Of a stretch of DNA of 64,000 nt, positions 1-64,000 are shown in pieces (within the stretch, counting starts at the first letter, position 1; the number at the start of each line of letters is the position of its first letter). Source of the DNA: an uncultured bacterium (lineage in GTDB: Bacteria > Patescibacteriota > Minisyncoccia > Phycocordibacterales > Phycocordibacteraceae); the NCBI GenBank assembly GCA_963851445.1, contig CAWKPH010000002.1, positions 25,716 through 89,715 of the forward strand. Reading direction: 5' to 3'. The notes under the pieces are model-generated. The model saw nothing but the letters and a program-made list of their open reading frames with translations, did no database searches and was not told where the DNA came from. The position numbers were made by a program, and so were the translations under genes.

Positions 1-1
1 G

Positions 2-373
2 CTTGAGGTATATGATCCTCTTCAGAATCCCTCTGCATCCCCGATTGGACAGAAAGTTGAAAATGCTACCTCAATCCCTAACGCGCTTGAGTTTGTGAAA
101 GCAATAAAGACACTTGGCGTACCAATTGTATCGCTAGTGATTCGATCCGATGAGGCCGACCTCTATGCGCAGAGTGGTACACGCATTACATACGTACTTG
201 GCGATGAGCAAGCAGCCGCAGAACTTGCGAGCTCCGCATTTCCCTCACTCAACCTGAATGACGGTTCGCTCGAATATGTGGACTTACGTTTTAGCGGCAA
301 GGTGTATTTCAAGAAAATTGCCAGTGGCTCTAATACAGGCAACGTAAGCGAAGGAACCAGCACGTCTCAGTAG
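2..373 (+). CDS. hypothetical protein, 5'-partial (C-terminal ~124 aa; reading frame is open from window start)
   Basis: Frame +2 has no stop from nt 2 to the TAG at 371–373. The supplied ORF 95–373 is only the Met-initiated tail. I recognise no family. Confidence 0.3.
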   Translation, partial: LEVYDPLQNPSASPIGQKVENATSIPNALEFVKAIKTLGVPIVSLVIRSDEADLYAQSGTRITYVLGDEQAAAELASSAFPSLNLNDGSLEYVDLRFSGKVYFKKIASGSNTGNVSEGTSTSQ

Positions 374-411
374 TCGTGGAGTATTCGTTCTTTGTACGCT
401 AAGGTGCTTCT

Positions 412-1410
412 ATGGAATCATTCTGGAAAAGACTCCCGAAACCCTTTTTCGTACTTGCGCCAATGGCGGATGTGACGGATCCTGCGTACCGGCGACTTAT
501 AGCAGAGACGCATGCACCAGATGTTATGTGGACCGAGTTTGTATCGGCTGATGGATTGTATTACACGCGTGAGAAGGGAGGCATTCCGGATGATGAAAAC
601 CCACTCATGCGTGACCTAGAGTATCTAGAGAGTGAACGGCCAGTCGTGGCTCAATTTTTTTCGAGTAAGCCAGAAATGATCGAATATGCTTCAAGGCTTG
701 CTGCTATCCACCAATTTGATGGGATTGACCTCAATATGGGATGCCCCGATAAATCAATCGAGAAACAAGGGTCCGGTGCGGCGATGATAAAGACGCCAGA
801 ACTTGTGAAAGAAATTATGATGGCAGCCCGAAGAGGAGCTGCGCAGGGGAAGGCAAATGGGGATCCACTCCCAGTCTCCATTAAGACTCGCATTGGCTAC
901 AACCATGAAAGTATCAATGAATGGATTGGAACTCTTCTTAAAGAAAAACCGGATGCGCTTACGGTACACCTACGCACACGCAAAGAGATGTCGAGCGTAG
1001 AAGCACACTGGGAACTCATGCCAAAGATCATTGCGCTACGAAACGAACTTAGTCCCGAAACACTTGTTATTGGCAATGGAGATATAAAGGATCTGGAGGA
1101 TGCGCATGAAAAAGCTGCTACATACGGTGTAGACGGAGTTATGCTTGGGCGTGCTATTTTCGGCAACCCTTGGCTTTTTAGTCTTCGCATCCCGGCAGAT
1201 ATATCATTTGAAGAACGTCTTCATGCGCTAGCCAAGCTCGCGAGATATTTTGGGGAACTCCGCCCTCAAAAATCCTTCCACATTTTGAAGAAGCACGTTA
1301 AAGCTTTTGTCACAGGATTTGAAGGTGCCGCTTTACTGAGGCAGAAGCTTATGGAGGTCGAGAGCATCGAAGCCATGATAGGCGAGATTGAAGAACTCGT
1401 TCCGCATTAA
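412..1410 (+). CDS. dus: tRNA-dihydrouridine synthase (Dus family)
   Basis: N-terminal 'LAPMADVTDPAYRRL' and 'DLNMGCP' motifs together with a TIM-barrel-sized 332 aa product are typical of DusB/DusA-family enzymes. Confidence 0.85.
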   Translation: MESFWKRLPKPFFVLAPMADVTDPAYRRLIAETHAPDVMWTEFVSADGLYYTREKGGIPDDENPLMRDLEYLESERPVVAQFFSSKPEMIEYASRLAAIHQFDGIDLNMGCPDKSIEKQGSGAAMIKTPELVKEIMMAARRGAAQGKANGDPLPVSIKTRIGYNHESINEWIGTLLKEKPDALTVHLRTRKEMSSVEAHWELMPKIIALRNELSPETLVIGNGDIKDLEDAHEKAATYGVDGVMLGRAIFGNPWLFSLRIPADISFEERLHALAKLARYFGELRPQKSFHILKKHVKAFVTGFEGAALLRQKLMEVESIEAMIGEIEELVPH

Positions 1411-1545
1411 GCACTCTTTATTTACAGGACTGTTTTTATATGGGGATAACCTGATTGCAGACACTATAGAGGCATGCTAGGATTCTCAGGAACTTGGAAC
1501 ACCGACTTAAAAAGCGATCAGTACAAGCGCGCCCCTGGCGCGAAG

Positions 1546-1581
1546 AAAAACGCCTTCCAACCGGAAGGCGTTTTTCTTTTT
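1546..1581 (+). terminator. rho-independent terminator
   Basis: AAAAACGCCTTCC-AACC-GGAAGGCG hairpin followed by TTTTTCTTTTT. Confidence 0.6.
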
Positions 1582-1617
1582 ACTTGATTCATTTACTAAA
1601 TCTAAAAAACCCATTCT

Positions 1618-2452
1618 ATGAACATGGCATACAAGGCGAGCCACAAGGCAACCTCATTCAGCACCTCTATCAACGCGCTCCGCGCGTTTTTTCTTGCTCG
1701 CGACTTCGTTGAAGTTCACACGCAAGATAGACTTAGTATCCTCGCTGCCTGTGAGGATCCTACAACCGTTGCGACATACGAATATGAGAACCAACGTTGG
1801 CCACTTCCGCAGACGGGCCAAATGTGGCTCGAATATGAGTTATTGACCCAGCCTCAATATGCCGGAGTCTTCTGCGTCTCAACCAGCTATCGCAATGAGC
1901 CTAATCCCATTCCAGGACGACACGACAAAATCTTTCCCATGTTCGAATTCGAGGCATCCGGAACCATTGATGACCTGCGTACTTTAGAAGTAGATCTTTG
2001 TGAAATATCTTCAACTCGGAAGTGCACAGGAGTTTACGCACCACACCTATCGTGATCTTGCCAGTAGATACAAAACTGCTGAACTCACGAGCGAACATGA
2101 AAAACGCATCGAGGAAGATTTCGGAAGAGTTGCCTTCATTGAATATTTTCCCGAAGAAACATCACCATTCTGGAATATGAATCGTACACAAAAAGGTGCT
2201 GCGAAAATTGACGTCATTATTGATGGCATAGAGACCATAGGTTCGGCGGAGCGCAGCACTGATCCAGAAGATATGCGCAGGCGATTTAAAACCATCTCAG
2301 ACGGAGAATACGCAGATTTACTCTTTCGGATCTTCGGGCAGGAGCGGGTTGAGGCCGAACTCGAGCAATTTCTAGCGCTTTCATTCTTCCCCCGTTTTGG
2401 GGGTGGGATTGGCATGACCCGCATGATGCGAGCTTTGGAAAAAAGCAGTTAA
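1618..2452 (+). pseudogene. class II aaRS catalytic-core-like protein (AsnA/archaeal asparagine synthetase-like), interrupted by a +1 frame change
   Basis: ORF 1618–2055 carries an aaRS class II motif-1/2-like region ('FFLARDFVEVHT', 'STSYRNEPNPIPGRHDKIFPMFEFE'). ORF 2000–2452 (GTG-initiated, different frame) carries 'FIEYFPEETSPFWNM' and a motif-3-like 'FGGGIGMTRMM'. The two frames overlap by 55 nt; frame 2 is closed by a TAG at 1991–1993, so the shift lies between 1994 and 2055. Confidence 0.55.
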
Positions 2453-2470
2453 TCCCTATATACTGAGTGC

Positions 2471-3517
2471 ATGGCTCATCAGTCGCTCTATCGTGCGTAT
2501 CGTCCTTCAAACTTTAAGGAGGTTGTAGGACAGGAACAAATAACTAAGGCGCTTATTGAGCAGATGGCTTCTGAAAAGGTAGGACATGCTTATCTCTTCG
2601 CCGGTTCTCGCGGCCTTGGCAAAACCTCAATTGCGCGAATATTCGCAAAAGAACTTGGCACCACTGAGCGTGACTTATATGAAATTGATGCTGCTTCCAA
2701 TAACAGTGTCGACGACATCCGTGCACTTACAGAAAATGTCTACACGCTCCCATTTGAGTCGAAATATAAAGTCTATATTCTCGATGAGGCGCACATGCTT
2801 TCGAAGGGCGCATGGAATGCATTTTTAAAGACTCTCGAAGAACCACCTGCGCACGTAATATTCATTCTTGCGACGACCGAGCTGTCGCGTATTCCTGAAA
2901 CTGTTCAATCGCGCTGCCAGGTATATGAATTCAAGAAACCATCACGTATGGGTCTTGCAAAATTAGTTGTCGAAGTTGCAAAGAAAGAAGGATATACGAT
3001 TGAATCCTCAGCAGCAGATCTTATCGCAATTCTTTCAGAAGGTTCTTATCGCGACTCACTTTCAGTACTTGAGAGAATATTTGGCTCAGTGCAGGGAAAG
3101 AAAATTACGCGTGAAGATGCAGAACTTGCGACCGGCGCGCCTAAGCACGAACTCATAGAAAAATTCGTTACCGCACTATCAGAGGAGAATGCAAGCAGCG
3201 CACTTGGTGTCCTTCGTCGTGCTACGAATGAAAGTATTGACATGCCGCTCTATCTTTCGCTCGTTTTAGAGTATGTTCGCACCATATTGTTGGTTCGATT
3301 TGCCTCTGAACTCCGTAAGGAATTAGAGGATGAGCTTGGCACTGATGAATATGCTGAAGTGGAGAAGCTAGCAATGGCTAAGGATTCGAAGCTAACGCAC
3401 GAGACACTCCGTGTCCTACTCGATGCCACCGAACGGATGCGTTTTTCGCCGATTCCATCTCTATCACTTGAACTTGCCGTCTTTGAGCTTATCGGGCAGG
3501 ATGGAGAAAGCGCATGA
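2471..3517 (+). CDS. dnaX: DNA polymerase III subunit gamma/tau (short form)
   Basis: 'YRPSNFKEVVGQEQ…FAGSRGLGKTSIARIFAKEL…ILDEAHML' are the clamp-loader AAA+ Walker A/B and N-terminal motifs. Confidence 0.85.
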   Translation: MAHQSLYRAYRPSNFKEVVGQEQITKALIEQMASEKVGHAYLFAGSRGLGKTSIARIFAKELGTTERDLYEIDAASNNSVDDIRALTENVYTLPFESKYKVYILDEAHMLSKGAWNAFLKTLEEPPAHVIFILATTELSRIPETVQSRCQVYEFKKPSRMGLAKLVVEVAKKEGYTIESSAADLIAILSEGSYRDSLSVLERIFGSVQGKKITREDAELATGAPKHELIEKFVTALSEENASSALGVLRRATNESIDMPLYLSLVLEYVRTILLVRFASELRKELEDELGTDEYAEVEKLAMAKDSKLTHETLRVLLDATERMRFSPIPSLSLELAVFELIGQDGESA

Positions 3518-3559
3518 GAGTGCCGTCTGTGCTCTGCAAGTGCGCTAAAATGAATATAT

Positions 3560-3631
3560 TGGGAGATCGTCTAACGGTAGGACAGCGGCCTTTGAAGCCG
3601 TGAATCTAGGTTCGATCCCTAGTCTCCCAGC
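3560..3631 (+). tRNA. tRNA-Gln (anticodon UUG)
   Basis: Cloverleaf folded by hand: acceptor TGGGAGA/TCTCCCA with a U1:A72 pair and G73, D-stem GTC/GAC, anticodon stem GCGGC/GCCGT, loop CTTTGAA (anticodon TTG), T-arm CTAGG-TTCGATC-CCTAG. Confidence 0.8.
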
Positions 3632-4149
3632 AGACTTGGACAGGTCGCCAAATCGGCCATCAGCAGGAACGGTTTCGCGGCGCAGACGTTGAGTTTTCCA
3701 GCCGCCATCGTGGGGTTTGATGCAACGGTTTTCAGAATCATCCGCTTTTCGTCGTCGGGAGCGACGGAAAACCAATCCGCGGCCTGGTTGCAAAACGAAA
3801 TCAGCTGGCGCAAGGGTTTGATGCAATCCTCCGACTCCGCAGGCCCAGCAAGCTTTTCGGCAAATCGTCGCTGCTCTGCCTGAAGGGTCTCTCGCTGCAG
3901 GATAAATTCCTCATCAGTGAGTAGGTTGCGCAGCCGTAGGCTGGTGAGCTCACGGAGTTGTCCCTGAACGCTCTTGAGCGCCTTTTCCGCCAACGCGCGG
4001 CCGGCGACTAGTTCCGCCTTCAACTGGTCGTTGAGAAGTTCGAGGGTCGACGTCATCCAGTCATCGATACCCGGATCGGGGCGTACGCCGCCACAGGGCG
4101 CACCATTCTGCAGATCGACGCTGACACGCCAGTTGTTCTCTTTCGTTTG
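3619..4149 (-). pseudogene. C-terminal fragment of a large serine recombinase-like protein (coiled-coil region), GC-rich, no intact catalytic N-terminus
   Basis: Minus-strand frame is open 4149→3619. The translation 'LKAELVAGRALAEKALKSVQGQLRELTSLRLRNLLTDEEFILQRETLQAEQRRFAEKL' resembles the C-terminal coiled-coil of large serine recombinases. The stop overlaps the 3' end of tRNA-Gln, and the DNA is visibly GC-rich compared with the flanking sequence. Confidence 0.35.
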
Positions 4150-4851
4150 GCGGCCGACTCAGGAGAGTCGCCGATACAATCAATTGCAGTAGCCGACGAC
4201 GGCACCGTCTTTTTCTCCACCGAAAACCGGGTCTTTGCTCTGCTGGATGGGGGAGCGTTGTCGATCGTCAACAACAACGGGGGCGAGTTGCGGATCCGCG
4301 AGGGATACCTCTACGTGCTCAATCCAAAGGGCCCGCTCCTATTCCGGGTCAGTCCCACGTCGAAACAAATCTTCGCCGGAGGAGGTCAATGAAAATCGTC
4401 AGATTGCGACTGAGATCGGGACCAATTCAGCAGATTGAAGCGGGACCTCCGCCTCTCGAATCAAGCGGGTCGATTCTGCGTCAGGAGACGATCGAACCTG
4501 TCGACCATCGCCCACGCGAGTCTTTCGCGGAATGACATTGCTGCTTCTCTATCCTCGTCGTACGCGACACCAACAGACAGGTATTTTCTCACCGAGTCTC
4601 TGAGCGCGGTGTCCCCGACAAGGATTGCCGCGACATCATCTATAGATAGTGAATTGACGTCGTGTCTGTCCCGATCTGACTCCCCAGACACCGACGCAAA
4701 CCAGCTATCTATAGCAGCTTTGACGTCATGCCGCCTGCCCAGGGGATCATTGTTAATAATATTTGGAGAAGTATTCCTTTCGTAACTTTGCATTTGCCTA
4801 GAATGCTAACACGATTTTCAGTCTTCGGCGCCATCGATCGTGTGGACAGCA

Positions 4852-5493
4852 TTATCGCAAGCCAACATTATTTTTCCGATCGTTCGCCTTATCAAGGACG
4901 TCGCGCCGCGCCGCCGCGCTGCGGTCGCCAGTGTCCAGACCGCGCTGCCTATGATCGCCATTAATCGCAACGCGAATTGACCGAAGCGCCTCGGCGTAAA
5001 GTCCTCGACGTGCCTCATCCTGCGCCCACCGAAATTGTTCATAAGCATCCGTGGCGGAGGGATTCCTACCAATAACTACAAGATTGTTTATACCTTCATC
5101 CAACACCCCAAGACGTTCGGATAGATCACTGAAACCCCATTCCAAAGCCGAAACGATTTCGCGGCTTGAATCGCGGATCTCGGACTCGATACCGGAGAGG
5201 CCTTTGCGAACTGTGTTGTCAAGGTCGGTGATGCTCTCACGCACCTCCAGGTTTGTCCGCGCGACATCACTGAGGCGGCCCGAAAGCAATTCGTTTCCAT
5301 CGGCCATGTTTTTGGAAACCTGGAGTCCGATTTCCTTTAGATCATCTATGCTAGCCACAAGCTCTCTTGTTTGACGGTCGGCGATAAAGCCAATACCGCG
5401 CATCTGAAAGCGGTACCTCATCCATTGGGGATAGGTGAAATTAGTTTTGACGTTGTATTCGTAGTTGTACCTGAGGTCGTCAATAAAAGACAT
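4852..5493 (-). CDS. hypothetical protein (213 aa) within the GC-shifted island
   Basis: Intact ORF preceded by GGGAG about 8 nt upstream of the ATG on the minus strand. No family recognised. Confidence 0.35.
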   Translation of the reverse strand: MSFIDDLRYNYEYNVKTNFTYPQWMRYRFQMRGIGFIADRQTRELVASIDDLKEIGLQVSKNMADGNELLSGRLSDVARTNLEVRESITDLDNTVRKGLSGIESEIRDSSREIVSALEWGFSDLSERLGVLDEGINNLVVIGRNPSATDAYEQFRWAQDEARRGLYAEALRSIRVAINGDHRQRGLDTGDRSAAARRDVLDKANDRKNNVGLR

Positions 5494-5584
5494 TATCCGA
5501 TCTCCCAGAGAAATGTCGCTGTATAAAGTTCACTATCAACAGGTGGAAAATGGTGGCCAGTAATACACATTGTATACTGTGATC

Positions 5585-6025
5585 ATGTCTGAAGCACCGC
5601 GATTTACACGTGCTGTCGATCCGGAAAGTCGCCGCGAAGCGAGAGTCGAAGTTCTCAAGGGTCGTGTTGACGGAATCTTAGCGGGCACTTTTCTATTTGC
5701 GCAACGAACGATTGAGCAGCTCCAACAATACATGGCCGATCCCTCGGAGGTAAGCGCCACTGGCCAGGCGCCAGCTTGGATGAATGACGAGCTCATTCGA
5801 GAGTTGGCCCAGGCGGAGGTGAGAAATCAACTCACCCGCGCCAAAGACGTACTTGCGGCAGGCTACCCAGTTAACGCAGAGGCTTGGTTGCATGGAGTTG
5901 AGGAGCAAATCAAGTTGCATGAATCGCTTGGCCGTCTGACAGCTGAGGAGGCGGCGGACTTTGAGTCCGAAGTAGCGGAAATCAGAAATGGTCCGGACGA
6001 TCCGACCCAGGAGGACTCGGAATGA
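5585..6025 (+). CDS. hypothetical protein (about 147 aa), divergent from 4852–5493
   Basis: ORF track gives 5570–6025. A -10-like TATACT at 5572–5577 suggests a near-leaderless start at the second Met (5585). No family recognised. Confidence 0.3.
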   Translation: MSEAPRFTRAVDPESRREARVEVLKGRVDGILAGTFLFAQRTIEQLQQYMADPSEVSATGQAPAWMNDELIRELAQAEVRNQLTRAKDVLAAGYPVNAEAWLHGVEEQIKLHESLGRLTAEEAADFESEVAEIRNGPDDPTQEDSE

Positions 6026-6299
6026 TCCCAACGGTGGATATTGCATAAGGGAAAGGGTCTTGGATTCGTGTTCCGCCGCCGCTGATTGGGTCGTCGACCT
6101 GCACGCTCCGGTGATTCCGACGCGCCCTGGCAAAGACTTAGGTCGGTTCGCGCGGAACTAAGCCGCAATCGTATGCGCGTGACGCATAGAGCACCGTCGT
6201 GCGCCAAACGGCCACCGACCCCAAAATCAATCCGGACCTCCCGCGCATTCGGGAGCGCCGGAATGGTTCCGACGCTCCCGTCATGCACGGGAGATTTCA

Positions 6300-6506
6300 A
6301 TGAACAGTACAGTTCTTTCCAAGCCGCGGGCCGACGTGCACCAGGCCGTCACCGACAAGATCATCACCGCCATCGAAGCGGGTGCCGGGGAGTTCGTCAT
6401 GCCTTGGCATCACAAGGGGCCAGCCAACGGCGGACAGGGTGGTGCGTCGGCCACGACCGGCTTCCCATACACAAGCCCATCCGGCGAGGAGAGCGCCATA
6501 GCCTGA
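6300..6506 (+). pseudogene. N-terminal fragment of an ArdC-like (antirestriction, DUF1738-type) protein
   Basis: 'SKPRADVHQAVTDKIITAIEAGAGEFVMPW' matches the conserved ArdC N-terminal pattern (DVYQ.VTD.II.A.E.G…PW). The reading frame then degenerates and stops after 68 aa. The DNA is very GC-rich. Confidence 0.45.
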
Positions 6507-6681
6507 TCGAGGTGGTTTGCGATGACTCCAAGCCCCTTCGGGCGTTGAGGGGGTGCCGGAAGATTGCCTGGTGCATCGAGGTCCCATGGCGAATAACCAA
6601 ACGGTGGCAATCAATTTCCAGGAGACCATATTGGTATCAACCGGCAATGACAACAATTGAGAGATATGTTAACTTTTCACT

Positions 6682-7131
6682 ATGGAATCATCACCTGATA
6701 CGAACGGTCCTAGTCCACGTACAAGGAAGGAAGATACAAAGTCAAAGCGCGCTTTAAGCTATGCGGCCGTTTCGGTTGCATTATTGCTATTGATAATCCT
6801 TACTGTCGGTGGATATATTCTACGCTCGTCATATTACCAACAAAAGCCAGCTGTAGATGTACAGACACTAAATCATTTTGTATGTCGTAGCTCGACATAT
6901 TCGATCTCCGTCTTCAATAATGGAAATGCGACGGGCGTATCGCTGGATGCGCCATCGGGACCAGTGACATTCTTAGGTCAAATTGGACCGGGTAACTATT
7001 TCACTCCCGAATCAGTTATCCCGTCTAGCTATATATCGTATTTATCGGAGCTGGGGACGTGCAAAAACTCCGATGGCTTGACGTTTTATCAAGTCTACAA
7101 GAGCGTTTCTACGAGCACATTGTCTCATTGA
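6682..7131 (+). CDS. hypothetical membrane-anchored protein (low-GC ORF embedded between GC-rich segments)
   Basis: 149 aa with one N-terminal TM helix (LSYAAVSVALLLLIILTVGGYIL) and then a Ser/Thr-rich domain. The composition matches the host-like low-GC DNA. Confidence 0.4.
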   Translation: MESSPDTNGPSPRTRKEDTKSKRALSYAAVSVALLLLIILTVGGYILRSSYYQQKPAVDVQTLNHFVCRSSTYSISVFNNGNATGVSLDAPSGPVTFLGQIGPGNYFTPESVIPSSYISYLSELGTCKNSDGLTFYQVYKSVSTSTLSH

Positions 7132-8115
7132 GCGAATGAAATAAGGGCCGCCTATTGCAGGGCTAATCCGAACGATTGGACGGGATCTGAAAAGCGGGGC
7201 GCTGTCCGGGGCGGAAGCTTTAGACTACCTGGAACCTCGGCCCCGCCAGGACGGCTGGTGCCCCGCGCCAGTTCTCGAATGGGCTGATAGCTAGCCCGCT
7301 ACCATGCCTGCCACCGAAGCCGGCCATTGCGGCGATGAATTGGCCAGCGGCTGCGGGGCTGGCGGCAAGACCTTGGACCTGCTCCGCAGGATCAATCACT
7401 GTGGTCCCGCCGCTACCGTCAAGGGTGGTGACGACTAAGCGGGGGTTGGCCTCGCCCTGGGTCCATTCGGACTTGCCGACGACGCGGCGTCGGGTACTCC
7501 AGCTCTTGCGAGTGGTCCGCATGAAGTCCTTGAAGCGGCGGACCGGCTGAGACGCCGCTCTCCCGGAGGCACCCTTCATCATGACGTTCATATCCGTCCC
7601 ATCCGTAGGTGACCATGCACTCATCGCGGGTTGAGCAAAGTGTTCGGAAACCACACCTGCCTAGATTCCGGTCGGTTTTCACACTAGCTGCGAACGCTTT
7701 GAGCGTGGCAAGGGGCTGTTGTTGTCGAGTAGCTCGGCCCCTTCTCGTCTGACGAGCTCAGAGAACTTTTTATTGAGAAAGGAATAAGTTATTCAAATGA
7801 GGATCTCAATGAGATTATTTATCCACTGATTGAAAAGTATTTAGCAGCCGGATATGCCATAGCGATTGACGCTAACTGTTCAAGAGTAGTGGGTAATACT
7901 CTTACCGGTGATAACTTCCGAGAATTTCAATCTCGAGCAGAGATGGAAAATACCGGCTTATCTGTCATAAAATATGGAAAACGCCATAAAGGAAACTCGT
8001 GGTACGTATGGACGTATAACGACCATGCTCACTTAGGCTAGAAGCATTCTGGATACTTTTAGAAAGCCATCTTCTAATAATAAAAACGTCCCCGGATTTA
8101 AAGCCGGAGACGCGG

Positions 8116-8427
8116 TCAGAATTGCCTCGAATTAGGCGAAACATTCTCGAAATGTTCTATGGAGAAATCAATGCCCGGCTCCTCCTCTAGATAAACTCTG
8201 AGGCGCGTAACGCCGATCACAATACGATCGAGTGTGTAATGGGCCCCAAGCTTGAGGTAGCGATCAACAGCTTCGAGCCCGAGTATCCTCCAGCTGTATC
8301 GGATTGTTGCGCCCGGTCGAGTTCGAAAGTCCATTACTGGACCCAGTAGCATTCGAGGTCTACGCGGCGTGATGAAATCACACGCGGACTGATCCCCAAA
8401 GATTTGGGCAAAATTACCATCAGCCAA
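8116..8427 (-). CDS. hypothetical protein (103 aa)
   Basis: ORF only; no recognisable motif. Confidence 0.25.
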   Translation of the reverse strand: MADGNFAQIFGDQSACDFITPRRPRMLLGPVMDFRTRPGATIRYSWRILGLEAVDRYLKLGAHYTLDRIVIGVTRLRVYLEEEPGIDFSIEHFENVSPNSRQF

Positions 8428-8539
8428 AACTTATTCTCCCAGATGAACAAACGCAGAGAAAAGAATAGCATATACTGAATAAATTTCCAACATTCTCCCA
8501 AAAAGCCAATGTAATTGCTAAATCAGCTCATTATGCTGA

Positions 8540-8577
8540 AAAAGTGACACTTAAAAGTCTGTTTTCGTGTCACTTTT
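8540..8577 (-). terminator. probable terminator for 8666–9688
   Basis: 11-bp perfect inverted repeat AAAAGTGACAC…GTGTCACTTTT with a T-run on the minus strand. Confidence 0.45.
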
Positions 8578-8665
8578 GTCACTATTTGAGGCCTATTGGA
8601 TTCAGTACCGTACCCGGTACCCTTATTCTCAGAGAATTCCAGCGGTGAATGCAAAAAAATCTCAA

Positions 8666-9688
8666 TCAGTTAACAATTACCGTAGAGGTCACTGTAGCCG
8701 ACTGACCACTTGCGTTTGATACGGTAAAGATCGGCGCATACGTGCCTGCATTCTCATAGGCATGTGTAAACGTTGCTGAGGATTGAACACCTCCAGCATT
8801 AGCGGATTCGAGTTGATAGGGAACTGCAACCTCGTCTCCCCACCGTACTGAATACTGTAAATTAGTTGAGGCTCCAGTGTCTCCCACATTCACCGTCCAT
8901 GTTCCCGTTTCTCCAGGTGAAAGTTCGGCTGGGCCCTGAATTCCGTTAATTGTAAGTGGTAACCCGGGAATTCCGTTTCCTGAAGTCACTGTAAATGTCT
9001 CACTATTGCTTGTCCCATTCGCATTCTCAACTGAAACAGTGTACGTTCCGGGCCCTACCAAGCGTACATATTCTGGACACATAAGATCACCCGTACAATT
9101 TGGTCCTATCGAAGAGGGAACTGTGAAGGTTAATGTTTCAAGTGGATTTCCGCAATTAAGATTTGACGTGCACATGATATTCATGGTTGAAGTGACTGGA
9201 ATATTCGATATGGGGCCACCTCCAAAGAGGATTGTGTTATTTGAAGTAAAGCCATATCCGGTAATAGTTACCTGGGTGCCCACACTACCAGACGTAGGAT
9301 ACAGTGACTGAATGCTAACTGACGAATTAGGCGGCAGGGAACTACAGGTTAAGTTCTCAATAACCCCTCGGGTAATTGGGCCAACATATCCTGTTGGATT
9401 GACTCCATTCGCTTCCTGAAAACGCTTAACTGCGGCAAAAGTCAAAGGGCCAAAAACACCTACAGGAGAATAAGGAAAATAGGCTTTTTCTTGCAGATAT
9501 GTTTGAAGCGTCGTTACCTCATTGCCTGACGAGTAATCGGTAGAACCGTAGTAGATATCATTAGTGAGCGATATGCAGGCAATCGGAGGTGTCATAACTT
9601 GAGCGTGGGCAATTCCCTGAGGCGCTGACACGAAAACAAGTCCTGTCATTAGCAATATTCCAATATATTTTTTCATAGGTGTTGTCAT
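8666..9688 (-). CDS. secreted protein with a peptidoglycan-binding (PG_binding_1-like) domain followed by IPT/TIG-like beta domains
   Basis: Signal peptide (MKKYIGILLMTGLVFVSAPQGIAHA). 'LQTYLQEKAYF…GVFGPLTFAAVKRFQEANGVNPTGYVGPIT' is the PG_binding_1 signature. 'GTYTVSVENANGTSNSETFTV' resembles IPT/TIG repeats. Paralog of 12310–13785. Confidence 0.7.
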   Translation of the reverse strand: MTTPMKKYIGILLMTGLVFVSAPQGIAHAQVMTPPIACISLTNDIYYGSTDYSSGNEVTTLQTYLQEKAYFPYSPVGVFGPLTFAAVKRFQEANGVNPTGYVGPITRGVIENLTCSSLPPNSSVSIQSLYPTSGSVGTQVTITGYGFTSNNTILFGGGPISNIPVTSTMNIMCTSNLNCGNPLETLTFTVPSSIGPNCTGDLMCPEYVRLVGPGTYTVSVENANGTSNSETFTVTSGNGIPGLPLTINGIQGPAELSPGETGTWTVNVGDTGASTNLQYSVRWGDEVAVPYQLESANAGGVQSSATFTHAYENAGTYAPIFTVSNASGQSATVTSTVIVN

Positions 9689-9760
9689 AAAGGATAAGAC
9701 GCTCTACTCCAGGTATTATTACATTAAAGCAACACTCTAGTAACAGCTCTGGTATATACT

Positions 9761-10330
9761 TTGGCCATGACAACCGAAACCTCAAAGACAGCTCTATTAG
9801 TCATGGACGTACAACCGAACATCCTTGAGCGACTGCCAAACAAAGATGAATATCTCGCGAAAGTAAGGATGGCCATAAATATAGCTCATGAAAAGAAGCT
9901 TCTGGTAATCTACGTTGTTGTCGGCTTTCGGTCGAACTTAGTTGAAGTAAGTAGTTTAAACAAATCATTTGGCGCAATAACAAAAGAAGCTGCTGTTGCG
10001 ATGGTAAATCCACTTCCTGCCATTGCGCCCCTTACAGACGACATTGTCGTCGTGAAGCGTCGTGTAAGCGCATTCAGTGGTAGTGATCTCGAAGTCGTTC
10101 TGCGCGCTCAGGGCATTCGGTGTCTTATACTCAGCGGAATTGCCACAAGCGGTGTTGTACTATCAACCATCCGCGAAGCAGCCGATAAGGATTATCAAAT
10201 GATCGTTCTTTCAGATCTGTGCGCCGATTTTGATTCGGAGGTGCATTCTGTTCTTATCAACAAAATATTTCCAAGACAAACTGACGTTATGACCAGTGAG
10301 GAGTGGATGAATCAGCAGCGTAACAAGTGA
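9761..10330 (+). CDS. isochorismatase-family cysteine hydrolase
   Basis: 'TALLVMDVQ', 'VVKRRVSAFSGSDLEVVLRAQGIRCLILSGIATSGVV…LSDLCAD' give the isochorismatase-like catalytic Asp/Lys/Cys arrangement. Confidence 0.75.
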   Translation: MAMTTETSKTALLVMDVQPNILERLPNKDEYLAKVRMAINIAHEKKLLVIYVVVGFRSNLVEVSSLNKSFGAITKEAAVAMVNPLPAIAPLTDDIVVVKRRVSAFSGSDLEVVLRAQGIRCLILSGIATSGVVLSTIREAADKDYQMIVLSDLCADFDSEVHSVLINKIFPRQTDVMTSEEWMNQQRNK

Positions 10331-10342
10331 TATAATCAAGCC

Positions 10343-10921
10343 ATGCAGTATTACAGCCTCTTTCTTGGCATTGTGTGGCTGGTGTTTGTTACGTACTGGC
10401 TCATTTCTGCCCTTGGTGCAAAAAGAAATGTGTACCTTAATTACAACGGACTTCTTGTCCGAATTGCAATCGTTTTCGTAATCTTGATACTTTTTCTACA
10501 CATGCAACTTTTCCCAGAGATTTCCTATCCCTCATTCCCATTCTTAAGCGTTAGACTTGCGAATCCAATCATCCGCATCACAGGAGATATTCTTGCTGTT
10601 ATTGGTGTTGCATTTGCGATATGGGCACGAGTATATCTAGGCAGGAACTGGGGCATGCCAATGTCCGTTAAAGAGAATCCTGAACTCGTGACAAGCGGGC
10701 CCTATAGATACGTGCGTCATCCTATTTACAGCGGAATGCTTCTTACAATGATCGGGTCGGTACTCGTTGAAGGACTTGTATGGATTATTCCGCTTATATT
10801 GTTTGGGATTTATTTTTTGTATGCGGCAAATCGTGAGGAAAAACTAAAGCTTCAAGAGTTTCCCGATCAATACTCTCTTTACAAAAAGAAAAGTAAAATG
10901 TTGATCCCCTTCATTTTTTGA
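10343..10921 (+). CDS. isoprenylcysteine carboxyl methyltransferase / phospholipid methyltransferase (ICMT/PEMT) family membrane protein
   Basis: Multi-TM protein with 'SGPYRYVRHPIYSGMLLTMIG…VEG', the ICMT/PEMT C-terminal signature. Confidence 0.7.
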   Translation: MQYYSLFLGIVWLVFVTYWLISALGAKRNVYLNYNGLLVRIAIVFVILILFLHMQLFPEISYPSFPFLSVRLANPIIRITGDILAVIGVAFAIWARVYLGRNWGMPMSVKENPELVTSGPYRYVRHPIYSGMLLTMIGSVLVEGLVWIIPLILFGIYFLYAANREEKLKLQEFPDQYSLYKKKSKMLIPFIF

Positions 10922-10960
10922 AAGTGCATTGAAAGATTAGAGAAGTGGTAGTATCCGCTT

Positions 10961-11533
10961 ATGGCATATAAGATTATTGTCATACCCGGTAACGGCGGCT
11001 CAACACCCAATAGTTCTTGGTATCACTATCTAGAACAAACGCTGACCTCTTCGTCTCATATAACAGTTGTAAATACTAAGTTTCCTGATGCGCTGCTTGC
11101 GCGCAGAAAATACTGGCTTCCATTCATAGAAGCACTCGGAACTGATGAAAAGACGATCCTCGTTGGACACTCGTCAGGCGCAGTTGCAGCTATGCGATAT
11201 GCACAAACTCACACAATACTTGGCTCTATACTTGTTGCAGCATGTTACACAGATCTAGGTGTCTGGACCGAAACATTGAGCGGTTACTACAAAGATCCGT
11301 GGGAATGGGATTTAATCAGGAAGAATCAGAAGTGGATAATCCAATTTGCCTCCGTTGATGATCCTTTTATACCAATAGCGGAAGCACGATTCGTCCATGA
11401 ACACCTGGCATCCGAATATCACGAATATGGGAACCGAGGACACTTTATCGAGAACGAATTACCCGAAGTCGTAACGGCGATCAAGAGAAAATTGGATTTG
11501 ATTGTGCCACACCAACATAACCGTGCTCGATAA
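10961..11533 (+). CDS. alpha/beta-fold serine hydrolase, RBBP9/YdeN-like
   Basis: 'IIVIPGNGGSTP…WY' and the nucleophile elbow 'VGHSSGA' in a 190 aa product are typical of PF06821-like serine hydrolases. Confidence 0.65.
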   Translation: MAYKIIVIPGNGGSTPNSSWYHYLEQTLTSSSHITVVNTKFPDALLARRKYWLPFIEALGTDEKTILVGHSSGAVAAMRYAQTHTILGSILVAACYTDLGVWTETLSGYYKDPWEWDLIRKNQKWIIQFASVDDPFIPIAEARFVHEHLASEYHEYGNRGHFIENELPEVVTAIKRKLDLIVPHQHNRAR

Positions 11534-11742
11534 TGGCTACTTTCTGTAGTACTTTCATATGGTAATTATCTAGAAAGATACCACGGAGAATTTCTAACTG
11601 CTATGGTGAATGGTGGACTCATATCCTGATTTGTTTAAGCATAGAGCCTACTCAAACTCTCCCCATCCCCTATACTCGAAGGCAATTTGTGGTATACTAT
11701 CTTAAACGCGTACTGCGTTTCTAATAACTATCTGCTACTTCT

Positions 11743-12210
11743 ATGTTTACTCTCATGGCTAGTGTATTCGCTGGACTTTCAATAGCTTGGGGAAGTTTAT
11801 TCGGAGGTCACACATCTCCACCCCATACACCTCCTGGTATGACAAACCATACCACTCCACCGGGCGGTGGGATGGGATCAATGCCTCACCAAGCGCCATT
11901 TATGGTCGTGCCTGTCTTGCGTGGCAAGGTGACGGTTATAGCGGGTACGACCTTAACTGTTGTTGGTGGAACTGGTGTTAACTCAGCAGCCACAACAACC
12001 TATATGGTCGACGCAAGTAACGCGAAAGTCCGCAAGGACATGGTGGCCTCAACCGTAAGTGCTATACAAGTAGGGGATAACGTGCTCATCAATGGATGGG
12101 TAAGTGGGAGTAATGTAAGGGCAGCACTGATCATTGACGGCATACCGGTTGGCAGAATGCAGCCGCTAACTTCTCCAGCAGGACAGAGCTCGGCGCAGGG
12201 AACTTCGTAA
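11743..12210 (+). CDS. hypothetical secreted/membrane-anchored protein (DUF5666-like beta domain)
   Basis: N-terminal hydrophobic segment and Pro/Thr-rich linker, then 'GKVTVIAGTTLTVVGG…VGDNVLINGWVSGSNVRAALI'. Confidence 0.4.
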   Translation: MFTLMASVFAGLSIAWGSLFGGHTSPPHTPPGMTNHTTPPGGGMGSMPHQAPFMVVPVLRGKVTVIAGTTLTVVGGTGVNSAATTTYMVDASNAKVRKDMVASTVSAIQVGDNVLINGWVSGSNVRAALIIDGIPVGRMQPLTSPAGQSSAQGTS

Positions 12211-12252
12211 TCCTTATAAAAGTGAAGGAAAACTAAGTAAAAAGCCTAGAAA

Positions 12253-12283
12253 AGAGCCCTCCGGAGGAGGGCTCTTTTCTTTG
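12253..12283 (+). terminator. rho-independent terminator
   Basis: AGAGCCCTCC-GGA-GGAGGGCTCT followed by a T-run. Confidence 0.65.
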
Positions 12284-12309
12284 ACAAAGGACTTGCAAAA
12301 TAGTGAAAT

Positions 12310-13785
12310 GTGAGGTATAAGACAGGCATACTAATGAGGCATATTATGAAAAAAACAGCATACCTAAGCGTTATTTTTACTCTTGCAGCAGCCGGCCTAG
12401 CATCAACGGCCAATGCGCAGACGACCTATGTCTACCAGACACCGGGATACTCAACCCCTGCCTACGGGGTGGCGCCAGCATACAACGAAGTCTCTCCGTA
12501 TGCTGAGCTAGCACCAACCTCAGGCTGCATTGATTTGACCAATTATCTTGAACTCGGGTCAACCGATTCGGAAACTATAGGCCAAGTCACTCTTCTCCAG
12601 GAATTCTTGAACCGAACAGGATACCTTAGTGGCGTATCGGGTATTTTTGACACGGGTACCTACGGCGCAGTTATTAACTATCAAAATTCCCATGGTATTC
12701 CTCCAACAGGAACGGTGGGGCCCATAACTGGAGCCTCCATTAACAGTCAAAGCTGCGGCGCATCAGTTGAGCCGATAAACTACAATCCAACCCCATATCA
12801 GAATACAAATCCATATCAGTACAACCCTGGCTACTACGGTAATCCTATTTCGATCTCCTCACTCTCAACTAACTCAGGATATGCAGGCGAAATCGTAACG
12901 ATATATGGTTCAAACCTCTCAGGATTTAACGATGAGGTTCATATAGGGAATTCAACCGTTGCGCCCAATAGTACCTCGAATGATTCACTTTCATTTGTTG
13001 TACCGTCATTCAGCTACGGAACCTATGCCGTATACGTCTCTAACAGTTTTGCTACAAGTAACTCACTTCAATTCACCGTCATCGGCGGTAATAACAACTG
13101 TTACTCAGGAGAAACTTACCAGTGCAATTGCGTAACACCTCTTGTCTACAACTACGGCTCTTCGTATAACTACAACCCGAGCTATCCAAATCAATGTGGC
13201 AATGGATACTCGAGCGTATCGCTCAACTCTCTTAGTAGCACCTATGGATATCCAGGAGAAAGTGTGACCATCTTTGGCTCCGGATTCTCAAGTGATAACA
13301 GCGTCTACTTTGGAAACGAAACGCTCACCGATGTCTACTCAAGTGATAATGGTACGCAACTGACATTCACTGTCCCATCAAATTATCCTTCAGGAACCGT
13401 TAGCATTTCGGTTTCAAACGGAAATGGCTCAACAAGTAATTCGCTCACATTCACCGTAAATGGCTCAAACAACTGCAGTTCATATAACTCGTACAATTCG
13501 TACAACAATGACTGTATATGGAACGGTCAAAGCGGACAGCCAAACATCTCGTATATCTCACCCGCACAGTCCTACCCTGGATCTAACGTAACAATCGAAG
13601 GCTCCAACCTTTCGGAAGGAGACACAATCTACTTCAATAATTCAAGCGTCGTAAGTGGATCATCCTTCGACAATGGCACGCAGATGAATTTTACTGTTCC
13701 ATACCTCAACCCAGGAACATATAGCGTCTATGTAACGAATCAAAATAGGGAATCAAGCAATATTTTCAGCTTTACCATTGAATAA
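12310..13785 (+). CDS. secreted protein: PG_binding_1-like domain plus three IPT/TIG-like repeats
   Basis: Signal peptide. 'IGQVTLLQEFLNRTGYL…GTYGAVINYQNSHGIPPTGTVGPIT' is the PG-binding signature. Three ~90-aa repeats each end in '…SNSLxFTV'. Paralogous to 8666–9688. Confidence 0.7.
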   Translation: MRYKTGILMRHIMKKTAYLSVIFTLAAAGLASTANAQTTYVYQTPGYSTPAYGVAPAYNEVSPYAELAPTSGCIDLTNYLELGSTDSETIGQVTLLQEFLNRTGYLSGVSGIFDTGTYGAVINYQNSHGIPPTGTVGPITGASINSQSCGASVEPINYNPTPYQNTNPYQYNPGYYGNPISISSLSTNSGYAGEIVTIYGSNLSGFNDEVHIGNSTVAPNSTSNDSLSFVVPSFSYGTYAVYVSNSFATSNSLQFTVIGGNNNCYSGETYQCNCVTPLVYNYGSSYNYNPSYPNQCGNGYSSVSLNSLSSTYGYPGESVTIFGSGFSSDNSVYFGNETLTDVYSSDNGTQLTFTVPSNYPSGTVSISVSNGNGSTSNSLTFTVNGSNNCSSYNSYNSYNNDCIWNGQSGQPNISYISPAQSYPGSNVTIEGSNLSEGDTIYFNNSSVVSGSSFDNGTQMNFTVPYLNPGTYSVYVTNQNRESSNIFSFTIE

Positions 13786-13820
13786 AATCATTCAAGAAAT
13801 TAACAAAGCTGCGGAAAAAA

Positions 13821-13850
13821 AGACGCCCTCATATGAGGGCGTCTTTTTAA
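13821..13850 (+). terminator. rho-independent terminator (likely bidirectional)
   Basis: AGACGCCCTC-ATAT-GAGGGCGTCT followed by TTTTT. Confidence 0.7.
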
Positions 13851-13860
13851 GTACTATTGC

Positions 13861-14076
13861 CTAGTTTACGCCGTTAACCGCGCTTTGTATGCCGCCCACA
13901 TAATTTGTGAGGAAGTAGGGAATAACAAAGACTAGGCCAATAGCTGGAAGCACTACTACAACGATCGAAATGACCATTGTCCAGAAGAAATACTTACGAG
14001 TTTTCTCAACGGAGATATATATTTTGTTAACTTTCTCCTCAAGTTCTGCAAAGCGCTGAGCAAGATCCGAATCCAT
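13861..14076 (-). CDS. small membrane protein (71 aa)
   Basis: Two predicted TM helices; no family recognised. Confidence 0.35.
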   Translation of the reverse strand: MDSDLAQRFAELEEKVNKIYISVEKTRKYFFWTMVISIVVVVLPAIGLVFVIPYFLTNYVGGIQSAVNGVN

Positions 14077-14152
14077 AGAGACAGTATACGATAGGTAATA
14101 AGCTTATTTATCCACGGTGCATCTCTTTTCGGAAAAGATATACTGGGCTGAT

Positions 14153-14650
14153 ATGAGTCCGAATAATTCAAATAATATCCGCATTATCACTATTGTAGCA
14201 GTAGTTGTAGTTGCTCTAGGCGCTCTAGCGTATGCGCTTCTTGGCAAAAAAATGACCAACCCTCAAACACAGAGCAACCTAACGAGCCCCTCAACCCCCG
14301 CTACGGTAGCGCCAGGTCCCGTTGCAAGTGCACCCGTAACTTCCCAAACTCAGGAATATAAGGATGGAACTTACACGGCTACCGGTAGTTACTTTTCTCC
14401 CGGCGGAGACGAGAAGCTCGGCGTCACACTGACACTCAAGGATGACATTATCAGCGCTGCAAGCGTGACGCCTGAACCAGCAACCCCTAATGGTGAAAAA
14501 TTTCAAACTATTTTTGAACATAACTTTCAGCCACTCGTGGTCGGTATGAATATCAGTACGGTTCATCTCACAAAAGTTTCGGGGTCCTCGCTAACGGGAG
14601 GAGGATTCGATGATGCTCTTGCTCAGATTGAGGTAGAAGCGAAGAATTGA
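14153..14650 (+). CDS. membrane-anchored FMN-binding-domain protein (NqrC/RnfG/PplA-like flavinylation substrate)
   Basis: N-terminal TM anchor, Ser/Thr/Pro linker, then an FMN_bind-like domain ending in 'HLTKVSGSSLTGGGFDD', which resembles the [ST]GA[ST]-type flavinylation motif. An upstream GTG at 14117 is the alternative start. Confidence 0.6.
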   Translation: MSPNNSNNIRIITIVAVVVVALGALAYALLGKKMTNPQTQSNLTSPSTPATVAPGPVASAPVTSQTQEYKDGTYTATGSYFSPGGDEKLGVTLTLKDDIISAASVTPEPATPNGEKFQTIFEHNFQPLVVGMNISTVHLTKVSGSSLTGGGFDDALAQIEVEAKN

Positions 14651-14654
14651 TCCT

Positions 14655-15539
14655 GTGAATGCGGAAACGTTTGAAGCAATAGGTACGAAATGGCGGATTG
14701 AACTGCCTGACATGCCGCCTAAGAAACGTGATGCGCTTTTCGAAGGCATTAGAAGGCGCATCGATGTTTTCGATCATACTTATTCACGCTTCAAACATGA
14801 CTCGTTTATATCAGACATTGCGCGCACTTCAGGAGCCTATGAGCTACCTGCCGACGCGAGGCCCCTATTTGACCTCTACCGCAAGCTATACGAGCTTACA
14901 AATGGCAAGTTTACGCCGCTCATAGGTCAGGTGCTTTCCGATGCAGGCTATGATGCGCACTATTCCCTGAAGCCCAAGACTCTTTTGAAACCACCTGCAT
15001 GGGAGGACGCCCTTGTATACGAATTTCCCAAACTTACGGTTCTTGAACCAGTTCTTCTTGATTTTGGTGCAGGCGGTAAGGGATATCTTGTAGATCTAAT
15101 TTCAGAAATGATAGAAAGAGTTTTCGAGAATGATTCTAAAAGCATTCTTTCCTACAGCGTTAACGCAGGAGGTGATATACGCCTTAAGTCCAGCATCTCT
15201 CAAGGGGAACGCATTGGACTTGAACATCCGGATCATTCCGAACAAGTTATCGGTATCGCTACTATAAGCGAAGGGAGCATCTGCGGATCGGCAGGGAATC
15301 GCCGCACGTGGGGCGAATTCCATCACACGATTGATCCAGATACACTCGCTTCGCCGCAACACATTAAAGCTATATGGGTAACGGCTAAGAGCGCGCTACT
15401 CGCTGACTCTCTGAGCACGTGCCTCTATTTTGTTTCACCGGATTCTCTCCGCAGCTCGTATACCTTTGAGTATCTTATAGTGTATAAAGACCTGACTTTC
15501 GAATCCTCGCCTAATTTTCCAGCCAAACTCTTTACGTAG
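14655..15539 (+). CDS. apbE: FAD:protein FMN transferase (ApbE family)
   Basis: 'YSRFKHDSFISDI', 'GGKGYLVDLISE', 'GDIRLKS', 'HHTIDPDT' are ApbE family motifs. The GTG start overlaps the stop of the upstream gene. Confidence 0.8.
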   Translation: MNAETFEAIGTKWRIELPDMPPKKRDALFEGIRRRIDVFDHTYSRFKHDSFISDIARTSGAYELPADARPLFDLYRKLYELTNGKFTPLIGQVLSDAGYDAHYSLKPKTLLKPPAWEDALVYEFPKLTVLEPVLLDFGAGGKGYLVDLISEMIERVFENDSKSILSYSVNAGGDIRLKSSISQGERIGLEHPDHSEQVIGIATISEGSICGSAGNRRTWGEFHHTIDPDTLASPQHIKAIWVTAKSALLADSLSTCLYFVSPDSLRSSYTFEYLIVYKDLTFESSPNFPAKLFT

Positions 15540-15541
15540 CT

Positions 15542-17059
15542 ATGAATGCCATTGATCAACTACTCAACAAAATAACGATGTATCGATTAGTTCTGTCGAG
15601 CCTTGCAATACTCGCTGCAATTTCGCTTGTGCTTGCATTCTTTGGGATGCTTCCTTTTTCTGCAATCGATCTGGCCATTTCATTCGTTATTCTTATCTTT
15701 ACAGCACGCATAGTAAACGGCGCATGCGCATTGTTCTTCAAAGCATCACCAACTCCTGAATCGGCGTATATTACAGGTCTCATACTCTTTTTCATACTAT
15801 CGCCAATCCAAAATGCTCACGACGCACTTATTCTTATACTTGCTGCGACGATTGCGATGCTTTCTAAGTACCTCCTCGTACTACGCAAACAACACATATT
15901 TAATCCAGCTGCACTTTCAGCTTTTATTCTCACGCTTTGCGGCAGTGCAGCAGCATCATGGTGGGTTGCGACGCCTGTACTTCTGCCATTCGTTATCGTG
16001 GTTGGGCTCCTCATTGTTCGGAAAATTCGCAGGTTTGATTTGTTCTGCTCATTTTTTGTCACCGCCATCTTCGTATTTATCGTACACGCTGAACTCTCCT
16101 CAACGGATACTGCGTTATTCACGACTCTTATTCAGTTCCTCATATCATGGCCACTTATATTCCTAGGCACCATCATGCTTACTGAGCCACAGACGATGCC
16201 CACTAGTCATATCGATCGGATCATCTACGGTACCCTTGTTGGTTTTCTTTTCTCAATTTCATTCACCCTAGGGCCGCTTACCGCTACCCCCGAATTTGCA
16301 CTCATTGTTGGGAATATGTATGCGCTTGCGGTAAGTAACCGGAGGCGTATTACGCTCACACTCCATTCAATTACGCAGCTTGCTCACGATACGTATGAAT
16401 ATGCTTTCATACCAAACAATCCGATTTCCTTTGCACCGGGTCAATACATGGAATGGACGACACCACACGAAAAAGTTGATAAACGAGGTATTCGCAGATA
16501 CTTCACTATTGCTTCAGCACCTGGGGATACCTATATACGAGCAGGCATGAAGCTGCCCGTTGAAGGTAGCTCGTTCAAGAGGAGACTGCGTAGTATGAAA
16601 ATAGGAACCGCAATTTCTGCAGTAAATATTACTGGTCATTTCACGATGCCTAAAGATCCAAACGAGCCCATTGCTGCAATTGCTGGTGGCATCGGCATTA
16701 CGCCCTTTATGAGCATGTTTCGATATCTCCATAGTCGTGGCGAACATCGTGACATCGTACTCATTTATTGCGCACCCACGCCTCTGGATTTTGCATACCG
16801 AGAAGAAATTGATTCGTATAAGGACACCATTGGTCTTCGCGTCATATACCTGCCAACAGATTTCGAGGAGATGGTCGGATGGAAGGGGGCTTCAGGGTTT
16901 GTCACCGATACCCTTATAAAAAGAGAGATCAAGGACTTCAGTAAACGCCATTGGTATCTTTCAGGACCAAGCGCTATGGTTGACGCATATAAAAAGCTTA
17001 TTCGTACCCTTGGCACCCCAGACAACAAAATCAAAACTGATTATTTCCCAGGTTTCTAG
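15542..17059 (+). CDS. fusion protein: RnfD/NqrB-like polytopic membrane domain + ferredoxin-NAD(P) reductase-like FAD/NAD-binding domain
   Basis: N-terminal ~260 aa has multiple TM helices, the RnfD/NqrB-like 'QHIFNPAA' and an 'MLTEPQT' stretch that aligns with RnfD 'ILTDPVT'. C-terminal ~250 aa has 'RRYFTIASAP' (the RxYS FAD-binding motif) and 'IAGGIGITPFMSM' (NAD(P)-binding), like the NqrF/FNR module. Confidence 0.65.
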   Translation: MNAIDQLLNKITMYRLVLSSLAILAAISLVLAFFGMLPFSAIDLAISFVILIFTARIVNGACALFFKASPTPESAYITGLILFFILSPIQNAHDALILILAATIAMLSKYLLVLRKQHIFNPAALSAFILTLCGSAAASWWVATPVLLPFVIVVGLLIVRKIRRFDLFCSFFVTAIFVFIVHAELSSTDTALFTTLIQFLISWPLIFLGTIMLTEPQTMPTSHIDRIIYGTLVGFLFSISFTLGPLTATPEFALIVGNMYALAVSNRRRITLTLHSITQLAHDTYEYAFIPNNPISFAPGQYMEWTTPHEKVDKRGIRRYFTIASAPGDTYIRAGMKLPVEGSSFKRRLRSMKIGTAISAVNITGHFTMPKDPNEPIAAIAGGIGITPFMSMFRYLHSRGEHRDIVLIYCAPTPLDFAYREEIDSYKDTIGLRVIYLPTDFEEMVGWKGASGFVTDTLIKREIKDFSKRHWYLSGPSAMVDAYKKLIRTLGTPDNKIKTDYFPGF

Positions 17060-17087
17060 CAGGTTGTACACAGAGTGTACTGGTCAT

Positions 17088-17101
17088 CGAACAATTGTTC
17101 G
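17088..17101 (+). promoter_or_regulatory. LexA (Cheo-type) SOS box CGAACAATTGTTCG inside the lexA promoter spacer
   Basis: Perfect palindrome matching the Gram-positive SOS box CGAACRNRYGTTCG. It sits between TGGTCA (17081–17086) and TATACT (17104–17109), 15 nt upstream of the lexA ATG. A second palindrome GTACACAGAGTGTAC lies at 17066–17080. Confidence 0.6.
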
Positions 17102-17116
17102 AATATACTGAGAACG

Positions 17117-17692
17117 ATGGTTTCCAAATCCTCTGCTAATTATAAAAACAGAATCCAGAAATTCTACCGCACTCATAAGCGCATGCCATCTATTACAGAA
17201 GTCATGAGCCTATGTGGATTTACCTCACGAAGTTCGGCGTTTTACGTCGTTAACCAACTTGTACGGGAAGGAGTGGTTGAGAAAGACACCAGTGGGAAAT
17301 TAATACCGACCGGAAAACTTCATGAACTCCCGTTGGTGGGACATATTCGCGCCGGCTTTGCAGCGCCTGCGGAGGATGAGCTTGCCGATCTTGTGTCAGT
17401 AGGCGAATTTCTTATCCCAAATCCTACGAGAAGCTATCTTCTCAAAGTCGAAGGTGATTCTATGATAGATGCCGGTATTCAGGAAGGCGATATGGTCATA
17501 TTCGAACGCACTAAAGATGCAAAACCAGGACAGATGGTCGTGGCACTCACTGAGGATGGGTATACTCTTAAATTTCTTCGTAAGCACGGCACGCAACTTT
17601 ACCTCGAGGCGGCCAACGAGCGCTATCCGGACATTCGACCGATTTGGGGCGAAATAATTGGAGTTGTCACAGCTACTTTCCGAAAATACTAG
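17117..17692 (+). CDS. lexA: LexA repressor (wHTH + S24 peptidase)
   Basis: N-terminal winged-helix ('ITEVMSLCGFTSRSSAFYVVNQLVREGVV') and a C-terminal S24 domain with 'GDSMIDAGIQEGD' (Ser nucleophile) and a downstream Lys. The ORF track's GTG at 17075 is upstream of the SOS box, so ATG 17117 is preferred. Confidence 0.8.
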   Translation: MVSKSSANYKNRIQKFYRTHKRMPSITEVMSLCGFTSRSSAFYVVNQLVREGVVEKDTSGKLIPTGKLHELPLVGHIRAGFAAPAEDELADLVSVGEFLIPNPTRSYLLKVEGDSMIDAGIQEGDMVIFERTKDAKPGQMVVALTEDGYTLKFLRKHGTQLYLEAANERYPDIRPIWGEIIGVVTATFRKY

Positions 17693-17697
17693 AGCGT

Positions 17698-19008
17698 GTG
17701 TCCTATTCTTTTCCCAAGGCAATACTCCATTTCGACGGCGATTCGTTCTTTGCTTCAATCGAGCAGGTTATGGATCATCGTTTGCGTGGCAAGGTTGTTA
17801 TCACCGGCGGCGAACGTGGCGCGGTGACATCGGTATCTGTCGAAGGGAAAAGGCTTGGCCTCGGGCGAGGCATGAGTTTGAAGGAGATAAAAATCCGCCG
17901 CCCCGAGGCGATTGTAGTCCCGTCAGATTATAGGTCTTACAGTATCTATGCCCAGCGTATGTATTCTATCGTCCGTACGTATACGCCTAGTGTTGAGGAA
18001 TATAGCATTGACGAATGCTTCGCGGACATCACTACTCTAGATCAAAGACTCGGTACCTCATACGAGGATCTTTCGCGCAAAATAAAAGAAGATCTTGAAA
18101 CATCACTGGGTATCACCTTCGGAGTTGGACTCGCGCCTACCAAAACACTTGCAAAAATCGCTTCAAAAGCAAATAAACCTGCTGGATTTACGAGCATAAG
18201 CAACTCCGAACAACTCCAGTATTTCCTTCAAAAGACCCCTATACATTTCGTGTGGGGGCTAGGAGGAGTCTCAGGCGTCAAACTTATGAAACTCGGTGTC
18301 GATAACGCATGGTTGTTTACGCAAAAGGATGAAACCTGGCTTTCGATGCACCGCCTAGGGAAAGCATATCGAGATATTTGGCTCGAACTTCGAGGTGAGT
18401 CGATCAAGTTTCTTGAAAATAAGACATTCGATGATGTTGGTTCGCTCATGCGCACACGTACCTTCACCCCGCCCTCAAAAAATCGTGAATTCATATTTTC
18501 TGAGCTATCGAAGAATGTCGAAGAGGTGTGCGAAAATGCACGGCGTCATGAGGTTAAGGCGCGTGCCATAAGTTTCTACTTAAAGACACAGGAATTTACC
18601 TACCACAGTGTTTCACTAAAACTCACTATTCCCGTTGCAAGTCCTACCGAGATTCTAAAGCATGTGCAGGAACATTTCGACGAAGTGTTTGCGCAGGGGA
18701 TTCTATACCGCGCAAGCGGCATTACACTCCATGCGCTTATAGCAGACCAAGCTCGCACACCAGATCTCTTTGGACAGATAGAGGCGCTTGAGAAGCGAGC
18801 ACGTTTCATCAAGGTTTTTGATGCAATAAATCATAAGTATGGACGCCACACGCTTGCACTCGCTTCAAGCCTCCATGCACTCAAGTATCGAGAAACGAAA
18901 TCGCGGGGTAGAAAACCAGATGGACTTTCTCCGCGCAGTTGTCTTGCACTTTCTATCGATCAGAAGCATAGAGCACTTCAGATACCCTACCTCGGAATCG
19001 CGAAATAA
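17698..19008 (+). CDS. dinB: Y-family DNA polymerase (DinB/Pol IV-like)
   Basis: 'ILHFDGDSFFASIEQ' is the Y-family N-terminal catalytic motif. The gene sits directly downstream of lexA. The ORF track starts at TTG 17644, overlapping lexA. GTG 17698 is the first in-frame start after the lexA stop, so the start is uncertain. Confidence 0.8.
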   Translation: MSYSFPKAILHFDGDSFFASIEQVMDHRLRGKVVITGGERGAVTSVSVEGKRLGLGRGMSLKEIKIRRPEAIVVPSDYRSYSIYAQRMYSIVRTYTPSVEEYSIDECFADITTLDQRLGTSYEDLSRKIKEDLETSLGITFGVGLAPTKTLAKIASKANKPAGFTSISNSEQLQYFLQKTPIHFVWGLGGVSGVKLMKLGVDNAWLFTQKDETWLSMHRLGKAYRDIWLELRGESIKFLENKTFDDVGSLMRTRTFTPPSKNREFIFSELSKNVEEVCENARRHEVKARAISFYLKTQEFTYHSVSLKLTIPVASPTEILKHVQEHFDEVFAQGILYRASGITLHALIADQARTPDLFGQIEALEKRARFIKVFDAINHKYGRHTLALASSLHALKYRETKSRGRKPDGLSPRSCLALSIDQKHRALQIPYLGIAK

Positions 19009-19090
19009 GGGTCTAGAAAGATCGTGACTATATCTTTACGCAATTCGGTGTACAATGACCCTACTACTACGTGCTCTAATGAAAATGCTT

Positions 19091-19327
19091 ATGAAAACAA
19101 TGACTTGTAACGATATGGGGGGTTCTTGTGATGTCGCTCTTTCGGGGGACACTCCTGAGGAAATGATCGCAAACGCTACGAAGCACGTCGAAGAAGCACA
19201 TCCAGAAATGGCAGCCAATATTAAAAACATGACTGCTGAGGAGACGGCGACTTGGAGGACTGATTTTCAAACAAAATGGGATGCAATTCCAGAAACAGCT
19301 GAGACGACCGTAGAAGAAGCGATGTAA
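19091..19327 (+). CDS. DUF1059-family small protein
   Basis: 'MKTMTCNDMGGSCDVALSGDTPEEMIANATKH' matches the DUF1059 N-terminus. Internal Met chosen over the ORF-track start at 19055. Confidence 0.5.
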   Translation: MKTMTCNDMGGSCDVALSGDTPEEMIANATKHVEEAHPEMAANIKNMTAEETATWRTDFQTKWDAIPETAETTVEEAM

Positions 19328-19349
19328 TTAATAAAAAACCACGAAAAGA

Positions 19350-19378
19350 AAAAGCGCCGCAAGGCGTTTTTTCTTTGG
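19350..19378 (+). terminator. rho-independent terminator
   Basis: AAAAGCGCC-GCAA-GGCGTTTTTTCTTT. Confidence 0.5.
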
Positions 19379-19438
19379 ACTCTTTACGACTTATGCTACC
19401 AGTACTATAGTAAAGCTGTTGGTAATCCATTCTCGCTT

Positions 19439-20353
19439 ATGAAACTCTCTCCTGTAATAGCTGTACTCATCGTCATTTTTGTACTTTTCATAGCAGGGCT
19501 TTTCTACTTTGTATTCACACCCAAGGCAGCCGCACCGACAGTTGCGACGAGTACGCCACCTGCGCTGCAAAATAGCATCACGTACTCGTGTGACGCAGGA
19601 ACCGTTAAAGCTTCGTATGAGAATAATTCAGTCATGATTCAACTCTCTGATGGACGTGCATTCACGCTCCCACAAACTCAATCGGGTTCAGGCATACGTT
19701 ACGAATCAAGCAGTACGCCCGATGATATTGTTTTTTGGAGCGAGGGAAACAATGCCTTTATCACGGAAAACGGTACAACCACCTATAGCAATTGTGTCGC
19801 GAATACCGGAACAACAAATTCAAGCACCGCTTCAAGCACCAGTACATTTACTGATCAAGGTAAGACGTTCAGTTTCGTCTACCCGACCCAATTCATCGTT
19901 TCTGGAAATGGCGTCGGGTATTCGACCGACTGGATGCTAAACACGCAGACCTCGGGCATCGTGCTAGCAAAGCTCACGATCCCAAGCTCTTTTCAATCGG
20001 AGACTAATTTTGTTGGTGCAACTCTTACCGTTGGCACAAGTGCAGATCCAACTGCGCTATTACAATGCAAAACTTCTGCAGGAAGCGGTGGGCCAGCTCC
20101 GGAGAAAAGTACTGTCATAATTAACGGTATTATCTTTACGAAATTCGTTTCTACAGATGCAGCTGCAGGTAATGAGTATATGACCACGAGCTATCGTACG
20201 ATTCGAAATAACCAATGCTACGCGCTCGAATATACTATTCATTCAGCGAATATCGAAAATTACCCACCAGGATCAGGGATTAAGACCTTTAACCAGATCC
20301 AAGTACAGAGCACACTCGAGAATATCGTACAAAGCTTCAGATTCTTACCATAG
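19439..20353 (+). CDS. membrane-anchored protein with an N-terminal MliC-like (lysozyme-inhibitor fold) domain and a C-terminal domain shared with 23823–24518
   Basis: TM anchor, then 'ITYSCDAGTVKASYENNSVMIQLSDGRAFTLPQTQSGSGIRYES…VFWSEGNNAFITENGTTTYSNC', the MliC pattern (Y.C…SASG.RY…W.KG..A…C). The C-terminal 'FSFVYPTQF…QCYALEYTIHSANIENY…IVQSFRFLP' is paralogous to 23823–24518. Confidence 0.55.
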   Translation: MKLSPVIAVLIVIFVLFIAGLFYFVFTPKAAAPTVATSTPPALQNSITYSCDAGTVKASYENNSVMIQLSDGRAFTLPQTQSGSGIRYESSSTPDDIVFWSEGNNAFITENGTTTYSNCVANTGTTNSSTASSTSTFTDQGKTFSFVYPTQFIVSGNGVGYSTDWMLNTQTSGIVLAKLTIPSSFQSETNFVGATLTVGTSADPTALLQCKTSAGSGGPAPEKSTVIINGIIFTKFVSTDAAAGNEYMTTSYRTIRNNQCYALEYTIHSANIENYPPGSGIKTFNQIQVQSTLENIVQSFRFLP

Positions 20354-20444
20354 GCCGTTTATTGAAGGGTTACCATCTGCTAGAGTGAATGAATAGAGGG
20401 CATAGGGACTACGTAAGAAGTAGCTCTCTTTACCGTCTGTATAT

Positions 20445-20972
20445 ATGGACCAGGATACTTCCCAAGCTCAATTCCTCCAGATTTATGACCTGTATGTACA
20501 GGATATATTCCGGTTCTGCGTTTTCAAGGTGAGTAGTCGCGAATTGGCGGAGGATCTGACTCAGGAGGTATTCACCCGGTATTGGCAAAGTATTCGTGCT
20601 GGTACCACTATCGTGAATGATCGCGCATTTCTTTATACGCTTGCGCGAAATCTCATCATCGATTGGTACCGTAAAAAAAAGGATTTGTCGCTTGAGGTCC
20701 TTACCGATGCTGGGTTTGAATTCCAGAGCAAGGACCATCAATCGATTACCATGAGTGCAGAGGTAAATGAAATACTACGGGTCGTGAACATTCTTGATGA
20801 GCATTCGCGCGAAGTCATGCTTCTACGCTTTGTTGAGGGATTTTCGCCAAGTGATATTGCCAAGATACGCGGAGAGACAGCGAATACTGTCTCAGTCCGT
20901 ATCAATCGGGCGATCAAAAAAGTTCAAGAACATATTCACGTTCAGGGCGATGGAAAGAAAGAAATATACTAG
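20445..20972 (+). CDS. ECF-type RNA polymerase sigma factor (sigma-70 region 2 and region 4)
   Basis: 'LAEDLTQEVFTRYWQSI…LARNLIIDWYRKK' is region 2; 'LLRFVEGFSPSDIAKIRGETANTVSVRINRAIKKV' is the region 4 HTH. Confidence 0.8.
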   Translation: MDQDTSQAQFLQIYDLYVQDIFRFCVFKVSSRELAEDLTQEVFTRYWQSIRAGTTIVNDRAFLYTLARNLIIDWYRKKKDLSLEVLTDAGFEFQSKDHQSITMSAEVNEILRVVNILDEHSREVMLLRFVEGFSPSDIAKIRGETANTVSVRINRAIKKVQEHIHVQGDGKKEIY

Positions 20973-20974
20973 CA

Positions 20975-22027
20975 ATGAAAAAAGAAGAAAAAATAATTAA
21001 AGATTTTATACAACCGCTCAGGAGCATCATTCTCAGCGATAAAAAAGCGCACGACATGCGTGAGCGTTTAATTGCATATACTGATCTGCATGCAATGCCT
21101 GCTTTAGGAATTAATAAAAAACCTCAACGCCCTGTTTTGCGCACTTCTTTCTCATTTTCGTACTCGCGCGTGGTTGCAGTTGCACTTGCGGTAGTCGTGC
21201 TGCTCGTAGGCGGAACTGGTATTACATTTGCTGCAGAGAATTCAGTTCCCGGCGATCCACTGTATGTCGTAAAAGTTAGTGTTGCAGAACCTATCCAGGG
21301 TGCATTTATTGGAGGTACCGAGAACAAAGCGAAATGGGAAAATACTCTTGCAGATCGTCGTTTGACAGAGGCTTCGACACTTGCCGTACAAAATAAATTA
21401 ACGCCCCAAACAAGTTCATACCTAGAGCAGCAAGTTGCTACTGATGTTGCTCAGTCTAATAATTATGCTGCAAAACTTGAAGCCTCGGGCAATACCTACG
21501 GAGCACTCGCTGTGCGCTCTGATCTCGATGCACGCCTCTCTGCCCATGAAGCAATACTCGCGCTTATTACACCACAAGCTGCTCCTGGTGGTGATGCGAC
21601 TACGACGCTTGCGGTCGTGAATTTTCTTGGACACGTAAACTCAATTGATACAAAGGTCGCGCAGGAAGAGATTGCAACTGAATTGACTCTTACTAATCCC
21701 AGTGCCGCTGCAACTCCTTCGTCCACGCCTAGTCCCACAACCTCTTCTTCAGATTCCTCAAATACCGCAATCGCGTATGTTGATGCACAAAACACTGCCA
21801 AACAGCACGAAGAGCGCGCAATCTTCAGTGCCCAGGCGAAATTGTTTGGCGTCCTACTAAGCACATCTACGACTGCTTCAACAAGTCCTCTGAATATATT
21901 TCCCATTACAACTGCCTCGACGACACCACCAGAAGGAAATGAATTTTCAAGCTCCACAGAGTACCATTTACGTTGGCATGCTCAGTTGCCGATTGCTATC
22001 CCCATCATGCAAGTCCCAGGCAACTAG
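20975..22027 (+). CDS. putative anti-sigma factor / membrane protein (DUF5667-like)
   Basis: Start overlaps the sigma-factor stop. Single TM segment (VVAVALAVVVLLVGG) followed by 'PGDPLYVVKVSVAEPIQ', typical of DUF5667 anti-sigma proteins. Ser/Thr/Ala-rich C-terminus. Confidence 0.5.
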   Translation: MKKEEKIIKDFIQPLRSIILSDKKAHDMRERLIAYTDLHAMPALGINKKPQRPVLRTSFSFSYSRVVAVALAVVVLLVGGTGITFAAENSVPGDPLYVVKVSVAEPIQGAFIGGTENKAKWENTLADRRLTEASTLAVQNKLTPQTSSYLEQQVATDVAQSNNYAAKLEASGNTYGALAVRSDLDARLSAHEAILALITPQAAPGGDATTTLAVVNFLGHVNSIDTKVAQEEIATELTLTNPSAAATPSSTPSPTTSSSDSSNTAIAYVDAQNTAKQHEERAIFSAQAKLFGVLLSTSTTASTSPLNIFPITTASTTPPEGNEFSSSTEYHLRWHAQLPIAIPIMQVPGN

Positions 22028-22077
22028 GTAGTCGCTTTGAAGAGGCAAATTCCTAAGTTCACTGCTAAAATAGGAAA

Positions 22078-23802
22078 ATGACTCAGGATAGAGCGCTTTC
22101 TATACTCACCACCGGAGCAAACGTATTTCTCACCGGAGCTCCGGGCAGTGGTAAAACACATGTCTTACGGCAATACATCGAGTGGCTACGGCTTCACGAG
22201 ATTGAGCCCGCGGTCACTGCATCTACGGGCGTAGCGGCAACACATATTCATGGTGTGACTATCCACGCATGGAGTGGTATTGGCATTTCAGCACAACTCT
22301 CACCATACGAGCTTGATCGCATTATGAGCAAGGAGCCTGTGGTAAAGAAAATCCAGAATACACAGGTATTGGTTATTGACGAAATATCGATGCTTTCAGG
22401 TACTATTCTGGACGCGGTAGATTTGATCTGTAAAGGCGTACGCGCTAGTGAGCTTCCATTTGGAGGTATGCAGGTCGTCCTCGTCGGAGATTTTTTCCAA
22501 TTGCCTCCCGTGGCTCCAAAGGGAACCCGAGTTCCCTTTGCGTTTGAGTCATCCATATGGCAAACACTCAATCCGATAATTTGCTATCTGAGCGAGCAAC
22601 ATCGTCAGGAAGACTCATCCTTTTTACGTCTACTCAATTCCATTCGTGCTGGCTCATTTGCCGAGGACGAAGGGGAGTTGCTGCAGGATCGTTATGCAAA
22701 AGCCGATTCGCTTTCGGACAAAATACCTCGACTGTATACGCATAATGCTGATGTAGATCGCATTAACAATGCACAACTAGAAGCTCTTGCTGGAAACACC
22801 CACACCTTTGAGATGGAGTCGAGCGGTAAGGAAAGTCTTGTAGAGTCACTTAAACGTGGCTGTCTTTCTCCTGAGCATCTGGTTCTTAAAGAAAATTCAG
22901 TTGTAATGTGCACAAAGAACAATGCTGCGTTCGGTTATGCCAACGGTACCCTCGGCAGAGTTGTCGGATTTGATACGGATACTGGGTATCCAGTCATTGA
23001 AACAATTGATGAGCGCACCCTAACGCTCGCACCAGTTGAATGGGTCGTCGAAGAAGAAGGCAAAATACGTGCCAAAATTATTCAAATACCACTGCGGCTC
23101 GCGTGGGCTATAACCGTTCATAAAAGCCAAGGCATGAGTATGGATGCAGCAGCAATGGATCTCTCTCGCGCATTTGAATACGGGCAAGGGTATGTGGCAC
23201 TTTCTCGGGTACGTACACTTGAGGGGCTATACCTCCTTGGGTGGAGCCTGCAAGCACTTGCCGTACACCCTCTGGTTGATCGGCTTGACCGCGAATTACA
23301 AGGTGCCTCTGAAGCTGCGATTGATCTTTTTACTGTACTTGATGAATCAGGTGAGCGTCTTTCCATGGAACATGCGTTTATAAAAGCTTCAGGCGGAACA
23401 ATCAAAGTTCAGAAAGAAAATCCAAGCAATGCTCTAGATGTAACAACCGGAAAGCGAAATAAAAAATCAGGACGCATCGGTTCAAAACGAAATACATACG
23501 AGGAAACTCTCCAACTTATTCAAGAGGGAAAGAGCATACAGGAAATTGCCAGTGTGCGTGAACTCGCATTTGGTACCATTTGCGAACACCTTGAGAAACT
23601 TGCGGCTTCCGATCGTCTTGACCGCACGAAAATAGATAGCTTACTGCCATCAGCGCTGCGTTCCAATATTTCTAACATTGAAGCTGCCTTCAACACCTAC
23701 GGTCTTGAGCGTCTTACGCCAGTATTTTCGCATTTTGAGGGACTATATTCATACGACGATCTTAAACTTGCGCGTGCATACATGCATAGCGTTCTTTCTT
23801 AG
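22078..23802 (+). CDS. Pif1/RecD-family ATP-dependent DNA helicase with a C-terminal HTH domain
   Basis: Walker A 'LTGAPGSGKTHVL', Walker B 'VLVIDEISML', 'ITVHKSQGMS' (UvrD_C_2-like), and C-terminal 'LIQEGKSIQEIASVRELAFGTICEHLEKL' (HTH_40-like). Confidence 0.75.
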   Translation: MTQDRALSILTTGANVFLTGAPGSGKTHVLRQYIEWLRLHEIEPAVTASTGVAATHIHGVTIHAWSGIGISAQLSPYELDRIMSKEPVVKKIQNTQVLVIDEISMLSGTILDAVDLICKGVRASELPFGGMQVVLVGDFFQLPPVAPKGTRVPFAFESSIWQTLNPIICYLSEQHRQEDSSFLRLLNSIRAGSFAEDEGELLQDRYAKADSLSDKIPRLYTHNADVDRINNAQLEALAGNTHTFEMESSGKESLVESLKRGCLSPEHLVLKENSVVMCTKNNAAFGYANGTLGRVVGFDTDTGYPVIETIDERTLTLAPVEWVVEEEGKIRAKIIQIPLRLAWAITVHKSQGMSMDAAAMDLSRAFEYGQGYVALSRVRTLEGLYLLGWSLQALAVHPLVDRLDRELQGASEAAIDLFTVLDESGERLSMEHAFIKASGGTIKVQKENPSNALDVTTGKRNKKSGRIGSKRNTYEETLQLIQEGKSIQEIASVRELAFGTICEHLEKLAASDRLDRTKIDSLLPSALRSNISNIEAAFNTYGLERLTPVFSHFEGLYSYDDLKLARAYMHSVLS

Positions 23803-23822
23803 AAATCTATATACCATCGAAT

Positions 23823-24518
23823 ATGAGAAGCTCAGCATTTTATGCAGTAATTGGGGTGGGTGTGATACTCGTCGCAGTCATCTTGTGGTGGACTTACCAT
23901 GTTCATCAAAGCGTCATGCCTCAATCAAGCAGGACCTCGACCTTAGCGACAACCTTAGAAGCATCAACTACCGCATCTCTCACAGGTCTCTCAATTTACA
24001 CTAATGGCCAATATGGTTTTATCGTGGTGTATCCGGGAACTGACATCGTGGAGAAAACATTCGATACGGCATATCACCTTCCGGGAACCTGGAGTGTAGA
24101 TGCACTTCCAAATGCAAGTGGCACACCCATTGTCGCCTTTGTAGGCTATCAAACGAGTAGCAGCACTACGTATCCGGAGTATTTTGAAGCGGAAGTGCGC
24201 ATTGGCGCAAGTTCTGATCCCAAAGAAGTATCTATATGCGAAAAACCTCACAATACTGAGACAGAGAACTCTGACGTGAGGATAAACGGTACTGCCTGGA
24301 AGGCATTTTCATTCGAAAACTCTAACGCAGCGCAGTATGTCAAAGGTATAAGTTACCGAACCGTGCATGATGCTGAATGTATTGCTCTCGAGCAGGTCGA
24401 AAGTGGATCGAACAATCAGGGCGCTCCAAATTCAATGGACATTCCTAATTCTGTGCTTGAGCAACACTATGCGAGCCTTGATCAAATCGTTAAAACCTTC
24501 TCTTTTGCTCGTCCGTAA
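23823..24518 (+). CDS. membrane-anchored secreted protein, paralogous to the C-terminal domain of 19439–20353
   Basis: TM anchor plus shared motifs ('YGFIVVYPGTD', 'ECIALEQVESGSNNQG', 'IVKTFSFARP'). Confidence 0.45.
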   Translation: MRSSAFYAVIGVGVILVAVILWWTYHVHQSVMPQSSRTSTLATTLEASTTASLTGLSIYTNGQYGFIVVYPGTDIVEKTFDTAYHLPGTWSVDALPNASGTPIVAFVGYQTSSSTTYPEYFEAEVRIGASSDPKEVSICEKPHNTETENSDVRINGTAWKAFSFENSNAAQYVKGISYRTVHDAECIALEQVESGSNNQGAPNSMDIPNSVLEQHYASLDQIVKTFSFARP

Positions 24519-24563
24519 GATCCTTAATCAATTACGGTATTCAGTGTATAGTAATGATATTCT

Positions 24564-25082
24564 ATGGCTAATACTCAATTCTCGCAGGATCGCGGTCACT
24601 CGATCCTGGTCCGCAATGTCATTTTTGGTGTCGAGGACAGCCTTGTCTCTACGGTAGGTCTTCTCGCGGGCATGGCAACGGGCAATATTGAGACCTCGAA
24701 AATTCTCGCTATCGGCGTAATTTTTCTTTGCGTCGAAGGGTTTTCGATGGCAGCGGGGAGTTATCTTTCTGAACACTCAACCCAGGAATATGAAACTGGC
24801 GAAAAAGTGGAGAATAATGATCCCATACGAGGGGCCGTTACGATGTTCGTTTCATTCATAATTGCCGGATTCATTCCGATCGCACCATATCTTTTTCTTC
24901 CTCTACACGCTGGACTTATTACCTCCGTGATCGTCTCACTTATATTCCTTGGTGTACTCGGCTATGTTCTCGCAAAAATTTCTCATGTTTCCAAAATTGC
25001 CAACGTCGTTCGTATGGTGATCGTCGGTGGCATCGCTATTGTGCTTGGTATCGTTGTCGGTATATTATTCGGCGTTTCGTAA
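24564..25082 (+). CDS. VIT1/CCC1-family (iron/manganese transporter-like) membrane protein, short form
   Basis: 'GVEDSLVSTVGLLAGMATG' and the following TM helices resemble the VIT family. Confidence 0.6.
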   Translation: MANTQFSQDRGHSILVRNVIFGVEDSLVSTVGLLAGMATGNIETSKILAIGVIFLCVEGFSMAAGSYLSEHSTQEYETGEKVENNDPIRGAVTMFVSFIIAGFIPIAPYLFLPLHAGLITSVIVSLIFLGVLGYVLAKISHVSKIANVVRMVIVGGIAIVLGIVVGILFGVS

Positions 25083-25098
25083 ATCATACATAAATACT

Positions 25099-25440
25099 AT
25101 GAGCATCATCCACTGGTTAGTTCTCACTATCGCGATTGTGATCGCCGCATATCTTGTTCCAGGTGTTCACGTGACCATCATTGGTGCCCTTGTTCTTGCA
25201 GTCGTTCTTGCGCTTGTGAATGTCTTCATAAAGCCAATCATCTTCGTACTTACACTTCCGATCAATATCATTACGCTGGGTATCTCATGGCTTGTCATAA
25301 ACGCACTCATTATCATGCTCCTTGCTCTTTTTGTGCCTGGTTTTGGCGTCACCGGATTCTGGCCAGCGTTCTTCTTTGCAATTTTGCTCTCGCTCATCAA
25401 CGCACTCTTTCATCTAGGGATGCCCAAGCACGCCTCATAA
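25099..25440 (+). CDS. DUF360 / YvlD-like (phage_holin_4_2-type) 4-TM membrane protein
   Basis: 114 aa, four TM helices, 'LVLAVVLALVNVFIKPIIFVLTLPINIITLGISWLVINALII'. Internal Met 25099 chosen because 25027 overlaps the upstream gene. Confidence 0.55.
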   Translation: MSIIHWLVLTIAIVIAAYLVPGVHVTIIGALVLAVVLALVNVFIKPIIFVLTLPINIITLGISWLVINALIIMLLALFVPGFGVTGFWPAFFFAILLSLINALFHLGMPKHAS

Positions 25441-25533
25441 GGCTTTCGGACACCAGGCCTCTTATGCTATAGTCGCGCAAGAACTGGTCTTTGAAAGGCC
25501 AGACAACTTGTTCGCCTTAATGGGAGAGTAGAC

Positions 25534-26550
25534 ATGGAACTCACAAAGGTTGAGAGACTCATCCGACTGGTCAGACGCAACCTCCCCCACCTACATTCGG
25601 GGAAAGTTCGCGAATCGTTTCAACTGCCAAGCGTTGGGAACACCCGTATGCGTTTGGTTATCGTGACCGACCGGCGAAGCATTTTCGACTTCAAGCTCGG
25701 GTTTGTCGTGCCAGGTGTTGGCATGGTGCTCAACGCTACGAATATCTACTACCGGTCATTGCTCGACAATGCGGGGATCAAGCACGACCTCATTGCCTCT
25801 GGCGTTGCGATCGACGAACATCTTAAGTCCTCACCAAAGCTTTGCGGAATTCCAGAGCTTTGGAAACGGGCTATTGTCGTGCGTGAACTCGAGATGATCC
25901 CGGTAGAATGCATCGCTCGAAATTATCTTACCGGTAGCGGCTGGGAGCAGTACGAGGAGCACAATGGGATCGTCTGCGGTCACCAGTTGCCCCCAGGTCT
26001 TCTCAACGGATCAAAGCTTCCCGAGTTTATTTGTACGCCCTCAACCAAGGCCCTGGTGGGGCATGATATGCCCATACCTATTCAGGATTTTCGCGTAGAT
26101 TACCCGGCGTACCTTGAGGAAAAGACTCTCGAGGTTATGGGTCTAGTTCGCGACGACGTACAACACCTCGGCACGTTCATCTGCGCCGATGGAAAGGCCG
26201 AAGGTGGCATCGATCCAGAGTCTGGAGAATTCAGGTGGGGGGACGAGATAGGCACTCCCGATGCCTGCCGAGTTTGGAATACCGCTGAGTACAGGGAGGC
26301 CTGGCCTGCGAAGCTTCCATCGCCCTACGATAAGGAGCTTATACGGAATTGGGGCCGAGAATTGGGCGTACACAAACTCGATCCAAAGAGCCCGAAGGAT
26401 CAAAGGTATGTGAGGGCTTTACGCCCATCCGAGGACCAGATCTACCCCATGGGTCTTCGCTATCTCAATTATTTCTTCCGTACGAAGCACATGACTCTCG
26501 TAGAATATCAAAACGAGCGTATGGGCATTCCGAGAGAAATGTGCGGGTGA
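25534..26550 (+). CDS. purC: SAICAR synthetase-family protein (PurC-like, long form)
   Basis: 'SGKVRESFQL…RLVIVTDRRSIFDF' matches the SAICAR synthetase N-terminal ATP-grasp-like signature (GKVRD…TDR.SAFD). No other pur genes are in this window. Confidence 0.55.
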   Translation: MELTKVERLIRLVRRNLPHLHSGKVRESFQLPSVGNTRMRLVIVTDRRSIFDFKLGFVVPGVGMVLNATNIYYRSLLDNAGIKHDLIASGVAIDEHLKSSPKLCGIPELWKRAIVVRELEMIPVECIARNYLTGSGWEQYEEHNGIVCGHQLPPGLLNGSKLPEFICTPSTKALVGHDMPIPIQDFRVDYPAYLEEKTLEVMGLVRDDVQHLGTFICADGKAEGGIDPESGEFRWGDEIGTPDACRVWNTAEYREAWPAKLPSPYDKELIRNWGRELGVHKLDPKSPKDQRYVRALRPSEDQIYPMGLRYLNYFFRTKHMTLVEYQNERMGIPREMCG

Positions 26551-26669
26551 AATTCGTTCAAGCGGCTTCTTCGGAAGCCGTTTTTCTTAATCTTTTTAGC
26601 CCCACTCCTCTCTGTAATTATCCTCACGTGCCTACTAAAAATAGCCATTATTGACGTATAATTAAAGGT

Positions 26670-29450
26670 ATGGCCATCGAAGGAGTAACAAAACCTCTTA
26701 ATTCTCCCGAAGAAGAGCTCGCGCATCTACGAGAACAGATTGCAACTAAGGAGCAAGAACTTAAGGCGCTTAGGCAAGAACAACCGCGCGCTATTGTTGC
26801 GCACGAACAGATTTTGAATCATCGCTATCAACCCGCAGAGGATATTCTCACTCCCTCGTATCGACTTTCTGAAGAGCAGGCTAGTGAAATAGCACTAAAT
26901 CTTGAGCCTGAGAGCGATGACGAGACGATGGTTGAACTACGAAATATCATGGAAGAAAAAGGCGTAAAAAATGCGTTTTCGGTGCTCGAGAAACTCAATA
27001 GCCCTCATCTCGAGGACGACTTCCACCGTTTTCTAGTCCAGTACGTCATAGCGGGGATGCAAGTAAAGGGTTTCAGCGAGAGTCAGCCAACATGGAAGGC
27101 GCTCCATGTCACTCTCTATGAAATCGCGCTGCCTGAGCCTGACCGCCAAAATGATGATGGGCGTGCTAAGACTCTCAAAGAACTTATTTCAGCGATGGAG
27201 CAATTCTATTCCGGTATGCTCTCCGTTGGCGAGGCGTATGCAGGCGAACCTGCCTATTTTTCTCTTGAGCTTGCGGTACCAATAGATCGTTCACATCTTA
27301 ATTTTTATGCTGCCATCCCAAATGGTCGTCGTGATCTTTTCGAAAAACAACTTCTTGCGATTTTCCCGCATGCCCACATCACGCCGCAACCAAATGATTA
27401 CAATGTCTTCGTTCAGGATGCTTATTCAGTTGGCTCAACTGCGCAACTCACTCAGCGTCCGATGCTGCCGCTTAAGGACTACAACGATTTCGATTACGAT
27501 CCTTTGAATTCTATTTTAAACGCGTTTGCGAAGATCGGTGCAGAAGATGAGGGTGCTGCCCTTCAGATAGTCATCGAACCCGCAGGCGATCGCTATATCA
27601 GGCATTACCGTCGGGTTCTTGAAGAACTTCAAAAAGGAGTGCGTCCTTCCACTGCGCTTTCGCTGCCTGAATCGCTTGCCGGAGAACTTATTCGTGAGGC
27701 AGGGACACTTTTTGGAAAGCAAAAAGAAGTTAAGCGCGAAGAGGCAGACCAGGGAGTAATAGAGTTAGTGGAGAAAAAAATGGCAGCACCTGTTGTTAGC
27801 ACGAATATACGCATTGTCGTCTCTTCCAAGAGCCCATCCCATGCAACGCAGATTCTCGATGAGCTTGAATCCTCGTTCAATCAGTTTGAGAATACGCGAG
27901 GAAATAGGGTCATATTTAAAAGGGCACAGAAAGCGAGTGCAAGTCAACTTTTTCATAATTTCACGTACCGGATTTTTTCTCATGCGGCAGAGATGCAGCT
28001 TTCTCTACGTGAACTTACAACACTCTTTCATTTCCCCCCAAAGGGTATCGAATCTTCGCCGCATCTCAAGCAATCTCGTTCAACAGTTGCGGCAGCCCCT
28101 GTGGAGCTTCCGCGTGAAGGTCTCACACTTGGAATAAATACCTATCGTGGTCAATCAACGGAGGTTAAGTTGGCAGATGCTGATCGCTTGCGCCACCTCT
28201 ACGTTATTGGACAGACCGGAACTGGAAAAACTGGATTCCTCAAAACTCTCATTGAACAGGACATCCGTAATGGTGCCGGCGTCTGCTTTATCGATCCGCA
28301 TGGAAACGACATTCTCGACGTGCTTGCAAGTATTCCGCCTGAGCGCTATGAGGACGTTATCTATTTCGATCCTGCTTATATTCCACGGCCATTTGGTTTG
28401 AATCTTCTTGAATACGATCCAATGCATCCTGAGCAGAAGACTTTTATTGTAAATGAAATCCTTGCAATCTTCAGGCGTCTCTACGGAGATGTGCCAGAGT
28501 CAATGGGTCCTGCATTCGAACAATACTTCCGCAATGCAACGTTACTTGTTATGGAAGATCCTGCATCCGGTTCAACGATGATGGATATTGGTCGTGTACT
28601 TTCTGATGCGAATTTCCGGGCCTTAAAACTTTCGCGCAGTATGAATCCAGTTGTAAACCAATTCTGGACTGAAATTGCGACCAAGGCGGGTGGCGACGCT
28701 TCGCTTGAAAATATTGTGCCCTACATCACAAATAAGTTCGATGACTTTACGGCTAATGATTTTATGCGCCCGATTGTTGGACAACAGAATTCCTCATTCA
28801 ATTTTCGAGATATTATGGATTCGAAAAAAATACTTCTCGTCAATCTCTCAAAGGGACGTCTCGGGGAACGTAATGCAAACCTCCTCGGTCTCGTTTTAGT
28901 CGGCAAGATCTTTATGGCGGCACTTTCACGCGCTGACGATCCACGCGCTAATTTTCCACCATTCTATCTGTATATAGATGAATTCCAGAACATTACGACC
29001 GACAGTATCCCGGGTATTCTTTCGGAAGCTCGTAAATATAAACTTTCTCTTACGATTGCACACCAGTTCCTTGCACAGATTGATGAAAAGATTCGCGATG
29101 CAGTTTTTGGTAATGTTGGTTCGATGGCGGTGTTCCGCGTGGGAGAGGAGGATGGTGAATTCTTTTCAAAGCAGTTCGCCCCAGTATTTGAAGCATCTGA
29201 TTTTGTAAATATACAGAATCGTGAAGCATATCTACGCATACTTGCGGGGGGAGTTCCGCAGAAACCTTTCAACATTAAAACGCTTGATTTGGGTCAGGGA
29301 AATCCTGCACAAGTAGATGATCTACGTGAGTTGTCCTATCTCACGTATGGGCGTGACCGTGCTACAGTAGAAGGGAACATACGAGCTCGATATCTTTCTA
29401 ACGCAACACAGTCACCAGTACCCCTTGAACAGCCTTATCACTATTCGTAG
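26670..29450 (+). CDS. large soluble P-loop ATPase of the FtsK/HerA superfamily with a TraD/TraG/VirD4 (type IV coupling protein)-like C-terminal region
   Basis: Walker A 'YVIGQTGTGKTGFL', Walker B 'FYLYIDEFQNI', and a coupling-protein-like 'LSLTIAHQFLAQIDEKIRDAVFGNVGSMAVFRVGEEDGEFFSKQF'. The ~470 aa N-terminal region is unrecognised. No TM segment seen. Confidence 0.6.
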   Translation: MAIEGVTKPLNSPEEELAHLREQIATKEQELKALRQEQPRAIVAHEQILNHRYQPAEDILTPSYRLSEEQASEIALNLEPESDDETMVELRNIMEEKGVKNAFSVLEKLNSPHLEDDFHRFLVQYVIAGMQVKGFSESQPTWKALHVTLYEIALPEPDRQNDDGRAKTLKELISAMEQFYSGMLSVGEAYAGEPAYFSLELAVPIDRSHLNFYAAIPNGRRDLFEKQLLAIFPHAHITPQPNDYNVFVQDAYSVGSTAQLTQRPMLPLKDYNDFDYDPLNSILNAFAKIGAEDEGAALQIVIEPAGDRYIRHYRRVLEELQKGVRPSTALSLPESLAGELIREAGTLFGKQKEVKREEADQGVIELVEKKMAAPVVSTNIRIVVSSKSPSHATQILDELESSFNQFENTRGNRVIFKRAQKASASQLFHNFTYRIFSHAAEMQLSLRELTTLFHFPPKGIESSPHLKQSRSTVAAAPVELPREGLTLGINTYRGQSTEVKLADADRLRHLYVIGQTGTGKTGFLKTLIEQDIRNGAGVCFIDPHGNDILDVLASIPPERYEDVIYFDPAYIPRPFGLNLLEYDPMHPEQKTFIVNEILAIFRRLYGDVPESMGPAFEQYFRNATLLVMEDPASGSTMMDIGRVLSDANFRALKLSRSMNPVVNQFWTEIATKAGGDASLENIVPYITNKFDDFTANDFMRPIVGQQNSSFNFRDIMDSKKILLVNLSKGRLGERNANLLGLVLVGKIFMAALSRADDPRANFPPFYLYIDEFQNITTDSIPGILSEARKYKLSLTIAHQFLAQIDEKIRDAVFGNVGSMAVFRVGEEDGEFFSKQFAPVFEASDFVNIQNREAYLRILAGGVPQKPFNIKTLDLGQGNPAQVDDLRELSYLTYGRDRATVEGNIRARYLSNATQSPVPLEQPYHYS

Positions 29451-29452
29451 GT

Positions 29453-32452
29453 ATGAGCGAACGACCTCCACAACCACCAAGTAGTCCAGCAGAAAGAAAG
29501 GCGAAAGCTGTTGATGAATATCTTGCTGCTTCTCGCGATAGCATCACAGACCTTGAAAATGCTGCCCGAGCCCGAACGCCAGGAGCTTTGAAACATAAAG
29601 AAGGAGACCCGGGATACGTAGATCACGAGGGAGAGGTTTTGAGACAGGAAAATGAGCTGCGCGATATGGAAAAGAAATTTGGTGATTCAGAATCACGTAG
29701 GGAGCGGCGTGCGGAACTCATGGAAAAGGTAAACCAGCTTCAAGCACTCGCTGAAGAACGATGGAAAAATAGAACATCAGCACAAGCCACCCCCCCAGCC
29801 GAACGTTCTCCCTATACGACGCAACATAAACCCGCAATGCTTAGCCCCGAACAGATTGCGGAAATACGAGAAAAGTTTCATGAACTCCATCAAAATGATT
29901 TATTCAAAAAAGGGTATGACGGACCCCCTAATTATCCAGTTCCAGCAGTTATCGAAGGTCAATCAGCAGCAGAAAAAAGGAAAAATCGTGTAGAAGCGAG
30001 AAAAAGAGACCTGAAGACCCCGGACGTAATCGCATTACCTGATCAGAGTATTAAAGCAGGGTCTCCTGAAGTCTCAAATTGGAATCCGACCCTTGTGCGG
30101 ATACAGGGTGGAGGAAAAGTCGAATCACTTAGATCAAGACGCAAAAGAGAGTCAGCTCAAGAAGCTCAAGAAAAAGAACGCAAAGCGATGGAGCAAGCCG
30201 TCACGTTAGCTAAAAATGCCGGCGTTGAACAAGAGCGAACCGCAATGCTTTCTGTGGATACTGAGTATAATAACGCATATCGAGATTTCACCAAGACAAA
30301 TTCAATATGGAAACAACTTCGAGGTAAACAAGACCAGAAAGGATTACTTAAGCTTGCGGAATTAAAAAAATCACGAGACGAATCAAGGGTTATATATTCA
30401 AAGAAGCTGAAAGAATCGGTGCGAGCTCGTCTCGAGACTCCGGAACGTGATGCAGCGCTGCGTGAGAAGTATGAACGTATGAAAGAAAAGGCCGGTGTAG
30501 CGAAGGGATTTGTTGATGAAAAAGGACGTCCATACACGTATGAATCTTTCAAGAAAAGCGAATTAGATAAAATTGTCGCTCGTTATAACGGAATTGTGCA
30601 ATATAGGGAGATAGTTGAACCGGCAGTGAAGCGTGAACAAGCTGCTCGTGTCGAAGGTATGGAAGCCAAAGAAAGAGGTCTGGTAGGTAAGGTTTGGCAG
30701 TGGGGAACCCGAAAGATACGCGAAGGCAATGAAAATCTAGAAGCTGCTATCTATGAAAACATTGTCGGGAAAAGCATCTTTGGTAAAAAGATTTCAGAAA
30801 AGAGCGCAAAATCGCTCTCAAAGGTTGGAGCACGTTCGACTCGCCTTTTAGCAATAACCGCAGCAAGCGCAGTTGCGGGTGTCACTCTTGGAAGTGTCGG
30901 CCTAGCGGCTGCAGGTCTGTATTCTTCTCAAAAGATTCTTCGCGGTTTTGCATCAATGGGCATAGGCTTTGGCGCCGGTAAGGCATATGAAGCTACTGGT
31001 GGAAAAAAGGTTAGAGAAAACCTTCAGAATTCACGGCGAAAGGATATCGAAAGCACTCAAGATATTGCGTCGCAGGAAAAAGCAACGCGAGAGGGATCAG
31101 AAGAAGCGATCCAAAGAAAAACAGAAATGGTTGGAGGCGTTACGACACTCCTTACTTCATTTGGATTCACTCTTGCATCTGCCCATGAAGCTGCAATGCA
31201 TGCATCCGTTCAAAAGGCGGCCCTACATGCGAAAGACGCCTTAAATCCTCAAGGATACCAAACTGAAATTCTTACGATCGGCCAGAAAGTGGGAAATGTA
31301 AATATTAATGATGCAGACAAGCTCATCGGACATTTTGGAGAAAAGCTTGCGCATGATTTTCCTCAAAGTGCTCAACAACCTCCTGCAGTGAAAGCATTTC
31401 TTGAACTCTTGCATAAAGAAGGTGGCAAATCGCTACTTGACGCTAAGGGGGAAAACTATGCCTCAATGAAATTGGGGTTTTTGGATACTCAACATTTAGT
31501 AAAGGGCATGCCTTGGAGCATGCAAATGAATCCAGGGGATCAACTTAGCCTCGACCCCAAGACTCATGAAATTGTCATTGACCGTCCTGGACATCCGGAA
31601 TTCCACAGAGTGTTGTTTGATAACAAAGGACATACTCCTGAAGTTACTGCAAAGGAGGCCGTACAGGCTGCTGTTAAGCATTCCCCAGAAACTCAGGTTA
31701 CTGCGCCAAACACTCCCACCGCCACATCTCCTGAAACTCCCACACCTCCAGTTGATCACCCTACTTCTACGCCGACGGATGCTGATGCGCAGGTAAAGAG
31801 TATTGAGGCAAATGAAATTGGTCGCGGCGTCGGGACACCGCATGAAGTAGTACCGCCACAAGCACCACCTGAGACCCCGAATCCAGTGGTTGCGGAACCT
31901 GCCCCCGTACATTCAGCAGAAATCGTTTCCCCTGCAGTAGATCAAAGTATTCCGAATTCACCCGCTGACATACTAATTCATAGCCAAAACTGGGCTGATT
32001 ATAAAAGCCTCCCATCAGTGGAAGCATTTACAGAACCAGTGATAAACGGGAGTCAAAATGAGATTGTGTTTAGAGGAGAGCTGTTTGATCTAATGAAGCA
32101 GACCGGAATTGGACCCGTAGCAAATGAAGATATAGCTACCTACGTATCTCGTGCAGCCGACGCATTAAAGAACGGTTTAGTACACCCTCTCCACCTTATT
32201 AAAACTCCTGATAACCATTTCATCATGAGAGGGGTAGATATGGACGCCCAAATTATCATGGGTAATGAGTATATACAGGAACAGGCCCTAAACAATATAA
32301 ATGTACAAGTTCTTGTCGAAGACCCTACTCAACATTCTTATATTGTATTAACGAATCATCCCGCAAGTAGTGGAGTCGAGGGATTGGACAGAATTGAGTC
32401 GGTGGACGCATCCAAAATAAAACTCAATGGAAATAACCAGACCATCTTTTAA
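29453..32452 (+). CDS. 999-aa Lys/Glu-rich coiled-coil protein with a central TM hairpin, Pro/Thr-rich stalk and a C-terminal globular domain
   Basis: The ATG is 3 nt after the upstream stop. Long heptad-like charged stretches. Hydrophobic segments 'LLAITAASAVAGVTLGSVGLAAAGLY' and 'FASMGIGFGAG'. 'TAPNTPTATSPETPTPPVDHPTSTPT…PPQAPPETPNPVVAEPAPV'. Confidence 0.5.
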   Translation: MSERPPQPPSSPAERKAKAVDEYLAASRDSITDLENAARARTPGALKHKEGDPGYVDHEGEVLRQENELRDMEKKFGDSESRRERRAELMEKVNQLQALAEERWKNRTSAQATPPAERSPYTTQHKPAMLSPEQIAEIREKFHELHQNDLFKKGYDGPPNYPVPAVIEGQSAAEKRKNRVEARKRDLKTPDVIALPDQSIKAGSPEVSNWNPTLVRIQGGGKVESLRSRRKRESAQEAQEKERKAMEQAVTLAKNAGVEQERTAMLSVDTEYNNAYRDFTKTNSIWKQLRGKQDQKGLLKLAELKKSRDESRVIYSKKLKESVRARLETPERDAALREKYERMKEKAGVAKGFVDEKGRPYTYESFKKSELDKIVARYNGIVQYREIVEPAVKREQAARVEGMEAKERGLVGKVWQWGTRKIREGNENLEAAIYENIVGKSIFGKKISEKSAKSLSKVGARSTRLLAITAASAVAGVTLGSVGLAAAGLYSSQKILRGFASMGIGFGAGKAYEATGGKKVRENLQNSRRKDIESTQDIASQEKATREGSEEAIQRKTEMVGGVTTLLTSFGFTLASAHEAAMHASVQKAALHAKDALNPQGYQTEILTIGQKVGNVNINDADKLIGHFGEKLAHDFPQSAQQPPAVKAFLELLHKEGGKSLLDAKGENYASMKLGFLDTQHLVKGMPWSMQMNPGDQLSLDPKTHEIVIDRPGHPEFHRVLFDNKGHTPEVTAKEAVQAAVKHSPETQVTAPNTPTATSPETPTPPVDHPTSTPTDADAQVKSIEANEIGRGVGTPHEVVPPQAPPETPNPVVAEPAPVHSAEIVSPAVDQSIPNSPADILIHSQNWADYKSLPSVEAFTEPVINGSQNEIVFRGELFDLMKQTGIGPVANEDIATYVSRAADALKNGLVHPLHLIKTPDNHFIMRGVDMDAQIIMGNEYIQEQALNNINVQVLVEDPTQHSYIVLTNHPASSGVEGLDRIESVDASKIKLNGNNQTIF

Positions 32453-32454
32453 TT

Positions 32455-32757
32455 ATGCCCACGACCACTAAATTTGATAACATAGTTGACGCTTTAAACC
32501 TCACCGAGCTTTCCCCTGAGGAACAGGAAGAGATTCTGCTTGACCTCAACGATCTTATCTTCAAGGGCTCGGTTGTGCGCTTGATAGAGAGAATGGATGA
32601 TAAAACGCGTGAAAAATTTGGAAAACTTATTGAGCAAGATGCCTCAGGAGAAGAAATTGATACATTTATCAAAAAGAACGTGCCAGATGCCGATGAAGCT
32701 GTCAAGGACACTATACAAGAGCTGACAGATGATATACTGGCCGTGACCAGCGAATAA
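32455..32757 (+). CDS. small acidic protein (100 aa)
   Basis: Starts 3 nt after the upstream stop. No recognised family. Confidence 0.4.
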   Translation: MPTTTKFDNIVDALNLTELSPEEQEEILLDLNDLIFKGSVVRLIERMDDKTREKFGKLIEQDASGEEIDTFIKKNVPDADEAVKDTIQELTDDILAVTSE

Positions 32758-32767
32758 ATAAAATATT

Positions 32768-33367
32768 ATGAATGATCCGCAATCAGGCAATACGGGTTCT
32801 ATAACGGGAACTGGAGTTGCTGTCGCACTCGCCGTAATCGTTGTACTGGGCCTCATATTCTTTGGGCCACAGTTATTTAATTTAATAAACAACAATAGTA
32901 CAAGCACCGAAACCACCTCGAACGCTTCAAGTACCGCAGCCATTATGCAAAACCAAAATCAGCCCAACAATTTATCAACCTCGACTAGCAATTTAGGACC
33001 AATTCCTACCAATGTCACTACACTTGAGGGTAAGGATATTGTGGTTGGAACCGGAACGATTGCGCAACCAGGAGATTCCGTAACCGTCCAGTATGTAGGG
33101 GCACTCACCAACGGAACTGTTTTTGATGCCTCGGCGAATCACGGTACGCAGGGCTTCACCTTTACTCTTGGGGCTGGACAGGTAATCAAGGGTTGGGACG
33201 AAGGAGTCGTCGGTATGAAAGTAGGCGGGGAGCGTGAGTTAGTGATTCCACCCTCACTCGGCTACGGAGCTCAGGCCAATGGTCCAATACCCGCCAACTC
33301 AACGTTGGTATTTGAAATTGAATTAGTGAATGTTCAGGCTCCAGCTGCAACTTCTACAGCTCAGTAG
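32768..33367 (+). CDS. FKBP-type peptidyl-prolyl cis-trans isomerase with an N-terminal membrane anchor
   Basis: 'VTVQYVGALTNGTVFDAS…FTFTLGAGQVIKGWDEGVVGMKVGGERELVIPPSLGYG…LVFEIELVNV' is the FKBP fold signature. Confidence 0.8.
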   Translation: MNDPQSGNTGSITGTGVAVALAVIVVLGLIFFGPQLFNLINNNSTSTETTSNASSTAAIMQNQNQPNNLSTSTSNLGPIPTNVTTLEGKDIVVGTGTIAQPGDSVTVQYVGALTNGTVFDASANHGTQGFTFTLGAGQVIKGWDEGVVGMKVGGERELVIPPSLGYGAQANGPIPANSTLVFEIELVNVQAPAATSTAQ

Positions 33368-33379
33368 TATTAAAAATAA

Positions 33380-33415
33380 GAGCCGTGCCACACGATAAAT
33401 CTCGTGGCACGGCTC
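33380..33415 (-). terminator. GC-rich hairpin terminator serving the minus-strand gene 33438–34028
   Basis: GAGCCGTGCCAC…GTGGCACGGCTC (12 bp) with an A-run on the plus side, which is a T-run on the minus strand. Confidence 0.6.
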
Positions 33416-33437
33416 GTGCTTCCTTCCGAAAGCAGTT

Positions 33438-34028
33438 TTACTGCGGCGTTGGACCAGCGACTGCCGCTGCCGGGTTACCCTGCATTTGGGTAACCGAGCC
33501 GCCGGTTGGCTGGTAAAAGGCGGCTTGGCCCCTTTTCAACCGTTCTCCGTCCGAATGGGGATACTCATCGATCCCCGTCGCGTGGAGGAGGATACAGTTG
33601 ATCCTCGTTTGGTACTGGTTGGCGTTGGCCAGATTGTGACCGTTGAAATAGCCCAGAACGCCGCCGTAAGCAGCACCTCCGAGCCCAACGGCGATAACGC
33701 CGTTGTGAACGATCCCCGCGCCCAAAACGCCGGCCTGCGTGACCACCTGAGCGGCCGCGCCGGCCCCATTGCTGACGGCGCCGTTCCAGACGTTGGCGGC
33801 CGTGATTCGGCCGCGCGGAAACATTTCCTTGGCGACTTGCGTACACCGAGGCTTCGCCGCGTCCTGATCTGCGACGACCGCAGTGGTCAGACGCTCTCCG
33901 GTGCGGACGAAGTACGGGTCGGTCTTCGGGTAGGGATTGGCAACCAGCCAACCAAAGGGGTCGGCGTGCGCTGACCCCGCGGTGAACGTCATCGCCGCCA
34001 TGGCGATGAGAACAAATTTGGTATTCAT
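33438..34028 (-). CDS. GC-rich ORF: secreted glycine-zipper (Omp/17-kDa-antigen-like) protein
   Basis: Signal peptide 'MNTKFVLIAMAAMTFTAGSAHA', then 'GAGAAAQVVTQAGVLGAGIVHNGVIAVGLGGAAYGGVLGYFNG' (glycine-zipper motif). Strong AAGGAG RBS 8 nt upstream. Codon and GC content are visibly different from neighbouring genes. Confidence 0.5.
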   Translation of the reverse strand: MNTKFVLIAMAAMTFTAGSAHADPFGWLVANPYPKTDPYFVRTGERLTTAVVADQDAAKPRCTQVAKEMFPRGRITAANVWNGAVSNGAGAAAQVVTQAGVLGAGIVHNGVIAVGLGGAAYGGVLGYFNGHNLANANQYQTRINCILLHATGIDEYPHSDGERLKRGQAAFYQPTGGSVTQMQGNPAAAVAGPTPQ

Positions 34029-34105
34029 TACACAGTCTCCTTCGACAGAATTTCCAGTTGTGAAAGGCCTTTGCTTAAAGGCCTCAAGATCGTTGTCCTA
34101 GCTAC

Positions 34106-34134
34106 CTTATAGCATTATGGTGAGTTATTGTCAA
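34106..34134 (-). promoter_or_regulatory. sigma70-like promoter (TTGACA-17-TATAAG on the minus strand) for 33438–34028
   Basis: Minus-strand reverse complement reads cTTGACAataactcaccataatgcTATAAG. Confidence 0.4.
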
Positions 34135-34209
34135 GTAACCCCAAGAAAACCAGTATTCGCCTGTAAAGAGGGCTCTTGCGGGAATTCAAGAGCCCTGTAG
34201 CCTAGGAAT

Positions 34210-35457
34210 ATGGGTGCTATTTCGTTTTCGATTGAATCCGTAGGTCATTCATATGATTTGCAGAATAAAAATGCTCGCACAGGCGTTCTTACAACGCCTC
34301 ATGGCGCCATTAAAACACCCGCCTTTGTTCCTGTGGCTACAAAGGCTAGCGTTAAAGGCATATTGCCCCACCAGCTTCTACGTCTAGGGGTACAGGTTGT
34401 GCTCGCAAATACCTACCATCTATACCTACAGCCAGGCGAGGAAATAATTAAGGAATCGAAAACTCTTGGAGAGTTTATGGGTTGGCATGGTCCGACAATG
34501 ACCGACTCTGGTGGTTTCCAAGTATTTTCGCTCGGTGCTGCGTTCGGCCGTAATATTACGAAAATTGCAAAAGGTGAGGAATTACCAAATGATTCCGTAG
34601 AGAACAATCGAATATCAATTTATGACGAGGATGTGCAGACCAAGCATGGTCAGCTCGCAGTAATTGATGATGAGGGCGTAACATTCACATCGCACATCGA
34701 CGGATCACTTCATCGCTTTACACCTGAGCGTTCGATAGAAATTCAACACGCGCTCGGCGCCGATATGTTCTTTGCATTTGATGAGTGCACAGCTCCTACA
34801 GAATCCTATGCCTATCAAAAAGAGGCGATGGATCGTACTCACCGTTGGGCACTTCGCTCGCTTAAGGCTCACCGACAGAATCTTGATGCAAACCGGACAC
34901 AGGCGATCTTCGGTATTGTGCAAGGAGGTCGGTATGAAGATCTACGAAGTGAGAGTGCAAAAGAGATCGCCTCGATGGACTTTGATGGATTTGGCATAGG
35001 AGGTTCGTTCAGCAAAGAGGATATGCAGGGCGCACTCCAAGCAGCGATTAAAGAGCTCCCAGAAGAAAAACCGAGACATTTTCTTGGTATTGGTGAACCA
35101 GGTGACCTACTCACCGGGATCGCGCAGGGAATCGATCTCTTTGACTGTGTAGCGCCGACTCGACTTGGCAGGCACGGAACTATTTACACAAAACGAGGCA
35201 CGATTAACCTTCTTAACGAAAAATTCAAAAATGATCTGGGTCGACTAGACGAGGAGACAATCGTACCTGGAACTGAGGGTTTTAGTCGGGCCTATGTCAG
35301 TCATCTTTTGCGCTCAAAGGAAATGCTCGGTCAAGTCATTGCCTCTATACATAATCTCGGCTTCGTTGTTCAGCTTGTGGGCCATGCGCGCCAAGCATTA
35401 ATCGAAAATCGCTTTGAGCAGTATCGGGAGAAATTCATTCAAGAGTACTATGTCTAG
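34210..35457 (+). CDS. tgt: queuine tRNA-ribosyltransferase
   Basis: 'TPHGAIKTPAFVPVATKASVKG…VVLANTYHLYLQPG' and the later zinc-site region match Tgt. Confidence 0.85.
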   Translation: MGAISFSIESVGHSYDLQNKNARTGVLTTPHGAIKTPAFVPVATKASVKGILPHQLLRLGVQVVLANTYHLYLQPGEEIIKESKTLGEFMGWHGPTMTDSGGFQVFSLGAAFGRNITKIAKGEELPNDSVENNRISIYDEDVQTKHGQLAVIDDEGVTFTSHIDGSLHRFTPERSIEIQHALGADMFFAFDECTAPTESYAYQKEAMDRTHRWALRSLKAHRQNLDANRTQAIFGIVQGGRYEDLRSESAKEIASMDFDGFGIGGSFSKEDMQGALQAAIKELPEEKPRHFLGIGEPGDLLTGIAQGIDLFDCVAPTRLGRHGTIYTKRGTINLLNEKFKNDLGRLDEETIVPGTEGFSRAYVSHLLRSKEMLGQVIASIHNLGFVVQLVGHARQALIENRFEQYREKFIQEYYV

Positions 35458-35497
35458 ATACACATTTTCCAAAAGAAAAGACGGTTGTTGCCGTCCT

Positions 35498-35890
35498 TTA
35501 TATTCGATTCAGCTCGACTTCGCCGCCTTCGATTAGCATTAAGGTCTCCCAGAAATCGTAGAGCGAGATCTCAAGATAATTAGACGCGTGATTGAGCTGA
35601 ACACCGTAGGGCGTAAAGCCAATGCGTTTCATATCATCCTGGAGAAAGGCCAATTGAGCTCCAGTGTCCTCGTCATCTGACTCCTGATGGAAACATATAC
35701 GAACTTTTCCGATCTTTGGATTCATAGCTACAGCGGCCATGAGCTCGAGTAGATCTGAGCCCTCAAGAGTCTCATATGCCTTACGTGCGCGAATCGTTGC
35801 TGTTTCTCTCCGAGTCAGAGCAGATTTCCTGAAAGGCCCGTTCCTATCGCGCACCTGCCGCATTCTGCGATTGAAATCAGCGCTTTCCAT
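35498..35890 (-). CDS. hypothetical protein (130 aa)
   Basis: ORF only. Confidence 0.35.
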   Translation of the reverse strand: MESADFNRRMRQVRDRNGPFRKSALTRRETATIRARKAYETLEGSDLLELMAAVAMNPKIGKVRICFHQESDDEDTGAQLAFLQDDMKRIGFTPYGVQLNHASNYLEISLYDFWETLMLIEGGEVELNRI

Positions 35891-35967
35891 GTGGCACTCC
35901 TTTCTGGATGGCGTCTCTAAGAACTGTCTCCAAATGCGCTATCTCTAGATTCATTATACAATAGGCC

Positions 35968-38070
35968 ATGCAAAGCAAATCTGGGAAGCTAAAACTCCAC
36001 GCACCATTCGAGCCAAATGGTGATCAACCCAAAGCAATCGAATCGCTTACGAACGGTCTTACCAAAGGCCTTGAATACCAGACACTTCTTGGCGTCACTG
36101 GGTCCGGGAAGACCTATACCATTGCACAGGTTATTAACAACGTACAAATGCCGACCTTGGTCATGGCTCATAACAAAACACTTGCTGCGCAATTGGCGCA
36201 GGAGTATCGAGATCTTTTTCCCGAGAATGCTGTTCACTATTTTGTCTCCTACTACGATTACTATCAACCGGAAGCATATCTTGCGCATTCGGACACTTAC
36301 ATTGAAAAAGAGGCACAAATTAATGCCGAAATAGATCGACTGCGGCATGCGGCAACACAAGCACTCCTTACACGGCGCGATGTCATAATTGTTGCATCGG
36401 TTTCAGCTATATATGGTCTTGGTTCACCAGAAAATTATGAGAAGGTGCATGTAAAGCTACAAAAAGGGGCCGAGGAGAATCGTTCTGCGCTTATTCGCAA
36501 ACTTGTGAATATCTATTTCGTACGCACTACAGCTGACCTTATGCCCGGTCAGTTGCGAGCAGTAGGGAATGCCATCGAGTTCATGCCTGTTAATGACCGA
36601 GCAATCTATAGGATCTCATTCGCCAATACAGAAGAGTCTACAACGATCGCGGCTATCGAATGTCTAGATCCTATTACGCGCGCGAAAACGGGGGAGCCGA
36701 ATACGGTGTTCATATTCCCTGCCAAGCACTTTGTGACTGATGAGGATAATCGCAAACGCGCACTGGAATCAATACGGGCTGAGCTCGAGGAGCGGCTAGC
36801 CCAGTTCAAACGCGAGGAGAAGCCGCTTGAAGCGGAGCGTCTCAAGCGCCGCACGTTGCACGATATATCACTCATCAGTGAGATGGGATATACAAATGGC
36901 ATTGAAAATTATTCAAGACATTTTGACGGCCGTGCACCTGGCGAAGCTCCGTACACACTCCTCTCATATTTTCCGCATAAGAAAGATGGATCTCCTGACT
37001 TTCTTACTGTCATTGATGAATCTCACGTAACTGTACCTCAGATCGGAGGTATGTATGGTGGCGATCGTTCTCGTAAGGACGTACTCGTTGAACATGGTTT
37101 TCGTTTGCCCTCTGCTCGCGACAATCGTCCTCTTAGATATGAGGAATTTGAAGAACGAATTGGACAGGTAATTTTTGTTTCTGCGACTCCCGGAATCTAT
37201 GAACGTGAACACAGTATTCCACCTCAAGGTCAAATTGTTGAACAAATTATTCGTCCGACGGGTCTCATTGATCCTGAACTCGAAGTGCGCCCCGTAAGTG
37301 AAACTTCAGGCAGTGCGTACCCAGGCCAAATTGCGGATTTCATTGATGAAGCGGAGAGAGCCATAAAGCAGGGTGGTCGCGCACTTGCGACTACCCTTAC
37401 AAAACAAATGGCTGAGGATCTTTCAGATTTTCTCCGGAAGCGCGGCATGAAGGCAGAGTATCTCCATAGTGATGTAAAGACGATCGACCGTATCGAAATT
37501 CTTACCGAATTTAGGAAAGGAGTTTTCGATATACTGGTTGGGGTGAACCTACTGCGCGAAGGGCTCGATCTCCCCGAAGTTCAACTTATTGGGATTCTAG
37601 ACGCTGATAAGGAAGGATTTCTACGCTCGGAAACCTCTCTTATCCAAACAATCGGACGGGCAGCGCGTAATGTCCTTGGGAAGGTTATTCTCTATGCCGA
37701 CAACATGACAGGCTCTCTTGATCGTGCCATAGGTGAAACAAATCGCCGCCGCGCAATTCAGGTTGCGTATAACAAGGCACACGGGATAACTCCGCAGACA
37801 ATCATTAAAGAAATCAGAGACATAGCCGCATCGATGAGAACTGAACATCAAAAGACACTTGAAAGCGTTCTAACACTTGATGCACGTTTATACGCAGAAG
37901 ATCCAGTAGCCTTCATTAAGGATAAGCGACGACAAATGGAAGAAGCTGTTGAAGCGCTCGACTTTGAAACGGCTGCAATTATTCGCGACGAGATTCTCAC
38001 ACTTGAAGGTAAGAGTGTAGCACCAAGTAAAGGAAAACCAACAAGATCTCGTACAAGGGGCAGACGTTAG
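35968..38070 (+). CDS. uvrB: excinuclease ABC subunit B
   Basis: 'GDQPKAIESLTNGL…LLGVTGSGKTYTIAQVI…HYFVSYYDYYQPEAY' are UvrB helicase motifs and the beta-hairpin region. Confidence 0.9.
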   Translation: MQSKSGKLKLHAPFEPNGDQPKAIESLTNGLTKGLEYQTLLGVTGSGKTYTIAQVINNVQMPTLVMAHNKTLAAQLAQEYRDLFPENAVHYFVSYYDYYQPEAYLAHSDTYIEKEAQINAEIDRLRHAATQALLTRRDVIIVASVSAIYGLGSPENYEKVHVKLQKGAEENRSALIRKLVNIYFVRTTADLMPGQLRAVGNAIEFMPVNDRAIYRISFANTEESTTIAAIECLDPITRAKTGEPNTVFIFPAKHFVTDEDNRKRALESIRAELEERLAQFKREEKPLEAERLKRRTLHDISLISEMGYTNGIENYSRHFDGRAPGEAPYTLLSYFPHKKDGSPDFLTVIDESHVTVPQIGGMYGGDRSRKDVLVEHGFRLPSARDNRPLRYEEFEERIGQVIFVSATPGIYEREHSIPPQGQIVEQIIRPTGLIDPELEVRPVSETSGSAYPGQIADFIDEAERAIKQGGRALATTLTKQMAEDLSDFLRKRGMKAEYLHSDVKTIDRIEILTEFRKGVFDILVGVNLLREGLDLPEVQLIGILDADKEGFLRSETSLIQTIGRAARNVLGKVILYADNMTGSLDRAIGETNRRRAIQVAYNKAHGITPQTIIKEIRDIAASMRTEHQKTLESVLTLDARLYAEDPVAFIKDKRRQMEEAVEALDFETAAIIRDEILTLEGKSVAPSKGKPTRSRTRGRR

Positions 38071-38131
38071 TTATCCGCATTTCACGTAGAGTCTAGAGTT
38101 TACCGGGCTACCTAAGTGCTACCATGTCTAC

Positions 38132-39229
38132 ATGCGGGTTCGTGTTCTTTTAGTAATGTTGTTTCTTTTGGCGTTTACGCTCATATTCGCCTTTGTCATC
38201 TTTGTAGCGAAAGCAGTATGGGATCAGCTGGGTCTTTTTCTTCCTCAAAGCATACTCATAGGTTCAGCGGTAATTCCTACCAACCGTATGCTTGGGGAAG
38301 TGTCGGTAGTTGTCACTGTTTTTATATTGCTCGTGCTCACATTTCTGTATCTCATCATTGATCGACTTATCATTCGACCCATCAAAGCCATTTCCTACGC
38401 GCTTGATTTCTTTGCTGAGCACAGCGCTAGAACAGAGCTTCCGAAATTCTCTCGCACAACCTATGAAATTAGTGCCCTCGCTGATGCGTTCCAACGCTTC
38501 ACCGATAATGTGGAAGAAGTGCACAAGCGTGATATGGAAATATCACGGGTCAAGTCTGATTTTATCTCAACTGCTGCGCACCAGTTGCGAACACCGCTTA
38601 CAGGCGTACGCTGGGCTCTTGAGGCACTACAGCTTGAGAATCTTACCGAAGGTCAAAAAGCGCTTGTTAAGAATGCGGTTGATAAAAGTCATGATCTTGT
38701 GACGATTGTTGGAACACTTCTTGATATTTCAAGCATTGAGTCAGGAAAATACAAATACGTTTTTGGTCCCGTTGAGGTTGATACCCTCGTTTCTGATGTA
38801 GTGGCAGATTTCTCAATGCTTGCTCAGGAAAGTTCCGTGAATCTTTTTTACGCAAAAAGCGGAGAGAAAGTTCCACCCGTGAAGGCAGATCGCGACCGCA
38901 TTAAATGGGTTCTCAACAATCTTGTTGAGAATGCGATCCGCTACACCCCTGCGCAGGGATCAGTACAACTTACGGTCGAAGTGAGTGGCGACCGTGTTTT
39001 CATTAGAGTAAGCGATACGGGCATCGGCATTCCTGCAAGTGATCGAAATAATATCTTTGAACGATTTTTTCGTGCAGGGAATGCGATTGCAAAAGAGAAC
39101 AAGGGAAATGGTCTTGGATTATATATTGCACGGCAAATTGCGCTCGATCATGGTGGCGATTTAAGTTTCAAGGGAAATGAAGCAAGCACAGGCACCACGT
39201 TCACGCTTGCGCTCAACATTGCGAAGTAG
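38132..39229 (+). CDS. sensor histidine kinase (2 TM, HisKA + HATPase_c)
   Basis: H-box 'STAAHQLRTPLTGVRWALEAL', N-box 'LVENAIRYT', G-boxes 'SDTGIGI' and 'GNGLGLYIARQI'. Confidence 0.8.
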   Translation: MRVRVLLVMLFLLAFTLIFAFVIFVAKAVWDQLGLFLPQSILIGSAVIPTNRMLGEVSVVVTVFILLVLTFLYLIIDRLIIRPIKAISYALDFFAEHSARTELPKFSRTTYEISALADAFQRFTDNVEEVHKRDMEISRVKSDFISTAAHQLRTPLTGVRWALEALQLENLTEGQKALVKNAVDKSHDLVTIVGTLLDISSIESGKYKYVFGPVEVDTLVSDVVADFSMLAQESSVNLFYAKSGEKVPPVKADRDRIKWVLNNLVENAIRYTPAQGSVQLTVEVSGDRVFIRVSDTGIGIPASDRNNIFERFFRAGNAIAKENKGNGLGLYIARQIALDHGGDLSFKGNEASTGTTFTLALNIAK

Positions 39230-39299
39230 GAGAAATATTGCCTAGTGCAATATACCCGTATTCGTTTTCCCTACACCTACACACAGGTATACTAGAGCT

Positions 39300-39677
39300 A
39301 TGGCTGACACACGATTCATCTTAGTCGTAGAGGACGATCCCGTATTAAAGAACCTTTTGGGACATACGTTTGCGGGCAAATATCAAACATTATACGCAAG
39401 CGATGGTAACGAAGCCCTCGCGTTATTTGAGCAATATAAGCCAGCACTCCTACTTCTTGATCTCATGCTCCCAACGATGGACGGCTTTGCGGTACTCGAG
39501 AGCATTCGTAAGCGAACTGATGCACTCAAGGATACCCCCATCATCGTGGTTTCGAATTTGGGGCAGGACAAAGATAAGGAACGAGCGCTCTCGCTCGGTG
39601 CCACGGCCTATATGGTCAAGGCTGAGGTTGCTATCGAGGAGATAGTCGCCAAAATAGAGTCAACATTAGAGAAATAG
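39300..39677 (+). CDS. stand-alone response-regulator receiver (CheY-like) domain protein
   Basis: 'ILVVEDDPVLKNL…LLLLDLMLPTMDGF…IIVVSNL' contains the receiver Asp and Lys; no output domain (125 aa). Confidence 0.8.
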   Translation: MADTRFILVVEDDPVLKNLLGHTFAGKYQTLYASDGNEALALFEQYKPALLLLDLMLPTMDGFAVLESIRKRTDALKDTPIIVVSNLGQDKDKERALSLGATAYMVKAEVAIEEIVAKIESTLEK

Positions 39678-39742
39678 CCTGAAGGTGTTACACTGTATGC
39701 GTACCTGTCCCGCCACGGACAGGGATCTTGCATTAATACAAC

Positions 39743-42538
39743 ATGCCAACAAAAAAAAGTACCGATTCGGTAGCAAAACACACAGATAGGGTGGAGAAAA
39801 AATCTAGAGAGCAACGAGGCGCTCTCAATTCGCACCACCAGGCCATGGGGGCGGAGTGGATTACCGTACGAGGAGCACGTACGCATAACCTTAAGAATAT
39901 TGACGTCAAACTGCCTCGGGGTGTCATGACGGTTATTACAGGTCTTTCAGGTTCCGGCAAATCCTCGCTCGCGTTTGATACCATTTTTGCCGAAGGACAG
40001 CGCCGCTATGTAGAATCACTCTCCGCCTACGCACGTCAATTTCTTAATCAGATGCAGAAACCGGACGTAGATGAAATCACCGGTCTCTCTCCCGCTATTT
40101 CTATAGATCAAAAAAGTCGTTCCAATAACCCGCGCTCAACGGTTGCTACCGTCACCGAGATATATGATTACCTTCGAGTGCTCTATGCACGTGCGGGTCA
40201 ACCCTACTGCGTGAATCACGATGTTCCGATTTCGAAGCTTTCAAAGGAGGAAATGATTCAAATGGTGTGGGATCGCGTCCACGCTAAAACCAAAGAGAAC
40301 CAGAATCCTGATCCAGCCGCTCAGGTTATGGGTGTTGAGTTTGACCGCACACAGGTACTCATATATGCGCCAATCGTTGTTGGCCGCAAGGGCGAATACT
40401 ACCAACTCCTCTACGATCTTCTCGGCAAGGGTTTTGAGCGCGTCGTAATTGATGGAAAGACACAGTCTCTACGTGACCGAGCTGTTCTCGACCGCAATAA
40501 GCGTCATGATATTGATGCGCTGGTCGACGGCATTTTTGTTTCCGAATTCATGCGTTCTCCTGATGCGGCACGTGAGCGTCTCTCCGAGGCTCTTGAAATC
40601 GCACTCAAAGAGTCGGATGGACTTGTAAAAATTAGACACGCCGATGGCACACTTGAAACCCTCTCTTCGAAATTTATATGCCCCGAGGACGGCGCATCGT
40701 TTCCTGAAGTAGAGCCGCGGCTGTTCTCATTCAACAGTCCGTATGGCGCCTGCCCACAGTGTAACGGTCTTGGCACCAAGTCTATTTTCTCTGACGAACC
40801 GTGCCCTGTTTGTAATGGACTGCGCCTACGCCCTGAAGCTCTGCGGGTATATTTGAAAGGCAAAAATAGTGGGAAGCCTCGCGAGAAGGTAAAGGGTAAA
40901 AGAAAAGATGCAGATGAAGAGCCTTCAGCAGAAAACAATAACGGGGGTCTTGGTAAGAATATCGTTAACTTTACGTCGCTTTCCATACGCGATGCAAAAA
41001 TATTCCTTGAGGAACTTGATCTTTCTGATTTCAGAATGGAAATTGCGGCGCCCATCATTCGCGAGATAGCAAACCGTCTTGATTTCATGCTTAACGTAGG
41101 ACTGGATTACCTCACCCTCAATCGCACCGCCTCAACACTTTCGGGGGGAGAATCACAGCGCATTCGCCTTGCCTCTCAACTTGGTACGGGCCTTGTAGGC
41201 GCCTTGTACGTTCTGGACGAGCCAACAATTGGTCTTCACCAACGCGATAACGATCGCCTCATCAAAACACTCCTTATTCTTAAAGAGCTTGGCAATACGA
41301 TTCTTGTTGTCGAGCATGACGAGGACACTATTTACTCCTCTGATTACATTGTTGACATTGGTCCTGGAGCTGGGGTTCATGGTGGCCAGGTAGTTGCGCA
41401 TGGATGGCTTGATGAGCTTCTCACGGCACCTATAAACGAGAGCGATTCGGTAACTCTAAGTTATTTGCGCGGCGAGAAGGAAATTGAAGTTCCCCAGGAG
41501 CGGCGAACCAGCGAAAAAGGCTCTATTAAAGTTCGTGGCGCCACACTACATAATCTAAAGAATCAGAATATCGATATACCACTGGGCAAGCTTGTGTGTA
41601 TTACAGGTGTATCGGGTTCAGGTAAATCTACATTTTTATATGACATTCTTCATAAGAATGTTTCAGCACGGCTAAGTAAGCGTGAATCAGAAGTGGTGAA
41701 TGCAGCTTCAATGACAGGCACTGAATACATCGGGCGCGTGGTGCTTATCGATCAGTCAGCAATCGGCCGCACGCCACGCTCAAACCCTGCAACCTATACG
41801 GGAGCCATGACCCATATCCGTGATATTCTCGCGGCAAGTTCAGAAGCAAGAGCGCGCGGCTGGAAACCAGGACGCTTCTCATTTAACGTTCCAGGGGGGC
41901 GCTGCGAGGCGTGTCAGGGGAACGGCATGATAGCAGTCGAAATGCACTTTCTACCAACCGTATATGTCACCTGTGACGTTTGTAATGGGACTCGATTCAT
42001 GCGTGAGACTCTTGAGGTCACGTATCGAGGCAAGAACGTTTATGACATTTTGCAGATGACCGTAGAGGAGGCAGAACTTTTCTTTAGAGATATTCCCGCT
42101 ATTGGCGAACGCCTTGATTCGCTTAACTCAACAGGACTCCAGTATCTTACGCTCGGACAAAGCGCGACAACGCTCTCTGGCGGCGAGGCACAGCGCGTGA
42201 AGATTTCCTCAGAGCTATATCGTCCGATTACGATGAAGACGCTTTATCTCCTTGATGAGCCGACCGTGGGACTCCATTATGAGGATGTGCGTAAATTAAT
42301 TGAGATACTTCAGGAGCTCGTGCGCCGGGGGAATACGGTTGTCGTTATCGAACACAACCTTGATGTCATCAAAAGCTCTGACTATCTTATCGATTTCGGG
42401 CCCGAAGGAGGTATACACGGTGGTCAAGTAATCGCAAAGGGAACTCCCGAAGAGGTTGCGCAGAATCCAAAATCATACACGGGCGAATATTTAGCGAAAG
42501 TTCTTAAGAAGTCTAAGGTGAAAAAGTCTAAGGATTGA
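39743..42538 (+). CDS. uvrA: excinuclease ABC subunit A
   Basis: 'ITVRGARTHNLKNIDVKLPRGVMTVITGLSGSGKSSLAFDTIFAEGQRRYVESLSAYARQF', two ABC modules and zinc-finger CxxC pairs. The start may instead be ATG 39845 (MGAEWITVRGAR). Confidence 0.9.
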   Translation: MPTKKSTDSVAKHTDRVEKKSREQRGALNSHHQAMGAEWITVRGARTHNLKNIDVKLPRGVMTVITGLSGSGKSSLAFDTIFAEGQRRYVESLSAYARQFLNQMQKPDVDEITGLSPAISIDQKSRSNNPRSTVATVTEIYDYLRVLYARAGQPYCVNHDVPISKLSKEEMIQMVWDRVHAKTKENQNPDPAAQVMGVEFDRTQVLIYAPIVVGRKGEYYQLLYDLLGKGFERVVIDGKTQSLRDRAVLDRNKRHDIDALVDGIFVSEFMRSPDAARERLSEALEIALKESDGLVKIRHADGTLETLSSKFICPEDGASFPEVEPRLFSFNSPYGACPQCNGLGTKSIFSDEPCPVCNGLRLRPEALRVYLKGKNSGKPREKVKGKRKDADEEPSAENNNGGLGKNIVNFTSLSIRDAKIFLEELDLSDFRMEIAAPIIREIANRLDFMLNVGLDYLTLNRTASTLSGGESQRIRLASQLGTGLVGALYVLDEPTIGLHQRDNDRLIKTLLILKELGNTILVVEHDEDTIYSSDYIVDIGPGAGVHGGQVVAHGWLDELLTAPINESDSVTLSYLRGEKEIEVPQERRTSEKGSIKVRGATLHNLKNQNIDIPLGKLVCITGVSGSGKSTFLYDILHKNVSARLSKRESEVVNAASMTGTEYIGRVVLIDQSAIGRTPRSNPATYTGAMTHIRDILAASSEARARGWKPGRFSFNVPGGRCEACQGNGMIAVEMHFLPTVYVTCDVCNGTRFMRETLEVTYRGKNVYDILQMTVEEAELFFRDIPAIGERLDSLNSTGLQYLTLGQSATTLSGGEAQRVKISSELYRPITMKTLYLLDEPTVGLHYEDVRKLIEILQELVRRGNTVVVIEHNLDVIKSSDYLIDFGPEGGIHGGQVIAKGTPEEVAQNPKSYTGEYLAKVLKKSKVKKSKD

Positions 42539-42581
42539 GAAATAATCCTACGGTAAACTTGCTTCGTAAGGCACTATCTCT

Positions 42582-43904
42582 ATGCAAAAGAGTGATATAG
42601 CAAAATTTGAGCTCCCTGAATTACCGGGTGTATATATATTCACCCAGGGCAAGGGTCGTGCAAAAAAAGTGCTCTACGTAGGGAAGGCCACCTCACTTCG
42701 TGACCGAGTGCGGTCCTATTTTGACATTGATCTTATTTCCACACGCGGGCCTCGAATTGTGGACATGGTAACAAAGGCAGACGGACTCAGGTATGAGACT
42801 ACCCCAACAGTGCTCGAAGCGCTCGTACGCGAGGCGGCCTTGATTCGTGAGTATCATCCGCCAGCGAATGCTGAGGGTAAGGATGATAGAACCTTTCTCT
42901 ACGCAGTCGTTACTGACGAGGAGATTCCGCGCGTCCTTGCTATACGAGGGAGCGACATTAATTTCGATACAAAAGTTGCGCAGGGTATACGATATCGGGA
43001 GGCGTTTGGACCATTCCCCTCTGGATATCAGCTCCGTGAAGGACTCCGGCTTATTCGCCGCATATTTCCCTTCTACGATACTCCAAAGCCTGTGGGGAGT
43101 AAGGGTAAGCATCAGGAGGCAGATATTGAATTTAATCGACAAATTGGTCAGTATCCAAAAGACATACACAAAAAGAGCTATTTACGTTCAATACGAAACG
43201 TTTGTTTGTTCCTTTCGGGCCATGTGAAGAAATTGCGTGAGACTCTTACGAAGGAAATGAAGTTAGCGGCTAAGAAAGAAGAATTTGAATTTGCAGCACA
43301 AATCAGAAGGGAACTCTTTGCGCTCGATCATATCCAAGACGTATCACTTATACGCGAAGACCGTGACAAGCATACGATGGGGCCACGAATCGAAGCCTAC
43401 GACACAGCGCACATCTCGGGCACAAGCGCTATTGGCGTTATGACCGTTATTCAGGATGGAACGCCACAAAAAAAGGAATATCGTACTTTTCGTATACAAG
43501 GTACAAAGCAGAAGAGTTTGCGTAAATCTGTTAATTTAAAATCAAAAGACTCTGATAAGGGGCTTAGGATAGAAGTGCGTCGTATGAATGATGACATTGC
43601 ATCTCTCAAGGAGATTCTTTCGCGGCGTATGGGCCATCCTGAATGGCCAATGCCGCGTGTGATAGTTGTTGATGGAGGAAAGACACATAAGAAAGCTGCG
43701 GAAAGTGTTCTAGAGGAACTTGGTATTCATATTCCTATAGTGGCGGTTGTAAAAGATGAGCGCCATAGACCACGAGAGGTAATTGGAGGCATACGTGCAG
43801 GCATCACTGATGCTGACGCGGTCCTCGCTAACGCAGAAGCCCATAGATTCTCGCTTACTCGGCACCGCCAGGCGCGCAAGAAAAGTCTTCATCGAGACAC
43901 TTGA
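42582..43904 (+). CDS. uvrC: excinuclease ABC subunit C, short form lacking the C-terminal (HhH)2 domain
   Basis: GIY-YIG 'LPELPGVYIFTQGKGRAKKVLYVGKATSLRDRVRSYF' and an RNase-H-like endonuclease region 'VIVVDGGKTHKKAA…DERHRPRE…EAHRFSLTRHRQARKKS'. At 440 aa there is no HhH tail. Confidence 0.75.
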   Translation: MQKSDIAKFELPELPGVYIFTQGKGRAKKVLYVGKATSLRDRVRSYFDIDLISTRGPRIVDMVTKADGLRYETTPTVLEALVREAALIREYHPPANAEGKDDRTFLYAVVTDEEIPRVLAIRGSDINFDTKVAQGIRYREAFGPFPSGYQLREGLRLIRRIFPFYDTPKPVGSKGKHQEADIEFNRQIGQYPKDIHKKSYLRSIRNVCLFLSGHVKKLRETLTKEMKLAAKKEEFEFAAQIRRELFALDHIQDVSLIREDRDKHTMGPRIEAYDTAHISGTSAIGVMTVIQDGTPQKKEYRTFRIQGTKQKSLRKSVNLKSKDSDKGLRIEVRRMNDDIASLKEILSRRMGHPEWPMPRVIVVDGGKTHKKAAESVLEELGIHIPIVAVVKDERHRPREVIGGIRAGITDADAVLANAEAHRFSLTRHRQARKKSLHRDT

Positions 43905-43929
43905 CAAAATATACTCTACATGATAGAGT
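43901..43929 (+). promoter_or_regulatory. sigma70-like promoter TTGACA-17-TAGAGT (extended TG) driving a non-coding transcript
   Basis: TTGACA at 43901–43906 overlaps the uvrC stop. TGATAGAGT at 43921–43929. The predicted TSS is about 6–8 nt before the GGGGCTG at 43943. Confidence 0.5.
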
Positions 43930-43936
43930 ATATTTG

Positions 43937-44201
43937 GATATAGGGGCTGGTTCGAATTCGCCCCCAACCGCAACAGGCGCCAGGAGAAAGGACCCAATGC
44001 TTCGCGAGCGAAGTAGCACCTAAAATAGCAGCGCCTCGTTTGCGCAAATTTGTCTCATAGGGGATTACGGCAGATCCTGAGATACCCGCACACGCAAAGA
44101 TCAAATCAATGCGGTCCGAGGTACCACGACCTAGCCAACACCCAACAGCGAGACACAGGGCCGGGAGTCTTCAATGACATAATCCCGGCCCTTTCGCTTT
44201 T
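43937..44201 (+). ncRNA. candidate structured non-coding RNA (~265 nt), class unassigned; partial resemblance to RNase P RNA conserved stretches
   Basis: A promoter and an intrinsic terminator (GGGCCGGGA…TCCCGGCCC + TTTCGCTTTT, 44158–44201) bracket a region with no credible ORF. Internal stem-loops (GGGGC…GCCCC; CTTCG-CGAG-CGAAG). Stretches 'AGGAGAAAGGACCC', 'CATAGGGGATTACGGCAG' and 'CCACGACCTAGCCAACACCCAACAGCGAGACA' resemble rnpB CR-I, the 'AUAGGGCA…ACGGCAGG' region and 'CCACGACCAGUGCAACAGAGAGCA', but the P15–P18/CR-II/III regions are absent. Confidence 0.4.
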
Positions 44202-44252
44202 CCATACTATATTGATTCAAATACTTACGGTTGCATCTGTTATACTTTTGCC

Positions 44253-45212
44253 ATGAATGGCACGGTCGTCGGGGTTCTTCGAGGGGGTCCATCCCGGGAG
44301 CATGAAATATCTATTCTTTCGGGCCATGCAATCGTGGCAAATTTGTCCCGCGAAAGGTTCATTGTTAAGGATATTTATATTGATAAACAGGGCCAATGGT
44401 TCGAACGTGGTAAGCAGAGTACGCCGGTTGATATTTTGCGTACCGTTGATGTGGTGGTGATTGCGCTTCATGGCGAGTACGGGGAAGATGGCGAAGTCCA
44501 GAAGCTTCTAGAGCGTCTCGGTATTCCCTACACGGGCTCAGATTCCCTTGCCTCCTACCTTGCTATGCACAAAGTACTTGCAAAGGAGCGTGCCAAAGAG
44601 GCCGGACTCAAAACTCCTAAATATTATTTAGTAGAGCCAGGAGCGGACCTTGAATCAGTTGCCTATAACCTTACGCGTACATTCCACCAGCCACTCGTGG
44701 TAAAGCCAGTGAAGTGGGGGTCATCTGTGGGTGTATCAATTGCAGGTGGTTATGCGCAGATTCATCAAGCGATTGCGTCACTTCTAGATGAAGCAGAAGC
44801 AGTACTTGTGGAGGAATACATACGGGGAACCGAGGCGAGTGCGGCGGTTGTGGAGGGCTTACGTGGTGAAGAATTATACGGACTACCGCCAATCGAGATA
44901 ATCCCCCCTACCAATGATTTTTTCTCGTACGATGCCAAATACAACGGCAAGAGCAAGGAAATATGTCCTGCTCGATTTTCAAAGGAGACAATGGAGGAGC
45001 TTGTAGAAAGCGCTCGTACCATGCATCGCTCGCTTGGACTCCGGCATTACTCTCGTTCTGATTTCATAGTCACACCGCATGCTACGTATTACCTCGAAAC
45101 TAATACACTCCCTGGTCTCACCAAGGAGTCACTTCTCCCAAAGTCGCTAACGGCCGTTGGAGTCTCATTTTCAGATTTCCTTACACACATCGTCGATCTC
45201 GCGCTTGGGTAG
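44253..45212 (+). CDS. ddl: D-alanine--D-alanine ligase
   Basis: 'VVVIALHGEYGEDGEVQKLLERLGIPYTGS' and the ATP-grasp C-terminal 'DFIVTP…YLETNTLPGLT'. Confidence 0.85.
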   Translation: MNGTVVGVLRGGPSREHEISILSGHAIVANLSRERFIVKDIYIDKQGQWFERGKQSTPVDILRTVDVVVIALHGEYGEDGEVQKLLERLGIPYTGSDSLASYLAMHKVLAKERAKEAGLKTPKYYLVEPGADLESVAYNLTRTFHQPLVVKPVKWGSSVGVSIAGGYAQIHQAIASLLDEAEAVLVEEYIRGTEASAAVVEGLRGEELYGLPPIEIIPPTNDFFSYDAKYNGKSKEICPARFSKETMEELVESARTMHRSLGLRHYSRSDFIVTPHATYYLETNTLPGLTKESLLPKSLTAVGVSFSDFLTHIVDLALG

Positions 45213-45229
45213 ACCATGCACTTTTCACT

Positions 45230-45568
45230 ATGAATGATCTATCTCAAAGAAAATGCATTCCATGCGGAACACACACCAAAGCATTTACTCGCGAGGAGGC
45301 GGAAAAAATGCAATCAGAAGTAGCAAACTGGACACTGGACGATGCTGCGAGAGTTATTTCTAAGAGCTACGCATTCAAAAATTTTGCTGAAGCTATGGCT
45401 GCAGCGAATATGATTGGGGACTTAGCTGAGCGTGAAGGTCATCATCCTGATCTCCATGTCTCATGGGGAAAACTTGTGGTTGATCTCTCGACGCATTCCA
45501 TCGGTGGCCTTACTGTAAATGACTTTATATTGGCAGCGAAGATTGATGCACTTGCTCTAGATAAATAA
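45230..45568 (+). CDS. phhB: pterin-4a-carbinolamine dehydratase (PCD/DCoH)
   Basis: 'EGHHPDLHVSWGKLVVDLSTHSIGGLTVNDFILAAKID' is the PCD signature. Confidence 0.75.
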   Translation: MNDLSQRKCIPCGTHTKAFTREEAEKMQSEVANWTLDDAARVISKSYAFKNFAEAMAAANMIGDLAEREGHHPDLHVSWGKLVVDLSTHSIGGLTVNDFILAAKIDALALDK

Positions 45569-45615
45569 AGACGATAAAGTTATCCGAGGAGCGCGAAAAG
45601 CGCTCCGAACAATAT

Positions 45616-45691
45616 GGGCCCATAGCTCAGCTGGTAGAGCATCTCATTTGCAATGAGAGGGTCAGGAGTTCGAGTCTCCTTGGGTCCACCT
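45616..45691 (+). tRNA. tRNA-Ala (anticodon UGC)
   Basis: Acceptor GGGCCCA/TGGGTCC with the G3:U70 Ala identity pair, anticodon stem TCTCA/TGAGA, loop TTTGCAA, T-arm GGAGTTCGAGTCTCC, discriminator A. Confidence 0.85.
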
Positions 45692-45776
45692 TAGCGACAG
45701 AATACTTGACAAAAAGTAGTACAATGCTATTGTTTATTAGCATTCGCCACTGTTCCTTGTCATAAGGGCTACAACT

Positions 45777-46172
45777 ATGATCCGCGTTACTCAACAAAGG
45801 CCGCCCGCGCACATCCAGCGGCACGGCGAGCACGACTGCACCACGATTGTTCACATCCATGAGCACACTCGCTCATTCGGCCTCAAACGGGCACAATTTC
45901 TTGGTCACAGACAAGTGGGCATCATCAAAGCGACGCTCAATGCCTTGACCGCCATTCCCTGCGAGGGTGAACTTAAGATTACCGCCACGAGAAAATCTGG
46001 GGCATCCGCCATCGGCGACATCTACACCTGGGATCCACATTCTTTGCGCGTCGCCCAGGAAGCCGTGTCACTCATCCGGGATGATCTTCGAATTTTGATG
46101 TCTCTTGACCTCGGCGAGCTCCAGCTGCAGATCAGTTGTTCCCTCGAAAGAAAACTCAAGGTCGCCGCCTAG
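45777..46172 (+). CDS. hypothetical protein (131 aa), GC-richer than neighbours, immediately downstream of tRNA-Ala
   Basis: ORF with an upstream TTGACA-16-TATTGT and a GC-rich terminator downstream. No family recognised. Confidence 0.3.
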   Translation: MIRVTQQRPPAHIQRHGEHDCTTIVHIHEHTRSFGLKRAQFLGHRQVGIIKATLNALTAIPCEGELKITATRKSGASAIGDIYTWDPHSLRVAQEAVSLIRDDLRILMSLDLGELQLQISCSLERKLKVAA

Positions 46173-46192
46173 GACTAAACACCCTGACGTGC

Positions 46193-46224
46193 AAAGCCGC
46201 CCAGGCTCTCGGGCGGCTTTTTGT
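46193..46224 (+). terminator. rho-independent terminator
   Basis: AAGCCGCCC-AGGCTCTC-GGGCGGCTT followed by TTTTG. Confidence 0.6.
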
Positions 46225-46359
46225 TCTCACTTTCCCTCAAGTCCATGGGTTCGAGGATTTGGCAACTTAATTGAAAGAATTTTATTCCCATCATTTGCGA
46301 GAGTTTTCCTAAAGAGTTCCAAGGAAGCCCTTAGACGTTCGCCTGCTATACTACCCCAT

Positions 46360-47820
46360 ATGCTAAAACGTGAGGAAGAGAAACTCCTTGACTTCATACA
46401 CACCGAGCACAAGAAAGGCTACACCAAGAAGGAGATACGAGAAGCACTTATAGCTAATGACTTCTCTCCTAAGGACATAGACCCTTCTCTCAACAAGGTA
46501 TTTAAAAGAAAGAGAAGACACCATACACAAAAACTCCTCGTACCCCTCACACTCCTTCTCTTTGTCCTCATAGCAGGCTGGTGGCTCTACACCCACCATG
46601 CGTCATCCAGTGACACACAGAATACTCTGGGATCTACACTTGCTACCCCTGAGGGGAATACTGGATCTTCTGGTCCTACAGAAGAATCAATCACAACGCA
46701 ACCAATCGGCTTCGCAAGCCTTGATGGCGGTACAACTGGTGGAAATCCAAACAATATATGTCATGTGAGCTCCATGACTGAAGCGGCTCTTGCTACCTGT
46801 GCTGAAGCATCCAATTCAAGCACTGTGGTTTTTGACACTCCCGGTACGATTGTCCTCACCTCACCTATAGACATAACCTCAAATAAGACGATAGAAGGGC
46901 CAGTGACAATAGAAGGACAATCCAATCTTTTTCAAATACGAGGACAGAGTAACATCATCATACGAAATATCTATTTTGAAAATCTTCCAGGACTTGTTGT
47001 TCCTCCCTCGATTAGTGGGCTGTCAGCAGCCAGTACTTGTCCAGATACTTCTACATATCTGACGAAGGGTCTCGGAGGCTCTAATCTTGAAGGATGCGGA
47101 AACGAAATACGCATATTGGGTGGAGTTACTTCCGATAGTCAGAATATATGGATAGATCACGATTCCTTTAGAGCTTGCGGTGATAAATGTATCGCGGTTG
47201 GTGTTGGAACCAGCGGTCTAGATCCTTCTACTGGAAAATATTACAGTGGAACTTTAGTATCAATATCAAATAGCATTTTTAAAGACAGTTGGTTTGCTGT
47301 CGCTATTGATACTGCTACTGGAGGACCAATGGGCGCCATCCCAATCAATGAACAACCAAACTCCATGGTAACGCTGTACGGTAATTTATTTAGTGAAGTA
47401 AATAGACGTAGTCCCCGTGTCTCCGGTGCCGGTTCTTGGGCACACGTCTTTAACAACGTCATTCAATACTGGGGTGGATTTGACAGCAGTACGGGTGATG
47501 GATATGGATTCGGACCTTCTTCAAATGATTCAGCGCAATTGTTACTAGAAGATAACTACCTTCGTGCGTGGCCAAGTCCAAATGCCTGTCAAGAAGCAGA
47601 CGATCTTATCAACCAAAGATGCAAGGTAACCGATCCAATTCAATCTAAAGGAGTCCCTGCAGGTTACATACGAGCAACAAACAACTTTTTAGCAAACAGT
47701 GCTACCGATCAGGAAAACGGTCCCTCAGTGGTATTCACTCCGCCCTACAGTTACAGTCCGCTCGACCCATTAACCACACTCAATTCAGTTATCGCTAATG
47801 CTGGAGTTATTACAAATTGA
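46360..47820 (+). CDS. membrane-anchored right-handed beta-helix protein of the pectate lyase (PL1-like) family
   Basis: TM helix 'LLVPLTLLLFVLIAGWWLY'. 'IWIDHDSF', 'NRRSPRVSGAGSWAHVFNNV' (the R-P-R…HV-NN pectate-lyase motif) and repeated 'I.G..N..I.N' beta-helix rungs. Start taken at ATG 46360; the ORF track's 46105 extension overlaps the upstream terminator. Confidence 0.6.
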   Translation: MLKREEEKLLDFIHTEHKKGYTKKEIREALIANDFSPKDIDPSLNKVFKRKRRHHTQKLLVPLTLLLFVLIAGWWLYTHHASSSDTQNTLGSTLATPEGNTGSSGPTEESITTQPIGFASLDGGTTGGNPNNICHVSSMTEAALATCAEASNSSTVVFDTPGTIVLTSPIDITSNKTIEGPVTIEGQSNLFQIRGQSNIIIRNIYFENLPGLVVPPSISGLSAASTCPDTSTYLTKGLGGSNLEGCGNEIRILGGVTSDSQNIWIDHDSFRACGDKCIAVGVGTSGLDPSTGKYYSGTLVSISNSIFKDSWFAVAIDTATGGPMGAIPINEQPNSMVTLYGNLFSEVNRRSPRVSGAGSWAHVFNNVIQYWGGFDSSTGDGYGFGPSSNDSAQLLLEDNYLRAWPSPNACQEADDLINQRCKVTDPIQSKGVPAGYIRATNNFLANSATDQENGPSVVFTPPYSYSPLDPLTTLNSVIANAGVITN

Positions 47821-47861
47821 GCTTGTATTTTTCGATCCACGAATAATTTTTTGCAGAAAAC

Positions 47862-47890
47862 TTGACATATATTATATAGTGTGCTAATCT
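47862..47890 (+). promoter_or_regulatory. sigma70-like promoter TTGACA-17-TAATCT followed by two palindromes (ACGGATTGAATCCGT at 47896–47910; CCCATTCTGGG at 47911–47921)
   Basis: Read directly from the sequence. The palindromes lie between the -10 and the GGGAGG RBS of 47951–48583. Confidence 0.45.
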
Positions 47891-47950
47891 TACAAACGGA
47901 TTGAATCCGTCCCATTCTGGGATTTTAACTGGCCGGGAGGCCTACATAAT

Positions 47951-48583
47951 ATGAGTGAAGAGACTTCTGTCGTCTGCGCCGAGGAAATGAGCGGCGCTAC
48001 CCTCGATCTGGATGTCAAGGCGCTGGTGCTGGTGAAGTTCACCGTGGGCAACTCGCTTCTCGTTCCCCGCGGCATTCGCGAGGTCGACCGTGCGCCGGAC
48101 ATCAAAATCGACATGCGCCATCGCCTCGCCGGCCTGAAGCTGGAGCTCGGGGCGCACGCCACGCGTACCGGACGGTTCCGGGAGGGTCGCGTCGACACCG
48201 GCGTCCCAGTGATCAAGGATCTCGGGCTTTCTCAGGCGGCACTCATGCTCCGCGGGCTGTCGAACAACGATTTCAGGTTGATCGATCTCCACTATTTCGA
48301 GAAGCCGGGGGAGCGCCGGCCCAAATTCGTGATCGTGGGGAGTTACTCCCCCTGGGAAAAGGACGAACCGCTCGAACTCACCGACAAGGTGCTCGAGGCG
48401 CTTCGGACTCTGTCCAGGGAGACCTGGCAGTTTTGCACGGTCTGGGACAACCCGGACTGCTCTGTAACGATCAACTTCGGCGACCGGGCGCCCGACGCCA
48501 AGCCGAGGCAGGCAATCCGTGTCCAAAACCGCAGGATCGTGTCGACGTCGGTCACGGACTTCGTGACCGAAGAGGAGGAATAA
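47951..48583 (+). CDS. GC-rich ORF, hypothetical protein (210 aa)
   Basis: GGGAGG RBS 10 nt upstream. High GC across the ORF only; AT-rich promoter and terminator flanks. No family recognised. Confidence 0.4.
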   Translation: MSEETSVVCAEEMSGATLDLDVKALVLVKFTVGNSLLVPRGIREVDRAPDIKIDMRHRLAGLKLELGAHATRTGRFREGRVDTGVPVIKDLGLSQAALMLRGLSNNDFRLIDLHYFEKPGERRPKFVIVGSYSPWEKDEPLELTDKVLEALRTLSRETWQFCTVWDNPDCSVTINFGDRAPDAKPRQAIRVQNRRIVSTSVTDFVTEEEE

Positions 48584-48609
48584 AACCTCCCACTCATCAA
48601 ACCAACTTA

Positions 48610-48652
48610 TACGACCGGAGTCCTATTTATGGGACCCGGTCGTACTTTTTTT
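48610..48652 (+). terminator. rho-independent terminator (convergent with truD)
   Basis: ACGACCGG…CCGGTCGT stem followed by CTTTTTTT. Confidence 0.55.
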
Positions 48653-48667
48653 CGTAGTAAAATAATT

Positions 48668-50101
48668 CTAAATTTCTTCTAACTGACCAAGAAATCCGTC
48701 CTCTTTGGAATGGATCACTTCTTTGAATCTCTCGAGCAGTGGTGTGATCGGAGTTTCTCCGAGGGTAGCTTTTGCATCAACACGTTCAACCGAAAAATAT
48801 TCAGGAGGAACTCCCCCAACTAAATTAAACATATGCGACAGCATTGTTGTTGCATATTGACCTTTATCTAAATCAAACTCGAAGACTATACCTTCGTCGA
48901 CCAATTCGGCTTTATGAAAACGGACATTGCTGTGCGTAGGTGTACTGCGAGAACGAAGAACAATTTGAGGAAAAGGTCGTAGGTTGTGGAAAGGAGGAGG
49001 AAAGATACCGAGCTTCTCCAACATTGGTCGGTAGAGGTCCTGATCACGGCGATCCTTGCTTAGGAAGAAGGGTAAGGTATCAGGCATAGGTTCACCCCGA
49101 TTCAAATACTCAGAGAGCTTCTTGTTAAATAGAATGGATGACAGTGCATAGAGCCAGAAGGTGATCTGCTCAGGTATAGCTTGCAGCGCACCAGGGAAAT
49201 CTTGAGGATTCTGTCGTAAATGATCGACTACTAACAACTCCTGCTCAAAAATAAGAGGGAAATCTAAAAGAGTTTTATATACAGCATTCCAATCGGGAAT
49301 TTTTGCTTTTAACGATCTACGCATTTCCTGGAAATAGGGAATTTCTCGTGAACCAGCAAAGGTCAAGAAGTCGCAGACGGCATCCTCATATTTGCCCTGG
49401 AGAATAAGTCTGGCCCAGTGGAAATTACGTAACCGAGAGACCCCAAAGCGCTGTAGGTAGAAGAAATTAGCAAAACCATGTTCTTTTACATCCTGTAGAT
49501 AATTTGCAAAATGCGAGAAACGTTCAGGATCGAAAAATGATCGTTCAGTGCGCACAAGGATTGTAAAACGATTTCCCTCGAGATTCCCTCGTTCTGCAAT
49601 TCCATTACCGCTCACAATTTCTTTAAGAAAATAATATGGCGAACGAAGAGTACTGACCGACTGAAGATTAGACTTTCGAATAGAGATTTTTTGAGCCGTA
49701 ATGGCATTTTTATCCTTAAGACCAGCAAAACTAACATCCTTTTCCTGAATGCCTAGTGATCGTGAAATGTCAGTCGCTGCCTCAAAAGTTGAAATATTAC
49801 ACTTAACCAAGGTTGCGTATATTGTTGGTGTTTTTTCTAAGGATTCGAGATCCGATTCTCCACCTAGATCAATAGTACGGATTGCAGAATCAATACGTTC
49901 TTCGACGATGAAATCCTCGGGCCAAAGTTTTATGAGTCCCTGCGGAAATGAATTCTTATGCGGAATATCAATACCAAATTCCGAAAGGGTGGCACCATCC
50001 TCAATATGTGAATGTTCCAAGAATAATTCCGGATGCTCTTTGCTAAGGCCTTGTAGTAATTTAAGTTCTGCTTTTTTACGCTCAAATCGATCAGGAGGCA
50101 T
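48668..50101 (-). CDS. truD: tRNA pseudouridine(13) synthase TruD-family protein
   Basis: 'LIKLWPEDFIVEE' and 'AGLKDKNAITAQ' (catalytic Asp in the GxKD motif) are TruD hallmarks. Confidence 0.7.
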   Translation of the reverse strand: MPPDRFERKKAELKLLQGLSKEHPELFLEHSHIEDGATLSEFGIDIPHKNSFPQGLIKLWPEDFIVEERIDSAIRTIDLGGESDLESLEKTPTIYATLVKCNISTFEAATDISRSLGIQEKDVSFAGLKDKNAITAQKISIRKSNLQSVSTLRSPYYFLKEIVSGNGIAERGNLEGNRFTILVRTERSFFDPERFSHFANYLQDVKEHGFANFFYLQRFGVSRLRNFHWARLILQGKYEDAVCDFLTFAGSREIPYFQEMRRSLKAKIPDWNAVYKTLLDFPLIFEQELLVVDHLRQNPQDFPGALQAIPEQITFWLYALSSILFNKKLSEYLNRGEPMPDTLPFFLSKDRRDQDLYRPMLEKLGIFPPPFHNLRPFPQIVLRSRSTPTHSNVRFHKAELVDEGIVFEFDLDKGQYATTMLSHMFNLVGGVPPEYFSVERVDAKATLGETPITPLLERFKEVIHSKEDGFLGQLEEI

Positions 50102-50118
50102 AAAGCGATGTCGTGAGA

Positions 50119-51132
50119 CTAACTACCAGGATAGTACTTCTTTAGAAGCGCGACATGCTCCGCATAGGTATCGGAACAATGGAATCTGCCATAGGAGTCA
50201 TGGAAATAGTAGAGACAGGAAGTTTGCACAGGATTAAGTGCTGCAAGTACTGCCGCTACTGATGGTTCAGCAATAGGCCCAGGTGGAAGCCCTGGATTCA
50301 TGTAGGTGTTGTAAGGAGACTTAATGTATTTATCTTTTGGTAGTACTTCCTGCCACCAATTTCCCTCTTTATTCTCACCCATTGCGTATTGAAGCGTTGC
50401 ATCAATCTGTAGATTCATGTTGTCGAATAGTCGGTTCCAGATAATGCCCGAGATAATGCGCATATCAGTTGGACCTGCGGCTTCACGCTCAAGAAGCGAG
50501 GCCACGATCAAAGTCTCGTTGAGAGGCACAAGAGACGCTGTTGTTGGACTATAGTGGTCAGCAACTGTCTCGTCGAAGCGTATGCCCATTAAAGCTGCGA
50601 CGTTGGAAGGAGTCATTGAATCATCAACGACATACGTTCCAGGAGCAAACATCCCGTCTGTGATTCCTGGTGTCTGTGCATCTACCGCTGCAAGGAATTG
50701 CTTTTGTTGCGTTGTATTCCAATTGAGTGCCCGTGTAAGCTGTGAAAGTATTTCTTCTTTGCGATATCCTGGAAGGACGGTAATTAGATGACCATCTGCG
50801 GCAGCAAGTGATTGATATAAGCTTGTATTATCAATGAGCGCAGCGATCTGAATCAAAACCTCTCTCACATCCCCTACAGAGGCTGTAAGAGTATTGTTTT
50901 GAGTCTGCTCATTGAAAAAAGCATCAGCCTTTGGATTATCGACAATGCTTTTTGTCGCCGGATCTACTGAGACAGGAAAGACTGCAACAGTGGTCGGGGA
51001 ATTTGCGGGCTGCAATAGCGACATGCTTTCCAAATGAATGTGTGCAATCTCAATTTGCGGCAGGATAAAGGTTGTACAGCCTCCAATAATGCAAAGGAGG
51101 GCAACTACGGTAAGAATTCGCGCCCTATCCAT
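50119..51132 (-). CDS. mltG: endolytic murein transglycosylase MltG/YceG family
   Basis: TM anchor, 'IVASLLEREA', 'ISGIIWNRL…LQIDATLQY', 'SPYNTYMNPGLPPGPIAEPS', 'LYYFHDSYGRFHCSDTYAEH'. Start taken at the internal Met (MDRARIL). The ORF track extends to 51231. Confidence 0.75.
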   Translation of the reverse strand: MDRARILTVVALLCIIGGCTTFILPQIEIAHIHLESMSLLQPANSPTTVAVFPVSVDPATKSIVDNPKADAFFNEQTQNNTLTASVGDVREVLIQIAALIDNTSLYQSLAAADGHLITVLPGYRKEEILSQLTRALNWNTTQQKQFLAAVDAQTPGITDGMFAPGTYVVDDSMTPSNVAALMGIRFDETVADHYSPTTASLVPLNETLIVASLLEREAAGPTDMRIISGIIWNRLFDNMNLQIDATLQYAMGENKEGNWWQEVLPKDKYIKSPYNTYMNPGLPPGPIAEPSVAAVLAALNPVQTSCLYYFHDSYGRFHCSDTYAEHVALLKKYYPGS

Positions 51133-51323
51133 TTTTCGTTTACGTGGATGAACCGCATAGCGCAAAGGATATGGGGACTGATTATTCACCGGCATGATGA
51201 CAATATTGTACCTTACAACAAAGCATAGCAAAAAGAGATATCCAATTATGAACTAGGTTACACAAATAGATTTCGTGTACGAAATGGTAGACATCCTGCC
51301 ATACATAATGGTAGTGTCAAATA

Positions 51324-51662
51324 ATGGTCAAAGCCCCGCAAAAATCCACTCCCGTTGAGGAGTTCATTAAATGGATTGGATCTACCCAATCCATGATATT
51401 TCATACGATCGTCTTTATAGCCTTTCTCGGTCTTACCCTTAGCGGCATTGCTTCTCGTGATCTCATACTACTCATCTGGAATACCATTGTATCGCTTGAG
51501 GCGATCTATCTAGCTATTTTCATCCAGTTTACGGTAAATCGGAACACCACAAGTCTTCGAGAAGTCGAGGAAGACATTGATGAGATTCAGGAAGACGTCG
51601 AGGAGCTTGGAGAGGATGTGGAAGAAATTTCAGGAAGATCTCGAAGAAATAACCGAGGATGA
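51324..51662 (+). CDS. DUF1003-like small membrane protein (possible C-terminal frameshift, see findings)
   Basis: Two TM helices then an acidic coiled tail. An overlapping ORF 51577–51762 in another frame continues the acidic/coiled pattern. Confidence 0.5.
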   Translation: MVKAPQKSTPVEEFIKWIGSTQSMIFHTIVFIAFLGLTLSGIASRDLILLIWNTIVSLEAIYLAIFIQFTVNRNTTSLREVEEDIDEIQEDVEELGEDVEEISGRSRRNNRG

Positions 51663-51777
51663 CACTGAAGAAGATAAGGAACACACACGTTCACTCGAGG
51701 TGCTCACTGAGGAAATTCGTCACCTTTTAAAAGAACTTGAGGCACTCAAGAAGAAAGAGTAGTCTTCATCACAATAC

Positions 51778-51849
51778 GGGCCCATAGTAAAATGGTTATT
51801 ACGCGTCCATGGCATGGACGAGGTCGGGGTCCGATTCCCCGTGGGTCCA
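51778..51849 (+). tRNA. tRNA-Ala (anticodon GGC) with an atypical T-loop
   Basis: Acceptor GGGCCCA/TGGGTCC (G3:U70), D-arm GTAA-AATGGTTA-TTAC, anticodon stem CGTCC/GGACG, loop ATGGCAT, T-arm CGGGG-TCCGATT-CCCCG (C instead of U at position 55). Confidence 0.65.
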
Positions 51850-51903
51850 CTAATAAAATAAGAGAGCGCCTCCGGAAGAAGCGCTTGATGAAGATACTAT
51901 GTT

Positions 51904-53232
51904 TCAAAGAACCATATTAAGTTCTTCGGTCGACACACGCTGCAGTTCACAAGCAGGGTTTGGAGAATTAAGTATTTGACTACCCATAATGGCGTAATCC
52001 GCACCAGCTTCCAAGGCTTCAGCTGGAGTCGTAACGCGTTTCTGGTCACCGAGCGCAGCACCTGCCGAACGAACTCCCGGGGTCACTACCAGCATTTCAG
52101 GATATTTTTTTCGGCCAGCCTTGGCTTCCAGAGCCGAACATACAAAGCCGTGTGCACCCGCCTTGTGGCCAATTCTCATGAGGCTCGCAACTTGACGAGG
52201 CGGCCTGCAATGGTAGATCTCCTCACAGGTATCGGGATCGATCGAAGTGAGTAGGGTAACAACGAGAACTTTGGTCGGAGTGCCGGCTAGAGCTCTCACT
52301 GCTGCTTGGATCATTTCTTCGCCACCCGAACCATGGACTGTAACTGCCCAAGGTGGACACGCGCGCAGCCAAGTACAGCCATTCTTAACGGTTGTTTGAA
52401 TGTCGTGGAATTTAGGATCTACCATGACTCGTCCATACACCGAAAGGTTGGGGAGCAGACTTTCTGCCCCTTTCCCAAAGAGAAGATCATTCACCTTAAG
52501 GATTGTACCTGTAGGACGCAGTTCATCTATGACAGGCAGCACCTCTTCCCAGCTTTTGCCGTCGAGCGCTAGGATGATGCGATTCTTCTTTTCCATTTCC
52601 AAATCGCAGCGCTCCATGACACCAAGCTCGATTAGTTGACGGCGCACGTCGTGAAGTGTCATGCCAGGCCAAACCATCGTGCGCAGGTCTCTGGAGGCAA
52701 GATGTTCCTTCCAGCCCTGCTGTCGATCAACCAGTACGACAAGCCCAAGCACTTCAAGACCCATTCGGATGCACTGAAAGTAGGGTTCGACCTTGGATTC
52801 TCCGTCAGTAATGACGTCATCGATGATTACCACGCGATTGCCATAGACTGGGGTGCCGATAACTCTGGCGTTATAGGCTCTTCCGACCTTCTCTTCATCA
52901 CGTATGGTGAGATAGGGAAGGCCAGTCTCACGCGCAAGCAGTCCTGCAAAACACGAGACAGAATGAGGTACCTCCACAAATTGATCAAGCGCAAGTCGCC
53001 TAAGCGCGAGCGCATACAGGCTTGCAAGCCACTCAAGAGCCCTCGGATCATTGCGTGCATCGCGAAGATTGATATAGATGTCGGTCTCTCCGCCTTTTTT
53101 GAGACGCAAATCACGCTTGTTGCTGAACTTGATGAGTCCGAAGCGCAATAGGTTTTGAACGACTCCACGGTGTTCCTCGGGAAGAAGCCAGGGAGTTTGA
53201 GGAAAAAAGGAACTGTTCATTAGAACCTCCAA
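51904..53232 (-). CDS. pyrEF: bifunctional orotate phosphoribosyltransferase / orotidine-5'-phosphate decarboxylase (PyrE–PyrF fusion)
   Basis: N-terminal 'VVIIDDVITDGESK' (PRTase PRPP motif). C-terminal 'ILALDG', 'DPKFHDI', 'VTVHGSGG' (OMP decarboxylase). Confidence 0.7.
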   Translation of the reverse strand: MEVLMNSSFFPQTPWLLPEEHRGVVQNLLRFGLIKFSNKRDLRLKKGGETDIYINLRDARNDPRALEWLASLYALALRRLALDQFVEVPHSVSCFAGLLARETGLPYLTIRDEEKVGRAYNARVIGTPVYGNRVVIIDDVITDGESKVEPYFQCIRMGLEVLGLVVLVDRQQGWKEHLASRDLRTMVWPGMTLHDVRRQLIELGVMERCDLEMEKKNRIILALDGKSWEEVLPVIDELRPTGTILKVNDLLFGKGAESLLPNLSVYGRVMVDPKFHDIQTTVKNGCTWLRACPPWAVTVHGSGGEEMIQAAVRALAGTPTKVLVVTLLTSIDPDTCEEIYHCRPPRQVASLMRIGHKAGAHGFVCSALEAKAGRKKYPEMLVVTPGVRSAGAALGDQKRVTTPAEALEAGADYAIMGSQILNSPNPACELQRVSTEELNMVL

Positions 53233-53392
53233 AAGGTTTTAGGCAGTGCGTTGCATGCCTCCTCGCTCATACAAACACATTGCAGAGGCAATCGCAAAGA
53301 ATCTTTAATTCTTTGGAACAATAGGTACCCATGCTAATATGACGTTTATGAAGGGTATAGTGGCTCGTAGGAGCCTTTTGTAATTTAACGAT

Positions 53393-54139
53393 ATGACTTC
53401 TGGTATCAATGTTGAATTGAAAGCAGCAGTGTTAGGTCATATCCTTGGGCTTCCTATAACGAACAGTCTTCTCATGACATGGCTTGTTATGCTGTTTTTG
53501 ATCGCGTTTGCGTTCTTCTTTGGTCGTAACTTGAAAATGATTCCGGGAAAATTTCAAGCTGGCGTTGAGTGGCTCTTTCAGGGCGCCATGGATTATATTT
53601 CCGAAACACTCGAGAGTGACAAGCTCGCAAAACGATATTTTCCCCTTCTTGCAACTATTTTTCTTTTCATACTATTTTGCAATGAGCTTGAATTCTTTCC
53701 TGGAGTAGGCTCAATCGGTATTTTTCAGGGAGGTACACTCGTACCGTTTTTACGTGCGCCGACCGCGGATCTCAATCTCACCCTTGCTCTTGCATTCATC
53801 TCGTTCTTCACTATCGAAATTACCGGCATCGCTACTCTGGGCGCGTTGAAGTACGGCTCGAAATTTGTTAATCTTAGTTCACCGGTCGGGTTTGCAGTTG
53901 GGCTTATTGAGATCCTGAGCAACCTCGGACGTCTCATCTCGTTCTCTTTTCGTCTTTTCGGAAACATCTTTGCGGGGGAAGTGATGATTTTGGTTGCGAG
54001 CTACTTCCTGCCATATCTTTTGCCGATCCCACTCATGGGTTTCGAGATGTTCATCGGAATAATTCAAGCACTTGTGTTCTCGATGCTCACGTTGTTTTTC
54101 ATAAAGCTTGCTATTGCTGACCCGCACGAGAGCCACTAA
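53393..54139 (+). CDS. atpB: F0F1 ATP synthase subunit a
   Basis: 'SFSFRLFGNIFAGEVMILV' (conserved Arg) and 5 TM helices. Confidence 0.85.
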   Translation: MTSGINVELKAAVLGHILGLPITNSLLMTWLVMLFLIAFAFFFGRNLKMIPGKFQAGVEWLFQGAMDYISETLESDKLAKRYFPLLATIFLFILFCNELEFFPGVGSIGIFQGGTLVPFLRAPTADLNLTLALAFISFFTIEITGIATLGALKYGSKFVNLSSPVGFAVGLIEILSNLGRLISFSFRLFGNIFAGEVMILVASYFLPYLLPIPLMGFEMFIGIIQALVFSMLTLFFIKLAIADPHESH

Positions 54140-54186
54140 TCACGGCTTTCCTGCGGCTCCGGAATGGATGAGTCGTTATTTACTAA

Positions 54187-54432
<246 letters not shown>

Positions 54433-54450
54433 GCAGTAACGATTCTGGGC

Positions 54451-54894
54451 ATGCAACAGCTTCTGGACGCATTCGGTATCAACGGCTCACTTCTGCTCGC
54501 ACAAGCAGTGAATTTCGGCATACTCCTAGTCGTGCTTTGGTATTTCCTATACAAACCTGTTATGAAGACGCTTTCGGATCGTCAGCAAAAAGTGGCGCAG
54601 GGTGTACTTGATGCTGAGCGTGCTGCGCAGAAACTTGCTGGTGCAGATGCGGAGGCATCAAAGCTTGTTGGAAGTGCCGAGGCAGAAGCAACGAACATCG
54701 TTACCTCAGCACGTAACACCGGTAAAGAGGAACGGGATCGCATTGTAAAGGAAGCAGAAGCACGCTCCTCGGCAATTGCAGCTGATGCTAATGCGCGTGC
54801 TAAAGAAACCTCAGCAAAGGCACTTCGAGAAAGTGAAAAAGAAGTTGCGCGTCTAGCGATGCTTGCAGCAGAGAAAATTATGCGTAGCTCTTAA
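54451..54894 (+). CDS. atpF: F0F1 ATP synthase subunit b
   Basis: N-terminal TM then a long Ala/Glu/Lys-rich helix; position in the operon. Confidence 0.7.
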   Translation: MQQLLDAFGINGSLLLAQAVNFGILLVVLWYFLYKPVMKTLSDRQQKVAQGVLDAERAAQKLAGADAEASKLVGSAEAEATNIVTSARNTGKEERDRIVKEAEARSSAIAADANARAKETSAKALRESEKEVARLAMLAAEKIMRSS

Positions 54895-54897
54895 TAT

Positions 54898-55272
54898 ATG
54901 GAAGCTCTTTACGCACAAGCTCTCTGGAACGAAGCACAGAAGAAGGATGTTGAGGCAAAAGCAATTGTTAGTAATTTACGAAAGAGCTTGAAAGCACAGG
55001 GGCGTGAGAAAATGCTCGCAGGCATACTTCGTGAATTAAAGCGTCTCGAAGCACAAAACATGAAACTTGGACCAGTGGTAGAAGTTGCCAGCAAGAAAGA
55101 CGAAGCACATGCACTAAAAGAGGCTGCAGCACTCAAAATCAAAGTAGCGCAGGTGACCATCAATCCCGAACTCATCCAGGGATGGCGCGCAAGTGACAGT
55201 AGCCGACTTGTCGATAGCTCAGGTAAGCGTGCACTTATAGAGCTGTATCAGAGAATCACCAGCGACAGTTAA
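54898..55272 (+). CDS. atpH: F0F1 ATP synthase subunit delta (short, 124 aa)
   Basis: Operon position between atpF and atpA; helical OSCP-like composition. Shorter than the canonical ~180 aa. Confidence 0.55.
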   Translation: MEALYAQALWNEAQKKDVEAKAIVSNLRKSLKAQGREKMLAGILRELKRLEAQNMKLGPVVEVASKKDEAHALKEAAALKIKVAQVTINPELIQGWRASDSSRLVDSSGKRALIELYQRITSDS

Positions 55273-55317
55273 TTATTTCAGTACCTTTTACCAACGAATT
55301 AGCAGCTGCATCACTTT

Positions 55318-56997
55318 ATGGAAAGCATTATCAAAAGAATCGAACAGGAAATTCAGGGACTCACCCCTACGCTCCGTGAAGAGGAGACTGGCGTCGTCCG
55401 TATGACCGGAGATGGTATTGCAGAGATCGACGGTCTTGAAAATGCTGTGATGACCGAAATGGTGCTTTTCGATCCAACCTTCGATGGAACTCTCGAATCC
55501 GCGCTTAAGGAGGAGGCTCCTATTTATGGTCTTGTGTTAAATCTTGAAGAGGATGGAGTGCGCGCTGTTATTTTGGGAGACGCTGCTCGCGTGTATGAAG
55601 GTATGCGTGTGCGTCGCCTCGGTAGATTGCTCTCCATTCCTGTAGGAGACGCGCTTGTTGGTCGCGTGGTGAATGCACTTGGCGAACCTGTCGATGGTAA
55701 GGGCAAAATTGCAGGAACAAAGCTTATGCCAATTGAGCGCGAAGCATATGGAGTCATCGATCGTTCGCCGGTTAATGTACCTCTTCATACGGGTATCAAA
55801 GCCGTTGACTCGATGATACCGATTGGGCGCGGTCAACGCGAGCTCATAATTGGAGATCGCGGCGTCGGAAAGACTGCAGTCGCTATCGACACTATCCTCA
55901 ACCAGAAAAGTGAACCGGAAGCAACACGTCCTATATGCATCTATGTTGCAATCGGACAGAAGGAATCAAAGACAGCTAAGATAGTTGCAAGTCTTGCTGA
56001 AGCAGGCGCCATGGAATATACGATTGTTGTGACGGCTCCCGCATCAACTCCTGCAGCGTTCCAGTTCCTCGCCCCTTTTGCAGGAGCAACCATTGGTGAA
56101 CATTTCATGGATCAAGGGAAGGATGCGCTCGTCATTTATGATGATCTCTCAAAACAAGCGGTCGCCTATCGACAGATGTCGCTTCTTCTTAGACGTCCTC
56201 CAGGGCGCGAAGCATATCCGGGTGATATCTTTTATCTACACTCCCGACTTCTTGAGCGTGCCGCAAAGCTTTCTAAAGAAAAAGGTGGAGGCTCTCTAAC
56301 AGCACTTCCAATTATCGAGACACAAGAAGGAGACATCTCGGCATACATCCCCACAAATGTGATCTCAATCACTGATGGGCAAATCTTCCTTCTCACCGAC
56401 CTGTTCAATAAGGGCCAGCGTCCCGCAATTGATGTCGGAAACTCAGTGTCACGCGTGGGTTCCTCAGCACAGACGAAGGCAGTGAAAAAGGTTTCAGGAA
56501 AGATTAAACTCGAACTTGCGCAATTCCGAGAGCTTGAAGCATTTATGCAATTCTCGTCTGACCTTGATGAGGAAACGAAACGTCGTATTGACTCAGGTAG
56601 GCGTCTTACTGAGGTTCTTATTCAGCCACAGGGCCAACCGGTGCCCTTTGATATGGAAGCAGCAATCATATTTGCCGCTACTAATGGGTACTTAGACACA
56701 TTCGCACCAGAAGACACACGTGAAGCACAGCGCAAATTGCAAGATTTCCTAATGCGCGAAGCGCAACCGGAGCTCAATATGATTCGTGAATCAAAGGATC
56801 TGGGAGAAGAAACTGACAAAGCACTTCGTGCAAAACTCGATCTTTTCAAGGAACGTGTTGCACCAAAAGTAAGACATGCTGAACAGGATGCCACTGAAAT
56901 GGGTACTGATTCAGAAGCAGTAATTCAAGAGGAAGCTGTAGCAAATATCGCAGCAGTCGAAGAAGCTACAAATGGTGGCATTGAAAGTGCAGAATAA
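55318..56997 (+). CDS. atpA: F0F1 ATP synthase subunit alpha
   Basis: '[18 protein letters not shown]' P-loop and '[44 protein letters not shown]'. Confidence 0.9.
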
Positions 56998-57003
56998 ATC
57001 ACC

Positions 57004-57912
57004 ATGGCACTCAAGGACATTAAGGCGAAAATACAGGCAACGAAGCGCATGAATACGGTAACGCGCGCCATGGAGGCTGTTTCAGCAGCTAAAATGCGTC
57101 GTACTCAACATGCAGCGTTCGCTGGGCGCGCATACGCAAGGGCAGCGCTTTCAATCCTTGCGCGACTTTCAGGAAGTGCCGATGTGCAAAGGCATCCGCT
57201 CACAACGATGCGAGAAGTGAAGAGAACCGGCCTCGTTGTCATTACGAGCGATCGCGGCCTCGCGGGTGCCCTTAATAGTGGCGTTATCAAAGCTGCGCTT
57301 CGCGCAATTGAGGGACGCCCTATAGATTCCATCACCGTATTTGCTTACGGAAAGAAAGGAGAAGAATATTTTCGACGTCGTTCATACCGTATTAACCAAG
57401 CCATCGAGAATAAACGCGACGACGTACCACTTTCAGATATGCAAGAGCTTTCGCAGGATCTCTCTACAGGATTTCTTTCTGGTGAGTATGATGAGGTGGT
57501 TGCAGTGTATAGCAACTTCCGTTCTACCTTTGAACAGATTCCAACTGTTCGTCGTTTGCTCCCTCTATCACTTGAATCGATAGGAAGCATTGTTCGGGAT
57601 ATACGGCCCGCAAAAGGTAAGTGGAGCGATGAGGCACTTCTTGAGTCTCCCGCTGCGTATTCGATTGAACCCGATGCTGAAGAAGTACTCGGACTTCTCA
57701 TTCCACGCCTTGTTGCCGTCTCGCTCTATTTTATGCTGCTTGAAGCAAAAGCATCTGAACATTCTGCACGTATGGTTGCCATGAAGAACGCATCGGATAA
57801 ATCGAAAGAACGCGTGCGCGATTTTACCCGTTTGTATAACAAAATTCGTCAGGCAGCGATTACGCGCGAAGTCTCGGAGATTGTTGGCGGTCGCGAAGCA
57901 CTCGCTGCGTAA
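57004..57912 (+). CDS. atpG: F0F1 ATP synthase subunit gamma
   Basis: 'IKAKIQATKRMNTVTRAMEAVSAAKMRR' N-terminus and 'ITREVSEIVGG' C-terminal helix. Confidence 0.85.
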   Translation: MALKDIKAKIQATKRMNTVTRAMEAVSAAKMRRTQHAAFAGRAYARAALSILARLSGSADVQRHPLTTMREVKRTGLVVITSDRGLAGALNSGVIKAALRAIEGRPIDSITVFAYGKKGEEYFRRRSYRINQAIENKRDDVPLSDMQELSQDLSTGFLSGEYDEVVAVYSNFRSTFEQIPTVRRLLPLSLESIGSIVRDIRPAKGKWSDEALLESPAAYSIEPDAEEVLGLLIPRLVAVSLYFMLLEAKASEHSARMVAMKNASDKSKERVRDFTRLYNKIRQAAITREVSEIVGGREALAA

Positions 57913-57942
57913 TTTGCATAAATGCATACAAAAAAGCTATAA

Positions 57943-59581
<1,639 letters not shown>

Positions 59582-59597
59582 GGGCCGCAATGGTTAT

Positions 59598-59849
59598 TTG
59601 ATATACTATCCCCGTATGGCAATTCAAGATTTTTTCATAAATCAAGCACTCAAATGGAAAATGAAGGATGTTCCTGAGGAACAGCGCGAGCAGCTTATGG
59701 TGATGATAAAGAAGAACCCTGATCTCTTCAAGAAAATCGGCGAGGAAGTAGATCGCCGGGTTAAAAAGGGTGGTGAACAACAAATGAAAGCGACCATGGA
59801 GGTAATGAAAAAGTATCGATCTGAACTTGCTGAGATTATGGGGAAATAA
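59598..59849 (+). CDS. hypothetical small basic protein (83 aa)
   Basis: ORF only, immediately after atpC. Confidence 0.3.
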   Translation: MIYYPRMAIQDFFINQALKWKMKDVPEEQREQLMVMIKKNPDLFKKIGEEVDRRVKKGGEQQMKATMEVMKKYRSELAEIMGK

Positions 59850-59855
59850 CAGATC

Positions 59856-60389
59856 ATGACTCTCGCACTCATACAGCTCGCTATCCTTACCAATGTTATA
59901 GGTGCTCTTTTAGGAACAGCCTTTACGACATATGCAGAAATTTATTACACAATAGCTGCATCAGATGGAAGAATTGATCATCATGAGCGTAAATATTTAC
60001 GACATCTTTTTAGGGGACTTAGATTCGGAATGACACTCGTACTTCTTTCGGGCATCGCACTCATCGTACTCGAGTATCTTGTTCCAAGTGGTCAACAAGC
60101 TGTTCTTGCCTCTCCTTTTTGGATGCTTGAGACACTTATATTTCTTGTGCTCATACTTGGTCGTCAACTTTCAGAGAAACGCGTAACTTGGTGGCTTGGA
60201 TCGGCGGGCGTTTTGAGTGCATGGTGGATGATCCTCCTTATTGATTTCGGAGTTTTCAATCAGTTCGGATACCTAATCCTTGTTTCTCTTTATGTTCTTA
60301 CAACTCTAGTAGTGGCGGGGATATTGGGTTATATCAGAATGTGGCTATGGCATCCTACTCCAATAGAAGATAAAGACACTAATGCGTAA
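59856..60389 (+). CDS. hypothetical 4-TM membrane protein
   Basis: Hydrophobicity pattern only. Confidence 0.4.
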   Translation: MTLALIQLAILTNVIGALLGTAFTTYAEIYYTIAASDGRIDHHERKYLRHLFRGLRFGMTLVLLSGIALIVLEYLVPSGQQAVLASPFWMLETLIFLVLILGRQLSEKRVTWWLGSAGVLSAWWMILLIDFGVFNQFGYLILVSLYVLTTLVVAGILGYIRMWLWHPTPIEDKDTNA

Positions 60390-60401
60390 TATTATAAAGT
60401 T

Positions 60402-60971
60402 ATGAAAATATTTATACTTCTTGGGAATCCTGATGCCGAAACTCTCTCAGGTGAGTTTGCAACCACTTACGAAAAGGAGGCGCAGGCAGCTGGACATGAG
60501 GTGAAGCGCCTTAACATAGGAGAATTACATTTTGATCCAATCCTTCATAAAGGATACAAGGAGGTTCAAGCCCTTGAGCCCGATCTCCTTCTCGTTCAAG
60601 AGAATATGCGCTGGTGCGATCATTTCGTCCTTATATATCCACTCTGGTGGTCAGGATTGCCGGCCCTTCTCAAAGGTCTTTGGGATCGCATGTATATGCC
60701 TGGCTTTGCATTCCATTTTCATAAAGACGGACGCGGCTGGGACAGGCTTCTCAAAGGGCGTACTGCACGTGTCATTATCCTTTCGAAAAACTGGCCTATA
60801 CTTATCCGCTCACTCTTTGGGGATTACACAAACGAAATCTCACGAGCTATTCTTGGATTTGCCGGTTTCAAGGTACGCCTCACAGAGATTGGAGATTCCG
60901 AAACTCTTCAACCCTCATCTAAAGCTAAGTGGATTATGAAAATTAAATCTCTTGCAAGAGAGGGAAAATAG
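60402..60971 (+). CDS. flavodoxin-like-fold NAD(P)H-dependent oxidoreductase (NQO1/MdaB-type)
   Basis: 'MKIFILLGNPDAETLSGEFATTYEKEAQAAGHEVKRLNIGELHFDP…HFVLIYPLWWSGLPALLKGLWDRM'. Confidence 0.7.
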   Translation: MKIFILLGNPDAETLSGEFATTYEKEAQAAGHEVKRLNIGELHFDPILHKGYKEVQALEPDLLLVQENMRWCDHFVLIYPLWWSGLPALLKGLWDRMYMPGFAFHFHKDGRGWDRLLKGRTARVIILSKNWPILIRSLFGDYTNEISRAILGFAGFKVRLTEIGDSETLQPSSKAKWIMKIKSLAREGK

Positions 60972-61619
60972 ATACTGATCATACTGATATAAAAAACCGC
61001 CCTTGTAACTAAAGGCGGACTACTCTACCTTCGCGCAAGGTCGTACTATAGGAGGACTAGCGGTGCTCCCATCGCTGCGCAAGGCAAACCATTGTGATTA
61101 GTATGCTGGCTCATCGTAAAATCCGACTCTATCGAGTGACCTGTAGAAGGCCTGGCATACATGCATCTGGCTATCTCCAAACAGGTGCCGCAGACTCCAT
61201 CCCTGTCATCTGTGACTATTTCTTCCTCTATTGCGAACATGCCCTCTCACTGTACGTTGTTGAAGATAGTAACAATAAGCCATAAGGCCCATGCAAATGA
61301 GTTTGTCATCTTTGTAACAAAAGTCAATAGTTATAACTCTTTCGTGTCTGAGGTTGGACGCCGGCGATTTATATAAATATAAAGCAGGAACTACTTTGAG
61401 ACTTTTGCTGCCAGCTTAATCGCAAGTCGTTTTGCAGTCTTATGAGGATGTTTTCTTATTTTCTTTGGACTAACTCCGTGACTGTTTTTCCCCATATAGA
61501 TTTAGATGTTTAGATAATAGTTACAGGATACTACGCAATTAGATAAATAGCTTGATGCTCTCATTCGAACCTTGTTGAGTGCTCTTTGCTTTTTGTATTG
61601 AACCGCGTAGAGTCTATGT

Positions 61620-62717
61620 ATGCTGAAGATAGGAATCGTAGGACTTCCAAACGTTGGGAAGTCCACTCTTTTTAATGCCCTCACAAAACAAAGCGTCCCA
61701 GCGGAAAATTACCCGTTCTGTACAATCGACCCATCTGTTGGAGTAGTAGGTGTACCAGACACGCGTTTGGATCGGCTTGGGGAACTCTCGAGCTCAGAGA
61801 AAATTATTGCTGCCGCTATCGAATTTGTTGACATCGCAGGACTTGTAAAAGGTGCCTCAGAAGGCGAGGGATTAGGTAATCAATTTCTCTCGCATATTCG
61901 AGAAGTAGATGCCATCCTTGAGATGGTGCGATTTTTCGACGATCCTGACATTTCACACGTGCATGGCACGATTGATCCGGTAAGTGATATAGAGGTTATT
62001 AATCTGGAACTTATACTTGCCGATCAGCAGTCTGTTTCAGGAAGGCGCGAACGCATACTGCGCGATGTACGGGCAGGCGTAAAAGATGCTATTGCAGAAG
62101 ATGCGGTACTACAAAAAATTGAACACGTGCTTGGCGAGGGGAAATTGGCTCACGTAGCGATGCTCACTCTAGAAGAGTATAAAATTGTAAAATCACTCGG
62201 ATTACTTACTCTAAAGCCAATCCTTTATGCATTAAACGGAAAGGCGGGTGGGCATAATCTTTCAGAATTAAATGATGGCCGAGCCCGCTCAGCGATAGCC
62301 TATATTGAATCACTTGGTTCAAAATATGTTGAAGTAGATGCTGCAACTGAGCGCGATCTGAATGAGGTTGCAAATGATGATCAAGAGTTGTTTCGCCAGG
62401 AACTCGGTGTACAGATAAACGGCCTCACCGAACTCATACGTGCAGCATATGAAACGCTTGGTTTAATAACCTTTTTCACCACGGGTCCCAAGGAGTCACG
62501 CGCATGGACAATAACAAAAGGATCAACGGCGCCTGAGGCGGGGGCAGCCATTCATACCGATTTTAAAGATAAATTCATTCGAGCAGAAGTTGTTGGATAC
62601 GATACACTCCTTTCTGATGGCAGTTGGAGTGCTGCACGCGACAAGGGTGACTTACGAATTGAAGGGAAAACATATGTTGTTAGGGATGGAGACGTAATGG
62701 TTTTCCTTCATAGTTGA
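61620..62717 (+). CDS. ychF: ribosome-binding ATPase YchF (Obg-family, with TGS domain)
   Basis: 'IGIVGLPNVGKSTLFNALT…YPFCTIDP' and C-terminal 'RAWTITKGSTAPEAGAAIHTDF…GKTYVVRDGDVM'. Confidence 0.85.
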   Translation: MLKIGIVGLPNVGKSTLFNALTKQSVPAENYPFCTIDPSVGVVGVPDTRLDRLGELSSSEKIIAAAIEFVDIAGLVKGASEGEGLGNQFLSHIREVDAILEMVRFFDDPDISHVHGTIDPVSDIEVINLELILADQQSVSGRRERILRDVRAGVKDAIAEDAVLQKIEHVLGEGKLAHVAMLTLEEYKIVKSLGLLTLKPILYALNGKAGGHNLSELNDGRARSAIAYIESLGSKYVEVDAATERDLNEVANDDQELFRQELGVQINGLTELIRAAYETLGLITFFTTGPKESRAWTITKGSTAPEAGAAIHTDFKDKFIRAEVVGYDTLLSDGSWSAARDKGDLRIEGKTYVVRDGDVMVFLHS

Positions 62718-63382
62718 AAGGCAGAAATCTAAAGATATTTATCTACAAATCATGCTATAATCCCGCGCATATGGGATCAGATTCTGAATCGCACGAAACA
62801 AAAAAAGCAGATCAAAAGAAAAGTCCTAAGATAGTACGGTGGGCAGTGCTGCTTGGTATTACGATAGTATTAACTATTTTTGTGTTCGTCGTACGTTCGC
62901 TAGTCTTTCAAATGCCTAATCAGGAGACCTATTGCCCTTCACCGACTCCGGTATCAACTTCTACACCCCAAACATCACAGTCTTGCACTGCCGCAGGCGG
63001 CATATGGAACCCTGAGACCGCTGCTCCCGCTCCACAAGAAGTCCAGCAAGGATCTGTAACTGGTCCCGCCATCATTCTCTCAAATCAAGGATATTGTGAT
63101 CTCACCATAAAGTGCATGGATGCCTACAACTCTGCAGAAAATCAGTACGCACTTGACTCATTTGTACTTGAGATAGGCCTTGGGCTACTTGCAATTGTTA
63201 TCGGTATACTTCCGATCGGTTCCTCAATCGTATCAGCGGGATTTGCCTACGGAGGAGTTCTTACCTTCATAGTCGCTGCAGCGCAGTATTGGGGCAATGC
63301 CGACAACCTGCTAAGGCTCGGTATGCTGATCATCGCACTCGCAATACTAATCTACATCGGCATTAAGAGATTTCACGACTAG
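62714..63382 (+). CDS. hypothetical membrane protein (N-terminal TM, Pro/Thr-rich middle, C-terminal TM bundle)
   Basis: Hydrophobicity pattern; start overlaps the ychF stop. Confidence 0.4.
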   Translation: MKGRNLKIFIYKSCYNPAHMGSDSESHETKKADQKKSPKIVRWAVLLGITIVLTIFVFVVRSLVFQMPNQETYCPSPTPVSTSTPQTSQSCTAAGGIWNPETAAPAPQEVQQGSVTGPAIILSNQGYCDLTIKCMDAYNSAENQYALDSFVLEIGLGLLAIVIGILPIGSSIVSAGFAYGGVLTFIVAAAQYWGNADNLLRLGMLIIALAILIYIGIKRFHD

Positions 63383-63405
63383 ATCCGGTGCCTAGAGAGG
63401 TAGTT

Positions 63406-64000
63406 ATGGCTAAAGAACCCTACAACCATCGACAGATAGAAAAAGATGCTCAGGAAAAATGGGCTCGACTGAATCTCTACAGTACTGATTTGGGCGATAC
63501 TGAGAAGGAATCTTACTATTTGTTATCAGAATTTCCGTACCCATCGGGCGAGTTGCACACGGGTCACTGGTACGCATTTGCACTTCCAGATATTTACGCG
63601 CGCTATTTACGCATGAACGGTAAAAATGTTCTTTTCCCTATGGGATTCGATGCATTTGGGCTTCCGGCAGAAAATGCGGCAATCAGAAACGGCATTGATC
63701 CAAAAGAGTGGACCTACGCGAATATGGACCGCATGCGGACACAATTTCGTTCAATGGGTACCTCACTCGATTGGTCAAAAGAAGTAGTTACCTGTGACCC
63801 CGGATACTATAAATGGACTCAGTGGCTTTTTTCAAAACTTTTTGAGCATGGGCTTGCCGAGCGCAAGAAGGCTGCAGTGAAATGGTGTCCTAAGGACCAG
63901 ACGGTACTCGCCAACGAACAAGTAATCAATGGTCACTGCGAACGCTGTGGTACCGAAGTCGAAGAAAAGATTCTTACACAATGGTTCCTCACTATTACAA
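63406..64000 (+). CDS. leuS: leucyl-tRNA synthetase, 3'-partial (runs off the window end)
   Basis: AGAGAGG RBS, then 'PYPSGELHTGHWYAFALPDIYARYLRMNGKNVLFPMGFDAFGLPAENAA' (class I HIGH region) and a CxxC zinc knuckle. No stop before nt 64000. Confidence 0.8.
   Translation, partial: MAKEPYNHRQIEKDAQEKWARLNLYSTDLGDTEKESYYLLSEFPYPSGELHTGHWYAFALPDIYARYLRMNGKNVLFPMGFDAFGLPAENAAIRNGIDPKEWTYANMDRMRTQFRSMGTSLDWSKEVVTCDPGYYKWTQWLFSKLFEHGLAERKKAAVKWCPKDQTVLANEQVINGHCERCGTEVEEKILTQWFLTIT

What the first reader, a model, noticed from the sequence alone, without database searches (positions are those of the whole stretch)
3560..8100. Mosaic GC-rich block abutting tRNA-Gln with recombinase and ArdC-like gene fragments: degraded integrative/conjugative element or assembly chimera
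The segment is a mosaic of visibly GC-rich stretches (3.63–4.8 kb, 6.05–6.66 kb, 7.14–7.74 kb) interleaved with low-GC pieces, which suggests repeated insertion/deletion or a chimeric join. Its left edge is directly at the 3' end of tRNA-Gln(UUG) (3560–3631), a classic integration site. The block contains no intact housekeeping gene. It carries a C-terminal coiled-coil fragment of a large serine-recombinase-like protein whose stop overlaps the tRNA end (3619–4149, minus), and a truncated N-terminus of an ArdC-type antirestriction protein (6300–6506), a marker of conjugative plasmids and ICEs. It also holds a divergent pair of unknown ORFs (4852–5493 and 5585–6025) that share an intergenic imperfect palindrome, CAGTAATACA-cat-TGTATACTG. 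At the right edge (about 7730–8041, plus) there is a roughly 100-codon open frame with no start codon, '…AIAIDANCSRVVGNTLTGDNFREFQ…', as if a resident gene was truncated by the insertion.
Basis: partly seen in the sequence, partly recalled or inferred. Interest (0 to 1): 0.6.

Follow-up and report, generated by a model that had tools for sequence, protein, structure and literature searches.

The report
Decayed serine-integrase island at tRNA-Gln
The GC-rich block is the wrecked remains of a mobile element that a large serine integrase inserted at the end of the tRNA-Gln gene of a tiny CPR bacterium. Intact relatives suggest that this integrase family carries its own attachment site inside its gene, so integration would rewrite the end of the enzyme.

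Summary
tRNA-Gln(UUG) is at 3560-3631, and 3632-7732 is 55% GC against 46.5% for the rest of a Paceibacteria (CPR) contig.

The block holds only gene stumps:
- the last 152 codons of a large serine recombinase (LSR), 3622-4077 (-)
- about 40-50 codons of ArdC, 6309-6464
- the C-terminal part of a histidine phosphatase, 7733-8041
- several orphan ORFs

The left edge looks like a true attL, not an assembly join. Four other Patescibacteria dnaX-tRNA-Gln loci carry an LSR gene in this position: three full-length and one degraded. Further family members run into tRNA-Gln(CUG) or tRNA-Ser. Relatives without a tRNA continue past the same "LL" codons into a tail with a conserved DVRT motif. Its DNA resembles a tRNA T-loop placed 5 bp further out, which is the published attP/attB offset for these enzymes.

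A related metagenome contig has ArdC, ParB, LSR and a coupling protein together, so a degraded conjugative-type element is the best reading. Nothing mobile is intact. A second assembly reproduces the mosaic exactly, so a chimera is unlikely.

The remnant is ordinary. The tRNA-targeting LSR family with attP inside its own gene is the interesting part.

The parts
3560..3631 (+). tRNA-Gln(UUG). It is intact, but the genome-encoded CCA is replaced by CAG. It forms the B arm of attL; the shared core CCAGC is at 3627-3631.
   Evidence: ARAGORN and Rfam at 62.2 bits. dus-dnaX-tRNA-Gln is conserved in all 16 relatives scanned. Eight of the 16 relatives compared read cccagCCA where the window reads cccagCAG.
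3622..4077 (-). Remnant of a large serine recombinase gene. Only the post-zinc-ribbon coiled-coil / C-terminal domain remains (152 codons). The catalytic, Recombinase and Zn-ribbon domains are deleted. The last codons, L-L-G-D-stop, are the complement of the tRNA end.
   Evidence: phmmer finds 460 relatives; the best is 64% identical. Full-length relatives carry PF00239 + PF07508 + PF13408. tblastn maps the fragment to residues 123-274 of P0003 and finds no upstream domains in the window. PHROG integrase hit. The same tRNA-encoded ending is seen in L007.
4147..4392 (+). 81-codon ORF that looks like a beta-propeller repeat, probably a gene fragment. Unidentified.
   Evidence: ORF list. No hit in Pfam, NCBIfam, PHROGs or PADLOC.
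4461..4793 (-). 110-codon orphan ORF.
   Evidence: ORF list. No family hits.
4852..5493 (-). 213-codon orphan ORF, predicted to be an all-helical coiled coil.
   Evidence: Only a self hit among 5.8 billion proteins. No hit in plasmids, viral contigs, PDB or PADLOC. AlphaFold model is helical throughout, pLDDT 75.
5558..5579 (.). Imperfect palindrome CAGTAATACA-cat-TGTATACTG in the spacer between the divergent ORFs. Candidate operator, weak evidence.
   Evidence: Sequence. One of two such palindromes in 4.5 kb, where 0.87 is expected. 1.6% of shuffles of the spacer contain one.
5570..6025 (+). 151-codon orphan ORF (TTG start at 5570; alternative ATG at 5585).
   Evidence: ORF list. No hits in plasmids, viral contigs, PDB or PADLOC.
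6309..6464 (+). Remnant of an ArdC antirestriction gene: N-terminal 40-50 codons only. The metallopeptidase domain is absent.
   Evidence: Pfam ArdcN at 26.9 bits, profile 2-44 of 123. 62% identity to residues 2-41 of the 302-aa Mesorhizobium ArdC. 45% identity to residues 4-54 of the intact ArdC of L091.
6682..7131 (+). Low-GC (0.44) 149-codon ORF with an N-terminal hydrophobic helix. It is host-like in composition and lies between the two GC-rich parts.
   Evidence: No family hits.
7412..7639 (-). Internal fragment of an IS1380-family transposase gene, residues about 247-338 of 465.
   Evidence: Pfam DDE_Tnp_1_4 at 30.6 bits, profile 270-316 of 435. NCBIfam IS1380. tblastn gives 43% identity over 92 aa to a Bradyrhizobium IS1380. 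blastn gives about 80% identity over 120 nt.
7733..8041 (+). C-terminal remnant of a histidine-phosphatase (His_Phos_1) gene. It has low GC, no start codon and no N-terminal half. It marks the right edge of the GC-rich block.
   Evidence: Translation. Homologs P0153 and P0154 carry PF00300 and end with the same ...NDHAHLG.
15498..15523 (+). Candidate attR, unproven: TTCGAATCCTCGCCTAATTTT-CCAGC followed by CAAACTC. It is a T-loop-like motif at attP-type spacing from the core, and lies 19 nt before the gene where synteny with the closest relative resumes.
   Evidence: It is the only match to the attP-arm pattern in the 64-kb window on either strand; 0.017 matches are expected in 12.4 kb. Synteny resumes at 15542. 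Partial similarity to the relatives' attB downstream sequence. Against: it lies in the low-GC 3' coding end of an ApbE gene.

Best explanation
The block is the immobile, decayed left part of a genomic island. A large serine recombinase (LSR) inserted that island at the 3' end of tRNA-Gln(UUG) in a Paceibacteria (Patescibacteria/CPR) chromosome.

Shown:
- The tRNA/LSR junction at 3627-3633 is in the same register as in other integrated family members. The LSR reads on the minus strand and ends in codons specified by the complement of the tRNA acceptor end.
- Only the last 152 LSR codons survive.
- The other recognisable genes are also stumps: ArdC, IS1380 transposase and a histidine phosphatase.

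Inferred:
- The element was of the ArdC-ParB-LSR-coupling-protein type seen in a related contig, came from a GC-richer donor, and was then gutted by deletions.
- The IS1380 piece is a separate later insertion that was itself deleted.
- The histidine-phosphatase gene was cut at the right-hand deletion or insertion border.

Proposed mechanism for the family:
- attP lies inside the 3' end of the LSR gene.
- Its outer arm imitates the tRNA T-loop, 5 bp further from the crossover than in the tRNA.
- Recombination at the core CCAGC leaves the tRNA body intact, removes the encoded CCA, and replaces the enzyme's C-terminal tail with a few tRNA-encoded residues.

Nothing in the window can move or be expressed as a mobility function any more. 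The tRNA is probably still functional.
For: Host and site:
- dus-dnaX-tRNA-Gln is conserved in 16 of 16 Paceibacteria relatives scanned.
- The closest relative, L003, has 2.8 kb between the tRNA and collinear homologs of window genes from 15542 onward. The window has 11.9 kb there.

LSR stump:
- 460 phmmer relatives. Full-length ones have Resolvase + Recombinase + Zn_ribbon_recom domains.

Same arrangement elsewhere:
- L007: 490-aa LSR ending ...MLGD* inside the tRNA.
- L019: 514-aa LSR.
- L029: degraded LSR.
- L096: 500-aa LSR, in another dus-dnaX-tRNA-Gln locus.
- L090: tRNA-Gln(CUG). L093 and L095: tRNA-Ser.

Junction:
- L089 and L090 are about 93% identical up to CGACTGCTG and then diverge, one into the native tail and the other into tRNA antisense.
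- The window and L086 share the 15-mer GTCCAAGTCTGCTGG and then diverge.
- In my motif sort of the 147 family representatives with a full C-terminal domain, 56 carry the D[DE]VRT tail motif and about 11 have tails that read like translated tRNA antisense.
- The distance from the KPF codons to the T-loop-like motif is 59 nt in attL forms and 64 nt in attP-like forms. This matches the 5-bp ZD-motif shift of Rutherford et al. 2013 (PMC3783163).

Element type:
- L091 carries ArdC, HTH, ParB | LSR, T4CP, with the same divergent ArdC/LSR orientation as the window.
- L086 and L094, which carry the closest LSR relatives, each encode a ParB-like protein.

Not an assembly artefact:
- Logan contig L002 equals window 3578-13846 at 100% identity.
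Against: - No intact attR and no LSR tail remnant were found. The extent of the island is therefore undefined.
- The only attR candidate (15498) lies in low-GC coding sequence.
- The orphan ORFs between the LSR and ArdC stumps share nothing with L091, L086 or L094. A single-element origin for the whole 3.6-6.6 kb is therefore inferred, not shown.
- A low-GC ORF (6682-7131) interrupts the GC-rich DNA.
- Both assemblies may derive from the same reads, and both Logan contigs break inside the tRNA (3578-3587).
- attP/attB assignments rest on sequence comparison of unrelated metagenome contigs. No circular form or empty site of the same strain was seen, and no activity has been tested.
Confidence: 0.75

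Rival explanations
1. Assembly chimera. The GC-rich pieces come from other, GC-rich organisms in the sample and were stitched into the CPR contig, for example at the shared tRNA sequence.
For: - Independent Logan contigs break inside the tRNA at 3578-3587.
- The tRNA is 98.7% identical to those of other Paceibacteria.
- The fragments have sharp borders and no internal stop codons.
- The window differs from Logan by a homopolymer indel at 2003-2005, which hints at an error-prone assembly.
Against: - The Logan contig carries the tRNA 3' part, the whole mosaic and 5.7 kb of host-like DNA in one piece at 100% identity. Its other end is explained by a perfect 32-nt palindrome.
- The tRNA/LSR junction is in the same codon register as in seven other independent loci. 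A random misjoin would not reproduce that.
- Contig-level synteny with L003 spans the region.
Confidence: 0.05
2. A junkyard of unrelated pieces. Only the LSR stump comes from an integrated element. The ArdC, IS1380 and orphan segments are separate scraps of foreign DNA, for example taken up by this competent epibiont and fixed by illegitimate recombination in a tolerant spot beside the tRNA.
For: - The fragments are short, cleanly cut and of differing GC (0.53-0.62), and a host-like ORF lies between them.
- The orphan ORFs have no counterpart in the related elements.
- The ArdC and IS1380 pieces are most similar to Hyphomicrobiales plasmids, at 77-81% nt identity over 64-120 nt.
- L003 also has a GC-rich patch right after its tRNA-Gln but no LSR.
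- Two further small GC-rich patches exist in the window.
Against: - ArdC and an LSR of the same family are neighbours, in the same relative orientation, in L091.
- Deletion decay of one element explains cleanly cut stumps equally well.
- The nt identities cover short conserved motifs in GC-rich codon usage and do not prove recent transfer.
Confidence: 0.15
3. The island is larger. The whole 3632-15518 (11.9 kb) is one LSR-integrated island bounded by attL at the tRNA and an attR at 15498-15523. The GC-rich mosaic is only its left third, and the low-GC surface-protein, isochorismatase and ApbE genes are cargo.
For: - The attP-arm pattern (T-loop-like hexamer, 15 nt, CCAGC) occurs once in the 64 kb on either strand. 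It is in the right orientation, lies 19 nt before the point where L003 synteny resumes, and is followed by CA as in relatives' CCAGCCA. 0.017 matches are expected by chance.
Against: - The motif lies within the 3' coding end of ApbE and is AT-rich, unlike the GC-rich LSR stump and its relatives' attP arms.
- Some genes of 8-15 kb have weak homologs downstream of tRNA-Gln in relatives that keep a CCA-type attB: L004, L012 and L024.
- No LSR tail remnant is present.
Confidence: 0.3
4. The block is still functional cargo. The intact divergent ORFs 4852-5493 and 5570-6025, with their palindromic spacer, form a working regulator/effector or defence module retained by selection.
For: - Both ORFs are intact.
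- Their spacer is AT-rich and holds a promoter-like site and a palindrome.
Against: - No homolog was found in any library searched, including PADLOC and PHROGs.
- ORFs of this length arise readily in GC-rich DNA.
- The model is a featureless coiled coil.
Confidence: 0.1

Closest known systems
Large serine integrases of phages and ICEs (phiC31, Bxb1, A118/LI, SPbeta SprA, TnpX, CcrAB)
   Same: - Full-length relatives have the Resolvase-Recombinase-Zn ribbon-coiled coil architecture.
- att sites are short with a small common core and no long direct repeat.
- The outer-arm motif is 5 bp nearer the crossover in the attB-type arm than in the attP-type arm, as in PMC3783163.
   Different: - The targets are the 3' ends of tRNA genes (Gln, Ser). 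Mageeney et al. 2020 (PMC7192596) say this was not previously reported for serine integrases and needs proof.
- attP appears to lie inside the integrase ORF, so integration exchanges the C-terminal tail.
- In the window the gene is only a stump.
Myxophage Mx8 intP/intX and SSV1-type integrases (attP inside the int gene)
   Same: The attachment site lies within the integrase coding sequence, so the integrated copy encodes a protein with a different or split C-terminus. Mx8 also targets a tRNA gene. This rests on my own knowledge of the literature and was not checked here.
   Different: Those are tyrosine recombinases with a different mechanism. Here the enzyme is a serine recombinase and only a short tail is exchanged.
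tRNA-associated genomic islands with tyrosine (P4-type) integrases
   Same: The island abuts the 3' end of a tRNA gene with the integrase gene at the junction. The tRNA stays functional. The islands decay in place.
   Different: No tRNA-fragment direct repeat flanks the island. The integrase family is different. The encoded CCA is lost rather than rebuilt.
ICE/IME backbones that carry ArdC, a ParB-like protein and a type IV coupling protein (as in contig L091 and many alphaproteobacterial plasmids)
   Same: An ArdC stump lies divergent from the LSR stump, as in L091. The ArdC piece is most similar to Hyphomicrobiales plasmid genes.
   Different: No ParB, relaxase, coupling protein or T4SS gene survives in the block. 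The T4CP homolog at 26670-29450 has homologs at 54-67% identity in the relatives L017 and L018, so it is probably a native CPR gene.
Genomic islands of Patescibacteria (PMC12455944)
   Same: [quoted passage not shown] This is one more such island, in a variable region.
   Different: Here the integration site and enzyme are identified. In a term search of that paper, 'tRNA', 'integrase' and 'recombinase' do not occur.

Membership tests
Large serine recombinase (gene in the window) | N-terminal Resolvase catalytic domain (PF00239) | tested here: not met
   No Pfam hit in any frame of 3.6-8.5 kb. tblastn with six full-length relatives finds only the C-terminal part.
Large serine recombinase (gene in the window) | Recombinase domain (PF07508) and Zn-ribbon domain (PF13408) | tested here: not met
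   Absent. Homology starts just after the Zn ribbon of P0003, at residue 123.
Large serine recombinase (gene in the window) | C-terminal coiled-coil region homologous to bona fide LSRs | tested here: met
   phmmer E = 1e-54 to 1e-11 against 152 proteins; the full-length ones have all three LSR domains. A family HMM scores 144 bits.
LSR-integrated element | attL: integrase-proximal junction with the target, in the register shared by other integrated copies | tested here: met
   Same junction in L007, L096, L090, L093 and L095. Sharp divergence from the attP-like relatives L086 and L089 at the same nucleotides.
LSR-integrated element | attR at the far end | tested here: inconclusive
   Single candidate at 15498-15523. 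No LSR tail remnant.
LSR-integrated element | Recombination activity, excised circular form or empty site | not testable with these tools
   Needs reads or experiments.
ArdC antirestriction protein | Complete ArdcN ssDNA-binding domain (PF08401) | tested here: not met
   Only profile positions 2-44 of 123 are matched, although the score of 26.9 is above the cutoff of 22.6.
ArdC antirestriction protein | C-terminal zincin-like metallopeptidase domain (PF18818) | tested here: not met
   No hit in the window. It is present in the L091 homolog.
IS1380 insertion sequence | Full DDE transposase | tested here: not met
   Only residues about 247-338 of 465. Pfam scores 30.6, below the cutoff of 34.7. 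NCBIfam scores 16 against a cutoff of 180.
IS1380 insertion sequence | Terminal inverted repeats and target-site duplication | tested here: not met
   No inverted-repeat pair flanks 7.1-7.75 kb in the repeat scan.
Integrative and conjugative element (ICE) | Relaxase, coupling protein and mating-pair-formation genes within the element | tested here: not met
   None found in 3.6-8.5 kb. Only a relative (L091) has a T4CP next to the LSR.
Histidine phosphatase superfamily (His_Phos_1) | N-terminal RHG motif and second catalytic His | tested here: not met
   The N-terminal half is absent. The homologs' VVTHGFF aligns to GYAIAID.

The most novel reading that the evidence does not exclude
The stump belongs to an undescribed class of large serine integrases, found in CPR bacteria and in GC-rich organisms, that target the 3' ends of tRNA genes (Gln, Ser).

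These enzymes keep attP inside their own 3' coding end. The conserved D-V-R-T tail peptide would then be the protein shadow of a tRNA T-loop mimic that serves as the zinc-ribbon-domain motif.

Integration would swap the enzyme's C-terminal tail. The integrated and excised copies would then encode different proteins. That is a built-in state sensor that could bias directionality, as intP/intX does in Mx8.

The same site preference would let such elements cross between distant hosts, which would explain GC-rich conjugative-element DNA in a 46% GC epibiont.
Probability: 0.45. Interest if true: 0.65.

Novelty: new variant of a known kind. Interest (0 to 1): 0.5.

Why it matters
On its own the block is dead DNA: one more decayed island in a CPR genome. 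Its value is as a pointer in three directions.

- It shows that the tRNA-Gln downstream of dnaX is a recurrent landing site for serine-integrase elements in Paceibacteria. Mobile elements and gene-transfer routes in this group are poorly known.
- It exposes a family of large serine integrases with tRNA targets and an attachment site inside the integrase gene. Use of tRNA genes by serine integrases was flagged in 2020 as unreported and needing proof (PMC7192596). The att sites predicted here make that directly testable. They could also add compact, naturally conserved landing sites to the integrase toolbox.
- It gives a concrete example of conjugative-element DNA (ArdC, with ParB and T4CP in relatives) reaching an ultra-small epibiont.

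Tried and rejected
- Structured RNA as the cause of the GC-rich, ORF-poor DNA. Rfam at gathering and at E <= 1 finds only the tRNA.
- attR as a direct repeat of the tRNA 3' end. None found with up to 3 mismatches. I later recognised that this is not expected for a serine integrase.
- Homologs of the orphan ORFs. Searches returned nothing: the search for homologous proteins, plasmid tblastn, viral contigs, PDB, PADLOC/PHROGs.
- A structure model of ORF 4852-5493 gave a generic coiled coil, so no fold search was run.
- The first metagenome scan with the LSR stump alone found nothing. A 14-sequence alignment was too diverse to seed a scan. A 4-sequence alignment worked.
- LSR remnants beside tRNA-Gln in other relatives (L006, L015), suggested by tblastx. 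They were not confirmed by the family HMM or by translation.
- A Markov (tetranucleotide) 'foreignness' profile added little beyond GC.
- A proteobacterial origin for the two other GC-rich patches (33.4-34.0 kb and 47.9-48.6 kb). No plasmid, Pfam or PDB hits.
- A recent transfer from Rhizobiales was considered because of 77-81% nt matches. I judged it unproven because the matches are short conserved motifs, and relatives of the host clade themselves range from 0.46 to 0.64 GC.

Full report
**Host and context**

The window is from a Patescibacteria (CPR) genome of the Paceibacteria/Minisyncoccia type. The DnaX protein encoded at 2471-3517 is 60-77% identical to proteins of MAGs with those names. 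The order dus - dnaX - tRNA-Gln(UUG) is kept in all 16 relatives scanned.

The closest relative is L003 (JACDGK010000002, DnaX 77%). It has 2.8 kb after its tRNA-Gln and then collinear homologs of the window genes at 15542, 17075, 17644, 19439, 20445 and 20975. The window therefore holds an 11.9-kb variable region, 3632-15514, and the two flanks belong together.

**The observation**

- tRNA-Gln(ttg) is at 3560-3631.
- 3632-7732 is 54.9% GC, against 46.5% for the rest of the window. 54% of 300-nt windows inside the block reach 0.55 GC, against 2.7% outside.
- Two of the 'low-GC interleaves' (about 4.75 and 5.5 kb) are ordinary AT-rich intergenic regions. Only 6641-7140 is a host-like piece.

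**What the pieces are**

1. 3622-4077 (-) is the region that follows the zinc ribbon in large serine recombinases (LSRs).
   - A full phmmer scan found 460 relatives, the best 64% identical.
   - The full-length ones carry Resolvase + Recombinase + Zn_ribbon_recom domains.
   - Nothing upstream of residue 123 of P0003 is left in the window.
2. 6309-6428/6464 (+) encodes residues 2 to about 50 of ArdC. The metallopeptidase half is gone.
3. 7412-7639 (-) encodes residues about 247-338 of an IS1380 transposase.
4. 7733-8041 (+) is the C-terminal part of a His_Phos_1 protein. It ends exactly like its homologs (...NDHAHLG) but lacks the N-terminal half and the catalytic His.
5. ORFs at 4147-4392, 4461-4793, 4852-5493, 5570-6025, 6682-7131 and 8116-8427 have no recognisable relatives.
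6. There is no structured RNA.

**The left edge as a recombination junction**

tblastn with full-length LSRs against the relatives' loci showed LSR genes on the minus strand directly after tRNA-Gln:
- L007: 490 aa. Its stop lies inside the tRNA and its tail ...SEMLGD* carries the same tRNA-encoded L-G-D-stop as the window's ...PSLLGD*.
- L019: 514 aa.
- L029: degraded into two pieces.

A family HMM confirms that these belong with the window's stump.

Further members were found through metagenome and protein look-ups:
- L096 is another dus-dnaX-tRNA-Gln locus, with an intact 500-aa LSR that overlaps the tRNA by 31 nt.
- L090 runs into tRNA-Gln(CUG).
- L093 and L095 run into tRNA-Ser(CGA). The L095 LSR is cut at its N-terminus by an rve-type IS.

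**attP inside the gene**

- L089 (no tRNA) and L090 (tRNA) are about 93% identical up to ...CGACTGCTG and then diverge abruptly. L089 continues into a native tail (AVINDVRTF...). L090 continues into tRNA antisense.
- The window and its close relative L086 share GTCCAAGTCTGCTGG and then diverge in the same way.
- I sorted the 147 family representatives with a complete C-terminal domain by tail motif. 56 have the tail motif D[DE]VRT about 17-22 residues after a conserved KPF. About 11 instead have tails that read as translated tRNA antisense (RDSNPR..., ESNL...).
- At the DNA level the DVRT codons (GAYGTTCGAACC) resemble a T-loop. The motif starts 64 nt after the KPF codons in tail-bearing (attP-like) genes and 59 nt after them in tRNA-joined (attL) genes, including the window.
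- A 5-bp inward shift of the zinc-ribbon-domain motif in attB relative to attP is the rule established for serine integrases (PMC3783163).
- The core common to the tRNA, the attP-like sequences and relatives' empty sites is CCAGC (3627-3631). Eight of the 16 relatives compared, all without a detected LSR, read cccagCCA. The window and L007 read cccagCAG and cccagCAT, so the encoded CCA is lost on integration.

**Element type**

L091 is a 44.8-kb metagenome contig at 0.57 GC. It carries intact ArdC, an HTH protein, a 456-aa ORF and ParB on one strand. It carries an LSR of this family plus a TrwB/TraG-type coupling protein on the other. The window's ArdC and LSR stumps have the same divergent orientation. 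L086 and L094 carry the closest LSR relatives (60-64% identity, GC 0.62), and each encodes a ParB-like protein.

I therefore read 3632 to about 6640 as the gutted backbone of an integrative, probably conjugative or mobilisable element from a GC-richer donor. The IS1380 fragment at 7.1-7.7 kb would be a separate decayed insertion, and the His_Phos stump would mark the damaged chromosomal border.

The donor is unknown. The ArdC and IS1380 stumps match Hyphomicrobiales plasmids best. Those matches are short, and the host clade itself spans 0.46-0.64 GC.

**Extent of the island**

No tRNA direct repeat exists, and none is expected for an LSR. A pattern built from the attP arms (T-loop-like hexamer, 15 nt, CCAGC) occurs once in the whole window on either strand, at 15498-15523.
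- In favour: it is in the right orientation, is followed by CA (CCAGCCA, as in relatives' empty sites), and lies 19 nt before the gene where L003 synteny resumes. 0.017 matches are expected by chance in 12.4 kb.
- Against: it lies in the low-GC 3' end of an ApbE gene. Some genes of 8-15 kb have weak homologs downstream of tRNA-Gln in relatives.

I give about 0.3 to an 11.9-kb island.

**Chimera question**

- A Logan assembly of run ERR11630394 gives a 10,269-bp contig identical to window 3578-13846.
- Its right end coincides with a perfect 32-nt palindrome.
- Its left end, and the end of the dnaX contig L001 (3587), fall in the 5' part of the tRNA. That tRNA is 98.7% identical to those of several other Paceibacteria in the genome collection, so a shared-tRNA repeat among co-occurring relatives is a plausible cause of the break. 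I could not check this in the sample itself.
- The biologically specific junction register is the strongest argument against a misjoin.
- Reads were not available, so the internal junctions remain unverified by depth.

**Comparison with what is known**

Genomic islands are common in Patescibacteria (PMC12455944). Decayed islands beside tRNAs are ordinary.

What is not ordinary is a serine integrase at a tRNA. Mageeney et al. 2020 found 14 of 297 serine-integrase elements at t(m)RNA genes. They wrote that such use 'has not been reported previously' and needs experimental proof (PMC7192596). The large LSR survey of Durrant et al. 2022 does not mention tRNA at all (PMC10083194). An attP inside the integrase gene is known to me for the tyrosine integrases of Mx8 and SSV1 (from memory). 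I do not know of it for serine integrases.

**Verdict**

The window feature itself is a non-functional remnant. It is a new variant of a known kind, because it reveals a tRNA-targeting LSR family with intragenic attP that is active in CPR bacteria.

Noticed in passing
window 1618-2452 (indel at 2003-2005): The AsnA-like gene is split into two frames by an extra A in a homopolymer (GTGAAATATC). The Logan contig L001 has GTGAATATC and an intact 216-aa product, and L003 is also in frame. This is either an assembly error or a strain variant.
   Followed up: partly
window 33320-34130: An isolated GC-rich patch (up to 0.68 GC) holds an intact 196-aa ORF (33438-34028, minus) with a signal-peptide-like start. 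No Pfam, PADLOC, PDB or plasmid match.
   Followed up: partly
window 47850-48670: A second isolated GC-rich patch (up to 0.66 GC) has overlapping ORFs on both strands (47951-48583 plus, 47942-48526 minus). No match in any library tried.
   Followed up: partly
window 26670-32452: A 926-aa homolog of a type IV coupling protein (37% identity to the L091 T4CP over 413 aa) is followed by a 999-aa protein. The T4CP-like gene has homologs at 54-67% identity in the relatives L017 and L018, so it is probably the native CPR type IV system and not part of the island.
   Followed up: partly
window 13817-13848: A perfect 16+16-nt palindrome (AAAAAGACGCCCTCAT/ATGAGGGCGTCTTTTT) after the 491-aa TIG/PG-binding gene, probably a bidirectional terminator. 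The Logan contig ends exactly here.
   Followed up: partly
window 50215-50304: ARAGORN calls a 90-nt tRNA-Gly(gcc), but Rfam does not report it at gathering score. It may be spurious or unusual (long or interrupted).
   Followed up: no
L003 11860-12560: The closest relative also has a GC-rich (0.56) patch with unidentifiable ORFs directly after its tRNA-Gln, but it has no LSR and keeps the encoded CCA. A 192-aa ORF (11271-11849) also runs from the dnaX end through the tRNA.
   Followed up: no
L019 13404-13946: Next to the intact tRNA-Gln-associated LSR lie an XRE-type HTH gene and the start of what looks, from its sequence alone (no family scan run), like an OLD/AAA-type ATPase gene (MKLNRVEIKNFRSVK...). 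This may be defence cargo. The contig ends there.
   Followed up: no
L095 5172-6777: Another decayed family member. The N-terminus of the LSR is replaced by an rve-type IS transposase, and the remaining 258 codons run into tRNA-Ser(CGA). This shows the same kind of decay as in the window.
   Followed up: partly
window 8086-8427: A 103-codon ORF (8116-8427, minus; GC 0.52) is followed by a good intrinsic-terminator-like hairpin (8113-8086). It is probably a real small gene of unknown function at the right border of the block.
   Followed up: no

Follow-up and report, generated by a model that had tools for sequence, protein, structure and literature searches.

A patescibacterial NQR/RNF-like gene cluster encoding an FMN-binding-fold protein, a leaderless ApbE and an RnfD-FNR fusion

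Introduction

Three adjacent genes in the window, by which we mean the whole 64-kb stretch of DNA analyzed here, encode in order an FMN-binding-fold protein, an ApbE-family flavin transferase and a 505-aa fusion of NqrB-like and NqrF-like halves. The locus raises the question of whether these products form a redox unit of their own or belong to a dispersed Na+-NQR or Rnf complex, and on which side of the membrane the flavin would be attached. The initial annotation of this DNA called the NqrB–NqrF fusion not a textbook arrangement. This overrates its novelty, as fusions of NqrB with an NAD-binding domain, encoded beside ApbE and an FMN-bind gene, have already been published (PMC8238504, PMC11334425). 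Méheust et al. 2021 (eLife, PMC8238504) describe 127 NQR/RNF-like clusters, mainly from Actinobacteria and the candidate phyla radiation, and regard them as incomplete systems in which electrons follow a single path. Huang et al. 2024 (mSystems, PMC11334425) describe an NQR/RNF-like membrane domain without the NqrB/RnfD threonine and a two-subunit AlphaFold-multimer model in which the FMN-bind domain is docked on the outer face, at the FMN site of NqrB. Our literature search found no experimental work on the NQR/RNF-like system.

Results

The open reading frames confirm three co-directional, tightly packed genes on the plus strand, and every peptide quoted in the initial annotation (SGSSLT, HIFNPAA, MLTEPQT, RRYFTIASAP and IAGGIGITPF) is present in the translations. 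Two gene boundaries had to be revised. The gene for the membrane-anchored FMN-binding-fold subunit (14153..14650, +), an NqrC/RnfG/PplA-like acceptor protein, had been started at GTG 14117, an alternative start that would give a product of 177 aa. ATG 14153 is the most likely start, as the identical public gene call P0121 (165 aa) and all homologues begin there. The ApbE gene (14655..15539, +; 294 aa) had been described as overlapping the upstream stop, but its GTG start at 14655 follows the TGA at 14648-14650 after a gap of 4 nt. A 2-nt gap then separates the ApbE stop from the start of the fusion gene (15542..17059, +). Upstream of the operon, a G+C-rich hairpin read from the sequence, AGACGCCCTCA-TA-TGAGGGCGTCT (13821..13844, no strand assigned), has A and T runs at its flanks and is likely a bidirectional terminator between the operon and an upstream surface-protein gene and small minus-strand ORF; a terminator scan missed it because its loop is below the scan's minimum length.

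The C-terminal half of the fusion is of the FNR/NqrF type, as had been proposed, with a PF00175 (NAD_binding_1) match of 61.9 bits (1e-16, residues 380-484) in addition to fold and profile matches. This predicted cytoplasmic FAD and NAD(P)H domain spans residues 270-505 (16349..17059, +, stop codon included) and carries the FAD motif RRYFTIAS (16493-16516, +) and the NAD(P) motif AGGIGITPF (16682-16708, +). A Pfam scan of the fusion found no ferredoxin domain of the NqrF 2Fe-2S type. The N-terminal membrane domain (residues 1-265; 15542..16336, +) comprises about 10 helices, with its two termini predicted on the cytoplasmic side. Its likeness to RnfD/NqrB, likewise suggested earlier, is borne out by a PF03116 score of 29.8 bits, above the cut-off of 27.7 (residues 150-262), and by an RnfD/NqrB fold across the entire N-domain, with RnfD as the closest match in both sequence and fold. 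AF2 models the fusion with high confidence (pLDDT 89.9). The positive-inside count of 11 versus 0 predicts that the FNR domain lies in the cytoplasm, where it had been expected, and that a loop with two adjacent tryptophans lies outside.

This short predicted outward loop (residues 133-144, CGSAAASWWVAT; 15938..15973, +) occupies the place of a much longer RnfD loop that bears the flavinylated threonine. Aligned with E. coli RsxD, the domain lacks about 76 residues that RsxD has around SQAT187 (Thr187), and the ApbE-type motif [ST]G[AS][ST] occurs in only 3 of 119 N-domains; the flavinylation threonine of RnfD/NqrB is therefore missing, as had been noted. We considered T144 (in 'WWVATP') as a relic flavinylation site and rejected it. 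Position 144 is variable (T62/S29/N16/G6/V2/I1), with N, G, V or I in 25 of the 119 sequences and no conserved acceptor, and V and W stand at positions -2 and -3 of the motif. MAFFT aligned T144 with RsxD 'SQATPLD', but an equally good alignment of WWV to WQWV puts T144 in the next helix. W140 and W141 are invariant across the same 119 sequences, and we found no conserved Cys/His pairs in the membrane domain.

These features bear on whether the cluster is part of a canonical Na+-NQR or Rnf, a six-subunit ion pump with its remaining genes elsewhere in the genome. The membrane and FAD/NAD domains are true homologues of NqrB/RnfD and NqrF, and the sequence inspected is 64 kb of the genome, both of which would fit such a dispersed complex. 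However, Pfam scans of the 64-kb window revealed no nqrA/D/E-like or rnfA/B/C/E-like gene among the 51 large ORFs besides those of the cluster, in line with the apparent lack of NqrA/D/E reported in the initial annotation. E. coli RsxA/B/C/E/G likewise matched no window ORF by phmmer, an insensitive test given that RsxD also matched nothing, and we rely on the Pfam scans for this reason. Within the window, the locus thus differs from Na+-NQR (NqrA-F) in lacking the six-subunit set, with NqrA, NqrD and NqrE absent, and in a fusion that has neither the 2Fe-2S domain of NqrF nor the threonine loop of NqrB. It shares with the Rnf complex (RnfABCDGE; RsxABCDGE in E. coli) an RnfD-like membrane domain and an RnfG-like anchored flavoprotein, but lacks RnfA, RnfB, RnfC, RnfE, the ferredoxin-side Fe-S subunits, the covalent FMN of RnfD and the residues around Thr187 of RsxD. 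The fusion of NqrB with NqrF, the restriction of most related clusters to just three genes and the published description of such clusters as partial, with one electron path (PMC8238504), also argue against a dispersed pump, which we regard as highly improbable.

In the first gene product, an N-terminal TM helix (approximately residues 9-30) is joined through a T/P/A/S-rich linker to a folded domain (residues 69-165), which AF2 models at pLDDT >90. Its earlier assignment as an FMN-binding-domain protein stands at the level of the family and the fold, but the window protein alone has no Pfam FMN_bind (PF04205) match at E<=1. Among 40 homologues, 23 match PF04205 at E<=1, weakly (best 1.6e-5), and 10 weakly match the NCBIfam PplA model. 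Foldseek against the PDB places FMN-binding domains at the top, namely 8p2a (prob 0.99), 3lwx (NqrC), 3o6u and 8p2b, at modest E-values of 0.014-0.05, and the top PDB match of the family profile is also 8p2a (E 0.05). A comparison of the family with E. coli RsxG by hhalign was not significant. The family-level and fold evidence supports a divergent FMN_bind protein.

The predicted flavinylation motif of this subunit is V-S-G-S-S-L-T (residues 142-148 in the 165-aa numbering; 14576..14596, +), in which alignment points to Ser146 (nt 14588-14590) as the FMN acceptor. S143, G144, S145, S146, L147 and T148 are invariant or almost so in the 40 homologues, and the family profile vSGSSLt aligns with VSGATYT of 8p2a, so that the resemblance of SGSSLT to a flavinylation site, remarked on at the outset, extends to the SGAT of a solved FMN-binding domain. 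Where the window lineage has SGSS, the partners encoded at other related loci have SGAT (35) or SGAS (15). The canonical acceptor motif D-x-x-[S/T]-G-A-[S/T] is replaced here by T-K-V-S-G-S-S, with Asp changed to Thr, Ala to Ser, and Ser as the acceptor residue (xKVSGSS versus DxxSGAT). A review of ApbE substrates reports that exchanging Asp for Ala makes little difference and that Ser can serve as the acceptor, with a reduced yield.

The middle gene encodes the expected ApbE flavin transferase, with a PF02424 match (7e-32) in which residues 10-264 cover profile positions 2-250 of 266 across the catalytic domain. The protein starts at this domain and has no lipoprotein or secretion signal: an in-frame TAG (14634-14636) closes the reading frame upstream, and its N-terminal hydropathy is -0.16, where the lipoprotein signal of E. 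coli Ftp/ApbE reaches 1.99. The enzyme is free of a signal peptide in essentially all 69 related clusters, a feature of which we found no mention in the searched text of PMC8238504 or PMC11334425. A leaderless ApbE is hard to reconcile with an acceptor domain outside the membrane, which is where several signals place the FMN domain. In addition to the TM anchor, the linker of the partner proteins is 61% T/P/A/S, the N-terminal flank of the partner TM helix is slightly richer in K/R (1.89 versus 1.45), and in three related loci (L009, L022 and L059) a lipoprotein signal with a lipobox replaces the anchor. These features together predict the outside location anticipated in the initial annotation.

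The leaderless transferase could instead flavinylate a cytoplasmic FMN-bind domain, as happens with the fumarate reductase in the cytoplasm of Klebsiella pneumoniae. This domain would then shuttle electrons between the FNR domain and the membrane domain, and acceptor reduction or ion movement would take place at the latter. Such an arrangement is favored by the class-wide lack of a signal peptide, by the cytosolic ApbEs on record for cytoplasmic FMN_bind domains (PMC12052999) and by the modest charge bias at the partner helix. We nevertheless consider it unlikely, because lipoprotein signal peptides replace the anchor in three homologues, the linker resembles cell-surface stalks, the same architecture is found in NqrC and RnfG, both of which are periplasmic, and the published AlphaFold-multimer model docks the FMN-bind domain outside, at the FMN site of NqrB (PMC11334425). 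With the FMN domain outside, one way to accommodate the leaderless enzyme, which we put forward tentatively and do not expect to be the probable outcome, is that the dedicated ApbE is cytosolic throughout the class and attaches FMN before or during export of the anchored or lipoprotein subunit, without FAD export machinery. The acceptor motif lies 20 residues from the C-terminus of the FMN-bind subunit.

The three-gene arrangement is conserved, a point that the initial annotation had left to be checked. Of 80 related loci, mostly patescibacterial like the window itself, 58 keep the order FMN-bind, ApbE, fusion, and only 5 lack the FMN-bind partner gene. Together with the profile matches to ApbE (7e-32), NAD_binding_1 (1e-16) and PF03116 (29.8 bits), this gene order places the module far beyond chance. 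The fusion class covers no fewer than 549 species-level genomes and, at 50% identity (E<=1e-30), 609 clusters. Repeated neighbors across the 80 loci include MacB-type ABC exporters, a histidine kinase and an ECF sigma/DUF5667 pair, with MsrA near 4 loci and MsrB near 4; no convincing candidate for a terminal reductase or acceptor was found in the window or recurring across the 80 loci. A connection to VIT1 was put forward in 2021. Two apparent gene fusions were set aside as topology evidence, since the ApbE::RnfD-FNR fusion in L027 (4161-6425) spans a masked stretch of sequence and the FMN-bind::ApbE fusion in L062 (3680-5014) stems from a frameshift in the FMN-bind gene, whose reading runs on into ApbE.

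Discussion

The three-gene module is one more member of the NQR/RNF-like system recognized by genome analysis in 2021 and 2024. As in the published definition, an N-terminal PF03116 and a C-terminal PF00175 domain are present in one protein, ApbE and an FMN-bind-fold gene lie within five genes of it, and the membrane domain lacks the flavinylated threonine of NqrB/RnfD. The PF03116-PF00175 fusion, the ApbE and FMN-bind neighbors, lineages that include the candidate phyla radiation and a proposed one-way electron path from NAD(P)H to the outside are also reported for this class (PMC8238504, PMC11334425), and we see no essential difference in the window locus. It differs in the SGSS rather than SGAT motif of its lineage and in an acceptor protein below the Pfam FMN_bind threshold, and the family is far larger than the 127 genomes of the original description (PMC8238504).

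We lean toward the interpretation that the operon encodes a two-subunit, Nqr/Rnf-like unit for flavin-based transmembrane electron transfer together with its dedicated flavin transferase. NAD(P)H would be oxidized in the cytoplasm by the FNR-type FAD domain of the fusion, and electrons would traverse the membrane through the RnfD/NqrB-fold domain. Given that this domain has neither a covalent flavin of its own nor conserved Cys/His ligands for haem or Fe-S centers, the carrier is presumably a bound flavin. Electrons would then arrive at an FMN that ApbE may link by a phosphoester bond to Ser146 of the outer-face FMN-binding subunit, which would hand them to an extracytosolic acceptor. Electron flow would presumably be one-way rather than semicircular as in Na+-NQR. 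Unlike for Na+-NQR, we know of no quinone site for the NqrB–NqrF fusion system.

The proposed path can be compared with other systems. Extracellular electron transfer in Listeria (Ndh2, EetA/B, PplA and FmnB) also combines a cytoplasmic NADH oxidizer with an ApbE-flavinylated surface FMN_bind protein. There, the membrane step uses quinone and EetA/B, in place of which the window system has an RnfD-like domain. Listeria FmnB is secreted as a lipoprotein and receives its FAD through a dedicated ECF transporter, whereas the window ApbE is leaderless. The NOX/FRE ferric reductases and the bacterial NADPH oxidase SpNOX have a six-helix di-haem domain, in contrast to the RnfD fold without conserved His pairs of the fusion.

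A link to the ATP synthase and energy conservation had also been suggested. We considered a form of it in which the unit would be a redox-driven ion pump that helps to energize the membrane, to the benefit of the window's F-type ATP synthase (operon at 53393-59331). RnfD and NqrB are indeed parts of ion-translocating complexes. However, the two loci are unlinked, 36 kb apart, and give this connection no support; the window lacks NqrD/E (RnfA/E), the subunits that make up the redox site at the center of the pumps within the membrane; export of electrons from the cytoplasm would by itself be depolarizing; and we found no sequence feature bearing on ion binding. We judge a pump to be quite improbable, and less plausible than a cytoplasm-facing FMN domain.

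The window locus adds no new kind of system. The class is widespread. Since we found no experimental paper on it, biochemical work could reasonably start from a tractable case of three genes such as this one. A leaderless ApbE is at odds with the current model of 'extracytosolic' flavinylation, a concrete and testable inconsistency. If flavinylation does take place in the cytosol before export, it would represent a biogenesis route unlike the periplasmic/lipoprotein ApbE paradigm, and a surface flavoprotein made by way of a cytosolic ApbE would be economical for reduced genomes. To our knowledge, Patescibacteria have no respiratory chain. A compact path that takes electrons from NAD(P)H to the cell surface may therefore be one of the few means they have of shedding reducing equivalents, reducing iron or repairing surface proteins.

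Operon organization and genomic surroundings

Three close-packed open reading frames lie on the + strand, at 14117/14153-14650, 14655-15539 and 15542-17059, as the initial annotation had described, although the overlap it placed between the ApbE start and the upstream stop is instead a 4-nt gap; 2 nt separate ApbE from the fusion gene. Upstream are a G+C-rich hairpin (13821-13844) and a small ORF on the minus strand, and downstream a lexA-like gene and a Y-family polymerase gene form a separate pair that has a CGAAC-N4-GTTCG box of its own. The close junctions and these flanking features on either side therefore indicate a three-gene operon. Just 5′ of the probable ATG (17117) of the downstream LexA-like S24 peptidase gene are an exact Cheo-type SOS box, CGAACAATTGTTCG (17088-17101), the sole match to this box within the window, and a second palindrome, GTACACAGAGTGTAC (17066-17080); the Y-family polymerase gene (17644-19008) comes after the peptidase gene.

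The AtpD encoded in the window shares 84-90% identity with proteins named Parcubacteria, Paceibacterota or Patescibacteria; the host belongs to the candidate phyla radiation. In two secreted proteins (8666-9688 and 12310-13785), of a surface type typical for the lineage, PKD or IPT/TIG repeats accompany a peptidoglycan-binding domain; one of the two is encoded immediately 5′ of the operon. The F-type ATP synthase operon (53393-59331; a, b, alpha, gamma and beta by Pfam) is shortly followed by a Flavodoxin_2/FMN_red-type NAD(P)H dehydrogenase gene (60402-60971). A stretch of ~5 kb adjoining a tRNA gene (3560-8660; tRNA at 3560-3630) has a G+C content of 53-54%, compared with ~46%, and holds only short ORFs overlapping on both strands; two of these gave no Pfam match and no rRNA was found, and the stretch may be an insertion, either decayed or of foreign origin. 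In the region 26670-32452, the gene for a 926-aa protein with HerA/DUF87 and TraG/TraD C-terminal domains precedes one for a 999-aa protein that matched nothing in Pfam; the pair may represent a conjugation-type or type IV secretion-like ATPase module.

The fusion protein lacks the flavinylated loop of RnfD

In Pfam, the 505-aa protein matches NAD_binding_1 (1.1e-16), FAD_binding_6 weakly, and NQR2_RnfD_RnfE (29.8 bits; cut-off, 27.7), the last match being limited to residues 150-262. A profile of 20 N-terminal domains matched a single PDB sequence, Azotobacter RnfD (E 9e-5), and the domain aligns with E. coli RsxD at E 1e-5 (hhalign). The fold predicted by AF2 (pLDDT 89.9) settles the domain assignment, bearing out the proposed RnfD/NqrB-like N-terminal half and FAD plus NAD(P) module. 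Loops assigned inside carry 11 K/R residues and those assigned outside carry 0; the resulting prediction is a ten-helix membrane domain with cytoplasmic ends, the arrangement that an NAD(P)H-binding domain needs.

Helices 5 and 6 are joined by an outward loop of only 12 residues, in which W140-W141 are invariant, whereas E. coli RsxD has ~76 extra residues at this position, among them the flavinylated SQAT187. Across 119 family members, [ST]G[AS][ST] occurs anywhere in the membrane domain in only 3, and position 144 is not conserved. The flavinylation threonine is thus absent, as had been noted. The same 119 members have no conserved Cys or His pairs in this domain, and its cofactors, if any, are presumably flavins.

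The FMN-binding partner and a leaderless ApbE

The first gene (14153-14650) encodes a 165-aa protein in which a TM helix and a disordered linker precede a compact domain that AF2 models with pLDDT >90. Its annotation as an FMN-bind protein holds by fold and family profile. The protein has no Pfam FMN_bind match of its own, but that model is touched by 23 of its 40 homologues. By fold, the domain matches 8p2a, NqrC 3lwx, 3o6u and 8p2b best, and the best PDB match of the family profile is again 8p2a, an FMN-binding domain (E 0.05). Because vSGSSLt aligns over VSGATYT of 8p2a, and related loci have SGAT or SGAS as the equivalent motif, Ser146 is the predicted FMN acceptor and its motif a variant of D-x-x-[S/T]-G-A-[S/T]; the resemblance seen initially is therefore upheld. 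A second FMN-bind gene is present in some of the related clusters; the two motifs are SGAS and SGSS in L016 (1053-2090), and in L065 (3180-4995) the two genes flank ApbE.

The FMN-bind domain most likely lies outside the membrane, given a linker that is 61% T/P/A/S, a charge bias at the TM anchor mildly toward N-in, and a lipoprotein signal replacing the anchor in the partners of three related loci (L009, L022 and L059). The middle gene is clearly ApbE, as annotated (Pfam, 7e-32), yet its reading begins at the catalytic domain, the frame being closed by an in-frame stop 18 nt upstream, and it has no hydrophobic N-terminus, in contrast to an E. coli lipoprotein control. Essentially all 69 linked ApbEs of related clusters are also leaderless, having no signal peptide or membrane anchor. 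Two apparent ApbE fusions proved to be artefacts, one spanning masked bases (L027:4161-6425) and one in which a frameshifted FMN-bind gene runs into ApbE (L062:3680-5014).

It is odd that a leaderless ApbE adjoins an acceptor that, from its sequence, looks exported. Cytosolic ApbEs have so far been known to serve cytoplasmic substrates only (PMC12052999). A cytoplasmic FMN-bind domain would explain the arrangement, but is disfavoured by the lipoprotein variants of the partner. Flavinylation before export would in principle be feasible, given that seven residues of motif suffice for target recognition by ApbE. A third explanation is that ApbE leaves the cell via another route. The searched text of PMC8238504 and PMC11334425 does not mention a leaderless ApbE.

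Conservation and neighboring genes

When one genome per species was scanned, at least 549 genomes contained a relative. The N-domain profile matched 2749 cluster representatives at E<=1e-3, of which 609 reached E<=1e-30; of the 150 top-scoring ones, most are ~500 aa long. Iterated HMMs detected at least one partner gene in 75 of 80 fetched loci, and in 58 the FMN-bind, ApbE, fusion order is conserved. NqrA/D/E had been thought missing, and Pfam scans of 51 other large ORFs of the 64-kb window indeed revealed no further Nqr/Rnf genes.

Recurrent neighbors in the 80 loci are MacB-type ABC exporters, a histidine kinase, an ECF sigma/DUF5667 pair and occasionally MsrA or MsrB, with no obvious electron acceptor among them. 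The window itself encodes an ECF sigma factor 3.4 kb 3′ of the operon, together with a membrane protein of the DUF5667 type that is likely an anti-sigma factor (20445-22027); near the cluster, ECF sigma recurs in 9/80 loci and DUF5667 in 5/80 (e.g., L055:1886-2404, L002:10201-11220), which may reflect conserved synteny or regulation. A VIT1-family iron/manganese transporter gene (24564-25082) lies 7.5 kb 3′. Méheust et al. noted that six NQR/RNF-like clusters contain VIT1 and proposed an iron-assimilation role (PMC8238504); here it is seven genes from the operon, and any link is therefore weak.

Discussion

The arrangement corresponds to what Méheust et al. 2021 call the NQR/RNF-like system; they defined it by a PF03116::PF00175 fusion within a flavinylation cluster, described 127 clusters, mainly from Actinobacteria and the candidate phyla radiation, and proposed a one-way electron path from NAD(P)H to the extracytosolic FMN domain (PMC8238504). 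Huang et al. 2024, who modeled the system with AlphaFold-multimer, described the membrane subunit as lacking the NqrB/RnfD threonine, and suggested that the covalent FMN of the partner samples the vacant site (PMC11334425). The initial interpretation is thus supported overall, having correctly re-derived a published prediction. Our literature search found only these two treatments and no experiments on the system. The cluster is a further member of this class, which is defined by bioinformatics; the main value of the locus is as a clean test case and in the puzzle of ApbE localization.

What the first reader, a model, noticed from the sequence alone, without database searches (positions are those of the whole stretch)
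26670..33367. VirD4/TraD-like soluble ATPase paired with a 999-aa coiled-coil membrane protein, a small acidic protein and an FKBP: candidate secretion/DNA-transfer or cell-surface apparatus
Four genes are separated by 3, 3 and 11 nt, which implies co-translation. The 926-aa ATPase has clear Walker A/B motifs and the 'IAHQ…Q' coupling-protein-like region of the FtsK/HerA/TraD/VirD4 clade. It has no TM anchor, and its ~470-aa N-terminal region is unrecognisable. Its partner is a very large charged coiled-coil protein whose N-terminal half is predicted cytoplasmic; it has a central double-TM hairpin, a Pro/Thr-rich extracellular stalk and a ~180-aa terminal globular domain. No VirB4, relaxase or pilin gene is adjacent, so this is not a canonical T4SS or conjugation locus. 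Coupling-type ATPases with giant surface proteins could mediate substrate or DNA translocation, or host-cell attachment in an episymbiont. Alternatively the ATPase could be a defence-type HerA-like motor.
Basis: partly seen in the sequence, partly recalled or inferred. Interest (0 to 1): 0.7.

Follow-up and report, generated by a model that had tools for sequence, protein, structure and literature searches.

The report
Orphan VirB4-like motor with variable membrane partner
The four genes are real, and three of them belong to a conserved, undescribed module of ultra-small (Patescibacteria/CPR) bacteria: a motor ATPase from the type IV secretion family, a giant fast-evolving membrane protein and a small acidic protein, whose function is still inferred rather than shown.

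Summary
Four + strand ORFs (926, 999, 100 and 199 aa) are separated by 2, 2 and 10 nt in a housekeeping chromosomal context of a Paceibacteria-type CPR genome.

The "unrecognisable" N-terminal 470 aa of the ATPase resolves into two parts:
- Residues 12-134 are a fused copy of a ~140-aa protein that other CPR classes encode just upstream of the ATPase gene.

Residues 480-910 are an intact VirB4/VirD4/HerA-type motor. By sequence it is nearest to conjugative coupling proteins. Most relatives carry an N-terminal TM helix, which this lineage has lost.

The key result is a conserved four-part set: motor, ~140-aa adaptor, ~100-aa acidic DUF5663 protein and a large membrane protein with a conserved juxtamembrane/TM core. 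It recurs in two different gene orders in distant CPR classes (12 and 9 loci). A reciprocal test starting from DUF5663 gave 4 of 4.

The FKBP is a clade-specific addition.

Best reading: an orphan membrane apparatus derived from the type IV secretion lineage. Its substrate is unknown. It is not FtsK, not a canonical conjugation locus and not a defence system.

Novelty: new variant of a known kind.

The parts
26560..26583 (+). Terminator-like hairpin after the upstream SAICAR synthetase gene. It probably marks the 5' boundary of the transcription unit.
   Evidence: 10-bp stem, 4-nt loop and a T-run. The number of such sites in the region is no higher than in shuffles, so this is weak evidence.
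26670..29450 (+). 926-aa soluble ATPase: fused adaptor, DUF8128 (VirB4-NTD-like) domain and VirB4/VirD4-type motor.
   Evidence: more than 2500 homologues, the top 120 at 70-82% identity; 5289 representative clusters (50% identity) at E<=1e-30. AF2 model with pLDDT 87.
26703..27071 (+). Residues 12-134: the adaptor module (coiled coil plus a small helical domain). It is homologous to a ~130-148-aa protein encoded separately just upstream of the TM-anchored ATPases in other CPR lineages.
   Evidence: A profile of 12 stand-alone upstream proteins matches residues 12-134 end to end (E 7e-6). It also matches the N-termini of nearly all ~910-aa relatives (E 1e-12 to 1e-4). Searches show the stand-alone gene.
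27087..28079 (+). Residues ~140-470: the DUF8128 domain, with a fold like the N-terminal domain of VirB4/TrwK.
28107..29399 (+). Residues 480-910: the P-loop motor domain. Walker A lies at 28209-28232 and Walker B at 28968-28991.
29453..32452 (+). 999-aa large membrane protein ('BIG'): a charged cytoplasmic N half, a central TM region, a Pro/Thr-rich segment and a C-terminal domain. It evolves fast.
   Evidence: It is only ~26% identical to positional orthologues whose ATPases are 62-78% identical. It shows no detectable similarity to the 587-aa protein in the same slot of L040, whose ATPase is 82% identical. No Pfam family matches it or its orthologues.
30161..31231 (+). Residues 237-593 of BIG: the only conserved part, made of the juxtamembrane helical region plus Gly-rich TM segments (TM region about 30842-31183).
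   Evidence: BLAST and profile matches among window, L001, L004, L007, L027 and L070. hhalign against the equivalent region of the Moranbacteria-type BIG proteins gives probability 88% and E 2.8e-6 over 164 columns. TM-rich profiles can inflate this score.
31868..32377 (+). Residues ~806-975 of BIG: the C-terminal, presumed extracellular, globular domain.
   Evidence: 28% identity to L007 residues 854-1026 (E 7e-9). No PDB sequence match. The fold was not determined.
32455..32757 (+). 100-aa acidic DUF5663 protein. It follows a BIG-type protein wherever it was found.
32768..33367 (+). 199-aa membrane-anchored FKBP-type peptidyl-prolyl isomerase. It is presumed to be an extracytoplasmic foldase and is a clade-specific neighbour.
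   Evidence: FKBP_C, E 3.6e-33. TM helix at 8-42. It is present after DUF5663 in L001, L004, L007, L027, L070, L084 and L085. It follows the ATPase directly in L003. It is absent from arrangement B loci.

Best explanation
The 926-aa protein belongs to a Patescibacteria-wide family of hexameric-type P-loop motors from the T4SS ATPase lineage.

What is shown:
- The core has the two-domain VirB4 layout: a DUF8128 domain with the VirB4 N-terminal fold, then an intact motor domain.
- By sequence the motor is nearest to conjugative coupling proteins.
- In most CPR classes the motor has its own N-terminal TM helix, and a ~140-aa cytoplasmic protein is encoded just upstream. In the window's class that protein is fused to the motor's N-terminus and the TM helix is gone.
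- The motor, the adaptor, the ~100-aa acidic DUF5663 protein and a large membrane protein with a conserved juxtamembrane/Gly-rich TM core form a gene set that is kept in two different orders across distant CPR classes.

What is inferred:
- The four proteins work together as a membrane apparatus.
- Here the anchorless motor docks on the cytoplasmic, charged half of the 999-aa protein, through the fused adaptor and/or the VirB4-like N domain. This would parallel how VirB4 sits on VirB3 and the VirB8 tails.
- ATP hydrolysis then drives movement of a macromolecule at the membrane. That could be export, assembly or turnover of the variable surface-exposed half of the big protein, or passage of a protein or DNA substrate through its TM core.
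- DUF5663 is a small adaptor, regulator or substrate.
- The membrane-anchored FKBP in this clade would fold what emerges outside.

The substrate and the direction of transport are unknown.
For: Architecture:
- AF2 models have pLDDT 87 and 84.
- The full length aligns collinearly with TrwK in Foldseek (E 5.5e-15).
- Catalytic residues are invariant in 54 sequences.

Fusion and anchor loss:
- The profile of the stand-alone upstream protein matches residues 12-134.
- The ~800-aa relatives start with TM helices.

Conserved module:
- Order A is ATPase, BIG, DUF5663. It occurs in 12 loci whose ATPases are 40-78% identical to the window's, with differing flanks.
- Order B is BIG, DUF5663, adaptor, TM-ATPase. 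It occurs in 9 loci.
- The reciprocal test, starting from four DUF5663 proteins only 16-21% identical to the window's, found order B in all four.
- The BIG cores of the two lineages align by hhalign at 88% probability, E 2.8e-6.

Membrane and envelope link:
- BIG proteins show a strong charge asymmetry across the TM region (K+R 0.12-0.20 on the N side, 0.03-0.10 on the C side in the window's clade).
- Full-length homologues in Bacillus phages sit directly after membrane proteins and a peptidoglycan metallopeptidase.

The published survey of Patescibacteria found 5713 VirD4-type homologues in 2918 genomes. Only 148 lie near virB4, and the authors raise exaptation for other functions (PMC12102498).
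Against: - No experiment or complex prediction links the proteins. The link rests on gene order alone.
- About 19 Paceibacteria loci carry the fused ATPase between genes I read by eye as secY-adk-map and ndk. They have neither BIG nor DUF5663 within 8 kb, so the partners are not always adjacent and may be absent.
- The two closest relatives (82% identity: L040, L083) have a ~590-aa protein in the +1 slot and no DUF5663. L040's is unrelated in sequence, while L083's keeps weak similarity to the BIG core.
- L003 lacks both BIG and DUF5663.
- BIG homology across classes depends on a TM-rich profile match.
- Topology comes from hydropathy and charge bias only.
- No pore-forming or known secretion component was recognised in BIG.
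- FKBP adjacency could be plain synteny.
Confidence: 0.45

Rival explanations
1. The ATPase is the coupling protein (T4CP) of the canonical Patescibacteria T4SS, which is encoded elsewhere in the genome. It delivers substrates to that machine. The neighbouring genes would be substrates, accessory factors or unrelated.
For: - By sequence the motor is nearest to T4CPs. TraG-D_C is above gathering, and the SXT_TraD, TOL_TraD and CD1115 VirD4-like models are the best NCBIfam hits, though all fall far below their cut-offs.
- The closest plasmid relatives are coupling-type ATPases. One lies beside a replication-relaxation protein and a VirB4-sized ATPase.
- T4CP genes often lie far from virB4 (PMC12102498).
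Against: - T4CPs lack a VirB4-type N domain, and this family has one.
- The family keeps its own membrane partner, adaptor and small protein in two gene orders.
- Only 148 of 5713 Patescibacteria T4CP homologues are near virB4. The homologue in Ca. S. epibionticum was dispensable while the T4SS was essential (PMC12102498). Wang et al. also report no recognisable coupling protein in that T4SS (PMC10633639). I could not verify that the dispensable homologue is a DUF8128 protein.
- No relaxase is present in the window.
Confidence: 0.2
2. It is a DNA translocase of the FtsK-HerA superfamily with a housekeeping role, such as chromosome segregation at division, DNA uptake or DNA export. The big protein would be its membrane tether.
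For: - Superfamily membership is established.
- Conservation is very high: 70-82% identity among the 120 best homologues.
- The family is CPR-wide.
- Many Paceibacteria place the gene after what I read by eye as secY-adk-map.
- There are weak NCBIfam hits to the archaeal DNA-import ATPases CedD and CedB (E 2.6e-4 and 9e-3, P-loop region only).
Against: - No FtsK multi-TM N-terminus, no NurA-type nuclease partner and no recognised DNA-binding domain was found; a gamma domain was not specifically searched for.
- A hypervariable, surface-exposed partner is not expected for a segregation motor.
- If the dispensable Saccharibacteria homologue is of this family, an essential housekeeping role is unlikely.
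Confidence: 0.15
3. The adjacency has no functional meaning. The four genes are packed together only because the genome is compact, and the ATPase works alone.
For: - Gene spacing is tight throughout the window.
- Broad synteny (sigma factor, DUF5667, VIT1, TGT, UvrB) is shared with relatives, so some co-occurrence is inherited.
- About 19 loci have the ATPase without these neighbours.
Against: - The same components recur in a different order, with different flanks, in a distant class.
- The adaptor is physically fused to the ATPase in one class and separate in others.
- DUF5663 directly follows a BIG-type protein in 20 of 21 loci.
- For the FKBP alone this rival remains plausible.
Confidence: 0.12
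4. It is a defence-type HerA-like motor (an anti-phage system).
Against: - The matches cover only the shared ATPase domain.
- There is no nuclease, Sir2 or other effector partner.
- The family is near-universal and highly conserved in CPR within housekeeping contexts, unlike patchy defence islands.
Confidence: 0.03

Closest known systems
VirB4 (TrwK/TraB/PrgJ-type T4SS ATPase), including VirB3-VirB4 fusions
   Same: - Two-domain layout: an alpha/beta N domain followed by a RecA-like motor with a helical insertion.
- Most family members have one or two N-terminal TM helices, which from general knowledge resembles VirB3-VirB4 fusions.
- The motor works at the cytoplasmic face of a membrane complex.
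   Different: - No match to VirB4 sequence models. CagE_TrbE_VirB does not hit, and VirB4_plasma reaches E 0.043 on the P-loop only.
- Identity to TrwK is about 10%.
- The gene is not next to VirB3, VirB6, VirB8 or pilin genes.
- Patescibacteria have a separate bona fide VirB4 near dnaA/dnaN (PMC12102498).
Type IV coupling proteins (VirD4/TraD/TraG/TrwB, and soluble ~400-aa T4CP-like ATPases of Gram-positive and archaeal plasmids)
   Same: - The motor-domain sequence is nearest to these: TraG-D_C above gathering, 27-34% identity over the whole domain.
- An N-terminal TM anchor is present in most relatives.
   Different: - T4CPs have no VirB4-like N domain.
- T4SS-DNA_transf and TrwB_AAD_bind score below gathering.
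- No relaxase or T4SS lies nearby.
- The family has its own conserved partners (adaptor, DUF5663, BIG).
Type VII secretion (EssC/EccC with EsaA or EccE and ~100-aa WXG100 proteins). This is an analogy only.
   Same: - Gene-set logic: a membrane-anchored FtsK-HerA-superfamily ATPase, a large membrane protein, a ~100-aa acidic helical protein and small cytoplasmic accessories.
   Different: - There is one ATPase domain rather than three, and no FHA or DUF domain.
- DUF5663 shows no WXG motif and no match to WXG100 structures.
- No homology of BIG to EsaA or EccB-E was detected.
phrog_5156 and 'ATPase domain protein' of large Bacillus/Lysinibacillus phages
   Same: They are full-length homologues of the DUF8128 + motor core. 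phrog_5156 matches residues 149-905 at E 3.8e-71. tblastn covers 83-94% of the core at ~20% identity.
   Different: They are phage-encoded and of unknown function. In phage YungSlug the gene follows membrane proteins and a peptidoglycan metallopeptidase. No DUF5663 or BIG was seen there.

Membership tests
VirB4 T4SS ATPase | N-terminal alpha/beta domain with the VirB4 fold | tested here: met
VirB4 T4SS ATPase | C-terminal RecA-like motor with Walker A/B | tested here: met
VirB4 T4SS ATPase | Match to curated VirB4 sequence models (PF03135 CagE_TrbE_VirB, VirB4 NCBIfams) | tested here: not met
   PF03135 gives no hit. VirB4_plasma reaches E 0.043 and 11.5 bits against a cut-off of 590.
VirB4 T4SS ATPase | Encoded with VirB3, VirB6, VirB8 or pilin genes | tested here: not met
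   None was found among the window ORFs scanned, nor in the called genes of related loci.
Type IV coupling protein (VirD4/TraD/TraG) | Motor domain matching T4CP models | tested here: inconclusive
   TraG-D_C scores 25 bits against a gathering score of 22, so it is met. T4SS-DNA_transf (12.5 against 20.1) and TrwB_AAD_bind (13.7 against 20.5) are not met. The TraD NCBIfams score 39-46 bits against cut-offs of 366-648. The best plasmid BLAST hits are T4CP-type.
Type IV coupling protein (VirD4/TraD/TraG) | N-terminal TM domain directly followed by the nucleotide-binding and all-alpha domains, with no large N domain | tested here: not met
   The window protein has no TM helix. A ~330-aa VirB4-like domain precedes the motor.
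Type IV coupling protein (VirD4/TraD/TraG) | Association with a relaxase or a T4SS | tested here: not met
   No relaxase or T4SS genes occur in the window or in related loci.
FtsK/SpoIIIE chromosome translocase | FtsK_SpoIIIE motor signature, multi-TM N-terminus and gamma (KOPS-binding) domain | tested here: not met
HerA (NurA-associated or defence-associated) | HAS-barrel N domain and a nuclease or effector partner gene | tested here: not met
   HerA_C gives E 0.04 and HerA_antiphage gives E 0.064. The N domain matches VirB4 and not HerA. No NurA, Sir2 or nuclease gene lies adjacent.
DUF8128 family (Pfam PF26449) | Match to PF26449 | tested here: met
   The precomputed PF26449 annotation sits on the identical protein P0001 and on all listed homologues. 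The local Pfam copy returned no PF26449 hit.
DUF5663 (PF18908) | Match to PF18908 | tested here: met
   The local score is 23.4 bits against a gathering score of 23.7, so borderline. The identical protein P0272 carries PF18908, and a profile of 17 family members gives E 1.5e-30.
FKBP-type PPIase | FKBP_C domain | tested here: met
   E 3.6e-33 with a full-length domain at 99-187. NCBIfam FKBP models match but stay below their equivalog cut-offs.

The most novel reading that the evidence does not exclude
DUF8128 ATPase + ~140-aa adaptor + DUF5663 + giant variable membrane protein could constitute a previously unrecognised, Patescibacteria-wide membrane translocation apparatus. It would descend from the VirB4/VirD4 lineage but work independently of the canonical T4SS. 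It would export or assemble rapidly evolving surface proteins used for host contact, or exchange protein or DNA with the host cell. The family may also represent an intermediate form between VirB4 and coupling proteins.
Probability: 0.3. Interest if true: 0.8.

Novelty: new variant of a known kind. Interest (0 to 1): 0.6.

Why it matters
Patescibacteria make up a large share of bacterial diversity and live attached to other cells, yet the machines they use at the cell surface are mostly unknown. A published survey counted thousands of orphan "T4CP homologues" in these genomes and left their role open.

This analysis gives that orphan family three things:
- an architecture: a VirB4-like N domain plus a coupling-protein-like motor;
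- a set of conserved partners: an adaptor, DUF5663 and a large fast-evolving membrane protein;
- a clear evolutionary event: adaptor fusion together with loss of the TM anchor.

That turns an annotation puzzle into a testable hypothesis. The tests include interaction assays, Tn-seq or deletion in lineages with genetic tools (if they carry the module), and cryo-ET. The family also bears on how VirB4 and VirD4 ATPases are related. The hypervariable partner protein is a candidate determinant of host or phage interaction.

Tried and rejected
- A homologue search with the whole 999-aa protein returned nothing, probably because low-complexity words swamped the candidate list. I used positional orthologues instead.
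- The exact-sequence lookup of the window's own ATPase found no record.
- The DUF8128 profile found no PDB chain by sequence. Neither did the C-terminal half of the big protein.
- Fetching plasmid R388 by accession, to obtain TrwK and TrwB sequences, failed.
- Pfam gave nothing for ten BIG-slot proteins, the stand-alone adaptor, or the flanking proteins of arrangement B.
- A profile of the BIG core from the window's clade does not detect the +1 proteins of L005, L032, L040, L046 or L066. Homology of those is therefore unproven, and they are counted only as positional or architectural equivalents.
- The DUF5663 profile hits tandem protein A (SpA) Ig-binding domains (E 1e-8 summed over repeats, about 0.3 for single domains). 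I treat this as a shared helix-start motif (L-P-x-x-x-EEQ) and at most a hint of a small helical bundle, not as homology.
- FtsK, defence HerA and a canonical conjugation locus were considered and rejected (see the membership rows).
- The promoter scan gave no signal above chance.
- I did not model the big protein or DUF5663.

Full report
**1. Observation**

The four ORFs exist as described. All are on the + strand: 26670-29450 (926 aa), 29453-32452 (999 aa), 32455-32757 (100 aa) and 32768-33367 (199 aa). They are separated by 2, 2 and 10 nt. A terminator-like hairpin closes the upstream SAICAR synthetase gene.

The surrounding 64 kb is ordinary chromosome. It holds a sigma factor, a DUF5667 protein, a Pif1 helicase, VIT1 and a holin-like protein upstream. 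Downstream lie TGT, UvrB, a two-component pair, UvrA, UvrC and Ddl. ATP synthase genes and tRNAs follow further on. No VirB4, relaxase or pilin family was found among the ORFs scanned. The homologues' names and the CPR-typical DUF5667 and DUF5663 families place the window in the Paceibacteria/Parcubacteria part of Patescibacteria. The best genome matches are Kaiserbacteria-like MAGs.

**2. The ATPase**

- Pfam finds DUF87 on the P-loop and TraG-D_C on residues 764-834. NCBIfam's best partial hits are TraD and VirD4 models, all far below their cut-offs.
- The protein is unusually conserved. More than 2500 homologues were scored, and the best 120 are 70-82% identical and ~910 aa long. All carry the precomputed domain PF26449 (DUF8128).
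- An exhaustive search of 50%-identity representatives gave 5289 clusters at E<=1e-30.
- Only the nearest relatives align from residue ~10. Most relatives are ~800 aa, align to residues ~140-910 and begin with one or two TM helices.
- Some relatives carry very long Pro/Ala-rich C-terminal tails, reaching 2006 aa, that end in a conserved GEVYVD..GNV motif.

**3. The "unrecognisable" N-terminus resolves into two parts**

First, the TM-anchored versions have a ~130-148-aa gene immediately upstream. A profile built from 12 such proteins matches residues 12-134 of the window protein end to end (E 7e-6). It also matches the N-termini of nearly all ~910-aa versions. The window protein is therefore a fusion of that partner with the core, and the TM helix has been lost.

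Second, an AF2 model (54-sequence alignment, pLDDT 87) shows a compact alpha/beta region from ~140 to 470, followed by the motor.
- Foldseek puts full-length TrwK/VirB4 first, with ~900 aligned columns.
- No ATPase-domain chains appear in that list, so the match is to the VirB4 N-terminal domain.

By sequence, however, the motor is closest to coupling-type ATPases. tblastn against plasmids finds ~400-aa "T4SS DNA-binding domain/DUF87/TraM-recognition" proteins at 27-34% identity over the whole domain. One example, on a Bacillus plasmid, lies next to a replication-relaxation protein and a VirB4-sized ATPase.

The family thus combines a VirB4-type layout with a T4CP-like motor. It fails the sequence and gene-context criteria of both families, so I do not file it as a member of either.

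**4. The partners**

The 999-aa protein has a highly charged N half (20% K+R), a hydrophobic core at 464-491 with weaker segments up to 577, and a K/R-poor, Pro/Thr/Ser-rich C half. Positional orthologues of 584-1260 aa share this asymmetry.

These orthologues diverge extremely fast:
- Identity is ~26%, confined to the juxtamembrane and TM core, even where the ATPases are 62-78% identical.
- No similarity at all is detectable to the 587-aa protein in the same slot of L040, whose ATPase is 82% identical. The 599-aa protein of L083, the other 82% relative, keeps only weak similarity to the core.
- None has a Pfam domain.

DUF5663 is a ~100-aa acidic protein. A profile built from the first matches, searched over six-frame ORFs, finds it in 17 of the loci held at that point.

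**5. Is it a module?**

Within the window's clade the order is ATPase, BIG, DUF5663, FKBP. It recurs in L001, L004, L007, L027, L070, L084 and L085. In L085 the flanks differ from the window's.

ATPase, BIG, DUF5663 without FKBP also occurs in L005, L032, L046 and L066. There the ATPases are only 40-63% identical to the window's, and L066 has the TM-anchored type.

In a distant lineage (Moranbacteria-like by source names) the order is BIG, DUF5663, adaptor, TM-ATPase (L053, L055, L056, L060; L052 has insertions).

The reciprocal test was decisive. I started from four DUF5663 proteins only 16-21% identical to the window's. All four lie in exactly that second order, after a 1127-1322-aa protein and before a ~142-aa protein and an 827-835-aa DUF8128 ATPase.

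The central regions of the BIG proteins of the two lineages align by hhalign at 88% probability (E 2.8e-6, 164 columns). The aligned stretch spans the juxtamembrane helix, the Gly-rich TM segments and the charged loop. TM-rich profiles can inflate such scores.

Two gene orders, changing flanks and a physical fusion of one component together argue for a functional unit of four parts.

Exceptions exist:
- About 19 Paceibacteria loci have the fused ATPase after what I read by eye as secY-adk-map and before ndk. They lack the partners within 8 kb.
- L003 has ATPase followed directly by FKBP.
- L040 and L083 lack DUF5663.

FKBP is therefore a clade-specific neighbour and not a core part.

**6. Mechanism**

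The steps that are shown:
- an intact motor;
- VirB4-like architecture;
- membrane anchoring in most lineages;
- a fused adaptor here;
- a conserved gene set that includes a membrane protein.

The steps that are inferred: the anchorless motor docks on the cytoplasmic half of BIG and powers a membrane-level transaction. That transaction could be export, assembly or turnover of BIG's variable outer half, or passage of a protein or DNA substrate. DUF5663 would act as an adaptor, regulator or substrate, and the anchored FKBP as an outside foldase in this clade.

Two further observations fit an envelope-level role. Homologues in large Bacillus phages (phrog_5156, E 3.8e-71) follow membrane proteins and a peptidoglycan metallopeptidase. 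The published survey of Patescibacteria T4SS found 5713 VirD4-type homologues, of which only 148 lie near virB4. It notes that the homologue in a genetically tractable Saccharibacterium was dispensable although the T4SS is essential, and it raises exaptation (PMC12102498; PMC10633639). I could not confirm that those homologues are DUF8128 proteins.

No paper in the library mentions DUF8128 or DUF5663.

**7. Verdict**

- The ATPase family itself is already catalogued, as a DUF and as "T4CP homologues". Its VirB4-like N domain, the adaptor fusion and the four-part module appear to be undescribed.
- I rate it a new variant of a known kind. Interest is 0.6. Confidence in the proposed mechanism is moderate to low. 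Confidence in the anatomy is high.

**8. Caveats**

- Gene calls in related loci are my own crude longest-ORF calls.
- TM and topology statements rest on hydropathy and charge only.
- MAG taxonomic labels are taken as written. Some are implausible, for example "Bdellovibrionales" and "Gammaproteobacteria".
- The identities of secY, adk, map, ndk and RNase J in other loci were read by eye and not tested.

Noticed in passing
window 4100-8650: A ~4.5-kb stretch has raised G+C (53-54% against 44-49% elsewhere). Its longest ORF is 223 aa, and the ORFs overlap on both strands. No Rfam match appears even at E<=0.01, and the 213-aa ORF at 4852-5493 has no Pfam hit. This is unusual for such a compact genome and remains unexplained. 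It could be a degraded or foreign segment, or an unmodelled RNA.
   Followed up: partly
window 50215-50304: ARAGORN calls a 90-nt tRNA-Gly(GCC) that Rfam's tRNA model does not report at gathering score. It could be an intron-containing tRNA or a false call. It overlaps the start region of the YceG-like gene's neighbourhood.
   Followed up: no
P0174, P0178, P0187, P0169, P0190 (relatives, not in the window): TM-anchored DUF8128 ATPases carry 400-1200-aa Pro/Ala-rich, probably disordered, C-terminal tails. The tails end in a conserved motif, K-L-x-x-G-E-V-Y-V-D-x-x-G-N-V. The tail is reminiscent of TraD-type C-terminal recognition tails, but its function is unknown.
   Followed up: no
L053 11798-14377(-), L055 6017-8422(-), L056 10359-12842(-), L058 6070-8292(-), L080 2156-4444(-), L088 10469-13135(-), L091 10434-13037(-): In arrangement B loci a conserved ~740-890-aa protein is encoded convergently just downstream of the ATPase. 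It has a conserved cytoplasmic N domain, a TM helix near residue 440-600 and a repeat-like C domain (motif YLTYLY.LD...QIYRYPR). It matches no Pfam family. It could be a further lineage-specific component or just synteny.
   Followed up: partly
L092 (Bacillus phage YungSlug) 5731-8301; also phages LysYB1/2, SP-10, Goe26, G: Large Bacillus and Lysinibacillus phages encode full-length homologues of the DUF8128 + motor core (phrog_5156). In YungSlug the gene overlaps the end of a peptidoglycan metallopeptidase gene and follows two membrane-protein genes, which looks like a mini T4SS-like cluster in a phage.
   Followed up: partly
L008-L037 (many Paceibacteria loci): In another Paceibacteria clade the fused ATPase sits at the end of what looks like the secY-adk-map block. 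An Ndk-like protein, a 3-TM protein and an RNase J-like beta-CASP protein follow. These identifications were made by eye, not by tool.
   Followed up: partly
window 32455-32757 and alignment A3: The DUF5663 profile matches tandem staphylococcal protein A Ig-binding domains (E 1e-8 on multi-repeat chains, ~0.3 on single domains). The match runs through an L-P-x-x-x-E-E-Q helix-start motif and is probably motif-level similarity only.
   Followed up: no
window 8666-9688(-) and 12310-13785(+): Two predicted surface proteins combine a peptidoglycan-binding domain (PG_binding_1) with PKD or IPT/TIG repeats. An MliC lysozyme-inhibitor-domain protein lies at 19439-20353, and a pectate-lyase-fold protein at 46105-47820. 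These are envelope or host-interaction candidates unrelated to the finding.
   Followed up: no
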